A stretch of 64,000 nt of DNA, from NCBI GenBank assembly GCA_030704615.1, contig CM060734.1:23932001-23996000 (forward strand), given 5' to 3'. Below are positions 1 through 64,000 of this stretch, piece after piece. The notes beneath the pieces were generated by a model. The model saw only the letters and a program-made list of their open reading frames with translations. It ran no database searches and was not told the origin of the DNA. The stretch's first letter is position 1. Each line of letters begins with the position of its first letter. Source of the stretch: Takakia lepidozioides (lineage: Eukaryota > Plantae > Bryophyta). A program made the translations under genes and the position numbers.

Positions 1-1308
1 GTTACAATGGCAGCTGTGCCCATATTAGCTTAGGCAGGCAATGCAGGCGTAGTTGAGTCAACTTGAATTATGAGGTGTTATAACAGGGTTCCTAGTCCAC
101 CAGTCTTTCCCGTGTTGTTCTTAACATGCTGATAGACATTCAAATATTGTTGCACAGGTGGTGGCAAAGCATAGCTTCCACAAGCTCGAGCTTCCACATC
201 TGTCTTGTGAGTGTTTGAGGTAAGATAAGGACGAAGAATCAATATGCACCCAGAGTCTGGAGACAGAGACACAGCTGGCGAAATGGGCAATTATTTACTT
301 GGAAGTCTTGGGAAGCTTCAAGTGCAAGTAACATGTAACACAAAATACTAGTTACTCAGGGCTACTGAATTCTTTCAAGCCATGACAACTTTGCCCTTTG
401 CCTCCACGCGATCAAATACCATAAGGGAAGGGTTCCAGCAAGCTGTTCTTTACAAACCTCTCCTCGAGATGTCTGCTAATTTTTCATCGAAATCTACCCA
501 CATCTCTCTAGCGGACATGGATGACAACCAATCAACTCCAAGAAAGGACATGCTGGTTTCTTGTGATGCAACTCATGTCCACCCATGTTCTGCAGCTCTG
601 CACTCTGTATTGAGCAGGCTTGACTATGCTGGGAAGACACAATGAAAAGACTTTCGAGCTTTATGACAAGTACCTGGGCTCCTTCGATACTTTCTTTTGC
701 TATTCTGTAGGGTTTAGTGACTACCTGTAGGGCACTCTGGTAGATCCAGCCAACAGTTGCAGCCACATAAAAGATTGGTAAATACGCTGACGTGTGTCGT
801 GACAGAGATGCGTCTTCCAGACTGCAGTCTCCAAACCCCTGCAGCTTGTCTTTGACCCTCTGCATTTTCTATCAGGGGTCAACACTGAACCAAAAAGGTC
901 AATTCCAAATGTCGTGCTTGCATTGAGAGGACGGCCTTCCTGGAGAGAATTGTTTCAAGTTTTCATTATCTCAGTTCATGACTCAGTGGACCATTCCAGC
1001 TGGCTCTTCCTCTTTCACCGCGAATGTATTGTATAGAGACAGTATGGTGTTTACCTGGAACTCCAGTAAGAGATGTTGAAGCAGGAGCTACAATTGCCAC
1101 AACCAGGTGGGAGAGTGACAACCTGCATGTTGTCTAATCTTGGATGCCAGAATCATTGGGAATGGCAGCCTTGTCTCTATTCTCCATATGATATGAGGAA
1201 TTCATCGAAGGGCTTGACATATTGCCAGGATGACAAAAAGCCCTAGGAACTTTTTACAGTGTTGGCAAATGAGAGGTCAGACGCTCGTCTCCTCGAGAGT
1301 CTGTACAT

Positions 1309-2556
1309 TTACTCGCCATGTTTGGCTCCTCCTTTCTCCTTTCCCCGTGGGATTCGCCTGCTGCTAGAGCGAGAAAACAACCTCCAGGGTGTTCCTATGC
1401 TGCTAGTATGAAGCACCTGCCTGGTATCTCTCAACTCCCTGTCCGTAAGTGATGAGACAGTCTGGGGACCAAGAGCATGCCGGCCAGAGTCATAGCTATA
1501 TTCGTGGTTTGCATTGCAAATGCTCGAAACTTCCGCGCATTCCACACGAACCTTGAAAGCTTGTGCGTTTTTCCCGACAGTTCTATTGTTGCAATCCACA
1601 CGATCAGATCGTTCGGAAGTGCTTTTCTTCCTTACTTTCGAGTCCGAACTGGTTCTATTTGTCGTCCTGATGGGATTAAAATCTTTGAAGCTGATATCTT
1701 CATTAGTTGACCTGCGACTGAACGTCCTGCTCCAAGGATTTTCCCTGCTGCTGGCGGACATTCGCTTTGAACCAACGGACTGCATATGAATAACAGAGGC
1801 AACTATATGCCGGGCAGGGCGGGTCGGTTCCTCGGCATTGGAGGCTGTGATGTTGTCATTCTTGTTCCCACCCTCAGTTCGCTTCATCTCAGAGCCAATC
1901 CCCTCACCTGCCCTTTTATCTGACTTCCATAGTGCACTCCAAGCATGTCTGAATACAACACGAAACACCGCTGTGCTCCAATAGCTCTTGCTGCCAGCGC
2001 GTGAAGAAAGAGTCGCTTGATTGAGATCTACGTTACCACGACAGGAGGTAGTGTGCATATTGCGGCCACAATCCACACCTGCAGAATCACCACTCCAACC
2101 AGATGTGCTCGCATCCTCTTGTTTGTCGATGGCCCCATCAGAACTCGACCCTTGCCATCCATCCAGGGAGTAGAATGATGGTTCACTTTCTGAGGGCATG
2201 GCCGTCCGGTAGGTATCCAACCCCACCAGATCAACATCATCCTGACCATTATAAAAGGACATCAAGCTCCGCCGATGTGACCCACGGAGACGAATGTCAC
2301 CTGTAGTGGCTTCACGGTTGGCCTTTCCTCGACACTCCACCTTAAAGGAAATGGTGCCACCACCTCCCGCAGTGTCAAGAACTGTTGAATTGGTACTAGA
2401 ACCAGTGTCATCATAAAAATCCCGAGTGCTTTCCTCCTCTTGTTCCCGGTATGCTACCAATCTGCACAGCGATTCCGTCAAACACAACGCACACACCCCC
2501 ACCGTCTGCCTTTGGGGATGCCACTTGCACATCCCTCTCGACCGCCCGCCGTCCAT
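1309..2556 (-). CDS. DUF740 / OCTOPUS-like plant protein (single-exon ORF)
   Basis: Long ORF. N-terminal MCKWHPQRQTVGVCALCLTESLCRL matches the CxxHP...GVCAxCLxERL motif of DUF740 proteins, followed by Ser-rich low-complexity sequence. First ATG at 2556. Confidence 0.55.
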   Translation of the reverse strand: MDGGRSRGMCKWHPQRQTVGVCALCLTESLCRLVAYREQEEESTRDFYDDTGSSTNSTVLDTAGGGGTISFKVECRGKANREATTGDIRLRGSHRRSLMSFYNGQDDVDLVGLDTYRTAMPSESEPSFYSLDGWQGSSSDGAIDKQEDASTSGWSGDSAGVDCGRNMHTTSCRGNVDLNQATLSSRAGSKSYWSTAVFRVVFRHAWSALWKSDKRAGEGIGSEMKRTEGGNKNDNITASNAEEPTRPARHIVASVIHMQSVGSKRMSASSRENPWSRTFSRRSTNEDISFKDFNPIRTTNRTSSDSKVRKKSTSERSDRVDCNNRTVGKNAQAFKVRVECAEVSSICNANHEYSYDSGRHALGPQTVSSLTDRELRDTRQVLHTSSIGTPWRLFSRSSSRRIPRGKEKGGAKHGE

Positions 2557-5500
2557 CGCTTCCTCAAACTCTCCCACTCTTCCTCCTCCTCCGATGACCC
2601 CACATCTACCCTTTCACTGGGCACCCACAAATCCCGATTCCCATGCCTCGAGAGAACATACAATTTCCTTGGTACAAAACCCTCGCTGCGCATGGGGGTC
2701 GAATTCACTAGCATACACAGATGATGGACCTGGCTGCAAGCAACAATTACTGCACCGAGTCCCGGAAGGTGCAGATGGAGATGGGGAGAGAGAAGAGCGC
2801 ACTATGGCTGCAGCAATCGGCAAAGCAACATGCAAGAGAGACACGGGATTATATATTTATGGGCTGCTTGTCTGCTAATCAAAGAGCTCAATCCTTGATT
2901 AAGGGTATGCTAATCTCGTGACACGTCCAGTGTGTCCGTGGAAGTATCTATATTATCTTTTCTCTGCACACGCCCACTACTCGTCTTCTGCTTCTGGCTG
3001 ACACATTGCATCGGAGCTTGCCAGGAAGTGAGCTTATATACATAGGGCTAGTTCACCCATCTGTTTGCAGCGATGGACTGGTAGTCAGAGTGATTGCTCA
3101 CTAGAGGCTAAAACAGGCTTGGCTGGTTTGGGCTGTACCCAGTAGCCTCACTGAAGGACATTCTCTCGTGGATATTTTGCACTTTGTATCCTCCTTCACC
3201 TACCCTGGATACTGGAAGTTGGATCTTACTGTAGTCCTGGGGTTAAGCAATATTATCGTGTGCAGGTTCCACACATGGTATAATTCTAGTGATTTTTCTT
3301 GTTCCTTTTCATCTTTCAACAATGTAGATGTGAGGCAATTGTGATGCGGCTTGGTTTGAGTCATCTCTCTTTGTGCAGGGAATATGATGTGCGAAACTTG
3401 GATTGCTTGGCACTCCTTCACAGACAAGGACTACTCGCTACAGTACAGATGTGGCAGCAACCAGAGAAGCTCGGATCAATAGACTAGCTTCCCAAAACAA
3501 ACACCCAACAAGATGAAGAAAGCTTCCTTCACCTCCCGTGTTCGTCGAACGCCCTAAGCTGTGGAGTTTGTGAGTCAGCTTCAGCTAGATCTTTCGTGGA
3601 GAGATCGATAGGTGGCTGTGCAGCAATTGGGCACCAGTCCACACGGAAAGCAACACGCCAGCAACAAAGCTCTGGCCTTTGATGCAGGGATGGCCCACGA
3701 GATCATCCTCCACTTGCTTTTTGTATCCTGTGCTGGCCTTCTCTTTGTCTGGATGTGTCTTATTATTTTTACTAGGATTCAGTAAACCTTGCTGCATCAG
3801 CTGTTGGGATTCTGTTCCTCCAACACTTTCATCCAGTCCTTTTGTAGGCCCCATGTTAGAGATTGATGTGATGCCAACCAAGTCAGGGATATAGCTGATC
3901 TCCTGCTGCAGCAAGAGTAGGTTATGGTGTCTGCTTTGTACTCCAAGGTAAATACTCTAACTGGTTAACTTCCAGAGACTAAAGAACTCCAATCGGACAC
4001 ACAAGAATCAACGGATGTTCCTGCCACATCGACATTGATTTCAGACATACAACAAGCAGCAACAGCAAAAACCCGTAATTGCATGGTGTATACACACTGA
4101 GTGTAGAATGTCTTAAAACTCACACACATCATATCCTTGTGCTACAAAGCAGATTAAAAGTAAGGCACATCGAAGGTGGTAAGTACTTTCTGAAATTTCT
4201 GCGTGAGACTTACCAAGAAATGGAATGATAACAACAACCATGCACTCATCGATTTCTATACTCTATGGATGTGGGCTTTCAAGACAAGCCTGCACCCAGC
4301 CATGTTTTCCAAGCACACAGGATATGCCCCAAACCAGAAGTGGACACAGGTTGCTATTAGACATGGGATCCTCCCAAAGCTAGTGTTGAAGTCGAGTTAG
4401 AAGCCCACCTAAATGTGAGTTTTCTTCACCTGTCTTCATCTGAAGAAGAGAGTGGTTACACAAACAGAGAGCAGGTAAAGTGGCAGCTCTTTCTGTCAAT
4501 GACCTTCTTTCATCTCCAAGGCTCAGTTCCTTACCACAAAATTCCTACACCGAGTCACTATTACACTCTGCATGGGTTATAAAGAACTCTACAGATCAAG
4601 GCAATTACTTGGCCAACTTGTGCACAACTGTAGAAAATATTATCACTCAACAGCTCAACAATAGGACCAGGTTGATTCCAGATTGGGAAACTTCCAGAGG
4701 CTGTGGCGCTTCCAAATGGATTTTCCAGACTTGCAAGGAGATGCCCAATATGGGACACCAATAAGAAGCTCTGTGAATCTAAATTCAGAATCTGCAAACA
4801 ACCCAAATGTCATTATCTACAGTAAATGAGACAGCATAGTTGCTCTCATGATTCAACAGCTGCCAAAGGAACTGATCCATGGAAGCCATCAATTCAAGTT
4901 ACCTATAACAAGGCACCATTGCCACGTTATACTACACGGAGTGATAGAGGGCCAGAGATGAGATCACTTCACTGAGATGGGTGCAGAAAAGGGGGAAGTA
5001 CCGAAGACAAAGATTAAGATTTTCAGGAGGGGTAAGATAAGGACTGAATGAGGAATTCTCCCCTCCTGCAAAGAAACTTAGTCTGACCTAGTGGATATTT
5101 ATAAGAAAACGCTACACATTTCGAGGTCCAACTTCCCCGAGGACCGTGCATGCCGACTAGGTGATCAAATCAACCTCTTTATCAGAAGCAATCCACTGTG
5201 ACAAAATCGTTGCAAGGGTTTCCCACAACCACGTAACAAATTCTTCGGTGAAATGACCCCAATACGTCGAACAAACACAGTTCATTCCGCAACCCCAGAA
5301 ACATTACAGATGAGGACTGTGAAAGCTGTGAGACTCGCCATTCAAGGAAGGAACACCCAGAGCAATATGATAAGAAAGCACAGTCGAACCCCAAATCCTC
5401 AGTGATTTGTTTCACAAATGCTTCCACTTACGAAGCAGTGGTTCCGGAGCACAAAAAGGCCTGACTTGCCTTCCATACGATGCGAGGATTCTATTCCATA

Positions 5501-5588
5501 AGTAGCCTTGGATATCATGCAAACTGTAATAGGGCCAAACCATCTCCCTATGATTTCCACTTTTCCAGGCTACATACACCTTACAGGT

Positions 5589-5756
5589 GAGCTTGTCAGC
5601 CTTGTCGGTATCAAACACGCACAGCGTGTACAGGTACTTCTTGCACCGCACTTTGAACTTCACCACATCTTTGCTCCTCTTGATCTTCACAGACCTTGCA
5701 TCCTTGCGCCGTGCCGTAAGCAGAAAATCCTTGATCTCGCTTATCTTCTTCGGCAT
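5589..5756 (-). pseudogene. RPL38: 60S ribosomal protein L38 (eL38), first 56 codons; C-terminus missing or damaged
   Basis: [56 protein letters not shown] is near-identical to plant eL38. The expected KQSLPPG is replaced by AAGCTCACCTGTAAG, and no last exon was found. Confidence 0.8.
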
Positions 5757-8700
5757 ATCTGCTGCCCTCTCTACACCTCCTGGAGCTTCCGGATATTGGC
5801 AGGTGAAAATGGAGAGAGACTGTGTTACAGTAGGTCAGCCCAGTGTTGTCAAAGATGCTACTTTAGGGTTTCAGAAAACTGGAATGGCAACACGGGAACT
5901 CCATCGATGTCAGCTAAACCCACGTTGCATCGTACCTCGAATGATCTTCTTTGTAACATGACCCATCGTATGAAATCGTGGGTTGGCTGGTGAAAATCAC
6001 TTCGCACAATTTTGGGTGGTGGGCATCAATGGAGAAGGATCCGAGGCTGCCGGCCGTCTCAGACCAAAGAACGTTGTTTCTGGTATATCATACATAGCAA
6101 TGTTTTCTTCAGGCTCGTAGGGTTTCTCGTTTGTTTGTCTGTGAGAGGAGTGAGGGATTTACAAGTTGAATGAATTGTGCCCAGAGTTCCTATTCTTTGC
6201 AACTAGCTTTTAGTTACTCCACAGATTCTGGAAGAGGGATGCTCAAGACCCTCCTGAATTTGGCTAATGTAAGTCGTGAATGGTTACTCATAGCCTTGCT
6301 CCGGATACTGTCTGCATAAATGCATTTGAAATAAGGTTTTTCAGCTTGAATTTCAGATGTGTCATCTGCACTCCTGAGTTTGTTGCATGAAATCTGTGTG
6401 TCTGTATGCATGCATTCTCCTTGAATCTCATCGAGGAATAGATAATTATCAACGGGTGTGGGCTTGAGTTTGATGCGAACTGGCAGACTTTCATTGCTGA
6501 GTGCAGGACGGGTGGGGTGGGGATAGGTGAACACTTTTGTCATCCACACTGTGCGTCTCCTCAATAATTTTTCTTCAATTTGCGAACAAAAACTTGAGAA
6601 TGTGCATCAGTATGTACTGTTCCTCAAACCGAAAGCTCAAAGTATTGTCGTGCATGAGGAAGCGCATCTAACCGAAACAGAACAGCAAGCATTAATATGG
6701 ATGTTTAGCCGATAGAGACATGATTATGAGTCATCCTCCACCAGCATGGTAACTGATATCTACTCTGTAGCCTTCATTTCGTGGATTGACAGCTTGTTGG
6801 TCTCTGGATACCTCTTCCAGGTCCCAGTGAAGAATGGCTCTTAGGACCATTGGACAAGCAGTGGCAGAGTCATAACTTGTTTCAGTTGCAGTTTCAAGAA
6901 GTAATAATGCCAGAAGATGCCCAGATGCTCTTCCAGTAACCCTCTAATCATCTACTGCCCCTCATGGGCAGAGGGCTGCGCCCTATAGTTTTTATTTCCT
7001 ATCTGATGGCAAGCATCCTTATTGGTTGTCAATCCTCCATGGTTTGCATTTCACAAGCAGGTTAAGTATATCTGAGCTAGTCTTATAGAGCCCATCCCTG
7101 ACCAGGGGCAGCACCGTAGCTTGCTAGGCAAGTGTCTCTTATTTATGTTGGCTCCGGCTGCAGTCTTGTCTCTCTCTATCTCAATCTGAGCTAGTGACTG
7201 CAGGAGAATTTTGCGCTTGGACGCAACATTAACACTCTTGGAGGCAAAGCTACGGAGTGTGGATATAGTAGACAGTGGTCGGGAGGAGCCTTCTACTGCA
7301 CACCCACAAGAGGATTCGATTGACCTCCCGATACCTGATGCTGTACAGGCTTTACCGCCCCAGCTTGCCGGAGGAGATTCTAGCTCCAGGTTCTGTACTC
7401 CATCTCTGTTGGTGATGTCACATTTTTACCCTGGCCTCAATCCACATTCCCTCTTTCTCATCTCATGGGGCTCTTCCCCCGTTCGCAGGTACGTTGTGTC
7501 AAAATCTGCCTTTCCGAAATTCACTTGTCAAAATCATTCCCTCCTTTATCTCAGCCCTTTTATGGTCTAAGCCTTGTCTGTGTTTGATGTCAATAAATTG
7601 AGGATTGTGTTTGCTCTTGTCTATCCCTCTTTCTAAGATGAGTATTTGGCTGTCTGTGAATCTCAGCCTTGGGGCATCGCCAGTGTTGGGGGAAGCTTCA
7701 GAGCAACAGCAAGAGAGATCTCTAACCTCCTTGTCTGCAACCGAGCCCACTCTTCTTCCTAAGGTTAACACATGCTTCTTTCTTTTTAATAAATGCCCTA
7801 ACATGGAAAGCTCATTCTATTCTTGTGATTTCCTCATGAAGTTCTTTCGGTTGTTCCTTACAGAGTTATGAAGTTTCCGTTGATATCCAGATTGCATTTT
7901 TTTGTTCAATAGACTTTGAATATGGCATTTACCAATACTATGATAAGATGCACAATTATTTCATGGTTGAGTATATATTTTCCAGCATATCTGATGAAGT
8001 TAGCTTGATTTCTTTTCTATCATATCTTGTTCAAGTTAGGCCCACTCCTTGGTTTCTATTTTAAAAGCGAGAAAATGATAGATACGTGGACAGCCTGGCA
8101 ACTAATCAGAGTTTGAATAAGCATTTGATATGAGCAAGCATTGTTGGGAGGTGTTGCCAGTTGAGAGACGATCCCACCTACGCTCGGTTTTTCCGGATGC
8201 TCCAAGTTGGCGTTCCTGAACCTGTAAGTCATAGTTCCAGATTTTCCACTTGGGTTCAGCACTTCGCAGTTTCTATTGGCCTCCCTGACTGAAGTTGGGC
8301 ACATTGACCTCACACTCAATGGCCTTGTCCACCACTCTAGAGACCCCATCCTTGGACTCCCAGATGCCCTTTTGACCCTGCAATGAGGCGTCACTGGCAG
8401 GTCCGATTGATGAGCTTTACTGGCAATCTGCATAGAATGTTTCATCTGCGATAAAACTTAAATGTGCCCATTGACTTGTCTCAATTATCTTAGAGATTTC
8501 TGTATCTAAGTAGAGTATGTGTATTTGGCGGGATAACAGGCTGTGAAGATACAAATGTCAGCAGAAGGTTTGGATCCTTCTTTACTGGACAATCCTGATG
8601 CCCAACCTCCCAGTATGAGGCCAGTAAGAGAAAGCTCTAGTTAACTAGGCTATCTACATAGTTTTGGGGCATGAGAGGCCAATATGGTTTGACTGCCTAT

Positions 8701-9666
8701 GTCAGGATATGGTCCCTTTTCATCAGAGATCAACCTTGGGGATTCCTACCCAGCTAGTGCATGTCATGGATATTGCTAAATGCACTGGCGTGGTAAACTT
8801 AGGACACCATTTCCAAGAGAGAGAGAGTAGTAACCAAACTCCAATGCTGTAGGTGTTGTATTATAAAACAAAACCTTGAGGTTGTGGTGATCTTAACTTC
8901 AGCGATTTTGTGATGCTCTGTAGAGAGTTGAATGGAATAACCACATTGTTGTAGATTTTATGATCAGAATCATAGCCTGAAATGCGTATAACAGAAGATG
9001 GACTTGCTGCGGATGTTATGAAGTACCATTTCATTTCATTTCATTTCATTTTGTTCTCAGAAAGCGCAAGAAGCTCTTCATTAATACTCATAAGCTCCAA
9101 GCGCTCCTGCTGCTCCTTCCCCTTCTGTTGCACTTCTTGCAGTCTCTTGACTATCTCAAACTTCTCCAGGGTCGTTGCACCTGTCTCATGTTGGATAGCT
9201 GCATCCTCCGCTTCATGTCTTGCATCTCCATCTCTTTCTGATCAAAGGCTTCCTCTAAACCTGCTTCCCTAGACTGGCTTATTGCAAGTTCCTCCCTCAA
9301 CCCTTTTATTCTGTCCTGTAAGCCCACCACCTACCACACACCCTGTCAATCTTCAAGGGGCACCACCTTGCACTGTGTGGCATAGAGAGCGCTTCTGCCA
9401 GAAAGCCTGTGGTGGTGGCAAACTGACCTTCCTCAGGTAGGGGGTACTGTACCATACATGCACAAAAAGGAAAAGGCAAGAAGAAACAGATGATATGATA
9501 CTTTACAACATCCGCAGAAAGCTCAAGAGCTTATGGGACGAAATCATGAAACAAGAAAGAGAAAGGAAATGAAATGATAATTCATAATGTCTGCAGAAAG
9601 ATCAAAGAGCTTATGAGACGAGAAAGCATGAAACAAGCAAGAGAGTCGGGGCCTCCACAAGAAGCC

Positions 9667-10890
9667 TGATAGAAATATCAAGACAACCCATAAAGTGAAA
9701 GAGACATAGAATAAAATAGTAGAAATATATATTACATTGAACTCTCCTCCCAGCCATAGAAGACACAGTAATCTCTGTGCTTCACCCCCGAGCTCAACGC
9801 GTTACATTGTGTTCAGGTGGAGTAACTGTCATAACTCACACCACTAATTATCTACATTAGACTTACTAACCTACATGGATTAACTAATCCTTCTTTAACA
9901 CTCCCACTTAGGTTTAGAGTCTATAAAAATTGAACTGTAACTCCTAGCTCCAAGCTGAAATATTGAACTCCTGCAATCATCGAGGTGGCCAGTCTTACAA
10001 CTTAAGGAAGATCCTTCAAACAGACTTAGAGTTGTTTCTATGCTGTTACAAGTCACAATGTAATCACTCCAAGACCAAGCTCAATAACAAACTGGTTATG
10101 CTTGATCTTCATTAACGCCTTCGTGAAAATATCAGCCACATTAAACTCAGACTCCAGCTTTACCACACCTCTCGATTGTGCCTCTCGAATATAGTGATAC
10201 TATATTTCAATGTGTTTTGTACGTGTATGAAACACTTGATCATGACAATGCTATACTGCTTTGGTTATCACACTTTAATATAGTAGGAGAGGGTTGAGTA
10301 TGCTGAAGCTCTTGTAATAACTGACAAAGCCAAACGGCTTCTTTCGCTGCTTCTGTAGTGGCCTTGTATTCAGCTTCTGTACTCGAGAGAGCCACTGAGC
10401 TCTGACGTTTACTTGACCAGCTGATTGAACCTGTGGTTGATTTTCTTCCATCAACATCCCCTGCCCAGTCTGCATCACAATATCCTACAAGAGTAGTAGG
10501 GTTAGATTTACTTGATGAATATGTGATGCCATAGGCAATGGATCCTTGCAGATAACGAAAAATACGTTTAACAGCAAACCAATGGTCAAGTCCAGGATTG
10601 ATGGAATGCTGCGATACTTCCCCCACCGCAAACGCCAAATCAGGACGGGTGCAGACCATGGCATAAGTAAGGCAACCCACGGCTTGTTGATAAGGAATAG
10701 CACTCATAGCATTCTTTGCCTCAGCGGTTGTCGGAGACTGCTCCCGAGAGAGTTTAGTATTGACCTCCAAGGGAGTACCGACTGGCTTGCAACTGTCCAT
10801 ATGAAAGCATTGTAAAATGGACATAATATAGTGGGATTGAGTTAATGTAAGCGTACCAGAAGCTCGATTACGATGAACTTGAATACCCAA
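9667..10890 (-). mobile_element. Ty1/Copia LTR retrotransposon, 3' fragment (RT C-terminus, RNase H, PPT, 3' LTR)
   Basis: YQQAVGCLTYAMVCTRPDLAFAV, GYCDADWAGD, SSTEAEY, CDNQSSIAL, then TKHIEI and ADIFTKAL. On the minus strand a PPT AAGTGGGAG abuts a putative LTR TGTTAAAG...TCTATCA (9900-9667). Confidence 0.9.
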
Positions 10891-11127
10891 GTATAATCTA
10901 TAGGGGGATGGTTTTCGGTGCTAAAACTGTATACATGAATGTGGCTGTGGCTTGGATGTAAAGTAGTGATGTTGTGATCTACTTAGTGATGGTAGTTGCA
11001 CTTATTCACTTTGCAGCAAGATTCCTATCTTCTAGCCTAGCCCGCTTTACCCTTAGAGGAGGGAGGCATATTTTAGGGTCAAAAAAATAAGCTTTACAAT
11101 CCATGGATCAGCTCACAACATCAAACA

Positions 11128-11540
11128 GGATGAATCAGTAATAATGCTCTGGAAGTCATGAAAATGGATGAAAATTAATGGATGAAGAAGTGTTGGGAAA
11201 CGAATGCAGGGAGATGAATAATCCTGGGCAAGAGGATGAATGAAGATTCCAATGCAAGTGGAGACGAAAGATGAAGAAAGAGAGGTAAGAAAACTAGTGA
11301 CACGTGGGCAAAATGGATGAAATGTGTGGATGAATAAGGCCTGGATAAGAATGGAGTGGATGAAGAAAAAGTGGACGAGGCGTAATGTGAGTTATGCACT
11401 GATAAATCACGGATGAATAATGCCATATCGGAGTGGATACGGATGGATGTGATGTGTGGATGAATAGCGTGTGTGGCTGGGTGGCATTGACGGATGAATA
11501 TAGATGGAGAAAAGATAGATGAATAGAGGATGGATGAAGA
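11128..11540. repeat. Degenerate GGATGAA-rich, purine-rich repeat upstream of exportin-7
   Basis: Many GGATGAA/GATGAA copies in ~400 bp, ending ~120 bp before the XPO7 ATG. Confidence 0.6.
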
Positions 11541-11664
11541 AGGACGTGAAAAGGAGAGAGAAGGAGAAAGAGCGGGGAAAGGGAGAGAGAAACCCTAAAG
11601 CAGAGCGCAGGGTCTTTGCTCTCACGGGGCTTCATGTTCGCCATTGCCCTGCACCATCTTGTCC

Positions 11665-14600
11665 ATGGAGAGCTTGGCACAGCTGAGCGTGTTATGCGAG
11701 AGGTTATATACCTCCCAGGATCCAGCGGAAAGAGCGCACGCTGAGACTACGTTAGCTTGTTTTTCTCTAAATACAGAGTACATATCGCAGTGCCAGTACA
11801 TTCTTGACAATTCCTCTTCCCCCTACACGCAGCTGCTAGCGAGCTCCAGCCTCGTGAAGCAGGTAACAGAACACACGCTTTCGTTTCAGCTGCGGTTGGA
11901 TATCAGAAACTATTTAGTGAGATATTTGGCGTCCAAGGGGCAGGAATTGCAGTCATTTGTGACGACATCCCTCATTCAACTGCTGTGTCGCATAACCAAG
12001 CTGGGATGGTACGACGACGATGGATTCCGGGACATTGTCAAGGAAGCCATGAAGTTTTTGACGCAGGCCACGGTCGAGCATTTTCTGATTGGCTTGAAGA
12101 TCCTCAACCAGCTGGTTGCGGAAATGAATCAAGCCAACCCAGGGCTATCCCAAACACATCATCGGAAAACAGCATGCTCTTTCAGGGACCTTGCGCTCTT
12201 TCAGATATTCCAGATTTCGCTCACTTCTCTCCAACAACTACAAATCGACACGGCCGATGAACGGCTGCGGGAGCAAGCAATTACTTTGGCGCTCAAGTGT
12301 CTGTCCTTCGATTTTGTGGGGACATCACTAGATGAAAGCTCTGAGGACCTTGGGACAATTCAGATACCTTCGTCTTGGCGGGCAGTCTTGGAAGACACCT
12401 CCACAATGCAACTGTTCTTCGACTACTATGCTTCCACAAAGCCCCCCCTGTCCAATGAAGCGCTGGAGTGCCTTGTTCGATTGGCTTCGGTCCGCAGGTC
12501 GCTTTTTCCGGGGGAGACAGAGCGGTCCAAGTTCTTGTCTCACTTGATGAGTGGCACACGGGAGATACTGCGGACTCAGCAGGGGCTTTCAGAGCATGAA
12601 AATTATCATGAATACTGCCGGCTTCTTGGTCGCCTTAAAACAAACTACCAGCTCTCTGAGCTCGTGAGTGTTGAAAATTATGGTGATTGGATTAGACTGG
12701 TGGCAGAGTTCACCATTCAGTCTCTGCAGTCATGGCAGTGGGCCAGTGGTAGCGTTTACTATCTGCTTGGCTTATGGTCCCGACTAGTGTCATCTGTGCC
12801 CTATTTGAAGAGTGATTCCCCCAGCCTCCTTGACAGCTATGTTCCCAAAATAACTGAAACTTACATTACCTCCAGGCTCGACTCTGTACAGGCAGTGCTA
12901 CAGAACAACATTGCGGAAGATCCTCTGGACAATGAGGAACATCTGCAGGATCAACTGGACAGCCTACCTTATCTCTGTCGATTTCAGTACGACAAGACTA
13001 GCACTTACATTATTACCCTTCTGGAGCCCATTTTGCAGGTATAGCTTACCCTATACAAACAACCATCGCATTTTACTTTCAAAACCTCCTGTGATGTGTT
13101 CTTCAAGTTCCATAGTGATATTCTAGTGGGAAATAGAGCCTTCTTTTCGCAATGGCATCCGCACGGGGTTTCTCAGCTGGTAATGGACACAGCCCACCCA
13201 GGAGCCTCTTATGGCAATGGCGATTGGCTGGACCGCATGGGGTTTGATGGCTGAGTGTGTATGCCATCTGTGCTCCTGCAGCCAGGTGCCCTGCATCAAT
13301 GCCTGTCTGAAAAACCATCCATGCGGTCTGTGAATCGCCGTTGCCAAATGGAAGCTCCTTGAATCTTTGCTGTCAATGCTTGTTGGCCAGTGATGATTTG
13401 GCTGAAAACCAATTGCCAATGGATATTCGTTTGCGTAACCTGCCACCTAAATTGGTGGGTGCCTGTATTTATTCGCTCGTATTGTGCATCCATGCCTGCA
13501 GGCGTACACAGAAAGTGCAAGACTGCAAACAGGTGTAGACAGCACGCAGTTGCAGGCTATGGAGGGGCAGCTTACGTGGTTGGTGCATATCATAGGCGCC
13601 ATTATTAGGGGAAGGCAAAGCTCGAGCAGCAGTACAGAGCCTCAAGAGGTGATTGATGGAGAACTGGCAGCTCGTGTTTTCCAACTAATTCAAGTCACTG
13701 ACACAGGGTCCCATGTCCAACGCCATCTTCATAGTAGCAAGCAGAGGCTGGACCTGGCAATCCTCTCCTTCTTTCAAAACTTCCGAAGGGTTTATGTGGG
13801 TGACCAGGCCATGCACTCCAGCAAGCAGCTGTATTCCCGGTTGAATGAGCTGCTCGGCCTTCAAGATCATCTCATGGTGTTGAATGTGATTGTGGGCAAG
13901 ATTGCTACTAATCTCAAATGCTATGCTCAGAGTGAGGAAGTCATTGAGCAAACTCTGAATCTCTTCCAGGAGCTTGCAGCAGGGTATATGAGTGGCAAGT
14001 TGCTACTGAAGCTTGATGCAGTAAACTACATACTGGAGCATCATACAAGGGAGCATTTTCCTTTCCTGGATGAATATAACAACTCTCGAAACCGGACCAT
14101 ATTCTACTTCACCCTTGGTCGGTTGCTGTTCATGGAGGATAGTTCTGCAAAGTTCAAGGCATTCATCGCCTCATTGCAACAGGTTTTCGCGTCTCTGGAA
14201 GTCACCCCCGAACAAGCTTTTCGATCTGATGGAATCAAGTATGGCGACTCATTGTTCTGATGCGTGATCTGAGGGGCATAGCTATGGGCACCACGTAAGC
14301 CGAAGGACATATGGGCTTCTGTTTGAATGGCTTTATATCCTGCTCCCAAGATCAACATACAAGGCTGTTAAGAGCTGTGGAGCAATGGACAGACACCCCT
14401 AGAGGTACCACCCACATACCTTGTATAGAAGTTTTGTAGCACGAGTTATTGTGATCAACAAGACACAAAGGCTGACATTTGATTTCCTATTCCCTCACTC
14501 GCATACACCCGACTCAATGGGCATCTCGGACGCTTTTTTCGGTGAGGTCAGCAAACTGATCGTTGCATATGGTTCTCGGATCTTGTCCCTCCCCACTCCT

Positions 14601-15369
14601 GCTGATCCTTACACCTACAAATATAAGGGCATCTGGGTGGCATTACAAATCCTGACAAGAGCACTGGCAGGTAATTATGTCCACTTTGGTGTCTTTGAGC
14701 TCTATGGGGGATCAGTCATGCGTGCTAGCTGACGCCCTTGACATGGCTCTCAAGATGTCGCTTGCTATCCCACTGGCAAGTATCATGGCCTTTCGAAAGC
14801 TTGCAAGGGCTTACTTTGCGCTGCTGGAGGTCCTTTGCCACAATCACACCACGGTCATTGTAAATCATGATACAGCCACTTTCACCCACCTTGTTGGCTC
14901 CCTGGAGACAGGTGTGAAATGCTTGGATGTGAGCATTTCATCCCAGTGCGCATCTGTCTCTGCTAGTGTTAACCTGGCTGCATTTTACTTCAACAACATT
15001 ACCATGGAAGACACCCCAGAACTTAACTGTGCGCAGCTGCCCTCAAAATGGCCCGTCACATTGCCGAGGCACCCAACCAACCTTTTTCCTGAGATACTGA
15101 AGTCTTTGTTTGAGATTGTCTTGTTTGAGGATTGCTCCAATCAATGGAGTCTAAGCCGGCCTATGCTATCCCTCATTCTCATCAATGAGCAGATCTTCAA
15201 TGGCTTGAAGGCTCAGATTCTGTCCACTCAACCACCTGACCAGCAGCGCAGGCTGGTGGGTTGTTTCGATAAATTAATGGCTGATGTCACACGTACTCTG
15301 GAGCCCAAGAACAGGGACAAATTCACACAAAACTTGACCTTATTCAGGCATGATTTCAGGGCTAAGTAG
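11665..15369 (+). CDS. XPO7: Exportin-7 (RanBP16/17-like importin-beta family); exons 11665-13038 and 13502-15369; frame broken by many small indels at ~14240-15080
   Basis: MESLAQLSVLCERLYTSQD start. HRKTACSFRD, NYHEYCRLLGRLKTNYQLSEL, NQWSLSRPMLSLIL and KNRDKFTQNLTLFR motifs. One phase-0 GT-AG intron (CAG|GTATAG...TGCAG|GCG). Confidence 0.92.
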
Positions 15370-16789
15370 CAAATTCCCAACAACGAAGGAAAATTTTGAG
15401 CATAAGTTTACAACGCGTGGAGTTGCTGTCTTTCAACCAGCCTTGATGAGAAAGGAGAGAGAGAAGGGATGGGAGAGGGCAATTAGGCCTGAATTGGTAG
15501 GGATAAAATGGGCAATTTTTTTTATAATGGTGTCAATCCATTCACAATGGGCCCCCTGCCCTTCTCTCCTGCTCTTCTCCAGCACCTTCTATGCTGCCTA
15601 TTTTGCTCTCACCTTCTTATTCTCCCTATGCTCCTCTCTGGCTGGTCCACTTTACTTGGGATGACCCCTTGTCGGCTCTTCTTTTGGCCAATTCAATTCT
15701 GCTAACTGTCTGTGATCCCCATGATTCTCTTTCCACCTTTCTTGTCTTTCTGTCAATCCAACCCTTTTTTTCCTGTAGTCTCCTCTCTTCTCTGCGTTAT
15801 CCAAACTGGGCGGGCGAAGCATCGGCATGTACTTCTACATTAAGAGCAGTTCAATGGGCGTCTCCCTTCCTCTCTCTTGTGCGGGTCAGCATCACAAGAC
15901 CAACAATATTAGTTCTATGTCACAACTTGGCTGCCAGTGTGCAGATGGCACGATGTGGTCCCTGTCAGTGGCAGCTCTTCTTATTCACACTGTCTATACA
16001 CAGTTGCCTTGGCAATTTCAAACTGGCTAAAGCGATTCCGTCAAGAATGTCAGATACAATGCCAAGGCTGTGTAAGGAATAGTCTGTGGAGTGAGGTGAG
16101 AATTTCAACTGTAACACTGTACATCCGTGTGAAGTAGGTGCTGGTCCGAGGGCTTAAACGCTTGTGTCTCTCTCCCTCTGACTCAATGGTGGGCAAATGG
16201 TCTGCATTGTGTGGTGTGTTCAGAGTCAAGGCCTGCGTCAAACTTTCCTTGGGTGCCTACGGTCTGGTTTCTGAAGCCTCAAGTGTCTCTGGTGTGATGT
16301 CAGCCACAGCGCAGAGTACCCCCACTGGGCATGGAAACAGGAGGACCTCCATGAGAGAGTTCATTGTTTTCAAGGAAAGGAAAGGAAATGAATGCAACGT
16401 CCATGGAAGCAAATCAGTATACCACATCAAAGATCTGCAGATCGAGTTAATAACGGGTGATCATTACGCTGTGAAGGATAAACAAATGAGTAACACTCTA
16501 AAAGACAAAATCAGGGAATGCAGTGGCAGGAATGTGAGATCAACATGCAGGCTTCGCGGTTTCTCCTCTCAATACGTAGCCTGTCATGAATTACATCACA
16601 TTGTACCCAAATTATGCATCCTACATCCTGGTCTGTCCACTTAAAACTGGACACCCTTGGGGCTATAAGAAAGTCATGTCAATCAGTTGTGCTTAAGCCT
16701 GTGAAGCCTCATTGCATCCTATGCCCTAATTTTCCTTTTTCATCCTTTAGCCGTATTCATCCATCCCTGTATTTTTTCGGCGATTATAT

Positions 16790-17842
16790 TATACCGTTAG
16801 CGTCCGTTACTAATCATGATATAGCTAGGGTTAACTAATCGCTGGCTCGACCTGAGCCGCTCGTTTAATCAAGGGTATAGATGAGGCGCCGCGTAGCGGG
16901 CCTCTAGCGCCTCACCACGCGGCAGGTCATGGCCCTCCTAGGGTTCCCTATATAAGCGACGCATGACCAAGAGTTCGGGGTCTTTGTGTTGAAGTGTATT
17001 TCACGGCTTCTGTGCATGTCAGATTGTGTCAGTTGCTACGCGTTGGTCTCCTATTGCGCATTCGCCCGCTCTTCTTGCTTTGCCCCTTGCATTAACCTGC
17101 TCACCTAAGAGGAACGGAGCATATCCTCTTGAGCTCAAATTGTGGTAGAGTGCTTCCGGGTAGCGCGTAGAAATTTCTTTCCGCTAATCTCTGATACGCC
17201 TTACTTATGCGCCCATTTTTGTGCTAAGCAGCTCCTCTTTAGGGATGGCGGCCCGCCACCCTGCTACAGTTTTGCTCTTTGTCGTGTTTTGTTCTTGCTC
17301 ACTCACTAATCCTGTTTGTGCTCTGTGTCATGGTTTCTGCATCGGTCTCTAGGTGTGCCTTGAGTCGTGAAGGAGAGTGTGTTTGCGTGAGTCTTGACAT
17401 TTCCTTGATGTTGCATTCTGATTTGGCGCAGCCTGACATTGTTGCTTCCGCTGCTCCTGCTGTTGTTGATCCCAGCACTAACCTAGAACAGCTAGTCGTT
17501 CGATTGTCTTCTCCTAACAATAATGACTATGGAGCAGTTCTAGAAGCTAAGAACAGGGCGTCACCAAGTGCAAGGTCGCCTAGCTCTTTAGACAGCTGTG
17601 ACCCTGACTACTATAACTTTGATAATTTTGTTGACCAGGGACCGGACTACGTTGATCTTAGACACACTGAGAGGGAGTTTGAGAGAGACATTGAAAGGTC
17701 TCAGGAATTTGATGAGTCTATGTGTGAGGTTCTTCCGACTGACTGCTTGTGGTTTGCTGCTATCGAAGAAGCTGTTTATGGTGATGCTCGACACCTTACC
17801 TCGTATGAGCAATCATCGGGGCCGGCATACTGCTCGCAATAG
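16790..17842 (+). mobile_element. Possible retroelement 5' fragment (TATA-containing leader plus short ORF)
   Basis: CCTATATAAG box at ~16947, a CG-richer leader and a 187-aa ORF with no recognisable domain. No partner repeat seen. Confidence 0.25.
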
Positions 17843-18099
17843 CCCTCAAATTTTGAACAGACCTAAGGTCACTCCCTGTATACCATCAGTTGCAACACCC
17901 ACCACCGGAGAAGGGAAGTGGGTGATGTACATGGGAACACCACCCGAGGAGTAGGGCCATGGAACTTGGCCCAGGCCTAGCATAGTGGCCATTTTCTGAG
18001 TAAAAGCTAGCTGATCATCAGCTGCAGACAAGTCACCATTAGCAGCAAAGACGTCCGCCACCCACTGCCCCCTCCTCACAACTTACCATACACTTCATT

Positions 18100-19250
18100 G
18101 AATTCATATATTGTACCCAAAGTTGTGTCATTGTTAATGGATAGAAGTCCAACTTCTTTCACATAGACCAAGGTGTAGCTCAAGGATGTACTCTCTCCCC
18201 TTTGCTCTTCAATGTTTTGATTCATTATGTTCGGGAAAATAGCTTGGTTGGTTAGAGTGCTGGTCTGTCACGCCAGAAGTTGTGGTCATCAATGAACTTC
18301 TCGAGGATGTCGAAAGTGAGGGATTTTGGGTTAAGGGTGGGTGATACCACCATAGCAGCCCTTATGTTTGCAGATGACTTCGCAGGCATAGGTGAGACTC
18401 CAACCAATGTCCATGAGTTGATTGATTGCGTGAAGACATACTTTGATCTTTGGGGGCTAGAGGCTAACGTCATGGTGGGGTCAGCTGCAATATATATGTC
18501 CAGCACCAGACATCCTAAGTTAATCGACTCTATATCCTCGAAACATGACCGCCTTGTCAAACCCGCTAAGTCCTGGCAGAAGAGAGTAGAAGAGATTCTC
18601 AAAGACCTGGATGTGGATCCGCAAGTCTTGACCCTGCTGGATAAATTTGACTTAGAGGTTGTAGTGTCCAAAACCATGTGTGTTGCCATGAAATTGTCTG
18701 ATGAAAATGAAGTTAGGCAGAGAACTTCCCTGAAGTTGTTTCTAGTCTGTGACATGGGATCGCATCATCTTGGATGGCCTCAAGGGTCTACCCACTCTCG
18801 GCAATAGACTGGAATTTAAACTCAGGGAAGGTAGCCTACTTTTGAACAACAAACAGAAGCAGAGAGGAAGGGGAGAGTGCAATTGCCCGTTGTGTGGGCA
18901 ACCTGAAGACAATATTCATTTTATTGTACACTGTCCGGGGTTCTCTCACAAGGAGACGTTGTCTTCAAATCTATAAAGGGAATTGTGCTTGTACCTATGT
19001 TCACCAACTTTGAAAGTCTTGAGGCTGAGCCAAAAGCCCAGGCCCTGGCATGGCATCCTAGTTTTTGGGCAAATCACACACAACAGATTGATGCTTTGTA
19101 TAGGATATCAGGAAAACCCGGATCAATTCTATGTATCAAGGTAAGTCGTCCTACCAACGTCAGCCCCTAACAGAGGTAGGTTCTGTCCCTTTGGTTTCCG
19201 CTCAAACTGGACGCGAGGTCAATGGTCACAAGGCTACGACAAACAACATC
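18100..19250 (+). mobile_element. Non-LTR retrotransposon (LINE) fragment: RT C-terminal part and Cys/His finger
   Basis: QGCTLSPLLFN (~18181), LMFADDF and CPLCGQPEDNIHFIVHC; several stops and deletions. Confidence 0.85.
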
Positions 19251-19269
19251 TTATGAATACATTCTCACT

Positions 19270-19866
19270 CTTCTTTTATTTTTCCCTTCAATAAAGAGAT
19301 GCAGAGAGGGAGGGCAAGGGGTTGGGCTCTGGGTTAGCTAGTTGGCTCACTGTTTTTCTGCTCTCTCCCTTCCCCACCCTTCTGCTCGCACTCCTGTTTT
19401 TTCCCTTTCCATGAACACATGTAGATAGGGAGGGATGAGGGTTGGGATGGAGGTGAGGGGGCTGGGAGCAGGGTTCTGCTCTCTCTCCCTTCCCCACCAT
19501 TCCATCTCTTACTCACCCTATTTTTTTCCTTCAATAAACAGATGCAGCGAGGGAGGGTAGAGGGTTGGGATGGAGGTTAAGGGTGTGTCTGCTGTTTTTC
19601 TGATTTCTCTCTTCCCCACCCTTCCTGCTGCCACTCTTCTTCTTTTTTTCCTTCCATAAACAGATGTAGATAGGGAGGGATGAGGGTTGGGATGGAGGTG
19701 AGGGCGCTTGGAGTATGATCCTGTTCTCTCTCCCTTCCCCACCCTTCCAACTCTCACTCCTTTTTTGTTTCCTTCAATAAACAAATGCACAGAGGGAGGG
19801 CAGGGGCTGGGGATGGAGGTAATCTAGTTTGGCAAAGGTTTTTATACTCTCTCCCTTCCCCACCCA
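19270..19866. repeat. Tandem repeat, 5 units of ~120 bp, alternating A/B variants
   Basis: Each unit is TTCMATRAA..ATGYA..GGGAGGG..GGGTTGGG..CTCTCCCTTCCCCACC. Confidence 0.9.
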
Positions 19867-20329
19867 TGGGGACTCTGTCCCTCTCATTTTTTACTTCGCC
19901 TGGTCAAACCGTAATTGGATAAACATATTCAGAAAGATGTTGAAATTGAATAGCGCTGGGTCTTAATTCAATTTGTCACTGCAAAGCAATCAAGTCTGAG
20001 GTGAAGGTAACCATGTCAACCCACTTTGGGTACATGTTTTGCGAGTTCAGTAGGACTAGAGCTGATGCACAATTTGTGTGGGTTGTTTTGTGCAGGGGAA
20101 GGGGAGTGAAGCAGCACCCAAGTACCCACAGCCCCCATACAATGCCAACCAACACCCACCATGGCACCCACCCCCTGCCGGATGGTCTCCACAACAGAGT
20201 GCACAATGGGGGCCCCCCCTGCTCCAAAGTCGTGGCGGTGGCTTCCTGATGCTGGCACGTCACAGTGGGGGCCTCCCACATCTCCGTACAGCCCTAACCC
20301 CACCTGCACACATGTGTCACCCCCCACGC

Positions 20330-22750
20330 ATCATGACGCTGCTGCTCCGGAGCATGGGGGCAGGAAACGGTCATCAGACTTAAGGCGGGAACGACGACAT
20401 GCCATAATGCTGGCTGCGAAGGCAAGGAACATTGGCAGCGCGATTTGCATGGTCTTGCACTACGCTACCTGGATTCAAGCGTACATGACATTGACCAACA
20501 GTCACAGAGTGCCATGACCATGGTGATAGATCACATAAATGAAATGTACGAGTACACACCTATCCCTGCTCGTCGTGATTTTATAGTGAAGCAATGTGGG
20601 AAGATAATGAAAGGGGAAAGAGCGAAACTGAAAGATAGAGTTGCAAAGGTTGAAGGATGAAGATCGCGCATGCTTGAGTCACCAAGCCATCACGTTGGGG
20701 CCGGGCAGGAATTGCAGGCCAAGTAGCTCGTTTGGTAATCATTAACATCCTCTTTTCGTCCATCTTTTTTCATGGCAGGATGGAATGAAGAGTAGCTTGC
20801 ATGCTTCCCTTTTGTCCATTGTTTCTCAATTTATTGTTGTGTCATTTGCAATGCAATAGTTTCTGCTTTTTCTCCTGGCTTAACGTACTTACACTCTTTG
20901 TCGGTTGAGATTCAGAAAAAAATGAAAGCTTGCAGTCCGTCCCTGTCTGAACTCGGGGCGCAGCAAAAGACAGCTGGGATGGGGACCCCATCAGAGTCAG
21001 GTTTGACCTAGGTATGTTACGAAGTCCCCTTTTCGACAAATTCCCTTCTTGTCCGATTTGGAGGTCAGTGGGTCCCCCTCACATGGCACAGGAGGGGTGT
21101 TATACTGGAATCAGAATCTTACTATGCATTCAATCCCGAGCATTGGGCCTCCTCTTTTGGTTTGTAATAATAGTCATGGCTGTGTGTATGTGCAGGGAGC
21201 AGGGAACTCAATGGCAGCCTGCATTGCAGGGTAAGTGCAAGCTAGAGTGGCTCAAAAGCGGCATATGTGCCACTCCATGAGAGTCCATGGGCGGGCCTCG
21301 CGCGATCTGCGCCTGTTTCTATTGGTACAGAACAAAATCGAAATTTGAAAATCATAGCGCCAAAGGCATGGGGTTACCCATGAGTCATCGGGACTGTTCA
21401 ATAGAGACTTCCAACCTGTCCTCGCTAAGAGGTCATGACCGGGGCATGCGTCGGTGACTTTCTCTCCCGCCCTGCCGTGTCTTTGTACTTAGTTGATTTT
21501 CTGTCATGGCGAACCTGCTATCTTCTACCTGAGATCTGTGTAAGCTGGGCACGATTCGTGTAAGCTGGTTCAGATCGTACTGAAGCTTGTGAGCTTAGTG
21601 TAGCTTGTCAGCCTAATATAGATTAAGTAAGCGTTCAGTCCGTGCGATCAGTTTGAAAATGTCGACAGCGCCATGCAGCATTGTTACTGGGCAGACTAGA
21701 GAGATCAACAGTGAAAAAAGCGGGTAAATGAAGCTAGAGGGTGTTGCGAAGCAAGCTTCGCTCTATGTAGCACCGTTACACGCAACGCCTCCAACTCTAA
21801 TCTTTGATGAAAAACTTCAGTGTTCCGGAAGGCATTTGCTGATGCATAAGGGTGTAGCCCCTAGGAGACTCAAAATAGATAGAGACTGCAGTGAAGAAGA
21901 GGTGGCTAGACTATTTGGGCCGCTGCTCAACGAGAATGGTTACAGCTACTTGTTTAATCCATCAGATTCTGAACTTATTGCAAGAGTAGAGCGGATTTAT
22001 ATGATCGCACACCAACGCACTGGTGTTCCTGCTCATCATATGATAAACAAGGCCATCGCAAGAGGCATTGTTTGTGACAAGCTGAATGTCCAACAGGCAC
22101 ACGTTGCGAAGACTTCAAAGTGCCGAGGCCCTGGGGGGGAGAGATAAAAAGCACCATTGACTGTGTCGACATTTCAGACGAGGAAGCGCTCAGTGACCAA
22201 GAAGATCTCAGCAGGCCAAAGACGAAGGTAGGAGCAATGCGGCCGAGACAGTCTGGCAAAACGTACACAGAGGACGCCATTAAGGAGTGGCAAGGATACT
22301 TGACCATTTGCGAGGCGGAGGAGAAGCAATCACATGGGTTTCTTTCAGCCTTAGAAATGGAGAAGATAAAAGCCAGTAAGGATGCCGTGAAAGTTGATGC
22401 AGAAGCACAAGTTCGCAACGATTTATGTACATCAGCCATGTTGAAGTTGGATGAGCTCTCAATACAACATGAAGTCTTGACTGCAAAACACTTCGTCATC
22501 GTAAGCACAGGCACGGAGGATGACACAGCTGTGTCATCCGCAAACCTACAGGCTCTCCAACGCAAGGTGGATTCACAGAGATGCATCGTTGATCATTTCA
22601 CGAAGTTACTGGAGGAAAGGAAATCTCATGAGGAAGTTTCAATGTCTAAGTCTACGTTGGCTGAGGAAGCTTGATGCACAGCTTCTGAGCGGCATCTGTG
22701 TTGGAAGCGACAGAAGGAAGCCATCGCAGATGAAATCGACTTGATGCAAA
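20330..22750 (+). pseudogene. Fragmented coding remnants, probably transposon-associated, function unknown
   Basis: Protein-like ORFs 20445-20660, 21728-22147 and 22120-22674 (coiled-coil-like); the last two are linked by a frameshift. No domain could be assigned. Confidence 0.3.
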
Positions 22751-24698
22751 ATGGTGTTGAGCGGGCATCATTCAAACCCGCCCCATTGTGCAATGTTGTG
22801 GTTGATCGTGCTCCTTGGAAGTCATTGCAAGTGTCCTTCTCCATGTGCTTTGGCTGTGTGGTATAGGTATTCCCCAATGTGACTTGGAGTTTCTATGGAA
22901 GTCCCCTGGAAGCCCCCTTGTCCATTATCGTTTCAGGCAGGTCCATGCCCCACTAATGTGTGTCTCATGATTTTCCTATTATGGAGCAGAGATTTCAGTG
23001 AAAGTCCCGCAGAAGCCATCAATTCCATTGACATGTCAGCCTGCACCTTTGTAGTCCATGTGTACTATTGTGGAAGTCCTAAAATGTCCTTGACTATTTG
23101 CAGACTTCATAATAGTCCATTTAGTATGCTCCCTATCCATGAAATTTCCATATGTCTTGCCAGCCACTTCCTGCCTAATCCAGATTTCCGCAAGGTAGGA
23201 CGTTGTTGGTTCCATTAACATGTGTTCATTGGACAAATGCTGATTTTTAGCTTGTGGTTTGGGCAGGGGCAACACGTACATCCATCTCTGTTTCAGGTAG
23301 TAAAAGAAGTGCGCAAATGGAGCTTGCTGGAGGAGCAAGATCTACAACTATCAGCCCGTCCGTGGGCAGTATTCACCTGATGGGCACGACGGCAAAAGCA
23401 ACGAGAGAGGTCCCAGATGTGACCTCACCAGGTTTCAAACTCCAGTACAGCTCAAATGAGGAGAACAGATCTGGTCTCTACCTTCAATCTGCACCTACAA
23501 ATGTGTTGCTCAATCCACAGTTAAGCCACATCAAACCCCCTCTCCAAGTGATCCCCAGGGACACGAGCAAACAGTTGAATTTCCAGGATGATACTACTGA
23601 GGAGTTTCAAACCCAGGACCCTGTCATTGCCCCATTCTTTGATGAAGTTGGTGGCTACACAACATGTACAGAATCTGCCCCTAGTGCCAAAGGTAAGGGT
23701 TTGCAGAATGGTGAATATCCAGATGAGGATTCCATGGTTTCTCCATCAAACCAGACCTGGAAATCCCGGAGCCCTGCTGTCAGTGGCCACACAAGAACAT
23801 CCCCTGCCAAAAAACCCAAAAAGTCCATTAAGCCTGTCAATGAAAGGGTTTCTACAGCCAAGAACACAAGAGCTGCCGGCACAAAGGTGACTCGGCAAAA
23901 AAAAAAATGAGCAATTGTTGAAGGTGAGTTTTGTACTTTAAGCTATTTCACTTTCAGCTATCATCTTTGTTGCTTTGTCAGTTTGCTGTGATGATGTATG
24001 CTTACAAGCTGCACATGCTCAGTGTCTCAACCTGTTGAACTGGTTTTTGGCAGAATTGTACTGAGGAAGCAATTGGGAATGTCACTAAACTCCAGCCCAC
24101 GGGAAGAGCCGGCCACAAACGATTTTGGATGGCAGACCTCATGCTGTCTACAAACTAGGGTCATCATGAAGTAATCCCTATGATCTTAGATGCCATATTA
24201 TGATCAAGCTAGAGCAGTATGGAGTAGTGATTTGGCATTGACAGTTTAGTGCAAGGGGTTGTTGTTGTGACATAGTTCTTTTTGGATAACTGAACACAAG
24301 CAGGTGGTGCCATCAGCACGTTTTTTTTTAGATTGTCAAACTGTTTACTATGTAATCAGTAGTAAACTGACTATCAGTTTACTACTCTCAGTTTCCTATT
24401 CAGATTACTATGAGTTTGTAATCAGTTTGTTTATTGATCAATAAACAATCCCAATGAGAATAGAACTCAGTTCTTTTCATTCATGTTTAGAGGTTACTGA
24501 TGGGGCTTTCCCACATGCATTTTTTGGGAGCCCAGACGCTCATGTAACCCAAGAATTTGAGGTCAGTCCTGGTCTCTGGGAATGATCTGGGGTCAGTGCC
24601 ATCTTCCAGGAGTTCCCTCTGACCATTGACCAATTATGGAGCATGGAATAGTGCTGGCAGGTACTCTCATCAGAGAGACACCCTCTTCAAAGTCATCA

Positions 24699-24830
24699 AG
24701 GGAATTGTTCCTCTACCTCTGTTCACCAACTTTGAAAATCCCGAGGCTGAGCCAAAAGCCCTGGCCCTATTGGGATCAAGTTATTTCTTGTGAAGGTTTT
24801 CTAGAGGAGATCTGGAAAACTCAGGTTCAA
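24699..24830 (+). mobile_element. Short second fragment of the LINE family at 18.1-19.25 kb
   Basis: AGGGAATTGT..TTCACCAACTTTGAAA..GAGGCTGAGCCAAAAGCCC matches 18977-19050. Confidence 0.75.
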
Positions 24831-27382
24831 GAAACTTTTTTGGATCAGGACATACTTTGTCTAGAGGGGAAGGATATGGTGGCTGTTCTCTACATGCACA
24901 CATCTGAATAGAGCTACTATTGGATTGATTAGCCAGTGATTAATCTAGTGGGCCAAGCACTATGATCAGCATCACAGGGTCCCAACCTGTGAATTGCTTA
25001 TGTAACCTTACCCACCTTGATAAATATCTTTGTCAATTTCATTGACTGGTTGACAGTGATTCTTTGTGGCAATGAATGATCAAACTTACAAGCATTTTCA
25101 AAGGTTTTGGTTATAAGTTTAAGGTGGAGTCAGTGGTGTGAATCTGCTGCATGCATGTTTGTAGATGGGAACCTTCCATCTCAGAGTCCAGAGACCTGGA
25201 AGATAATTTATTCAGTTTCTTGGAGCCCACATAAAGGATTGTATAATCCCATCATGGCAGAGGAATAGATGTCAAGTGCCCTCAACACAGAGTAACATTG
25301 GGCCCAAGCTAAATCATAGCATTTTAGGATGATTCTTACATCAGCAAGGTACTCATTCTCCATGGCTTGGGAGAGCATGAATCCCCCAAAAGCAGCAGCT
25401 CCAGCAGAGCAAGAAAATTGTTTTTGGCCTCCATTGCTTCATCTGATAGTCAATCCCACCTATGCCCTCATTCATAGGCTACATTCTAACTTGATAAGTT
25501 TTACACATGGTGAAATTTCGACACACACAGAACTGTAATCTGCAAGCTGCCACCTGATTTAACATCTTTGCGTGTCAATCACTCTCTTCAAATATCAAAT
25601 GTTAATCCCAGAGGTCAAGTGGCGGATCAGACAAATGATAATGCGGATTGCAAACAATTAGCATGATGTAGTGTGGAAGTGCAGATTCAGGGGTGAAACA
25701 AAACTTTGAGCCTTACAAGAACCAGCCAAATCCCAGCCCACAAAATGGAAGGGGCTCTTGGCTATGATATATGCCGCGCATATAGGTGTCCCCTCTGCAA
25801 CCCTAGGATAGCCTGCAGTATCATAACCAGAGAACAAGCGGCTCATTCATTTGCCGTTATCAAAAGGAACTCCAGTGATTGACATTTGCTCCTACCCTTA
25901 CAACGAGAGGGTGGCATTGGGCAAGTCAGGATCATATTCCAACACAAACCTCTGGTACAGTCTAGTTTAACGGAAACAAGATGAAAAGAGTGACACCCGC
26001 TGGAGCCAGCCAAACACTGCTGAATCAGAATTTGTCAAGCCTGATTCTCCTGTAGGGTAATTACTTTGCCAAGCATAACCTTCCAAGATAGCCAACATAA
26101 GACAAGCTATACACTGTTTAATGGGCCAGTGATTTTGCCATTTAAGTGCTAGACAGACCTCTATGGCCAATTTCTGAGACCGCTGCTAACTACTGGAGGC
26201 TGGTGCCGGAAAAGGAACATGACCTAAATACGTAAACGCAGACCTTGATCCTGGCCGCCCCGCCTCCAGTCATGCATCAACTTGACACCACAATTTCATC
26301 CTTAAAAGACTGCCAATACACGTACTGGTCAAAAAAATTCCAGAAAAATACAAATATGAGCAAATATGAGTTTCAAGACTTTATTTCACCCCATCTAGCA
26401 AGAGAGATCAATACCAACAACTGCACTGCACCGAAAGGTTGTCAGAGACCAACATCTGGTCCATTTCAGAAGAACAAAAATCCACAGGAGTTGATCTACC
26501 TACAAGCTAACACCATAATCACACTAGGCTCCATGCTTCAGGCCCTGTATACCCATCCCTAATCATGGTATATTAATTGCATCATGGTACAATTCAACAA
26601 TTTAAGCAATTGGACTACGCTAGCTTTAGCAGAGCTGAAGGCCTTCCCTAAAACAAGCAGCTTCACAAAAATGCTGTAAATGGTCCATTTGATTGGCACA
26701 GCATGACAAAATAGGACCATAAGGTGCCGACAATCAGCGGCACTGTCATTGTGAAAGAGCAAGGTAGCCATGTCAGCAAAAGCACAATTCAGCTTTCAAA
26801 ACTTACATAACAATGTGAGGAACGATTTTTAGCCAAGAAAGGACACATTGGAAATAAAAACAAACATACCAGCTGTTGTTATGGTGCCACAACGCAATTC
26901 CATCTCAGTTGCTTCACGCACAACCATTTCTTCTCTCATCTGGGTGAGCCTCTCTCCTGCCATTGCCTATAGCTCCAGTGAATGCCAAATTCAAGATAAG
27001 GCACAAATAGGTAGAAACTAGAAAACACGATGTGTGGATGTAATAGAGAGATAAAAAAAAAAAAAAAAACTAAGTACTAGCGTTGAGTGGGAGAGCGGGA
27101 AGGGGAATTCGACCCCTGCCCTATAGGGCCCCAATGACTAATCCAAAATCTCGAAAGTCCACAATGGTGTATATCCTATCCACAAGTATTCACATAAGTC
27201 AACACATCATCCATTTAGGTTCCACAAAAGGTCCACAAACGTGATTAGGAGACACCATGGCTTCAGCTTGATACATGATAGATATTAATGTGATTCATAT
27301 TTCATATTCACACCGTTTGTCATGCCCAAGAGGGTTACTTGGTTGCATGCTTGGAATTTGCCCAAGCTGCAAGCTGGTCCAT

Positions 27383-27693
27383 CAAGATGCTTGTGTGTAC
27401 ATATCTTGAATCTGTAATATGGCAGGTTGTTCTTACTTGCCCAAGATGCCTTGCATGATGCATGTCTTGGGGTAATACTGATAAGGTAGGCTGCAAATTA
27501 TTTTGTCATACCCAAGATGTTTGCTTGAAGGGCATGTCTTGCATCTATAATATTGCAGGTTGGCTTCACATACACAAGATGTTTTGCTCTAGAATGCATG
27601 TCTTGTTGTAATTATAATGCCAGGAAAGGGTATGACAGGCTGCAGCAATCTGATTTTTCAGTACACAAGATGTTTGCTTATATGCTTGTCTTG
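27383..27693. repeat. Array of 5 imperfect hairpin units CAAGATG-N(10-15)-CATGTCTTG with variable spacers
   Basis: Units start near 27383, 27442, 27513, 27576 and 27667. Confidence 0.75.
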
Positions 27694-28249
27694 TTGTCAT
27701 GACCTGTACATAAACAAACCCCGCCCCCCCCCTCCCACCCTGTTTTTATCATGAATGATCGGGTGAAATCAATTGGGAAGTCATGACTAGAATGGAAGTG
27801 TTAGATGGTGCCCTGTTTTATGGGCTGTTTATGTCTTTAATTGACAATGACCCTAGTAGGGTCTTGTCAATGTCTTGACATGACATGAATATCTTCTCAC
27901 TCTCTCCCTCTCTTTTGTCTGTGTCCCTCTCCCTCTCTCTTTTTAAGTTTTTTGCCCCCTCTCTCCCTCTCTTGTTTGTTTTTTTTTTAAGCAGCACAAA
28001 AGATAGGGAGAGAGATGGAGAGAAGGTGGGGGGGGGGGGGGGGGGGGGTGGGACTGAGCAGCTGCCTGTTGCTCAGTCACTTCCCCCCCCCCCCCCCCCC
28101 ACCTTTTTTTTCTTCTTTGTTGCCCCCTCTGTCCTTCTCTCTCCCTCTGTCTCCCTCCCTCCCTCCTTGGAATTGGCCGGTTTTATCAGTGTTAATTTCC
28201 TATTTTTTCAACCATACCGGAAGGACTCTGGCAGTTTTTTCACCCACCC

Positions 28250-28812
28250 TATAACAATTTTCCATCCATACCGAATGAACTACCAGGGTGGACACTGAAT
28301 TACCTCTAAGCTGAGTCTCTGATTTTTCATTCCTCTTTTATTGACTTTCATCCATACCGGATGAGTTACTAGAGAACGAGGAATTACCTCTGTGGGGGTT
28401 GCCACTGGCATCCTATTTTTCCATCCATACCGGATGAAAAATGACAGGATATTAATTTTTTTATTCCTCTTTATTGCTTTTTTATCCGTACTGGATAAGG
28501 CCTTTTTTTTGGGATGTTGAATTACCTGTTAGGATGTAAAACCGATGCCTTGGATGTTATCTACTGTTTTTTCATCCTACTGATGGACTTTTTCCAACGG
28601 ATGAACTCAATGATTTTTTCATCTGAACCGGATGAAATGTACAGCTTATGATGGCCCTGGACTGATGTTAATTACCCTTAATTATGGTTAATTAAGGAGT
28701 GAAACCCCAACCCCTACCCTAAAACCTGCTGTTTAACCTAGCTACGGATGACATCCATCGGGTTTTAAAGAATATGATGTTGATTACTCATCCTGCACGG
28801 ATGAAAAATCGG
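28250..28812. repeat. Dispersed palindromic TTCATCC-N(5-6)-GGATGAA motifs (transposon subterminal-like)
   Basis: About 6-7 copies, e.g. TTCATCCATACCGGATGA (~28347), CCATCCATACCGGATGAAAA (~28421), TCATCCTGCACGGATGAAAA (~28788). Confidence 0.7.
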
Positions 28813-31800
28813 GCAAGAGCCCTAAGATGTCTCTCCCGCCGTTAGAAGCACGAGCAGTGCTGCTGAGCTCGCGGGAAGAGCGTTATGGTGTCTGCGTTTT
28901 GCCGCTACCATGTTTGCTGCATCGTACCCGTGCTGGGCGATCTCCTAGGGATGTGCAATGGCGGCGCTTTATTTTTTCTTATAGGCGGGAGACAATGTTG
29001 TGAATGCATCGTCTCTTTCCCTCCTCTGGCTTTTAATTTTTGCAGCGGCAATTGTGTGGGGAAGTATCTCTCTCTCCCTTCTTAAACCTAGCAAGTGTGC
29101 TTGTATGCTTCACTTCTCTTTTGCTTTGCTGGAGGTGGCTTGCTGGTGGCGATTGCGCACAGTTACCTTCCACAATCGCTCAAGGTGCTTTTGGTGATTA
29201 TGGTTCCTTTTGTTTTATGTCTTTATCTCTTGCTTTTGAGGTTCTTACTTGACATCGATGACAAGTGTAGGGGTCTGTGATTCACCTGGGGTTCCACAAT
29301 CCTCACTAACCTGTTGGTTTTTGTGGGGGCTTGTGATGGGACCAGGTGAGGATCCCTACTTGCTTTGAATTCTCTTGAACTTGCAGATACGGATGTGGAC
29401 AAAGGGAACCTATTGTGTATGGCGTCTTGACTTGGCTGCTGCCTGCAGCCCCGATTTCGGCCCGCTTGCTCCTGGTTTGGCATGCTGATGCTTACTTTTG
29501 ACTTATGTTTTACTGCCTTTGATGGAGCACTTTGGTCTGGCAGGCTTGTCTCTTGAAGCCCAGCATCTGGACCTTACCTTGTCTTGAATCTTTGACATCA
29601 TTGCCTGTGGATTATTAAGCTAGGGAAATCTCATAATAGAAAGCGAAACCCCCAGTCCACCGACTGCCACCTTGTCTACAAGGAATGTTACATCAGACGG
29701 ATGCATGGTCTTAGAGATTGCCGATAGCGACGGTGAAGAAGAAAGACCCAAAATCATTGAAGAAAGTGTCAGCATAACTACCGAAACCGACTCAAGCACT
29801 CAGACAAAAAGTTCCACATTTCAATCCAATTTGATTCATCTAATACTTGTTCAACACATGTTTGGTGGTATATAAAACATACTGGCAAAGTCTGAGAACA
29901 AACTAAAATCATTCGTTTGGTGTGTAAAACATACCCACGACCTTTGGAAAGAAGCTAAAATCATTTCGATGGGCAATTGTTGGTTTGACCTTTCATTCAA
30001 TTTTAAGGAAGTTCATCCTTCGCCCGCAGGTGCTGCAACATGTGCACAACACGAATGCAAAATTTCACAACAAAACCAAATCATTTGCCCCCCCCCCAGG
30101 ACGCGTTCACCCTGTCATCCAATTTTGTTCATTGCGAAAGAAATCCTTTTATGGGTGAACGGGTATTGCACCCATTGAACGGATGTGGTTCAAGCTCATC
30201 TTTTGCCCACATGTCCTTGAATATATGTGCAACACCTGTACAGAGATTCAACAGAAATTGTGCACATTTGCCTCCCCAACAACGCACTCACCCTTTCAAC
30301 CAATGGTGAAATAAATCGAGTTTAAATGATTTTTAAATAAATATTTAGATTTAGAATATCTAGGATTGCGGATTTGAGGGGTATAATGATTTTATTTTTT
30401 ACTCTATTTTGTTTGTTGAATTCAACCCTTGTACCACTACATCCATACAAAAGATTGGACCCAAATTTGAAAAAATAAATAAATAAATAAATAAATAAAA
30501 TCTTGGGTCAGTATTGCAGAACTTTCTATGAAGAGTGCATGAAGTTGAAAAGAACTCAACCTTGGAGTGCAAATGAGGGAAGAAAAATATGATTTTGGGT
30601 CTAGATAACTTTTGTTTGCTGCCAAATTTTGCACGCACATTGCACACGCTGTCATTAAAGCATATGGCTTGAGAATGGAATTAAAAAAAAATCATGTGCA
30701 GGTGAAACGCAGTTTTCCGTCTCTACGACACGTAGTTGTGTTCATCACTTGAATGACCCATTGAATGAACTTGGTTCAAGCTCATCTTGGTGCACATGTG
30801 CTTAAGTATGTTCAGATCACATATGCAAAGTCGCAAAAGATGAGCATCAAGAAAATATTCACATCAATCGGTTAATCAAATGTATACAAAGTGCATCATG
30901 AGAATATCTACAATGTCTTCTACGCGATCCCGGTCTCAAAGCAACCGTAGTTCTGTCACACACATCCTACTCATGTTGTATCCGGAGGTCCCAAGCATCT
31001 CGCGAGAACTCGTAGGATGCAAATAGCTCGGTGCCAGCCCTAATAGTCATACTAGCACATGTCATCACAAACATGTGCATCCCCTCACACTATGGGGATA
31101 AATGGAGGCCGGTGAAATTGGAGTGAAAGTACTTCAAGACCATATCGACTAACCAAAAAGACGTCTATCACTACGATGTACAACAATTTACAATACAAGA
31201 TTATCATATTGGTCTGAAATCTGGTGTGAAGTTGGTTGTGTTTTTGTTACCTCTTTGCTGCGTTGAAATATTCTCGCAGGATATCTGAAGGTCGTTTTCT
31301 CCCCTGTATGCTTAAACTATATCAGTTGGTGGGAATCCGGAGGCCACCGTGCCGAAGAAAATATCAAGAAACATTATGAACAAACTCCGTAGTACTTACG
31401 GGGTCAAAGAATTCAGAGGAAGACATGGCGCCTATGATGAGTGGTCCGCTAATAAATAAGCTCTTTTCCCTATCATAGGCGCCATGTTTTCCCTTGAATT
31501 TTTTGGCCCCGTAAGTACTACGAAGTTTGTTCATAATGTCTTGTAGGTATAAGGGAGGTGACACATCATTCGGACAAAGATGCTGGTCGGAACAGGCATG
31601 TCGGCTCGACAGGAGAGATGAATGAAGTAATGGATGAAGTGGGGATGTGCAGCAATCATCCAACATAATTCATTAAAGTGATGCCACGAATGAATGGATG
31701 GGGTAGTGGAAATTTCATTCATTGAGTTTTAAGGGAAATGACACAGTGGAGGGATGTGGGCATTGAATGGATGAATTGTCATACTTCATCCACGAAGTTA

Positions 31801-32952
31801 TAGTTGCTTGCTGGATGAATTAAGGGTAAGTTAAAAGTGTGATTGTCTTATGTTGGCTAGATGAGAGGGGGATAACGCCCGCAGGCTTACCAAATCAATT
31901 TTTAATAAGGGATCAAATAGCACCATGGGATGCATTAAGGGCTGCCAGCTGACTTCCTAGAGGAGGGGAGGTGGCTGGGTAAGATTTAAGTTGGGATGGT
32001 AAGAGAGATAACGCTTTTGACAATGAAACTTTTGGGAACGTGAGGTCTCTTGGAGAGATGGATGCAACGTGATATGGAGCAAAGTGGAGTGGGCATTTGT
32101 GATCACTCAGTTGGTACTTGGAACTAATGTGGAATGATGAGTGTGTTCAACCATAGAATAGAATCAAAATTTAGCAATGCATGAAAGATAGAACTCTTGC
32201 TTGTGTGATAGCTAGAATGATAGCATAGTGCAGAACCAGAGTTAGACATGGCAATGACAACCAAGATCTTGAGAGCACTTAGTCAACCTGAAGGTTAGTC
32301 CAGGCAATATCCAAGTGCATAACAAAAAACTAGAGTAAGTCAATTGAGTCATATAGATAGTGAGGGATCAGATTGTTGTAGTGCCACTGCCCCTATGGGT
32401 GGATAGTAGTTATTCCAAACTAAATTATGTGGGATAGCACACAGAAAACAAGAGTGCTAGAGTAGAGATATCCCAAGGAGAAGGATGTTGTCTTCTCTTC
32501 CGTTGCGGCAACATTCTATCCAAGGGGTGTCAAGGGTAAGACAAGGTAGAGTGAACCTTTAGGTAGGCCCTTCTTTTGGTATCGGAGCGTTCTTTCCTTA
32601 TGAACAAGTTTAGATAGGATAGAATAGCAGGTTTGAAGATAGCAATGAGCACCTAGAGATGTAAGTAAGAGACCAGGCTCTCATTCCAGAGCAGCCTGGT
32701 ATAAGGGACATATTGGTATGTTTCAGCCAAAGAAGTACCAACAACTCAAGAGAAGCTAGATTCTATTTCTATAATCCAGCTTGGACACTCTACAATGGAG
32801 ATTTATGCATAAGGGTCATACAAACGGAATGGCGAAGCATCAAGGAATGCAAGAAGCAATTGATAACATGGCTGGCTGAAATGTGCTGGATACCTTCGCT
32901 CATGAGACACCCATATTGTCTTTCATAAATTGTTCGATTTGGGTTGTAAGAG

Positions 32953-34113
32953 ATGGTATTCCAAGGCGAGTTGGACATCCCTTTCTATGGGGGAAAGGAA
33001 GAGGATGTGTGTGAGTGGCTGACTAGCCTACGGGAGGTCTGCGCATCTAGAGAATTTTTAGAAGACAGACTTTGGAAGCTAGCCCGACTGAATCTCAAAT
33101 CAAGCGCAGATTTGTGGTACTTGCGACAGAAACCAAGACCTCAGGGTTGGAGGAATTTCTATGAGGCCATCGTTTTGAAGTATGGAAGGGGAGTCATGCC
33201 AGTATTGAAGAAGGGCAAACTGGACGAAGTGCTGTTCACTGCTGGTGACACAAGGGGACTGATCAGATCTGCAAGTGAGCAGCTGACATTAGAAAGACAA
33301 ACTGAAAAGGTGTTCAATAAGAGGTCAACATGTATGGATCTTAAGGCTATCGAGACAGATTCAGCACTACACAGCACATCACTCAGGAACTCTGAAATGG
33401 GACGACAATTGGGTGAGGCAGCAGAAAGTAAAATTACCTGCAGAGGTAGCACCGGTTGCAAAATTGATCAGCAAATTGGATGCAGCTCTGCGTCCTGTCA
33501 AGGGAGTGAAACCCAAGACCAAAGTGAGGAAGATCACCGGCTGGGACTCCAGACAGAAGCATGCAGAATGCAACAATCCAACTGTGAGATGTTTGAACAC
33601 GGTAGCCCAGGGTACACTAGCAAGATGCCGATGCCAACAAAAACTCTCATCTCAGGCGAGAAGTTGATAACTGTGTTTTGTGAGGCTGATACTAATGAGG
33701 CCAACGATATGACGGCAAGGACGCCTTCATGCAAGGCACAAGGAAAAGAGGAGAAACTCGAGGTGCACCAGCAACCCTGGAGCAACTCTTCCAAGGAGGC
33801 ATATGGAGGCCTGCTGCTGAGGGCCGAGTCATGGGATGAGAAGGCAACACTAGAGAGGGATGAGATAAAACCTCTCAGACCTGGCAAGGAGCAAGGGTTT
33901 AAGGCAGTAAGCTCAGTCTGCAACAACCCTGATGAAGAAGCAACAAGGGCATGGAGCAGTGGAGAGCATCCCCATCAGCTTTGGAGAAATCCTTGGATGG
34001 CTGCACGAGTAAATCTGCAGTTGGAGTTAGACAATGGTGCCATGGAGTATTCAGACATGAAAATGAGGGAATGCAAACTTGTTGGCATGGCAAATCAGGT
34101 ATGGAAGCCATGA
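32953..34113 (+). CDS. Gag-like ORF of the LTR element
   Basis: FYGGKEEDVCEWL...LNLKSSADLWY...WRNFYEAIVLKY is a retrotransposon gag pattern, followed by low-complexity sequence. Confidence 0.7.
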   Translation: MVFQGELDIPFYGGKEEDVCEWLTSLREVCASREFLEDRLWKLARLNLKSSADLWYLRQKPRPQGWRNFYEAIVLKYGRGVMPVLKKGKLDEVLFTAGDTRGLIRSASEQLTLERQTEKVFNKRSTCMDLKAIETDSALHSTSLRNSEMGRQLGEAAESKITCRGSTGCKIDQQIGCSSASCQGSETQDQSEEDHRLGLQTEACRMQQSNCEMFEHGSPGYTSKMPMPTKTLISGEKLITVFCEADTNEANDMTARTPSCKAQGKEEKLEVHQQPWSNSSKEAYGGLLLRAESWDEKATLERDEIKPLRPGKEQGFKAVSSVCNNPDEEATRAWSSGEHPHQLWRNPWMAARVNLQLELDNGAMEYSDMKMRECKLVGMANQVWKP

Positions 34114-35036
34114 ATCTTGGCATGTGAAGGGACTCTGTTGGCTATGCAGAAAGAAAGGGACCAAGAGGGAGTGCTGGAAGTTTTAACAAAGCAAGTGAAA
34201 TAGCAAGTTAAAAATGGTGAAGGTGAACTTATCTTCTTCACTAAGAATCTGGAAATTGGAAGGCAAGGCGCAAAAATTGAGAGCTGCATGTATGAGGACT
34301 TAGAACCAACTGCTGTACTCACCAAAGTGACAGAAGAAGAAGAGCTTCATGCATTCAACATGGTGCAAGCAATGTCCGTTATACCCAGAGCAGAAGTATA
34401 TGTACATGACATTGAGATGCCAGAATGTGACTCACCAGTAAGGGAGGAAGATAATGAGTGGATAGGAGGTTGCAACAAGCAGAGATTGACAAACAAAGGA
34501 GACACGGCAAGGATGATAGTTTTGGGTACATGCACGATTCCAGAAGACATTGCAAAACTGAGGAAGCATGGAGTCAAAAGAAATATATACTGGTGGGTAT
34601 GTCATCAAGCTGCAAGACATACCAGGGATCAACATAAAGCATGCAACCAGCAGAAACAAGTAGGATTGCTAGTGCCACAAGGGAAGACAACATTACACGG
34701 ATACTGGTGGTACCTGCTCAGCAAGCTATGGAAAATGTTGATGGCGCTGGGAGCTGTGTGCACGTTGAGGGGCACTGATATTCCACATCAGAAGGAAAAA
34801 GACTGACCACAAGCCAATGTGGTCCAAGCACGCCCGAATGGAGCAGAAGAAATCATGCCAATTCATGAAGAGGACCTGCCAGGAGAGAATTCATCAAGTG
34901 ATGTCAAAAGTGATGGATCAGTGGGCCGCCATGAGGAAGGTAACCAGCGTTATCTTTTCAACTGTTACTTGAACACGATTGAAAGACAGGAGCTGAAGCT
35001 GAGCTGAAGCAAGGAAAGGGGGCAAACATTGGGGTA

Positions 35037-36728
35037 ATGACGATGAACTCTCAACCAAAGGCACGAGTTGACCTGATGATGTGGGGAAGGCATGCCATTC
35101 AAATGGTGATTATATGCTGCAGGTACCTGTGGCAAACAGTGACTCAACAGGTGAGGGAGGGAATGATGAACCGGAGTGACAAGGCTAAAGCAAGAAGGTT
35201 CCGAAGAGAACCCAATCCACATGGAGAAGCTGCAAAAATATCAACAAATAAACAATGGGGCTTAGCTGCACTCAAGAAGAAGAAAGGAAGGGATCAATGG
35301 AAAAGGAAAGCAGCCGGCCAAGCATGGAATGCCATGCAGGAAGAGAAGGAGATGGAATTGCAAGGAAGTGACTTTGTGAGCAGCCAACTGCCCTATGTTG
35401 GCATGGAACAGATCAAGGCAGTGAGAATGGACATTGCACAGCAACAGCAAGTCAACAAAAAGAGCTATTGGCGCAACAAGAATACCAAAAAGCAGGAAAT
35501 GGGAGAGGGGTACTGCCCTCATGTTGAGGGAAGGAATGTTCAGGCAGTCACTGGCAAACCTGGAGAGACATGCAAGGAAGGGCACACAATGAGTGGTGCG
35601 GACAGTCCATACCAGTCAGGAATCAGCCATTGGAGAGCACAACGGGAGTTGAAGAAGGAAGGTCAAAATGGGAGTAAACCAACACATGGAATTCTTCCAA
35701 TGGTTGGGCATGAACAGTTCAAAGTCACACAAGGGAATCACATGACAACGCAGCAAATGAAAGCAGCGATGGGAGAAAAACCACCTGAATGGCTGAAGCA
35801 TGAAGAGGGACGCTTGACTTACTGCAGGCTTGTAGTGCTATCGAAAGGTGATCGAACAGGCATCATTCGGAGTGTGCACTATGACATGGATCGTTTTGGG
35901 ATTCAACGGATGCAAGGGAAGAACTCTGCTGAACTTTTCTGGTATAATCAAACAGCCGAAATGACACGGAAAACACATATGCATGTGAGGTGTCAATCGG
36001 CTGATATCACAAGGATATTGAGGTCGGACAAAACGAGGCTGAGAGGTGTACCGCTGCACGATCTGACATTGCACCGGATGGCCATGAAAACAGTAAAGCT
36101 ACGACCATTCACCAATACAAGCGATGGATGTGCGTTGGTTGCAATTGACCACTTCTCTATGTGGGTTGAGGCAGAACTAGTCAAGCACCATATGGGAAAG
36201 AGAGCAACTCAGCTCGGGGAAGAACAACTTGCCTGTATATGTGAGGTGCTGAGTCGTGTGTTGACAGACCAGAGTAGCCAATGGCTAAGGGAATTCGCCA
36301 GCATGTGTGCCAAGTTCGGCATCCAACATGTACACTCCACGTCGTATTGGCAGCATTGCCATAGCTTGGTGAAAGGAGTCACAAGTTCCATAAGGCAAGG
36401 CATCATGTTGTTGAGAAAAGAGATTCGCAACCAGTGGAGTCGAGACTTGAGTAAAGCCCTGTTTGGATACCGTGTGGGAGTAGAGGCATCAACCCATCCT
36501 GCTCCGTTCAAAGAGCTCAATGTGAGGGACATGAAAAGGGTTATTGACAACCACATGGGAAGAATGACGGATCAGCTGGTGAATCTGAAGGAGGACGAGC
36601 AAGACATTGCGGCGATAATGAAGCAGGAACAGGTGGCCATGCAGCAAGTCGAGTTGAGCCTTCGCAGCAATGTTAGTGGAGCACAAGCACAATCAGCCAT
36701 GAAGGAAGCAAAGCTACGCATATTATAA
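35037..36728 (+). CDS. ORF with degenerate integrase (rve-like) C-terminal half
   Basis: LVAIDHFSMWVEA, RVLTDQSSQW, FGIQHVHSTSYWQHCHSLVKG and LFGYRVG. First catalytic D and the E appear substituted. Confidence 0.75.
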   Translation: MTMNSQPKARVDLMMWGRHAIQMVIICCRYLWQTVTQQVREGMMNRSDKAKARRFRREPNPHGEAAKISTNKQWGLAALKKKKGRDQWKRKAAGQAWNAMQEEKEMELQGSDFVSSQLPYVGMEQIKAVRMDIAQQQQVNKKSYWRNKNTKKQEMGEGYCPHVEGRNVQAVTGKPGETCKEGHTMSGADSPYQSGISHWRAQRELKKEGQNGSKPTHGILPMVGHEQFKVTQGNHMTTQQMKAAMGEKPPEWLKHEEGRLTYCRLVVLSKGDRTGIIRSVHYDMDRFGIQRMQGKNSAELFWYNQTAEMTRKTHMHVRCQSADITRILRSDKTRLRGVPLHDLTLHRMAMKTVKLRPFTNTSDGCALVAIDHFSMWVEAELVKHHMGKRATQLGEEQLACICEVLSRVLTDQSSQWLREFASMCAKFGIQHVHSTSYWQHCHSLVKGVTSSIRQGIMLLRKEIRNQWSRDLSKALFGYRVGVEASTHPAPFKELNVRDMKRVIDNHMGRMTDQLVNLKEDEQDIAAIMKQEQVAMQQVELSLRSNVSGAQAQSAMKEAKLRIL

Positions 36729-38189
36729 GATGGGGAAGGAAAACGATGCACACAAGCACGACAGGACCTAAAGGCACTGCGCACTACGAAGGATGAAAAG
36801 ACTGAGAGCTATGCCACCGAGGACGGAGGTAGCCAAGGAACGCAGTGCCCCACAGCTGTAGGTATAAGGCAGGTGACACATTGATCGGACAAAGATGCTG
36901 GTACAGGCATGTCGGCTCGACATCAGAGATGAATGAAGTAATGGATGAAGTGGGGATGTGCAGCAATCATTCAACATAATTCATTAAAGTGATGCCACGA
37001 ATGAATGGATGGGGTAGTGGATATTTCATTCATTGAGTTTTAAGGGAAATGACAAAGTGGAGGGATGTGGGCATTGAATGGATGAATTGTTATACTTCAT
37101 CCACGGAGTTATAGCTGCTTGTTGGATGAATTAAGGGTAGGTTAAAAGTGTGATTGTCTTATGTTGGCTAGATGAGAGGGGGATGACACCCGCAAGCTGG
37201 CCAAAACAATTTTTAGTAAGGGATCACATGGCACCATGGGATGCATTAAGGGCTGCCAGCTGACTTCCCGGAGGAGGGGAGGTGGCTGGGTAAGATTTAG
37301 GTTGGGATGGTGAGAGAGATAACGCTTTTGACATTGGAGCTTTTGGGAGCGTGAGGTCTCTTGGAGAGATGGATGCAACGTGATATGGAGCAAAGTGGAG
37401 TGGGCATTTGTGATCAGACTCAGTTGGTACTTGGAACTAGTGTGGAATGATGAGTGTGTTCAACCATAGAATAAAATCAAAATTTAGCAATGCATGAAAG
37501 ATAGAACTTTTGCTTGTTTGATGGCTGGAATGATAGCATAGTGCAGAACCAGAGTTAGACATGGCAATGACAACCAAGATCTTGAGAGCACTTAGTCAAC
37601 CTGAAGGTTAGTCCAGGCAATATCCAAGTGCATAACAAAAAACTAGAGTAAGTCAGTTGAGTCATATAGATAGTGAGGGATCAGATTGTTGAAGTGTCAC
37701 TGCCCCTATGGGTGGATAGTAGTTATTCCAAACTAAGTTATGTGGGATAGCACACAGAAAACAGGAGTGCTAGAGTAGAGATATCCCAAGGAGAAGGATG
37801 TTGTCTTCTCTTCCGCTGCGGCAACATTCTATCCAAGGGGTGTCAAGGGGTAAAACAAGGTAGAGTGAACCTTTAGGTAGACCCTTCTTTTGCCCCACAG
37901 TCTCTTGATATTTTCTTCGGGGGCCTCCGGATTCCCAGCGGTTGATATACGAACATGTTACAAGCACACAAGAGAAAATGACATTCCGTATCCAATGAGA
38001 ATATCTCACCGCAGCAACAGGGTGACAACAAAAACACAACCAGTTTCACATCAGATTATAAGTCAATATGACTAGGATCATCAGATACAAACTGTTGTAC
38101 ATCATGGCGGGAGATGTCCTCTTGATTGGTCAATTTGGTTCCGAAATAGTTGCCCTGTTCGCCTTGTAACAATGTGCCGCGTGGGTACT

Positions 38190-39900
38190 ACATCATGTCA
38201 TCGGGAGGGACATCATCTTCTTCATCAAGCTCCAACTCCTGTCTATTGTCCTCATCGAAGTCACTATATTGACCCCTCTCAAGAGAGTCATGATCAGAAG
38301 CCGAATCATCATCCATATATTCATATGGCTCTTGCACGACCGGAGGAGGCACAATAAGATCTTCCTCTTCTTATACATCCTCATTGTCATCCTCATCATC
38401 ATCCTCATCGTCATCCTCATCATCATCCTCATCGCCATCCTCATCGTCATCCTCGTCTTTGTCATCATCCTCCTTCGACGCAATATTCGCATCAACCACT
38501 TGATCTCCTCCAACATTGTTCAAGGCAGTGTCATCAATTGCCTCTATCCACGAAGCATCGGCCACCTCGTCCACCTCAGTCACTTTGGCCACTTCGGCCT
38601 CATCACCACCCCAATGATTTGATCCCTTGCCATGGTAAATGCGTCTCTCTCTTGGCCTAGCATGCACAACCACCTTCCAATTGCCCGATCTAGTCTCGTC
38701 TTCGGAAAAAAAAGACTTGTTCCATGTCCTTCGGCCATGCAAATGGTTCATCGGAGATGCGAGTAGAGAGCGTGATCCTATCCGTGTTGACCCGCATGAA
38801 GCCACACTCATCATGCAAGATGGTTGCATTTGGCCATGCAATGTGGGGTTGGAACCACCTCCCCTTGAAAAGAATAGGGCGATGGTGATCATACTCGAGT
38901 TGCAAAATGGCATCAATCTCCCCAATATATTCAAGCTTGCTTCTCTCGGGTCGAGTGTCCCTTGTGCTTGACACTGAGTCTTGCCAATATGTTGCACACA
39001 AACCGGAGTCAAATGTGGTCTTCCGACCCATGTCAAGAGAGCGGATGCGGAAATGACGACCATGAATCCAAATTGAGGAGAATGAAATGGCATATTGAGA
39101 TGGCTCTCTCGCATGCTCTTGCACTAAAGGCGGCACCACCTCGCCCGCGGCCATCGCAACCTCAACTCCACTCCGGAGCCAATGGCGAAATGGTCTCAAT
39201 GGCTACATCTCCGTGGGCAAATCACGCGCGCCCAATGGGGCCATGATCCTGGATCCGCGCCGTCCTCGTGATGCTCGACCCAATTCCCTTGCACGTGTGC
39301 GTCTCCAAATTGTACTTGCTTCCAACCGCCGTGCATTCTCATCCGCATGTCTTACCTCCCACTCCACTATGCAAGGGGTGTTCTTCAATACAAAGTCATG
39401 TGCTTGCTCCACTTCGGTGTTCGATAGTTTCACCCTCCTTGATTTTTTGGGCAAAACCATGTCCTTGTTCCGCACATCATCCTCTTCCTTCCACATTGGA
39501 GGGGCCTCTTTGTCCACCCTTCTCATGTACTCCGTACATAACACCATAGCCTCTTGCAATGTGTACCCCTCCGCCATGCTACCCTCGGGATGTGCCTTTT
39601 GCCGCACATGTGCCTTGACCTCCTTCATGTAACGCTCTAGAAAGTACATCCACCAAGCATGGACCGGCCCGGCAATCTCTGCCTCTTCCACCAAGTGCAC
39701 TACCAAATGCACTTGGATGTCAAAGAAATTAGGGGGAAGATGCATCTCCAACATACACAAGACCGTGGCCGCCTCCTCTTTCATTCGTGGAAAATCCGCC
39801 TCGTCCATCTCTTTTGTGCAAAGCCAACGGAATAAATCACCAAGTCGATAGACGGCTTTTCGAATGCCCTCATGGAGTGTCCCTTGTATTGCAATAACGG
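38190..39900 (-). mobile_element. CACTA/EnSpm transposase, C-terminal part (DUF4218/DUF4216-like), frameshifted
   Basis: LEMHLPPNFFDIQVHLVVHLVEEAEIAGPVHAWWMYFLERYMK...PEGSMAEGY; TFDSG, YIGEIDAIL and DEPFAWPKDMEQVFF; acidic tail. Confidence 0.9.
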
Positions 39901-40142
39901 GCCGCAAGGCGAGCCCATTGGAGGGCTTCATGTGTGAGGTGTCCAGGTGGCGGGTGGGCAAGGCCATGACCTGACCATGTGTGTTGAGTCGCGGTGCCTT
40001 TAGCCCCGAATACACAGTCTCTAGGGTATGGGTTGTCATAGGAAGAGAGTTCAAGAGGACATGTGAGTGGACTTGAGTAGTAGGTGTGAGTGACTTGAAA
40101 GGAGGTGATAAGAAATTTGAGGATATTCGCCGGGATGGTGCT
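39900..40142 (-). other. PCIF1/CAPAM-like amino-methyltransferase domain within the LINE ORF
   Basis: Manual translation, same frame as the chromodomain: STIPANILKFLITSFQVTHTYYSSPLTCPLELSSYDNPYPRDCVFGAKGTATQHTWSGHGLAHPPPGHLTHEALQWA. Compare the PCIF1 pattern FASPLNC...D.YFGSRG...SGSFEANPPF. Confidence 0.65.
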
Positions 40143-40556
40143 ATGGGCATAGGCTTGAGCTGATTTGTCAGGGGTACGAGGTTTTTTAGTGGGGGTATTG
40201 CGTAAGTATCTGGCGACTATCCAGCATACTTCAGTGGCGAAGTCTTGCCTAGGGGGTTGAAGCTGATTAGTGTAGATGGCGGAGGCAGTATGTCGCTCCC
40301 AGAGCCATGTGATCCTTGTGTGAGAGATTGTTCCTACAAATTGTCCATGGAGTGTGTATATGTTAGTTACGGAATGGCTTGGGCAGAGGACAGGGTGGAT
40401 TTGGTCAATGTCTTTGTCAGGGTTACATTCGGAGATTGTTATCCGTATTTTTGGGGCAACAAGTGGGGTGTGGATGTATCTATCATCCCTTGATTGGGTT
40501 TGGGAGACATGTTGTTGGTGGAGGTGGGTTAGGTATTTAGTGTTAGTCGATTTGTG

Positions 40557-40754
40557 GAAATTAGTCAGGAGGGTGAGGTTGTGAACGGGGTCGCAATCTT
40601 CATGGTTGCCAAAGAGGTCATCTTCTATTTGTCATGTGTTATCTTCAATGGGATAGTCGGCCCATTTACAGAGATAGTATGTATCAACACATGTGGCGCC
40701 AAAGGCGTCCTGTGAAGTTTGGGTTTTGATGCCATGGATAGCCTCAATAACAAA
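40557..40754 (-). other. Chromodomain within the LINE ORF (one in-frame stop)
   Basis: Manual translation FVIEAIHGIKTQTSQDAFGATCVDTYYLCKWADYPIEDNT*QIEDDL...LLTNF. The TGA at 40634-40632 sits where chromodomains have Trp. Confidence 0.75.
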
Positions 40755-42845
40755 GGCTTCTGGTGTTCTGGGTTTGTTGGGTAGGAGTTAAGTGTCGGGG
40801 CGGTATGATTTGGAGAGCTAGGGGGGGGTACATTGGGATTGGGAGTGGAGGGGAGGTGGTGGTGGGGGGTGTCCTGTGTGGGATGTTCATGCATGTTATG
40901 GGAGTTTTTTAGCTGCTGGAGTATTGAGGTGGCTGGAGCTGTTCTGAATTTTGGGAGGAGGTCTTGCTGGTTGTGTGGGAAGAGTAGATAGGGGAGAGTC
41001 ACAATCTAGGGTACAGGAGACCGTTGGGTGGCAAAATAGAGAGCGGAGGTGTGATAGATATCTACATGTTTTGATGGTGGCTCGAGAATGTCTTTAGGGT
41101 GAATTGCGTGGGGGTTAAGAGCCGTGTCCCCGTGGCAGTGGTAAGTTGGGTAAGGCTAGAGATAATGCGTTGTTTGAAGTATGCCAAAATGAGTTTTTAC
41201 TGTCGTGGGTGGGAGTGTTCAAATTGTGTGTGGGAGGGGCTTTGAAGCCATGCACGTTCAAGTGGGGAGATGGTGTTGGGGTAGCCTGGTAGGTCGGTTT
41301 GTATACTGATCTTCAGTTGTCTTAGGAAAAACAGTGTGCGGGCGGTTGGGGAGTGAAGGCATGATTGGGGATAGAGGGTGGGAAGGGAATAAAGCCCATT
41401 GTATTTACCCGCTAGGTGTTTGAGGAGGCCTCTGAAAATGAGTCCTAAGCGACCATGGTTGTTTAGGGCTTCTTGTAATTGTGAGCCAAGGGTGCGGGCG
41501 TATGAGATGATGAGGCGACTAGAGCCTATGCCATAGCTATCCTGTGGGAGTTGGGTAAGAGCGTTCGGGGTGCTAGTGGGTAGGCCACATATATGTTTGG
41601 TGAGTTGAACAACATTTTTATCAATTTGTTTGATGTCTGGTAAAGAGAAGGGGGCGGCATATAAGGCGTATTGTACTTGGTTTTGAGGACTGTGTTGATG
41701 ATGGCAAGCTTGGGGTGGATGGCAACCGGAGCTTTGAGGAGGGCCAGGCTTTTGTTGGTTAGTTTAGAGATTGTTGTGGATTTTTGTATTTTCCATGTGA
41801 GTGAGGGGACCAGCTGAATGCCAAGATAGGTGTAGGGCTCGTCTGGGCCTAAGAAGGGGAAGGGTTTTTGTTGGTAATGTATGTGGAGTTTGCAGTGGGA
41901 GGCTATGGTGGATTTTGTGAGTTTGCTCCAATGTGTGGCGGCAGTGACCGCACATTTGTGGAGGCTGAGCGCCATGCCAGACCATTGGTTGAAGCGAGCA
42001 AATTTGTCCACCTGTCGGTTAAGATGTTGAGGTTTGTGTGCAAGTATGGCAAGGTCGTCAGCATAAGCTGCTACAGTGATTTCATTAGGGGAGGTTTTGT
42101 ATTGGTAACCAAGGTTTCCACGGGCGCGCCATCTGAGCAGGGGTTCAGGGAATATGATGAAGAGATAAGGGCTCAGAGTGTCACCTTGAATGGTTCCACG
42201 AAGGATGGGAATAGGAGGCGTGGAACCATAGTAAGAACCAGCGTATTCTGTGGTGTTGTTGGTGTAGATGTTACCAATGAATTGGATAGCATCTGTAGGG
42301 TATCCTAAATCTATCATGACGGCGAGCAGGCGGGGGTGGTCTAGGGATCCGAAGGCATTTTTTAAGTCGATGTAGAGAAGATAAATGTCATGTTTGGTGA
42401 GTTTTGCATCTTCCAAAGCTGACATGACATATTGTATCTGTCTGGTGGTACTCCGCGTAGCACAAAAACCTTCTTGTGGGTCGCTGAGGATCCGGTGTTG
42501 CTCCCCATAGGTAGACAACATTGTTATCAGGGTGCTAGTGAATAGTTTGTATATAGTGTTAGCTAGTGCGATAGGCCTGTAGTTACCAAGGTCCGTGGGG
42601 TCACCTTTTTTGAATAGTAGTATGGTCCTGCTATGCTTCCAAGAGTGTGGTATACGGTGGAGCTGGTAGCAGAGTTGGAAAAATTTAAAGAGGAGGTCAT
42701 GAAATTGGGGTTCGAGTGCTTGGAGGATGGCGTTGGGTATGAGGTCTGGGCCTGGCGCCTTGGCCTTGGATAGGTTTTTGAGGCATAAGTCATATAGGTC
42801 TCTTGTGAAGAGATTCAATATACGGTCTGTAGGGGGGCCGCGTGC

Positions 42846-44650
42846 TTTTAATCACCTTCATCCCACCGGACTTCAGGAAACTGGACAGTAGTCGTCGGCA
42901 CTTTGCATTGGCAGCTTGTAGGATGAGCAAACACCCATTGTCAGCCAAGAAGTTCCCATAGAACTTGAAGACCCAGGGCCAGTAGCGCTCGTCCCATTCA
43001 TTCCAGGCTGGAGTGACACCTTTCGGTGGAAGATCTGGGACTAGAAGCCCGTCTGGAATGTCCACAACAACGAGCTCGCATGCAAAGGGTTTTTTCTCTC
43101 CGTTCACCCACGATGGGCCTTTCCCAGCCTTCACCCCCCAAAGCAATTCAATTGAAATGACATTTGACCACACTGCAAGAACCAAGTGACAAGGAGGGGA
43201 GTGGATAAGGAATTTACCAGAGTGAGGAATGAAGACAATGTCTCCCAAGTTGGGGACTTCTCTTTGACTGTGTCGCCTTTCCTCCTTGATTCCATCATGT
43301 CCAAGAAGCTTTCGTTGACTGTCTTGTGTTGGTAGCCCGTGGCAACTCCTCTGCCAGGGTTAGGTAGGGCCTCGTATGGTTTGTCCGACAGAGCTAGTTG
43401 TGAACCCCTCTGAGCCCCTCCTGCCACAGCAGCCGCTGCCCGACCTTGTTCGCCATCTTTCTTTTTGTCCTTCTTCTTTCCACCCTTCTTTTTCGGGCTC
43501 TGATTTACAACTAGTTCCTTTGCTTTGAGAAGCCAGAGATCTCTCAACTACAGCTGCCTATCTGTCAGAGGAGCAAGAGCCTTTGCAATGTCATTCAAAT
43601 TTTGCAGGACGTTCTCCTCCTCGATTGTTCGGGCAATCAAGGTACCACCCACAGTCTTTGAAATGAGACCTGCTCCAGTCCTCCAGAATGCCCGCTGTGT
43701 ACATTGTTGTGTCGGGATTTGTCTTTGCCCAGCTGTCAATGAAGAATGGGTACGAGCTTAGAAAACCACCTAGAAAAAGTACTCCGTGGATATATCTGCG
43801 AAAACAAAACCAACAAATATCAGGAGAGTTCATAGGAAGACATGATAGCAGACACCATTCTTTTGTTGTAGCACTTAACAAAAAACAATCCAAGTGCAGG
43901 GTAAATTCATCCTTGCGTCAACGAAATCCTCTTTCCGTTTATGAAACAAGAGTTTGACACTTAAGAAATCCTTTTATAACGTTAGTCGTGGGCTCCCATC
44001 AAACAGGCTTGCGTCAACGCAAGCCTCATGCAGACCAGGTAAAAGTCCCGTTGCCTCAAAGTTTTTGCTACAAGGGAAACAATGCATAGCTGTACTTAAA
44101 ATTGTCACAACATACCCCTTCCTAATACGTAGTTCAAACTACCAATATATACTCCACACACTAGACAGGCTTGCATCAACGCAAGCCTAACCCTAGCCCA
44201 AAAACACTCGGGAGAAAGGTAGCCATGAGTAGGAGGGTCCGCAGGCTTGCGTTAACACAAGCCTCAATAGAGAAAGCTACTATCTTTAAGAACAGCTCAC
44301 AACATTAAAAAGCATGAAATGAAACCTGTATATGACTCGCTTCATCGCCTGCTCCCCATTGTACTGCGCATCGAACAAATTCGAACGGTGAATCCCACCA
44401 TCAACAACAAATTCGCGGAAGAACACATGTTCCCAAACTATCTCTTTTCCACCTCCTTATCCAGGTCTCGAATGACTCATCTGGTGTAGCAACGACTATC
44501 TTGAAGTCTGTAAGAGATTTCTCCATAACCTCCTCAGCCCTCTCCTCCAACTGCCACTCAAGTAACTTGGTTAGATTTTGCGAAAGCAGTCAAAGACATT
44601 CAAAACAGACATTGAAGACTTGTGAAATTCTTACCTGCGCCCAGAATGTG
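42846..44650 (-). pseudogene. Fragmented multi-exon gene ending in a beta-class N4C/N6A methyltransferase-like segment
   Basis: ELVVVDIPDG (DPPY-like, 43062-43048) then PAWN...WVFKFYGNFLADNGCLLIL. Splice-like sites at 44634 and 43217/43173. Cut by the LINE on one side and the Gypsy LTR on the other. Confidence 0.45.
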
Positions 44651-47202
44651 GTGTCAAGTTATTTTACCACTAGTGTGAAGTTAGCTAGGAAATAGCTAGC
44701 TTTTATATATTGACATTTGGGATTGACCCAATGTCAATCCAGGGGCCAATACATGTTTGGGCACATGGCATTGTTATCTTCACGACAGATCGCGGTGGGC
44801 TCATCTTTCTCGAGTTGAGCCTCACCGCGTCTAGCTATGGCGCCGTAGTGTGGATTCCCCATGGCGTGGGTTGCACTTGGCTCGACTTAATATATGAGTG
44901 ATGTTTTCATGTGCAAGTATATGAGTTAGAGAGAGCTTGTGTGCTTGTATTATTCCTTTCTTTATCACTCGAGAAAGATCAGCTCGAGTCTGTGAGTGCC
45001 AGGTTCGAGTTGTTTTGTAGCACTTGTGTTTTCATGAGAAGCGGTTCAGCCTAGAGTGTAGGGATCCGTGCATGAGCCTATCCACAGTGGATAGAGTGCA
45101 AAGGCAAATAGGTTGCAGGTTTGCAATGGATAGAAAGGCGGGTAGCCTATGTTGAAGAGCGGCGTTGCATAATTCAACGCTATGGCAACCAAGTTTGGGC
45201 TTCTAGTGTGAAGCGGAGGAGATGCTGGCCACGAGTGGGCGAACTGGTGGTCGTCTTCTTCAATTGCAAGCCGGGTTAAGGAGCTGCAGGAATGTGGGCT
45301 GTGCATGGGAAGCTAGCATGTTGCAGGTTGGAGATGATATGATCAGCTCCAGGTATTTCTGCCCGAAACTAGTTGTTGCAGGTAGATGAGGAGCAGCCGA
45401 ATGGTGGAGCTGCGAGGGGATGCATCGCAGCCCGTGGGAGCTTCAGCTCCAAGCTCATGAAGAGGTATGAGTGAGGAGAGGGGGGTTGGTCCCTCTTGTG
45501 TGCAAATCAGTGCACTTGTGAAGCATGTGCTGAGTTGGAGTTTCAATCTGAAACTCAGCAGTGTAAGGGCTCTTGGAGTGGCAAGAGCGGGGCTGGAAAG
45601 GCAGCAACGAGGCGCCCATGAGAAGTGCAGGTGCACCAAGTTTGTAAAGGTGTGTATTTTCAAATTTGTTTTTGTGAGCTTCATGAAGAAAAGGGAGCTT
45701 GTTGGGCAGCATATAGCTTGCTTGTTGAGTTGGAGGCACTTCTAGTGGGCCGAGAGAGCTCAGGAGTGCAAGGCGACGGGGTTGATGGCTCCGCAGAAGC
45801 CATAGCTCGTCGGCAGCAGGTGCTGGAGCAAACCCCAGCTCGGTAAGAGCTCGGGAACGCGTGGGAACGCCCAGGAACTCATGGGAACTCGTTGGGAGTG
45901 CCAGAGAACGCAGGGAATAGTGGCCGTGATGGGCTGTTGGGGCGGTATCATGAGATACCACGAGCCCAGGTCGTGATGATTGACCGTGACCGTTGACCGT
46001 GACCGTTGGAAATCGTGGTGCGGACACAACGGGTGGGCACGGTGACCAGATCGTGGGGATGGTGGGCCGTGAAGGCTCGTGGGAGTGGTACCACAGGGTA
46101 TCACTGGGCAGCCCGTGGCCAACGAGTGCCTAGGGCGGGCCGTGAGGAGTCGTGGCGGTTGGAGCCACGGAAGGCCGCGAACAGTTAGAGTGAAAAAAAA
46201 AAAAAAAAAACAAAAACAAAAAGAGGGACCTTGATGGGGAGGCTGGGCTCTGAAGAACAACGGTTTTGAGCTAGCTGATCCGGCAAAAAAGTCGGAATTG
46301 CCTCCCTGTTGCGTTTTAACAAAGGGGATTACTTCCTTGCAGGTAATCTTTTCTGGTTTTCAGCCCAATTCTTAACTATGGGGGAGACCAGCCTGCAGGT
46401 AATTCCTTTGGACAGAATGTTGTTGGGGCCTATATGTACCTCTATTTGCTCCATTTTTTAACCTTCAGTGAATGGCATGGTTTCCTGAGGTGGTTCCATT
46501 CGGAGGAATGTCTGGTGGACGTAAGAAGGCACTGGCGGACCCTGTGGAGGCTTTGCATGGGGCCTTGGAGGCAAAGTTTCATGAGCTCGTGGAGGGCGGT
46601 TTGAGGAGTGTCTACATGATACTCTCATGGTCATGCAAGTGAGAGAAGAGAGGAAAAAAAAAGGGTGTTGGGACGAGAGCGTGTTGGGGATAGGCATTGC
46701 TTTAGCTTCCCTTCCTCGTAGCTTTCCACCTTCTCTGTAGGCCGAGACCTTTCCATAGGTGGAGGCAAGAGTCAGTCCGGGTTTGGGCTGGGTTGCAGGA
46801 GTGACACTGTGGAGAGATTTTTGGTGTGGGGGAGTTGTTGTTTTCATTCTTGTGTTTGGATCCCCTCCACACCTGCATGCCATGCTAGTTTTGTGTGGGC
46901 GCTTGATTTTATAAGTGGTGGACTCGGGCTTGATCGCCGATCCTACCCTAGAGCATGCTGTCGATGGTGAGGCTGGGTTGATGACCAGTCAGACCATCTT
47001 TGTTTCTCCTGTGGTGAGGTTGGAGGTGATGACCAGCCAACCATAGGAATGCCTGCGGTGGATGCAGGTGCAGGTGCAGGCTATGTTAGGAACCTAGTAT
47101 TCCAAACCATAAGCCGCATCAGGATCTCTACCCGGATACCTTGTGGAGAGGGGGTTAGAGACATGTTCATGACCGGTTGAGTGTTAGTTTGTCAACACGG
47201 AG

Positions 47203-48340
47203 GTGCCACTAGTTGCTAGGGAAAGTGCCGGTATGAGCACTAGCAATACTAGCGGGTATATGAGACGAGGTGTGCGGTTTAGGCCACCTTCACCTCCTGT
47301 GTCTTCTACGGAAGGTTCTAATTCGGATTGTGAATCAGGAGGACTCACACTGGTGGTGCAAGTTATTTCCTTGCCATTGTTGTGGGACACGATGGAGGAG
47401 ATGTATGGAGCCACCAAGGGGCCACGAAGGTACTCTGGGGCAGTGGGCACCATTGAGTTGGATGATTTTATCCAAGAGTTTGATAGTTGGTGTGACTTGC
47501 AGCAAATGCGCAATCCACAACTGTTTACACCTTTTATGACATGGAAGGGACTGTTTCAGCACCTTGAGGGGCCGCCCATGGATGATTACCATGAGTTTAG
47601 GCGGGGGTACGATGTTGAGATCGATGGATGGAGGATGTACTGGTCACCCGACTATGTCTCCATCACTAAAGGAACAAGGGCAGCAGCCATACTGGCAGCT
47701 GCACCGGCAGCTTCCACGAGCAGTAGTGGGACTAGTGGTACAGAGGCTACGTCATCCACCCAAGCTACTGCTGCACCAGCACCAGTGGCGGTGCTTGCCT
47801 TCAACCCTATTGTGGAGTTCTTCGAAGAGTTGAGAAGGAACTACCAAGGGGTGAGGACAGAGAAGTTGAGGAGCTTGCAAGAGTTCCAACGGAAGCCTAC
47901 TGAGAGCTTGAGGGAGGCTTTTACTCGCATGAGGCGCTTGATTAATGTAACCCAAGGGGTTACAGAGGCTCAGGGAGTCCAGTTCTGGTACGGGATATTG
48001 GACAAGGAGCTGAGGAGAAGGGTGCGGGATGCAACTCTCCTACAAGCGGCCCAACCCACCTTAGCAAATGTGTTTTTGCTGGCAGAGCGGATAGAGCTCA
48101 ACATGGTGGAGGAACGAGTGGTCATCGTGGGATTTGCTAAGGAGGCACCACGAGGTAGTGGTGCTCTTAGCCAACCACTACCTCATCGTGCTCAAGGCAA
48201 CAAGGGGGCTTAGGTGAAGCCCAGGGAAGGGCAGAGAGGACCTCAGATGCAGGGGTCTCTCCCTTCATTTGCTGGCCAACAACGGGCGGATGTGGTGTGC
48301 TGGCCATGTGGAGGACCCCATGTCAAGAAGGATTGGGAGG
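47203..48340 (+). CDS. Gag with degenerate zinc knuckle
   Basis: LDDFIQEFDSWC and FQRKPTESLREAFTRM; CWPCGGPHVKKDW knuckle at ~48298-48336, after a frameshift. Confidence 0.8.
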
Positions 48341-48765
48341 AGTCAGCTTCCTATAGGCCTGGATGGCAGTCAGGGGAGGGCCGGCGTATGTAGCTCTCTG
48401 TGACGTTCATAGGAGGAGTTGCGGTTGCCCAGCGAGGCAAGATGCCAATACTGGCAACATTCACAGCTGTTGTGACTTGGCCTGGATAGTTGTTGGATGG
48501 AAACACTCATTTAGAGGATGTGTCACATCCGGGAGAGCAGGATGACATGTATGGTATGACGGAGTTGTCTGCCATGGTTGCTCACACTCCATTGTGGGGT
48601 TCGAGCAAGGATTTGCAGCGGGTTGCTGATTGTCATGTGCAACAAGCTTGGGTAGAGGCTTTTGTACCATCAAGAAAGGAGGATAGTGCGGGGATTGCCA
48701 CAGATCTACCTCAGTTGTCTCCATTGGACACCACACCAATCGTGTGGCAGTGTCCGGATGAAAGC

Positions 48766-49710
48766 ATTTGCCTTCTGGATTTGTTTGGCGGGATCAGCAC
48801 CGGATTGACTGCTGTTCTACAGGCAGGTGTACGAGTACGACGTTACCTGTATGTGGAGAGGGATGAGACTGCACGACGCGTCTCCCTCCGTCATGTTGCT
48901 CAGTTGGTGCAGTAGTACCCTGAGTTGTTGCCGGTGTCTACGGTTCATGGATATCAGTTGGCCTTGCCAGCAGACATCTCTTTGCTGGGGGCCCAGGATT
49001 TGGAGCGGGTTGGCTCCATTGATTTGGTAGTGGCAGGTTGGCCCTACCAAGGGCATTCATCAACTGGGCATGGCAATGGATTGCAAGACTCGAGGTCGGG
49101 TCTGTTTGGGAGATGGTGCGGGTTTTGCGCCACTTACAGCTTCATCAGGCTGTATCTCCAGCATACATCTTGGAGAATGTGCCACTGATGGGCGATTTTG
49201 GGACAGGGTGATGGCCAGTGTGCATCAGGTCCGGTCGTGGCTTGGGTCAGCAGTGTTGCTGAATGCAGCTGCAGTGGGGTCACGGACTCATCATCCACGG
49301 TTATGGTGGACTAACTTGATGTCACCCGCACTGCTTAAGCGTGCATTTGATGGGGTGTAGCGGCCAGCACACCTCACAGTGGATAGCATTTTGGATACAG
49401 GGAGGCAGTCTCAGCGTGTGAGACACGATGACCGTTCGCCTTTGGCAGTGGTCAACAAGGTGGATCAACCACGAGCAGCACTATCTACACTGCTCAGCTT
49501 CCCAGGATCGCATGCTGTCCGGGATAGTGGACCTGGCCTCCTGTGGGATGCTCAGTTGCAGCAGTTAGTGGAGCCTAATGCTGACGAGCGAGAGCGGGCT
49601 ATGGGTTTTCCCACTGGGACCATGGCGGTGCCTTCTCTTTTTGAGGCATCACGTCGTTAGGTGTTGGGGCAAGCAATGGATATAAATTGCTTGACCTGGA
49701 TTATCAGCTT
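48766..49710 (+). pseudogene. C5-cytosine DNA methyltransferase domain (disrupted)
   Basis: Motif I LLDLFGGI; II YVERD; IV DLVVAGWPYQG (PC to PY, TAC 49045-47); VI ILENV (ENV 49173-81); VIII HHPRLWWTNL; IX-X ERERAMGFP...LGQAMD. Confidence 0.9.
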
Positions 49711-50064
49711 GGCTATGGCTGAGCAACAAAAAGTGTGGAGTGCACTTCCCTTGACGGTCTCTCTGCCTACCGAGACGGTACAGGCAGTGAGTGGAGGCGA
49801 GCCAGTGAGGACCACGGGGTGTAGACATCCATGGCACACATGGGAGGTGCTCGAGGTTCAGAGGGAGTTGGCAGCCAAGGCGGCTGTGATGGATGAGGTT
49901 GGGGATTCTTCTCGGGTTGAGGAGGTCCTAAGGATGAGATGATGGGGCAAGATGAGGCCTTGTCATTGACTGAGCAGGCAGGAAGTACTGCTCATGAGGT
50001 TGCGGCATAGCAACCACGGGACGCGTCTCCTACCTCTAAGTCTGCTGGACTTAAGGTTGCAGTT

Positions 50065-51115
50065 ATGGAGGACAATTGGGAGCTTGACATTGGACCCATT
50101 GTCACTGGAGGAGAGAGACGACATATACGGCGGTTCCTGAGGGCTTACAAGAATTGCTTTGCCTTCAGTTTGAAGGATTTGGGAACACTGAAGGGTCAGG
50201 AGATTCGTATTGAGTTGGCCACGGACACGCCAATCTTTCGGAGACCCTATAGATACAGTGACATGGAGAGGTATTTGATTCAGATGAGGACTCAAGATCT
50301 CTGGGAGGTTGGTTTGGTGGAGCTCTCTGGTGGAGAGTATGCTTCAGCCACGGTGATGCCAGCCAAGAATGATGTCTATGGCAATTGGACGGAGAGACGT
50401 ATGTGCGGTGATTACCGGCCTGTAAATCGTTAGACCAAGTCCGATAAGTATGCCATGCCCACACCGGAGGAGATCTTTGATGCCATTGGGCATGCCAAGG
50501 TCTTTAGCACTTTGGACTTGCGGTCCGGATATCACCAGTTGCCGATCAAGGAGGCGGACAAGCAGAAGACGACATTTTGGGGGATCAATGAGCACGGGAA
50601 GGAATGCCTATATCAGTGGCGGTTCTTGCCATTCGGGCTTAAGAACGCTCCTGCAGAGTTCCGGAGAGTCATGGACATGATTCTAGCAGGGGCGGACTTT
50701 GCTCGGTGCTACATAGATGACATCATCATCTTTAGTGCTACGGTGGAGGAGCACGAGAGACACCTTCAGGTGGTGTTTGAGCGCTTGAGAGCGCACGGAT
50801 TGAAATTACATCCGGGGAAGTGCAAGTTCTTCCACAACCAGATTGAGTATCTGGGCCACATGATATATCCTGGAGGATTGGGGGTGCAACAGACTAAGGT
50901 AGAGGCCATCGCACAGATTCCACGTCCCACGAATGTGAGCCGAGTTCGAGCTTTCATGGGGTTGGCAAACTACTATAGACGGTTTGTCAAGGGATTTAGT
51001 ACTATTGCAAAGGCTCTAACCAAGCTGACCAAGGTAGACCAGGAGTGGCAGTGGGAAGATGAGCAAGAGCGACTTTTCAGGAGCTCAAGGCGAAGTTGAC
51101 CTCGGCGCCGATCTT
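50065..51115 (+). pseudogene. Gypsy reverse transcriptase; RNase H deleted
   Basis: RMCGDYRPVN, FSTLDLRSGYHQ, LPFGLKNAP, YIDDIIIFS and FMGLANYYRRFV. Sequence jumps from TSAPIL directly to the integrase linker. Confidence 0.95.
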
Positions 51116-51159
51116 GGGACGGGATACACCTGCTTCGAGTGTGGGAGGATGGTCGGGTG

Positions 51160-52448
51160 AGGATCGTGCCTCACCCAACACTGCGTGCACGGTTAGTGCG
51201 GCATGCCCATGAGGAGTTGGGGCATTTTGGAGTGCGATGCACTCGTAGTTTACTGCAGGGGCAGTATTGGTGGCGTGGTATGCACACAGAGGTGCAATAG
51301 TTCGTGGCTAGGTGCATGGTGTGTGACAGGGTGCGTGCTTCATTCAACGCCCCTACACCACAGTTGCATCCTTTACCCATCATGGGATTGGGCTACAGGT
51401 GGAGTCTTGACTTCGCAGGATCTTTGCCACTGACGATGCGTCACCACAGATATGTGTTGGTGATGGTGGAGCACTTCTCCAAGTGGATTGAGTTGGTTCC
51501 ATTGCCTGACAAGGCTAGTGAGGGGGCTACGTATGCATTCCTGCATCGTGTGCTTAGCCGATTCGGTGCTCCAGCTGAGGTACTCACGAACCAAGGGAGA
51601 GAGTTCTTGGGGGAGTTTCAGGCTTTGTGTGATAAAGCCTTGATAGACCACCGTACCACTTCTCGGAATCACCCTGAGGCCGATGGCTTGGCAGAGAGAG
51701 TGGTTCAGACAGTGAAGAGGGGTTTGCGCAAGTATGGCTTGCAAAAATGACTCCTAGGAGATTGGGATCTTCAGGTACCTTGGTAAGCCATGGGCTACAC
51801 GTTCTGCAAGCAAGCATCACTTGCCTCATTCTCACCGTATTTCCTTCTCTTTGGCCGAGAGCCGGATTTGCCTGCATCTATTCGTAGGGAGGCTGCAGTA
51901 GTCCTCAACCTTGATGATCCGGATGTGTGGACACAAGCATGTGCCCAGCGGGCAGAGTTGTTCAAGAGAGTCATGCCTATGGCTTTTGAGAATCTTGCTA
52001 TTGCCCAACACCGAGACACATTGAGGTATGCCACTATACGTGGAGGGGATATCGGCCAGGTGTTCGGCATTTCCACCCTGGGGACTATGTGTATCTGCAG
52101 CAGACAACGCCTACAACCTTGGATGTCACAACAGAACGTGTGATTCTAAGGGTCAGGGAGGTGTTGCCTTCAGGAGTGTTGATTCTGGAGGGTCGAGATG
52201 GCATGGTATGGAAGGACCATGTGCGTAATTGTGCGCCATATCACCTTCCACATGTGGATGGGAGGATAGATCCCAACCTTGCAGTGGTACCTGTAGGGTT
52301 GCGTTGCATGCTATGTGGGCATGCTCGTGGTGCCGTCACTATGTTGGTGTGTGATCGATGCTCAAGAGGTTGGCACATGAGATGCTTGACACCACCTCTT
52401 GAGAGGGTTCCTGATGGAGATTGGTTATGTCCACACTGCTTGGGATAG
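51160..52448 (+). pseudogene. Gypsy integrase (HHCC and rve core) with C-terminal PHD finger
   Basis: HAHEELGHFG...YWWRGM...CMVC; WSLDFAG; DGLAER. PHD CMLC...CDRCSRGWHMRCLTPPLERVPDGDWLCPHC has an intact C4HC3 (~52302-52440). Confidence 0.93.
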
Positions 52449-52708
52449 TGGCAGTGGATATGACTAGTGGCAGCTCACAAGGCATGGGAGGCCAAGCTCA
52501 TAGGAGTCAATACCCAAGATCTCAGGCTCAAATTCACAGGTTGCAAGACGACGACTAACGATGGGGCAACTCTTGTACCCGGCCTCTTGATCTATTGAGT
52601 TTGAGTGTAGTAGGGACAATGGTGGAGGACTTAGTGAGGCTATGGCCACTATCACATCTTGTGGCTACCTGGACTTAGAGGGACCTAAGCGCCAGCTAGG
52701 GGGGCGAT

Positions 52709-53045
52709 TGTGATGGACTAGTGGCAGCCTAGTGGTGGACTAGTGGCTGCACTAGTGGTGGCTAGTGGCAGCCTAGTGGTTGGACTAGTGGCTGCGCTAG
52801 TGGTGGACTAGTGACAACCTAGTGATGGACTAGTGGCTGCACTAGTGGTGGCTAGTGGCAGCCAAGTGATGAACTAGTGGCTGCACTAGTCGTGGCTAGT
52901 GACAGCCTAGTGATGGACTAGTGGTTGCACTAGTGGTGGCTAGTGGCAGCCTAGTGGTTGGACCAGTGGCTGCACTAGTGGTGACTAGTGGTTGTCTAGT
53001 GGCAGCCTAGTGGTGGACTAGTGGTGGACTAGTGATAGATTAGTG
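52709..53045. repeat. LTR-internal tandem array of ~30 CTAGTG subunits, ~11-bp period, 44-bp higher-order unit
   Basis: 27 exact CTAG plus 3 variants counted by eye between 52718 and 53040; GCAGC/GCTGC and GTG/ATG linkers alternate. Confidence 0.92.
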
Positions 53046-53710
53046 TTTGGTGTGCACATATGTTGTGTGGTTTTGGACAGTGATGTAGTTGTGTTGCGAT
53101 ATGTATGCGCACGACAGCTGTCAAGTTATTTTATCACTAGTGTGAAGTTAACTAGGAAATAGCTAGCTTTTATATATTGATATTTGGGATTGACCCAAGT
53201 GTCAATCCAGGGGCCAATACATGTTTGGGCACCTGGCGTTGTTATCTTCACGGCAGATCGCGGTGGGCTCATCTTTCTCGAGTTGAGCCTCACCGCGTCT
53301 AGCTATGGCGCCGTAGTGTGGATTCCCCATGGCGTGGGGTGCACTTGGCTCGACTTAATATATGAGTGATGTTTTCATGTGTAAGTATGTGAGTTAGAGA
53401 GAGCTTGTGTGCTTGTATTATTCTTTTCTTTATCATTGTGATGGACTAGTGGTAGCCTAGTGGTGGACTAGTGGCTGCACTAGTGGTGGCTAGTGGCAGC
53501 CTAGTGATGGATTAGTGGCTGTGTCGAGCGGCTTTTACTCACCCATCCCTTCGCTATCCGAGGTGGAAACTCATGGCAGAAAACCCGAGCGCTATAGTGT
53601 ATTGCCCTCCTCACGAGCATAGAGCTACATTTTCGTGCAGATGGGAGATCTGCCGGGTGATGGAGAAATATCACTACGTTTGATACCACCTGAAACCGGG
53701 GTCGGTATTT

Positions 53711-56235
53711 TTGGAGGAGGAAAGGAAGGATTCAAACGGAGTTGTAGTCGAAAGTATTGTTGTGCTCCACGATGATTTCGACTACGGCAGGGAATGGCGA
53801 GTTCCACCATCGGACAACGTCATATACAGGGTTGTTGGGGACTTCATTTGCCCGCCAAATGCGCCTTCTATCCTAGCGCCTTCCACAAAAGAATCCGCGA
53901 ATCAGAGAGTGGGCACCTCAAAGAGAGAAGTCCACAACGAAGTAAATCCAGAGCCGAACCCATCAATGAAGACGAGCGAGAACCGGGTTGTTCACAACCT
54001 GTCCGACTCCGACGAGGTCATGGAAGTTCCGAGATCATCTTGGAGATCAGGCAAGTCCTCAATGGACATCAGCGGACGAGGGAGTCATATTCCCAGCACG
54101 AACACATCAGTTCGATCCATTCTTGAAATTCTTCAAGGGCTTCACATGGAGGGACACCGCACGGAGCTGGCTGGGCTGGACTACAACAAGTTCGCCATTA
54201 AATCCGTTACATGCCTTCCCGCAGACGTCGACGGTAATATGTTCTTTGAGTTCCCTCCTCGAATGGACTATTCGAGGGCGTCCGGAATGTTGACAGATAT
54301 GGATAGGAAACATGATGGTCATCCTTGGTGCATCACCAAAACCACCAGCATGAAGATACTCGATGGTGTGCGGGTGCGCTACGTTGTATGTGCGGGCGCG
54401 TTGCGGTGTTTCTCCCCAACTTGCTTCCACTTTAAATCCAGAGGTCACAGGAACGAGACGGATTGGACAGGCACAACTCATCAACCATTTTGTGCTCAGG
54501 AGAAGGTTCCAAACTCCACATTTAAGTGTGCGCATTGCAAAGAACCACCACATTGCATGTCTGTTTGTAATGCCAAGCAGTTCTATGTGTTGCACCGTTT
54601 CCCTGACCTCACACGAGCTTGCATACACGTTGGTTCCCATTGTCACAAATTGGCGAGGGGGAACTCGCGGGAGGCTACCCACGAGGCAGAGCAGCTCATT
54701 CAAGAGGAGGTTAGGTTGAGACCTGGTGCCAAACCCAAACAGATACAGCTGCAGACCGCCCATAAGATGGCATTGGCCAGAATTATGTCGGAAGACGGCT
54801 CCGACAGAGTTCCTCTCGATGAGAAGGAAATAGAGGCATTGCTGGAGTCGGTGTCCCACGTCTGTTCACCGAATGTCCGAAACCACATTGTCTCCTACAA
54901 ACAGAAAATTGGGCGTGGCTCGGATATGCACTCCATTCTGGAGGTGAAGCGATGATGTGGATATGGCTACATTCATGGAAATAGGTTTCTTGGACAAGGG
55001 ACTGAGGCAGATCGTTGTTTCATATTCAAAATGTCCACGTGTGGGCTTGGCAGCGGCGTCGAACTGGTCGACCGGATGACGAGTGGGGACTTGTCAAACA
55101 GTTGGGTCATGTTCGACCATATCAAGCGAATTACAAATCACCTGTGGGTGACAATGGTTGCACATGTCTACGACACCCACTGCAGGATGCTCATGACAAT
55201 TGCTATTTGTGAGATGAAAGGAGAGGACACACAATCAGAGATGCTTCTTTGGCAGGGAATAAACAAACAGATGGCTAGGGCGGGATTGCCCCCTCCCAAT
55301 TTCCGTGGTTTCATGGCGGACAACGCACATGCAAATTGGGCTGCCATCCGAAGGGTGTACGGGGAAGACCCCAATGTTCCGATGGAAGGCAAGGAGAGAT
55401 CTTGTGGGTTCCATTTTCTGCCGAGCTTGTCGCAGTACACAACTCGGCTCGTGGCGCCAGATTTCAGAGAGGAGCACCGTTCCATGTGTCTTGCGTGGAA
55501 GCGTGCTCCCACCTTGGATGATGCAGAGACACAATTTGCATGTATACGGGCTTGGTGGACAACGTCAGGTGCTGTAAAGAAATCAAACGAGGGAGCAATG
55601 GTCAGTTGGCTAGCATGGTGGCATTATCGTTGATTCAGGGAATGCCGGAGCCTCCGGGCGTCTGGCCTGTTGCACCGGGTAACAACCTCTCTCAGAATGA
55701 AGCAGATGCTCTTTCTGCAGCATGATTTCGAATGGTGCAACGCACAGACGTCCCGGCCCATTCGTTTCCAGTTCCTCAGACCCAACCATTGCAGACTACT
55801 CGGTCCAGTAGAGACGGATTGGACAATTCTGCACATCCCACAATGCGATTCGGAAGAGTGAAGAGACGACACCCTCCTAACAAGTTGAATGAGACTCGGA
55901 TTGCCAATGCTCTTGGGATGGCTTGCACTATTCAGAGCTCTGTGGACGTACCCCCACCCGGCCTTGGGCGTGTTTATCAGATGGCAACGGTCGGCTCAGC
56001 TGTACGCGACGACGTATACACAATTACGATTGGAGTGGAGCCGACTTGCAATTGTACGGACTTCTCGTTGATGGAAGCAAAGAAGGGGTCAAAGTATTAT
56101 CCGTGCAAGCATCTGTATTACATTTACTTGAAGAGGTTGAGGATGAACTTGACCATTGATGACTTTATTCATGCACTCGCGTTGAGCGTGAACGAGCTGC
56201 ACAAACTCCTCAGCCGGGATTCCAGAAATCATTGA
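53711..56235 (+). mobile_element. Mutator-like (MULE) transposase pseudogene: GCM-like Cys-rich domain, DDE core, SWIM finger
   Basis: DGHPW...CAGALRC...C..C..HVGSHCH; WVMFDH; FMADNAHANWAAIRRVY...CGFHF; SWIM CNCTDF...PCKHLY. Confidence 0.8.
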
Positions 56236-56449
56236 TGGGGAAAAGGGAATCCACCATATGGTTATTTGCAATTGCATTTTGATGCATTAGACTTTGTTTT
56301 GCAGTGTAATGAATTGCACCCCAAAACTCCTGGAATGATACAGACAATATTAAAGTGGTCTTTTAAACACTAGGGACTGTTGGATATCCGTTGACGTCCA
56401 GTGGCAATTCAATGTCGAAACAGAATCAATACAAAGATGGTGGCAGGAA

Positions 56450-57076
56450 AAATTTGCAAATCTTCCAGAAGACTGAGTTCCAACAGTTGCAGTTGAGGGG
56501 GCCATTTTTAGAAAAATGGTGCCGAATTTCCCTTTTTTGGGCCGAAAACTGGCTAAGTCCCAACATTGTCTGGAAACGATGTCTGGAAACGATGGCGCCG
56601 AATTTCCAGTTACATGGCCCAGAACTGCCCAACATTTGTGCAATGCCCGGCACCATGTACCAAAATTCGGCGCCACATTTTCAAATTTTGGGCTTACACT
56701 TCAATGAAGTTGGGACCTATAACCGCAAAATTCGGCACCATTTTTCGCCGGAGACACCTATCACCGCGCATTACGTCGCCGATTTTTCTGCTTGCGGAAC
56801 CTATTACCGCGAAATTCAGCGCCATTTTTGCAGATGTCGCTCGGAATTCGCATGAGCGGAAGACGAAATATCATGAGCACGGCTCTCAAAACTACAATTT
56901 CTACTTCAAACAATGAAAATTATATTGGTTTTTTTTTTTAAAAAAAAATTTACACATCCCATTAAAATAATATTTTTAATGTTTTTTATTTGCAGAATTT
57001 GTACTTCTGCTCATGAAAACCGATTGTCTTACTTACTCCGCTCATGCCGCTCATGCTCATGAAATAGCTAACCTCT
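56450..57076. repeat. Subterminal-type repeats (AAATTCGGCRCCA in both orientations; GCTCATG) at the probable MULE end
   Basis: At least 6 AAATTCGGCRCCA-like copies at 56518-56825; CATGAGC/GCTCATG cluster at 56850-57062. Confidence 0.6.
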
Positions 57077-57089
57077 GGAGAGAGGGGAG

Positions 57090-59580
57090 TGAATAGAGTC
57101 CATTGTATTTCGAAGCAAGGTGTTTGAGGAGCTCTTGAAAGATTAGCCCAAGACGTCCAGGATCGTTGAGGGCCTCTAGAAGTTGTGAGCCTAGGGTGCG
57201 GGCATATGAGATAATTAAGGGGCTAGATCATATACCGTAGTTATCCTCCGGAAGCTGAGTGAGAGCATTTGGGGTACTGGTGGGTAAGCCACATATTCGT
57301 TTGGTTAGTTGGATAATATTTTTGTCAAGTTGTTTGATGTCGGGTAAAGATAAGGGGGCCGGGTGGAAGACATATTGGGCTTGTGGTTTGAGTGTTTTTT
57401 GGATGATAGCTAGTTTGGGACAGATGGATATTGGGGATTTGAGCAATGCTAAACTGTTGTTGGTTAGTTTGGCAATTGTTGTGCTCTTCTGTATGTGCCT
57501 GGTGAGTGAAAGGGACTAATTGAATGCCAAAATATGTGTAAGGTTCGTCTAGCCCCATGAAGGGGAAGGGTTTGTGTTGGTAGTATGTGGAGCTTACAGT
57601 TGGAGGCTATCGTGGATTTTGTGAATTTGCTGCGATGAGTGGCTACAGTGGCACGCATTTATGTAGGCTAAGCTCCATACCAGATGGTTGAAGCGGGATA
57701 GTTTGTCAACCTGACGGTTAAGGTGTTGAGGTTTGTTTGCAAGAATGGCAAGGTCGTCGGCATATGCGGCTGCAGAGATTTCATTAGCAGAGGTTTTGTA
57801 TTGGTATCCTAAGTTGCCGCGAGCCAACTCTTAATAGGGATTCGAGAAAAATGATAAATAGGTAGGGGCTCAGTGTGTCCCCTTGGATAGTGCCTCACAG
57901 TATGGGGATAGGAGAGGTAGAGCCATAATAGGAGCCGAAGTACTCGGTGGTGTTGTTAGTGTAGATATTACCAATGAGTTGTATAGCATCGGTAGGGTAG
58001 CCTAGATCTGTCATGATGGCAAGTAAGCGTGGGCGGTCCAAGGATCCCAAGGCGTTTTTAAAGTCAATGTAGAGGAGATAAATGTCTTGTTTGGTAAGTT
58101 TCGCGTCTTCTAGAGCAGATATAACATATTGGATTTGTCTGGTAGTGCTACGTGTAGCTCGGAAACCTTCTTGGGGGTCACTTAGAATACGATGTTGTTT
58201 GCCATAGTTAGAGAGCATCGTGGTTAGTGTACTTGTGAATAACTTGTATGTAGTGTTTGCAAGGGCTATGGGCCTGTAGTTGCTAAGATCAGTGGGGTCA
58301 CCCTTTTTAAATAATAGGATGGTCCGGCTATGCTTCCAGGTCATCTACAACACAAGAAATGACTAAGAGTGTCCTAGCCACATGCTCTGTTCCCCCCGAC
58401 CTCCCTCAGACCACACAATCAAGCAAAATGGAGGATATCTCACACGTACACAAAAACAAGAATGGACCTCCCACCTTAACACCTACCACACCATACGTCG
58501 TGCTCTCACCATTATAAACACCTCACCCATGACTCATCCTTCTAATAACTGGAGAACTGACCCTCGCATAAACCACTTAAATACTATACCTACCTGCCAA
58601 CCACTTATGCCCCCACCCGATGACCCATCCACCCTCCCTCGTTGGATTGCCTCCATCTCTAGGTTGGGGCGTGAAGCCAAAAAAACTACTTACATTATTA
58701 CAAAACAAAAAGCCACCGACAACCACAAGAAATTTGTCGCCTCCTTTGGCCAGCTACTTCATGATCATCCTAAAAGAGCCCACAAAGCCATCTTCAATCC
58801 TGCAATCAACCCACCTATCGATTGTCTTAAACACCGATTAAGCCACTTGCTAAGCAAACCGGACGATATCAAAAATGAAATCTGGCTCCAAGCCTCGAAA
58901 TCCTACACACCCACCGTGGCTAACTGTTTATATCCTAACCAACATACACCCATTGTTTATGTAGAGTCAAACACTACCCATGGCATGATCTTGACGGCTT
59001 TTTACTAGAAAAGCGAGGCTCCCCCACAGACCGTATTCTTGACCTATTCACAGCAGACCTATATGACTCCTGCCTGAAAGCACTATCCAAAGCAAAGGCC
59101 CCGGGCCCGGATCTCATTCCCAACTCCATTCTACGAGTGGCCAAGTAGTGCTATGTCCCTATTGAAGTCTCTTGCGAGTATGATATGATAATGCTTGTAG
59201 TAATAATGTGAGAGATAATGGTGAGTATGTCTGGGATGAGGGGTAGGTTGTCTGTATTTGAAGTACGAGGGTAATAGGGCACAATGCGGGGAGGTGTAAT
59301 TGGATAATTTGAAGGTGAGACCGGAGGGGGAGGTGGTGGTGGTGGGGGAGTGGTTAGTGCAGAGGATACCAAGTGCGACTCCGCCCCTAATGGGTTTGTA
59401 TGGCGCAGAACGTCGTGAAAGGCATTGTTGGGCCGTTGGGGGTTACCATACAAAAGGTAATTGGGTAGAATTTTATTTATATAAGAACTAGTGGTATTGG
59501 TGGTGTGTAGCTTGGTTTCTTGTAGGAGTAAGATGTGGGGCAGTGTAGTGTCGATGAGAAGTTGGAGCATTCCCACACAC
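57090..59580 (-). mobile_element. LINE ORF2 remnant (same family as 39.9-42.8 kb): APE endonuclease, inverted linker, RT
   Basis: APE LLLQETKL and a DFN-type motif (59580-59150, minus); RT WKHSRTILL...AYADDL (58344-57090, minus); linker ending KAPGPDLIPN on the plus strand (58345-59137). Confidence 0.88.
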
Positions 59581-60039
59581 GAATGTTGCCCCCCCACCTC
59601 AATGCCCCTGCCAATGCCCTCACTACACCATGCCACTGGATTAATTCACGCCAGACCCAACCCACTGCAACATTAGCGCATCAGCCGTCTTTGCCCCACC
59701 AAATTACTTGCATACACAAAGCACGAGACCACCCAAGCTGGCAATGCAGTAACTGTAATGCCCAATCTCCGTTGCAACTTGTTGGCAACCCACACTATCT
59801 CACCGCCACCACAAAGCAAATTCCATACATAAAGGCCAGTACCGCACTTACCCACCCACCCACTAAGTACACTCCTCCTTCCCACTATCTCTCACGCCTC
59901 TCCCCTCCTAGCTCCATTGCTCCACCACAACATACCTCCATGCTTGTATCACTCTAAACCAAGTAGCACCCTGAACCAAGTTCGTGTCAACAGTAGACCC
60001 CCTGCTCAACAGGCTTAGCACCCCATAGGCTGCACACCC

Positions 60040-62183
60040 TCAACCTCTACACTCTAGTGAAACAAGATACGGCCAAGATGAGCAACGAAGACGAAGGCTC
60101 TGCTCAGTTGAGCCAATTGAAGAAGACAAAGAGGTCAGTGACATGCACGTCTCCGATGAGCAATACTTTGCTGACGACCAAGTACTACAACCCAGGTCCG
60201 CCCGAGACCCAATAGAGATCACCAATGAAGAGGTCAACTCGCCCCAGGAAATGCGATCATCCAAGGCCGATTTCTCTCCCCAACGAGGAGCCCCTCCGCC
60301 TACAATATCCAGCATGCCAGCAAGGGCGGTTCATGCCAGCCCCAACCTCAAGCGACTTTCCAACACCGTCAATAGTGACGAAGGCAGCTCACACTCCGAA
60401 CCCAAGAAATCCAGGGGCCCCCCCTCAAACGAACATCCGCCAATTCTTGAAGGCACTAACTCCCAGCCCTCGCCGCAACTGTGGATGGGCTATCAGGTCC
60501 TCCAGCAACATGCGTTGGACACGAAATTGCCCATAAGCTCCGACAGCTCGGGCTAAAGGCCTCCAAAATCCATGAACTCATGTACTGCTTGAAAGTTTTT
60601 CCCCACGTACCACAATTATATTTCCCTGCCACTAGACCAGATGGGAAAGATGCTGTACCCACTCACCCAGCTTCCAAAGGGCACAAACGTTGACCCTGAA
60701 TCGGGTCTGTCTGCAATACCACATCACATAATCATACGATTTGACAAGGATACAGACATGCCCAAGGAGCAGGCTCTATACCGTGCAAAGAAAAGGTTCG
60801 CAGATATGAACATCCCCTTGGGGAATGTTTTGTACTCCCCAATCACGGCATACACCAAACATGCAAGCAAATTATGGTTAGGGTTACTCAAAGTCGAGCT
60901 GCTGAACCCGGCAACTGACGGGATTGCGCTGCTCAAGGGCAACAGGGCCTTTGTTATGGAGATGGCTTCTGGGATCAAGCTGCAAGGTAAAATTGAAAAG
61001 GCCTTTGACCTGCTGGCATCCCCGGAGTACCTCTCTCTTTACTTGAACAGTGAGACACTGCTGGGCACCATCAGTTACAAGCTCACAATGCACTTCATCA
61101 TGGAAACGTACTACTACGGTGACGAGTTCGAAATGCCCTGACAAAAAGTTCTGTTTTATTTACTTAGCTGCCGTGGATACAAAAAAACGCATGCTGGAAA
61201 TGGGAGTCCGCATCGACCACACCTTCATCAGGCCGCAGGTGCGTACCCGCTGAGGCAACACGACAGGTTTTGCCACCACCCCCCAGGAGATAGTGGCAGA
61301 GAGGGATGCACTTACGCTTGATGTAAAAAGCTTGCACCCGTTACACTCCCAGGAGGTTATAGAAGCTGCTCTCAGGGATGCCTTCGGCAAAGATAACATC
61401 ATTCAAGTCTATTTCAGCAGAATCGCCCCAATGGAGAAAACCAAACACTCAGGCATGGCACTCATCACCTGCAAGAATCCCAACATATACACGCAGTGGT
61501 GTAACAAGCCCCCGACACAGGTGCTAGGCAGGCTGGTGAAATTCGAGCCACACACAAATAGCCTGAACGGCTCAGCACCCCCTGCCAACGAAATTCTGGA
61601 GCGCCTCCGAGTCACCATTATAAATCAAGCCCTGGCAGATACCGTCAACTCTATCAGCATTAAAACGGATCCGGGCCTCTGCAAAGGTCATGATACCATG
61701 ATGCTAGAAATAGACAGAAAGCTCACGGAACATGCCATCACCATCAAAACCGACATTAGAGGCGAGCTGGCTGCTATGGAATCTAGGGTGGCCGTCACCA
61801 TGGCAGCGCAACAAGAGGAGAATCACTCCTATCTAGTCTCTCTACAAGACTCTATCACAAAGAATCTGGGGGCCAATTTGGCCAACTTCTACAACCATGC
61901 GAACATGGTGTTAGACAAGCTCCCACTCCCACCCAGCAAGGTCACCATTTCCACGGGGCAAGGTGGCTCCAGCAACCCACCAGCCAGCCAAAACGGGGAA
62001 TTCCGGCCAATGGCCCTTCTTGCGCTGCAGCATGAGGGCCCTCATAAGTTGGGCACTGCTGGCCTCCTTGGCACTCAGCCTGCACCCGTGCCTGGGAGGC
62101 AAGGGCCCCCCGAGGCCCAGCACGCCACAGACACTACAAAAGGTGATTCCAATACCATGATAGCCAAGCACCCGAATGCGTAA
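60040..62183 (+). pseudogene. Probable LINE ORF1 (RRM-like plus coiled-coil), frameshifted
   Basis: Consecutive ORFs 60143, 60641 and 61293. LDVKSLHPLHSQEVIEAAL...GMALITC...VKFEPH is RRM-like and is followed by a heptad-like region; adjacent to LINE ORF2 pieces. Confidence 0.5.
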
Positions 62184-63270
62184 ACACAAAGAACACCCCT
62201 GCTCACCATATTACAACCTTTGGGCTACCCCCCAACAGTTGCCCAACACTTGCTACAGCCCTATCTAAACTCAAGACTTTCTCCGCCCCACAACTCATTT
62301 TCTCACTTGTCGTAACCATCTCCCCTCTACCAGAAATATGCAACGGATATTTTAACTCTCACTCGATCTCCAAAATCCGATCTCTCCTACGTCAACTAAG
62401 CTTGATGCCACCACTCTCTACTGAATACATGGCCCCCTCGCACTACTTAGCCGAGATCCATGCTTCCCTCAAACTACTTGACTCCCAAACCGGGGTTGTT
62501 CATAATATCTTGGGGGACCAACTGGCATCGGTCTCCACATTGTACCACGACCACAACCACATCACTCGCAAATTCCCATTCCTCTCTATAGACATTATTA
62601 CCACCACACTCAATGCAACCACCCCGATACCTGGATACGACCCTCCAGCCACACAAAACAGTCCCACTGACCCCCCTACCCCCCCCTCGCCCAGACATGA
62701 TCCCCCCACTTCCGAACTTGATCCTAGTACCCTCAGGGTGATGCTATTCTGTGAACAGATCCCGCGAGCAGAAAATTTCGTGAGCAGAAATCTGCTCACG
62801 CTTCAGGATCTGCCCACCTATAACCGCGGATGCCTACTCGACTTAGAAGACCTATTACTGCGCAGAGTGGCCAGTATTACAAGCTCGGTTATGGATGCTG
62901 CTGGGATGAATGAGGGATGAATGAGGGATGTCTGTCTGTATGATCAATGAGACATGGATGAATGAAATAAATGCAATAATACAAAGTTGTTTTGTAGTAG
63001 TAGCTCCGAAATCCCCCGAGCTCCGAAATCCTTTAAACCATGCTTGTCTTGCTTGCAAATCAATTGTGAAAGTGCAGTGTATATTGCCAACAATGAATCC
63101 ACATTGTTTTGTTGATTGAGGAGGAATTACTTGTCATTTTTCCAGGTATCCAAGGTTGAGAGAGAGGCTCACACCCAAATCTAAGTTTTTCCGTTGAATT
63201 GTCATGTGCTAACAGGGGCTACGAATTAAGCTGGCGTTGAGGACAGCTTAATGCCTGTTTCCCTGCGTAC

Positions 63271-63600
63271 ATGCTGATCGGTAAGGATAAATGTTGTAGC
63301 AGTCATCCATGGTTCAATTTTTCATCCCGGGAGTCTAGGCCTCACAAGTTCTGGTTTTGCCCTGATGACATTCAGCGTTGTGTGATGGGGACTTGTCGGG
63401 ATTCAGTCATCACTAAGCCTCAAATTCCAGCCGTGTGGCCAGTGAAGGTGGGAACATGTCTGTCGAAGCAAGAAATTGAGATGCTTAAGGATGTCGGGTT
63501 TCGTCTTCCAAGAGGCCCAACTGTCATAATACCAGCTTCATGTCGGGGTTCGCAATCTGCATTCCCCCCACGTCCACCACATGGGAACAACTGGCCTACG
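63271..63600 (+). pseudogene. Transposon-protein C-terminal fragment (FWFCPDDIQRC...WPVKVGT)
   Basis: Protein-like motif recalled from bryophyte transposon-associated proteins; not verified. Confidence 0.3.
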
Positions 63601-63699
63601 AAACGAAATAGAAAAGTGGTCCGTCGTGGTGAGGCAGGTCCCAAAAACCAGTGCAAAATGGAGTCAGCAAGAACCCTACATCCATTTATCTTTCGGGTG

Positions 63700-63975
63700 A
63701 ATTTTTTTGGGGTTGTTGGTTTTTTCCATGAATTGTCATGTGGCAACACGTACTGGGAATTAAGATGTCGTTGACGACACCTTAATCCCCACCACCTGCA
63801 CACACACCGCCTTACTGCCAAGGCTTCTTCGCCTTGAATTTTTTTTGGGTTGAATTTTTTTCGGGAGAATTTTTTTGGGGATTTTGGTTTTTCCATGAGT
63901 TGTCATGTGCCAACTCGTACTGGGAATTAAGATGTCGTTGACGACACCTTAATCCCGAGCACCTGCACACACACC
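63700..63975. repeat. Two ~167-bp-period direct repeats, each with a 35-bp hairpin
   Basis: GGGAATTAAGATGTCGTTGACGACACCTTAATCCC at 63755 and 63922; diverged third copy at ~63223. Confidence 0.85.
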
Positions 63976-64000
63976 ATGGTTCATTCACGTCGCTCATTTT

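What the first reader, a model, noticed from the sequence alone, without database searches (positions are those of the whole stretch)
44652..53520. Gypsy retrotransposon encoding its own C5 DNA methyltransferase plus a PHD reader
Seen: C5-MTase motifs I, II, IV, VI, VIII, IX and X in order at 48766-49710, co-oriented between gag and RT, inside the LTRs. An intact C4HC3 PHD finger follows integrase. Known: DNMT-carrying retrotransposons were reported in dinoflagellates and charophyte algae (de Mendoza et al. 2018), and PHD fingers bind histone H3 tails. Inference: the host looks like a land plant, where I know of no description of such elements. The family may methylate its own cDNA and use the PHD to choose insertion sites. 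This copy is dead: catalytic Cys to Tyr, stops, RNase H deleted, no protease recognised.
Basis: partly seen in the sequence, partly recalled or inferred. Interest (0 to 1): 0.93.

Follow-up and report, generated by a model that had tools for sequence, protein, structure and literature searches.

The report
Dead DNMT3-PHD gypsy retrotransposon copy
This is a decayed copy of a jumping gene that carries its own DNA-methylating enzyme and a histone-reading finger. The kind was described in 2018 from one alga, and here it proves to be an abundant, conserved family in a liverwort-like land plant and its relatives.

Summary
Window 44652-53521 holds a Ty3/gypsy-type retrotransposon with the order gag, DNMT3-like C5-methyltransferase, RT, integrase, PHD finger.

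This copy is dead:
- The protease and RNase H are deleted.
- The catalytic Cys is replaced by Tyr (49045-47).
- There are about ten stops and several frameshifts.

It is not a one-off capture:
- The same collinear element, with PR and DNMT in one ORF and PCQ intact, occurs in Calypogeia fissa. It also occurs in about 20 Marchantia polymorpha gene models, in Sphagnum and in Closterium.
- Chlorophyte relatives carry the same DNMT and PHD in another order.
- In the host's own sequencing run, about 49,000 contig pieces cover the whole stretch, DNMT included. About 99% of depth reads a Cys codon where this copy has Tyr.

The "LTRs" are really split, permuted repeats (A...B-GC-A-B). Relatives show 4-bp target duplications, a conserved polypurine tract before B, and a self-priming site after A.

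The kind is known (KnitGypsy-Dnmt3, de Mendoza 2018). I found no paper describing it in land plants. This scan has already found and followed up the same family and the same repeat layout on other DNA of this genome.

Methylation of its own cDNA and PHD-guided targeting remain untested inferences.

The parts
44652..44967 (+). Repeat A1 (316 nt, TG...CA): the left end of the element; in reverse-transcription terms it is the 3' part of the LTR (end of U3, R, U5)
   Evidence: 96.5% identical to 53119-53435. The homologous A repeats in L005, L002 and L004 start the element next to 4-bp target duplications.
44803..44815 (+). Site in mid-A (ATCTTTCTCGAGT) complementary to the primer-binding site; likely the start of the transcript if the element self-primes
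   Evidence: 13-nt perfect complement, reached by 0 of 5000 shuffles. The same pairing, with compensated sequence changes, occurs in three other loci.
44967..44979 (+). Primer-binding-site-like sequence (ACTCGAGAAAGAT) directly after A1, of the self-priming (Tf1-like) type rather than a tRNA type
   Evidence: There is no TGG... tRNA-type site.
44980..47202 (+). Long leader; only the stretch from about 46820 to 47070 is conserved with relatives, and no conserved ORF was found
   Evidence: blastn and tblastx against the leaders of L005, L002 and L004.
47203..48213 (+). gag ORF (336 aa, intact)
   Evidence: Weak Retrotrans_gag hit. It is 59% identical to the C. fissa gag, with 56 homologues in Marchantia, Calypogeia, Sphagnum and metagenomes.
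48214..48333 (+). Remnant of the CCHC knuckle, ending at the junction of a deletion that removed the protease
   Evidence: Residues 1-247 of the C. fissa PR-DNMT ORF (with DSGAQ) have no counterpart. Contigs of other copies run off as loose ends at 48333-48335.
48334..49885 (+). DNMT3-like C5 cytosine methyltransferase domain (motifs I-X at 48766-49705), broken by 5 stops, 2 frameshifts and a Cys-to-Tyr change
   Evidence: The family profile matches DNMT3A/B/C at E 1e-24. Catalytic motifs are conserved in 33 family members.
49045..49047 (+). TAC (Tyr) codon where the family has the catalytic Cys of motif IV (PCQ)
   Evidence: In host run X1, 99 contigs (98.6% of depth) read another letter at 49046, giving a Cys codon.
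50170..51078 (+). Reverse transcriptase, with a stop at 50431
   Evidence: RVT_1 E 1.8e-30. 75% identical to the C. fissa RT.
51078..51118 (+). Site of the RNase H deletion
   Evidence: About 220 residues of the relative (RT_RNaseH and RT_RNaseH_2) have no counterpart. Loose ends of other copies lie at 51068-51115.
51118..52047 (+). Integrase (H2C2 zinc finger plus DDE core), with stops at 51298 and 51748
   Evidence: Integrase_H2C2 E 1.3e-11 and rve E 2.9e-12. 76-84% identical to C. fissa.
52305..52439 (+). PHD finger (C4HC3, intact) at the C-terminal end of integrase
   Evidence: PF00628 E 7.7e-11. The nearest solved PHDs are CHD4, KDM5A/B PHD1, ATXR5, DPF3, PHF21A, AIRE and UHRF1.
52677..52707 (+). 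Conserved polypurine-tract-like 30-mer (…AGCTAGGGGGGCGA) directly before B1
   Evidence: Nearly identical in the window, C. fissa, M. polymorpha and a metagenome contig.
52708..53116 (+). Repeat B1 (the 5' part of the LTR in reverse-transcription terms); holds a 30-unit array of an 11-nt motif (52710-53045) and ends ...GCACGACA
53117..53118 (+). GC dinucleotide between the B1 end (CA) and the A2 start (TG); the centre of the palindrome ACAGCTGT
   Evidence: C. fissa has the same CA-GC-TG; M. polymorpha and L004 have AC in that place.
53119..53435 (+). Repeat A2
53436..53521 (+). Repeat B2, truncated. Its first 72 nt equal the start of B1 with 1 mismatch, and the tail ending in CA is lost, so the right end and the target duplication of this copy cannot be read

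Best explanation
SHOWN. Window 44652-53521 is a non-functional copy of a Ty3/gypsy-type retrotransposon family. Intact members encode gag, then one polyprotein in the order protease, DNMT3-like C5-DNA-methyltransferase, RT, RNase H, DDE integrase, PHD finger. The family is highly repeated in the host. It is conserved, with catalytic motifs intact, in liverworts (Calypogeia, Marchantia), Sphagnum mosses and the charophyte Closterium. Chlorophyte algae hold a sister group with the order PR-RT-RH-DNMT-INT-PHD. Integrated copies have the layout A - coding - PPT - B - (G/A)C - A - B. The ends read TG...CA and, in relatives, are flanked by 4-bp target duplications. A 12-13-nt site right after A1 pairs with mid-A.

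INFERRED.
(1) Replication. Minus-strand synthesis is self-primed, as in Tf1, and plus-strand synthesis starts at the PPT. The cDNA should therefore be (B-A)-coding-(B-A). The genomic layout is a rotation of that form. This implies the two cDNA ends are joined and the integrase opens the CA-NN-TG site inside the LTR.
(2) The DNMT3-like domain travels with RT in the polyprotein and most likely methylates the new cDNA or the fresh insertion.
(3) The PHD resembles readers of unmodified H3K4. It most likely tethers integrase to silent, H3K4-unmethylated chromatin, as chromodomains do for chromoviruses.

This particular copy can do none of this. Its private changes are mostly transitions enriched at CHG and CG sites, as expected for a methylated, silenced insertion.
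For: Anatomy and lesions.

Family-wide DNMT:
- The C. fissa locus L005 has PR and DNMT in one 795-aa ORF with PCQ intact, followed by RT, RH, INT and PHD.
- About 20 M. polymorpha gene models, Sphagnum and metagenome proteins are 48-92% identical over the DNMT.
- Loci L001 and L002 give collinear hits.
- Motifs are conserved in 33 domains: PCQ in most, ENV in about 28.

Host copies: 49,114 contig pieces from run X1 cover all 30 bins. 98.6% of depth at 49046 gives a Cys codon. One-letter length differences lie at the two DNMT frameshift places. Loose ends lie at both deletions. The window has A or T where other copies have G or C at 169 places, against 93 the other way. Of the 23 best-supported such places, 11 are CHG and 4 are CG, against 18% and 13% of all cytosines.

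DNMT3 type: DNMT3A/B/C score E 1e-24, DRM 1e-13 to 1e-10, DNMT2 and M.HhaI 1e-7.

PHD class.

Repeat layout: seen in the window plus L005, L002 and L004, with target duplications AGGC, ACAT and AATG. Conserved PPT. Self-priming complement with compensated changes, reached by 0-1 of 5000 shuffles.

Domain orders and tree.

The known Klebsormidium type has the same repeat layout.
Against: - No Klebsormidium sequence could be fetched, so kinship with KnitGypsy-Dnmt3 rests on shared architecture and repeat layout, not on an alignment.
- No cellular plant DNMT3 was in the tree. 'DNMT3-like' rests on best matches to solved structures.
- The tree is a quick, midpoint-rooted one built on a subset of rows.
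- The only published assay of a streptophyte Gypsy-DNMT3 enzyme showed no activity in yeast and was called inconclusive.
- The substrate and timing of methylation, the PHD ligand and the joined-end integration route are all inferences.
- The right end and target duplication of the window copy itself are lost.
- The host is inferred to be a liverwort from the relatives and from earlier notes, not identified.
Confidence: 0.9

Rival explanations
1. One-off capture: a host DNMT3 gene or pseudogene fragment landed by chance inside a single ordinary gypsy copy.
For: Only this copy is visible in the window. Pfam on its pieces is below threshold.
Against: The same gag-PR-DNMT-RT order occurs in C. fissa, M. 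polymorpha, Closterium and metagenome contigs, with DNMT in frame with PR. The host run covers the DNMT as densely as RT and integrase.
Confidence: 0.01
2. The DNMT-like domain is kept for something other than DNA cytosine methylation. It might methylate RNA, or act structurally or by binding DNA within the replication complex.
For: The KnitGypsy-Dnmt3 domain gave no DNA methylation in yeast. de Mendoza et al. raise RNA methylation for LINE-borne DNMTs. Motif X is said to be poorly conserved in the Klebsormidium members.
Against: All catalytic motifs of DNA C5-methyltransferases, including PCQ, ENV and the RxR of motif VIII, are conserved across the family. The best matches are the DNA enzymes DNMT3A/B, far ahead of the RNA enzyme DNMT2. 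The yeast result was inconclusive, because human DNMT3B failed in the same assay.
Confidence: 0.15
3. The liverwort family acquired its DNMT independently of the Klebsormidium family, as a convergent capture of DNMT3 by a different gypsy lineage.
For: DNMT capture has happened repeatedly. The domain sits at different places in the chlorophyte and streptophyte groups.
Against: The rare A-coding-B-A-B layout combined with a DDE integrase is shared with KnitGypsy-Dnmt3. The DNMTs of the liverwort, Sphagnum, Closterium and chlorophyte elements are much closer to each other (33-92% identity, E down to 1e-62 between groups) than to DNMT3A. They split into a streptophyte group and a chlorophyte group.
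Confidence: 0.12
4. The terminal repeats are plain LTRs, and the array after the 3' LTR is chance or target DNA.
For: A alone looks like a canonical TG...CA LTR. B2 in the window is short and made of an 11-nt array.
Against: B2 copies the start of B1 (72 nt, 1 mismatch). The same A...B-A-B layout occurs in three other loci from other species. There B1 and B2 are 92-100% identical, and 4-bp target duplications flank the A1 start and the B2 end, not the A2 end.
Confidence: 0.02

Closest known systems
KnitGypsy-Dnmt3 of Klebsormidium nitens (de Mendoza et al. 2018, PMC5890265)
   Same: Both are gypsy-type elements with a DDE integrase and a non-rearranged DNMT3-type domain inside Pol. Both have the 'A-coding-B-A-B' repeat layout. 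The paper notes this in its Fig. 4c legend, referring back to the layout spelled out for SymbioDIRS-Dnmt3 in the Fig. 1e legend. Host copies are silenced.
   Different: The hosts here are land plants (liverworts, Sphagnum) plus Closterium. The PHD finger is not mentioned in the paper's text. Copy number in this host is very high, whereas the paper says K. nitens has fewer copies than Symbiodinium.
Chlorophyte DNMT-PHD gypsy elements (Haematococcus, Monoraphidium, Chromochloris gene models; many metagenome contigs)
   Same: They carry the same DNMT lineage (33-39% identity over about 330 aa in the three members compared, against E about 1e-9 for DNMT3A with a single sequence), the same integrase-PHD fusion and a gypsy RT/RH.
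   Different: The DNMT sits between RNase H and integrase, not between protease and RT. Some add a G-patch or Tudor domain. I saw no A...B-A-B repeats in the two loci I looked at. I found no paper that describes them.
SymbioDIRS-Dnmt3 (dinoflagellates)
   Same: DNMT3-type domain in Pol and an A-coding-B-A-B layout.
   Different: It has a tyrosine recombinase rather than a DDE integrase, a DIRS-type RT, an unrelated host, and no target duplications are expected.
Mammalian DNMT3A/3B catalytic domain
   Same: Best solved-structure match (E 1e-24 with the family profile), same motif order, and the same RxR...W.N motif VIII region.
   Different: No PWWP or ADD domain. The histone reader (PHD) sits about 900 residues away, after integrase. 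The region between motifs VIII and IX differs. Activity is untested.
Chromoviruses (gypsy elements with a chromodomain on integrase)
   Same: A chromatin-reader domain is fused to the C-terminus of a gypsy integrase, presumably to steer integration (established knowledge for chromoviruses).
   Different: The element also carries a writer.
Tf1/sushi-group self-priming and PAT/Ngaro split direct repeats
   Same: A site just after the 5' repeat pairs with a site inside it, as in Tf1 self-priming. The repeat layout matches the split direct repeats of PAT/Ngaro (my own knowledge of those families).
   Different: Tf1 has ordinary LTRs. PAT/Ngaro use a tyrosine recombinase and make no target duplication.

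Membership tests
Ty3/gypsy (Metaviridae-type) LTR retrotransposon | Domain order PR-RT-RH-INT (RT before integrase) with gypsy-type RT and RNase H | tested here: met
   In the window RT precedes integrase. Intact relatives have PR, RVT_1, RT_RNaseH/RT_RNaseH_2, Integrase_H2C2 and rve in that order. PR and RH are deleted in this copy.
Ty3/gypsy (Metaviridae-type) LTR retrotransposon | Two identical LTRs at the ends, a tRNA primer site and a PPT next to the 3' LTR | tested here: not met
   The layout is A...PPT-B-GC-A-B. The PPT lies before B, not before A2, and the primer site is self-complementary rather than tRNA-like. This departs from the usual gypsy anatomy but is a family trait.
Ty3/gypsy (Metaviridae-type) LTR retrotransposon | DDE integrase leaving short target-site duplications next to TG...CA ends | tested here: met
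   4-bp duplications AGGC, ACAT and AATG occur in three relatives. This cannot be checked in the window copy because B2 is truncated.
C5 cytosine DNA methyltransferase (PF00145) | Motifs I, IV (PCQ), VI (ENV), VIII (RxR) and X in order, and a Pfam score above the gathering cut-off | tested here: inconclusive
   For the window copy the motifs are present in order, but Cys is replaced by Tyr and the best piece scores 18 bits against a cut-off of 22. Intact family members pass: 33-47 bits, with PCQ and ENV present.
DNMT3 subfamily | Catalytic domain closest to DNMT3A/B, with unrearranged motif order (unlike DRM) | tested here: met
   The profile search gives DNMT3A/B/C at 1e-24, DRM at 1e-13 to 1e-10 over only half the domain, and DNMT2 and HhaI at 1e-7. 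The order I to X is unrearranged. No tree with cellular plant DNMT3 was made.
DNMT3 subfamily | N-terminal PWWP and/or ADD reader domains | tested here: not met
   Pfam finds none in any family polyprotein. The only reader domain is the PHD after integrase.
Gypsy-DNMT3 retrotransposons (KnitGypsy-Dnmt3 type) | DNMT3-type domain inside the Pol ORF of a gypsy element | tested here: met
   PR and DNMT share one ORF in C. fissa. M. polymorpha has DNMT-RT-RH in one gene model, and Closterium has PR-DNMT-RT-RH in one.
Gypsy-DNMT3 retrotransposons (KnitGypsy-Dnmt3 type) | DIRS-like repeat layout A-coding-B-A-B | tested here: met
   Seen in the window, L005, L002 and L004. The paper's figure legends describe the same layout.
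Gypsy-DNMT3 retrotransposons (KnitGypsy-Dnmt3 type) | Sequence kinship (DNMT and RT) with the Klebsormidium copies | not testable with these tools
   No Klebsormidium protein appeared in the three capped searches, and no Klebsormidium genome is among the collections.
PHD finger (PF00628) | C4HC3 zinc-ligand pattern and a Pfam score above the cut-off | tested here: met
   42.3 bits against a cut-off of 24, full-length match 1-47. All eight ligands are present.
PHD fingers that read unmodified H3K4 | Closest to known H3K4me0 readers, with no Trp two residues before the His that forms the methyl-lysine cage in BPTF and ING2 | tested here: inconclusive
   The best solved matches are CHD4, KDM5A/B PHD1, ATXR5, DPF3, PHF21A, AIRE and UHRF1. 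The residue two before His is Gly (sequence ...RGWHMRC). The ligand classes of those proteins come from my own knowledge. No binding test or model was made.

The most novel reading that the evidence does not exclude
A gypsy lineage carrying both a DNMT3-type writer and an H3K4me0-type PHD reader has been inherited through the green lineage since before chlorophytes and streptophytes split. It still makes up a large repeat family in liverworts. Its replication needs the methyltransferase (methylating cDNA or the new insertion so that it enters silent chromatin on its own terms). It also uses an integrase that inserts a joined-end cDNA opened at a palindrome inside the LTR. If so, element-borne DNMT3 activity could have shaped bryophyte methylomes, and could even have exchanged with the host's DNMT3 genes.
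Probability: 0.25. Interest if true: 0.8.

Novelty: new member of a known kind. Interest (0 to 1): 0.5.

Why it matters
Retrotransposons that carry the enzyme normally used to silence them are known from only a few algae, and their purpose is unknown. This finding shows the streptophyte type is an abundant, conserved family in land plants, including the genetic model Marchantia polymorpha. There its members sit unrecognised among "hypothetical protein" gene models. That makes the open question testable: Marchantia offers knock-outs, methylomes and chromatin maps. The family also inflates counts of DNMT genes in bryophyte annotations. It combines three unusual traits in one element: writer plus reader, self-priming, and permuted LTRs with a DDE integrase. 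The copy in this window is only a dead witness, and the scan has already reported the family from other parts of this genome.

Tried and rejected
- Pfam on the separate DNMT pieces gave only one sub-threshold PF00145 hit, and none for the pieces holding motifs I-II, VI, VIII or IX-X. Pfam alone would not have confirmed the finding.
Pieces were searched apart, as the tools require.
- Klebsormidium sequences did not turn up in the three capped protein searches.
- The ESM Atlas look-up only said "C5 methylase".
- The target duplication of the window copy cannot be read. The flanks TGTGG and TTGTG around A1 and A2 do not match, and B2 lacks its tail.
- The 2.2-kb leader has no conserved ORF, and only about 250 nt before gag is conserved.
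- The two chlorophyte loci (L006, L007) showed no A...B-A-B or LTR pair within the DNA fetched. I did not pursue this.
- C. fissa locus L001 is too decayed to show the repeats.
- Host identity: run and organism names are coded, and no near-identical protein was in the database (best gag hit 65%). "Liverwort" remains an inference.
- The careful tree did not finish. Only the quick tree is reported, with 65 of 132 qualifying rows left out at random.
- No structure prediction or complex prediction was run. The sequence matches to solved DNMT3 and PHD structures were already significant.

Full report
**What is in the sequence**

Two direct repeats of 316 and 317 nt (A1 44652-44967, A2 53119-53435) are identical in 306 of 317 columns and read TG...CA. 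Between them, all on the + strand, lie:
- an intact 336-aa gag ORF at 47203-48213 (weak Retrotrans_gag hit);
- a stretch with C5-methyltransferase motifs;
- RT (RVT_1, E 1.8e-30);
- integrase (Integrase_H2C2 E 1.3e-11; rve E 2.9e-12);
- an intact C4HC3 PHD finger at 52305-52439 (PF00628 E 7.7e-11).

Three-frame translation shows motif I (ICLLDLFGG) starting at 48766 and motif X (VLGQAMD) at 49661-49705.

**Is the methyltransferase real?**

Pfam on the separate pieces gives only one sub-threshold PF00145 hit (18 bits, cut-off 22). The homology searches are decisive.

An exhaustive phmmer search with the 141-aa piece 48490-48912 found 153 relatives. Among them were proteins of Calypogeia fissa and Marchantia polymorpha, and long polyproteins with PF00145 next to RT, RNase H, integrase and PHD.

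One C. fissa locus (L005) holds a nearly intact element. It has gag, then a 795-aa ORF with a protease (LLDSGAQ) and a full DNMT domain with PCQ intact, then RT, RNase H, integrase and PHD. The one departure in that DNMT domain is K for E in motif VI (ILKNVP).

tblastn of that ORF covers window 48334-49885 in three frames with a joint E of 5e-149. Identity is 51-63% there, 75% in RT, 76-84% in integrase and 73% in the PHD part.

**How this copy is broken**

- Stops lie at 48391, 48487, 48913, 49358, 49658, 49940, 50431, 51097, 51298 and 51748. Seven of the ten are TAG.
- A TAC (Tyr) codon at 49045-47 stands where the family has the catalytic Cys.
- Frame changes lie near 49104, 49197-99, 49929 and 52044-46.
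- The first about 250 residues of the PR-DNMT ORF, protease included, are missing before 48334.
- About 220 residues with RNase H are missing between 51078 and 51118.

I made no repaired frame and no consensus. Pieces were searched apart.

**Not a one-off capture**

A search with the C. fissa DNMT region found 39 proteins of 437-1391 aa. These include about 20 M. polymorpha gene models (Mp_4g09160, Mp_8g17980, Mp_6g11220 and others, all "hypothetical"), further C. fissa proteins, Sphagnum fallax and S. troendelagicum proteins, and metagenome proteins. They are 48-92% identical over the DNMT.

Pfam places the DNMT after gag and PR and before RT-RH in Marchantia. The window's pieces hit two further loci (C. 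fissa L001, M. polymorpha L002) in the same order.

In 33 family DNMT domains the catalytic motifs are kept: GWPCQ in most, ENV in about 28, and SRAHRxRLWWTN nearly throughout.

The host itself gives the most direct test. In run X1, 49,114 contig pieces at least 80% alike lie on 47200-52450, filling all 30 bins, the DNMT as densely as RT and integrase. The same run shows that this copy's lesions are private to it:
- At 49046, 99 contigs (98.6% of summed depth) carry another letter, which makes a Cys codon.
- Many copies differ by one letter in length at 49104 and at 49197/49199, the two DNMT frameshift places.
- The first letter of the RT stop at 50431 differs in 71 contigs.
- Contigs run off as loose ends at 48333-35 and at 51068-51115, the two deletions.

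The window copy has A or T where other copies have G or C at 169 places, against 93 the other way. Of the 23 best-supported such places, 11 are CHG and 4 are CG, against 18% and 13% of all cytosines in the stretch. This is a small sample, but it is what deamination of methylated cytosines in a silenced insertion would give.

**What kind of methyltransferase and PHD**

With a single family sequence the best solved-structure matches are DNMT3A/3B/3C (E about 7e-10). With a 14-sequence profile they reach 1e-24 to 1e-25. Plant DRM scores 1e-13 to 1e-10 over half the domain only, and DNMT2 and M.HhaI score about 1e-7. Motif order is unrearranged. No PWWP or ADD domain occurs.

The PHD finger's nearest solved relatives are CHD4 PHD1/2, KDM5A and KDM5B PHD1, ATXR5, PHF12, DPF3, PHF21A, AIRE and UHRF1. 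From my own knowledge, most of these read unmodified H3K4 or H3R2. In BPTF and ING2 a Trp two residues before the His builds the methyl-lysine cage. The window sequence (RGWHMRC) has Gly at that place. I therefore expect an H3K4me0-type reader. This is an inference.

**The ends are not plain LTRs**

Directly after A2 comes B2 (53436-53521). Its first 72 nt equal, with one mismatch, the start of B1 (52708-53116), which lies directly before A2. B1 holds a 30-unit array of an 11-nt motif.

The same A1 - coding - B1 - A2 - B2 layout occurs in C. fissa L005 (B copies 100% identical), M. polymorpha L002 and metagenome contig L004. In those three, 4-bp target duplications (AGGC, ACAT, AATG) flank the start of A1 (TG) and the end of B2 (CA). 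So B2 belongs to the element, and a DDE integrase made the insertion. B1 and A2 are joined as ...CA-(G/A)C-TG..., which in the window is the palindrome ACAGCTGT. In the window copy B2 has lost its tail, so its own duplication cannot be read.

Two further conserved signals show how the cDNA should look:
- A 30-nt polypurine-type tract (...AGCTAGGGGGGCGA), nearly identical in all four loci, ends exactly at the start of B1.
- The 12-13 nt spanning the A1 end (window 44967-44979) are perfectly complementary to a site in mid-A (44803-44815). The same pairing exists in the other three loci with different, compensated sequences, and 0-1 of 5000 shuffles reach it.

The second signal is the signature of Tf1-type self-priming. 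There is no tRNA-type site.

Reverse transcription should then give (B-A)-coding-(B-A). The integrated form is that DNA rotated. It looks as if the two ends had been joined (A end to B start, which is exactly the A2|B2 junction) and the molecule re-opened at the CA-NN-TG site inside the LTR. This is inference. It is the same reading that other follow-ups of this scan reached on other elements of this genome.

**Comparison with what is known**

de Mendoza et al. 2018 described DNMT-carrying retrotransposons in Symbiodinium (DIRS and LINE types) and in the charophyte Klebsormidium nitens. In Klebsormidium, unrearranged DNMT3-type domains sit in the Pol ORF of a gypsy element. [quoted passage not shown]

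Their survey included no liverwort; the non-seed land plants shown in the retrieved rows were Physcomitrella and Selaginella. The Klebsormidium enzyme gave no methylation in yeast, which the authors call inconclusive. They suggest cDNA methylation as the likely role for the DIRS-type elements.

A 2026 preprint refers to "streptophytes (Gypsy-DNMT3)" in passing, with no land-plant data in its text.

Searches for Marchantia/liverwort plus DNMT3 plus retrotransposon, for the Marchantia gene identifiers, and for green-algal LTR elements with DNMT or PHD found no description. The library lacks most subscription journals, so absence is not proof.

**Wider distribution**

A search with the DNMT region of a metagenome polyprotein found 104 long polyproteins. 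These include gene models of the chlorophytes Haematococcus lacustris, Monoraphidium neglectum and Chromochloris zofingiensis, with the order PR-RT-RH-DNMT-INT-PHD. It also found Closterium (a zygnematophyte) proteins with PR-DNMT-RT-RH, the order seen in liverworts.

In the three members compared, the chlorophyte-type DNMTs are 33-39% identical to the C. fissa domain over about 330 residues (E down to 1e-62).

A quick maximum-likelihood tree was built from 67 of 132 qualifying rows, midpoint-rooted, with SH-aLRT support only. It splits the DNMTs into two groups, each with support 99. One holds Closterium, Calypogeia, Sphagnum and Marchantia. The other holds all named chlorophytes. The two groups match the two domain orders.

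This fits long vertical persistence in the green lineage with one internal move of the DNMT. It needs a rooted tree with cellular DNMT3 and with Klebsormidium, which I could not build.

**Verdict**

It is wrong about the plain LTRs and too generous about novelty.

The element fits the known Gypsy-DNMT3 kind. It extends that kind to land plants and adds a PHD reader, self-priming and permuted LTRs to its description. The same family and the same repeat layout have already been followed up by this scan on other DNA of the same genome.

Noticed in passing
window 52710-53045 and 53438-53519: The B repeat of this host's family holds a 30-unit array of an 11-nt motif (GTGGTGGACTA / CTAGTGGCAGC). The B repeats of the C. 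fissa, M. polymorpha and metagenome relatives are only 98-121 nt and have no array. So the U3-like part of the LTR has expanded here.
   Followed up: partly
window 11644-14260 (+): Two long ORFs (466 and 258 aa) match Importin-beta N-terminal and Exportin-7-like TPR repeats (E 2e-82). This is a host exportin-7-like gene with unusually long exons, or a processed copy.
   Followed up: no
window 35037-36728 (+): A 563-aa ORF with an integrase core (rve, E 1e-6), only 23-26% identical to the integrase of the DNMT element. This is a second, unrelated LTR-type element.
   Followed up: no
window 39203-40150 (-) and 41526-42818 (-): An ORF with DUF4218 (E 8e-34, a domain of CACTA-type transposases) and a 430-aa RT ORF (RVT_1, E 6e-30). 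The neighbourhood is a patchwork of transposons. Earlier notes of the scan mention a LINE with extra domains at 39900-40754.
   Followed up: no
window 53711-54955 (+): A 414-aa ORF directly downstream of the element has no Pfam match. It is Cys- and His-rich in its middle part.
   Followed up: no
window 43908-44266: Four copies of a 25-nt near-palindrome (CAGGCTTGCGTCAACGCAAGCCTCA) lie just upstream of the element, spaced 76-162 nt apart.
   Followed up: no
L006 1-2923 (Haematococcus lacustris): Next to the DNMT-PHD element lies another gypsy-type gene model whose integrase carries both a chromodomain and a PHD finger.
   Followed up: no
P0319 (Monoraphidium neglectum) and P0090/P0266/P0271 (metagenome): Some chlorophyte-type DNMT-PHD polyproteins add a Tudor-like domain after the PHD, or a G-patch between DNMT and integrase. 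These are further reader or RNA-binding modules in the same lineage.
   Followed up: no
L005 8070-8109 and 18025-18080 (Calypogeia fissa): This young element (A copies 99% identical, B copies 100%) sits inside a short-unit satellite (…AAGCGCC…GTGAAGGCGCTTA…).
   Followed up: no
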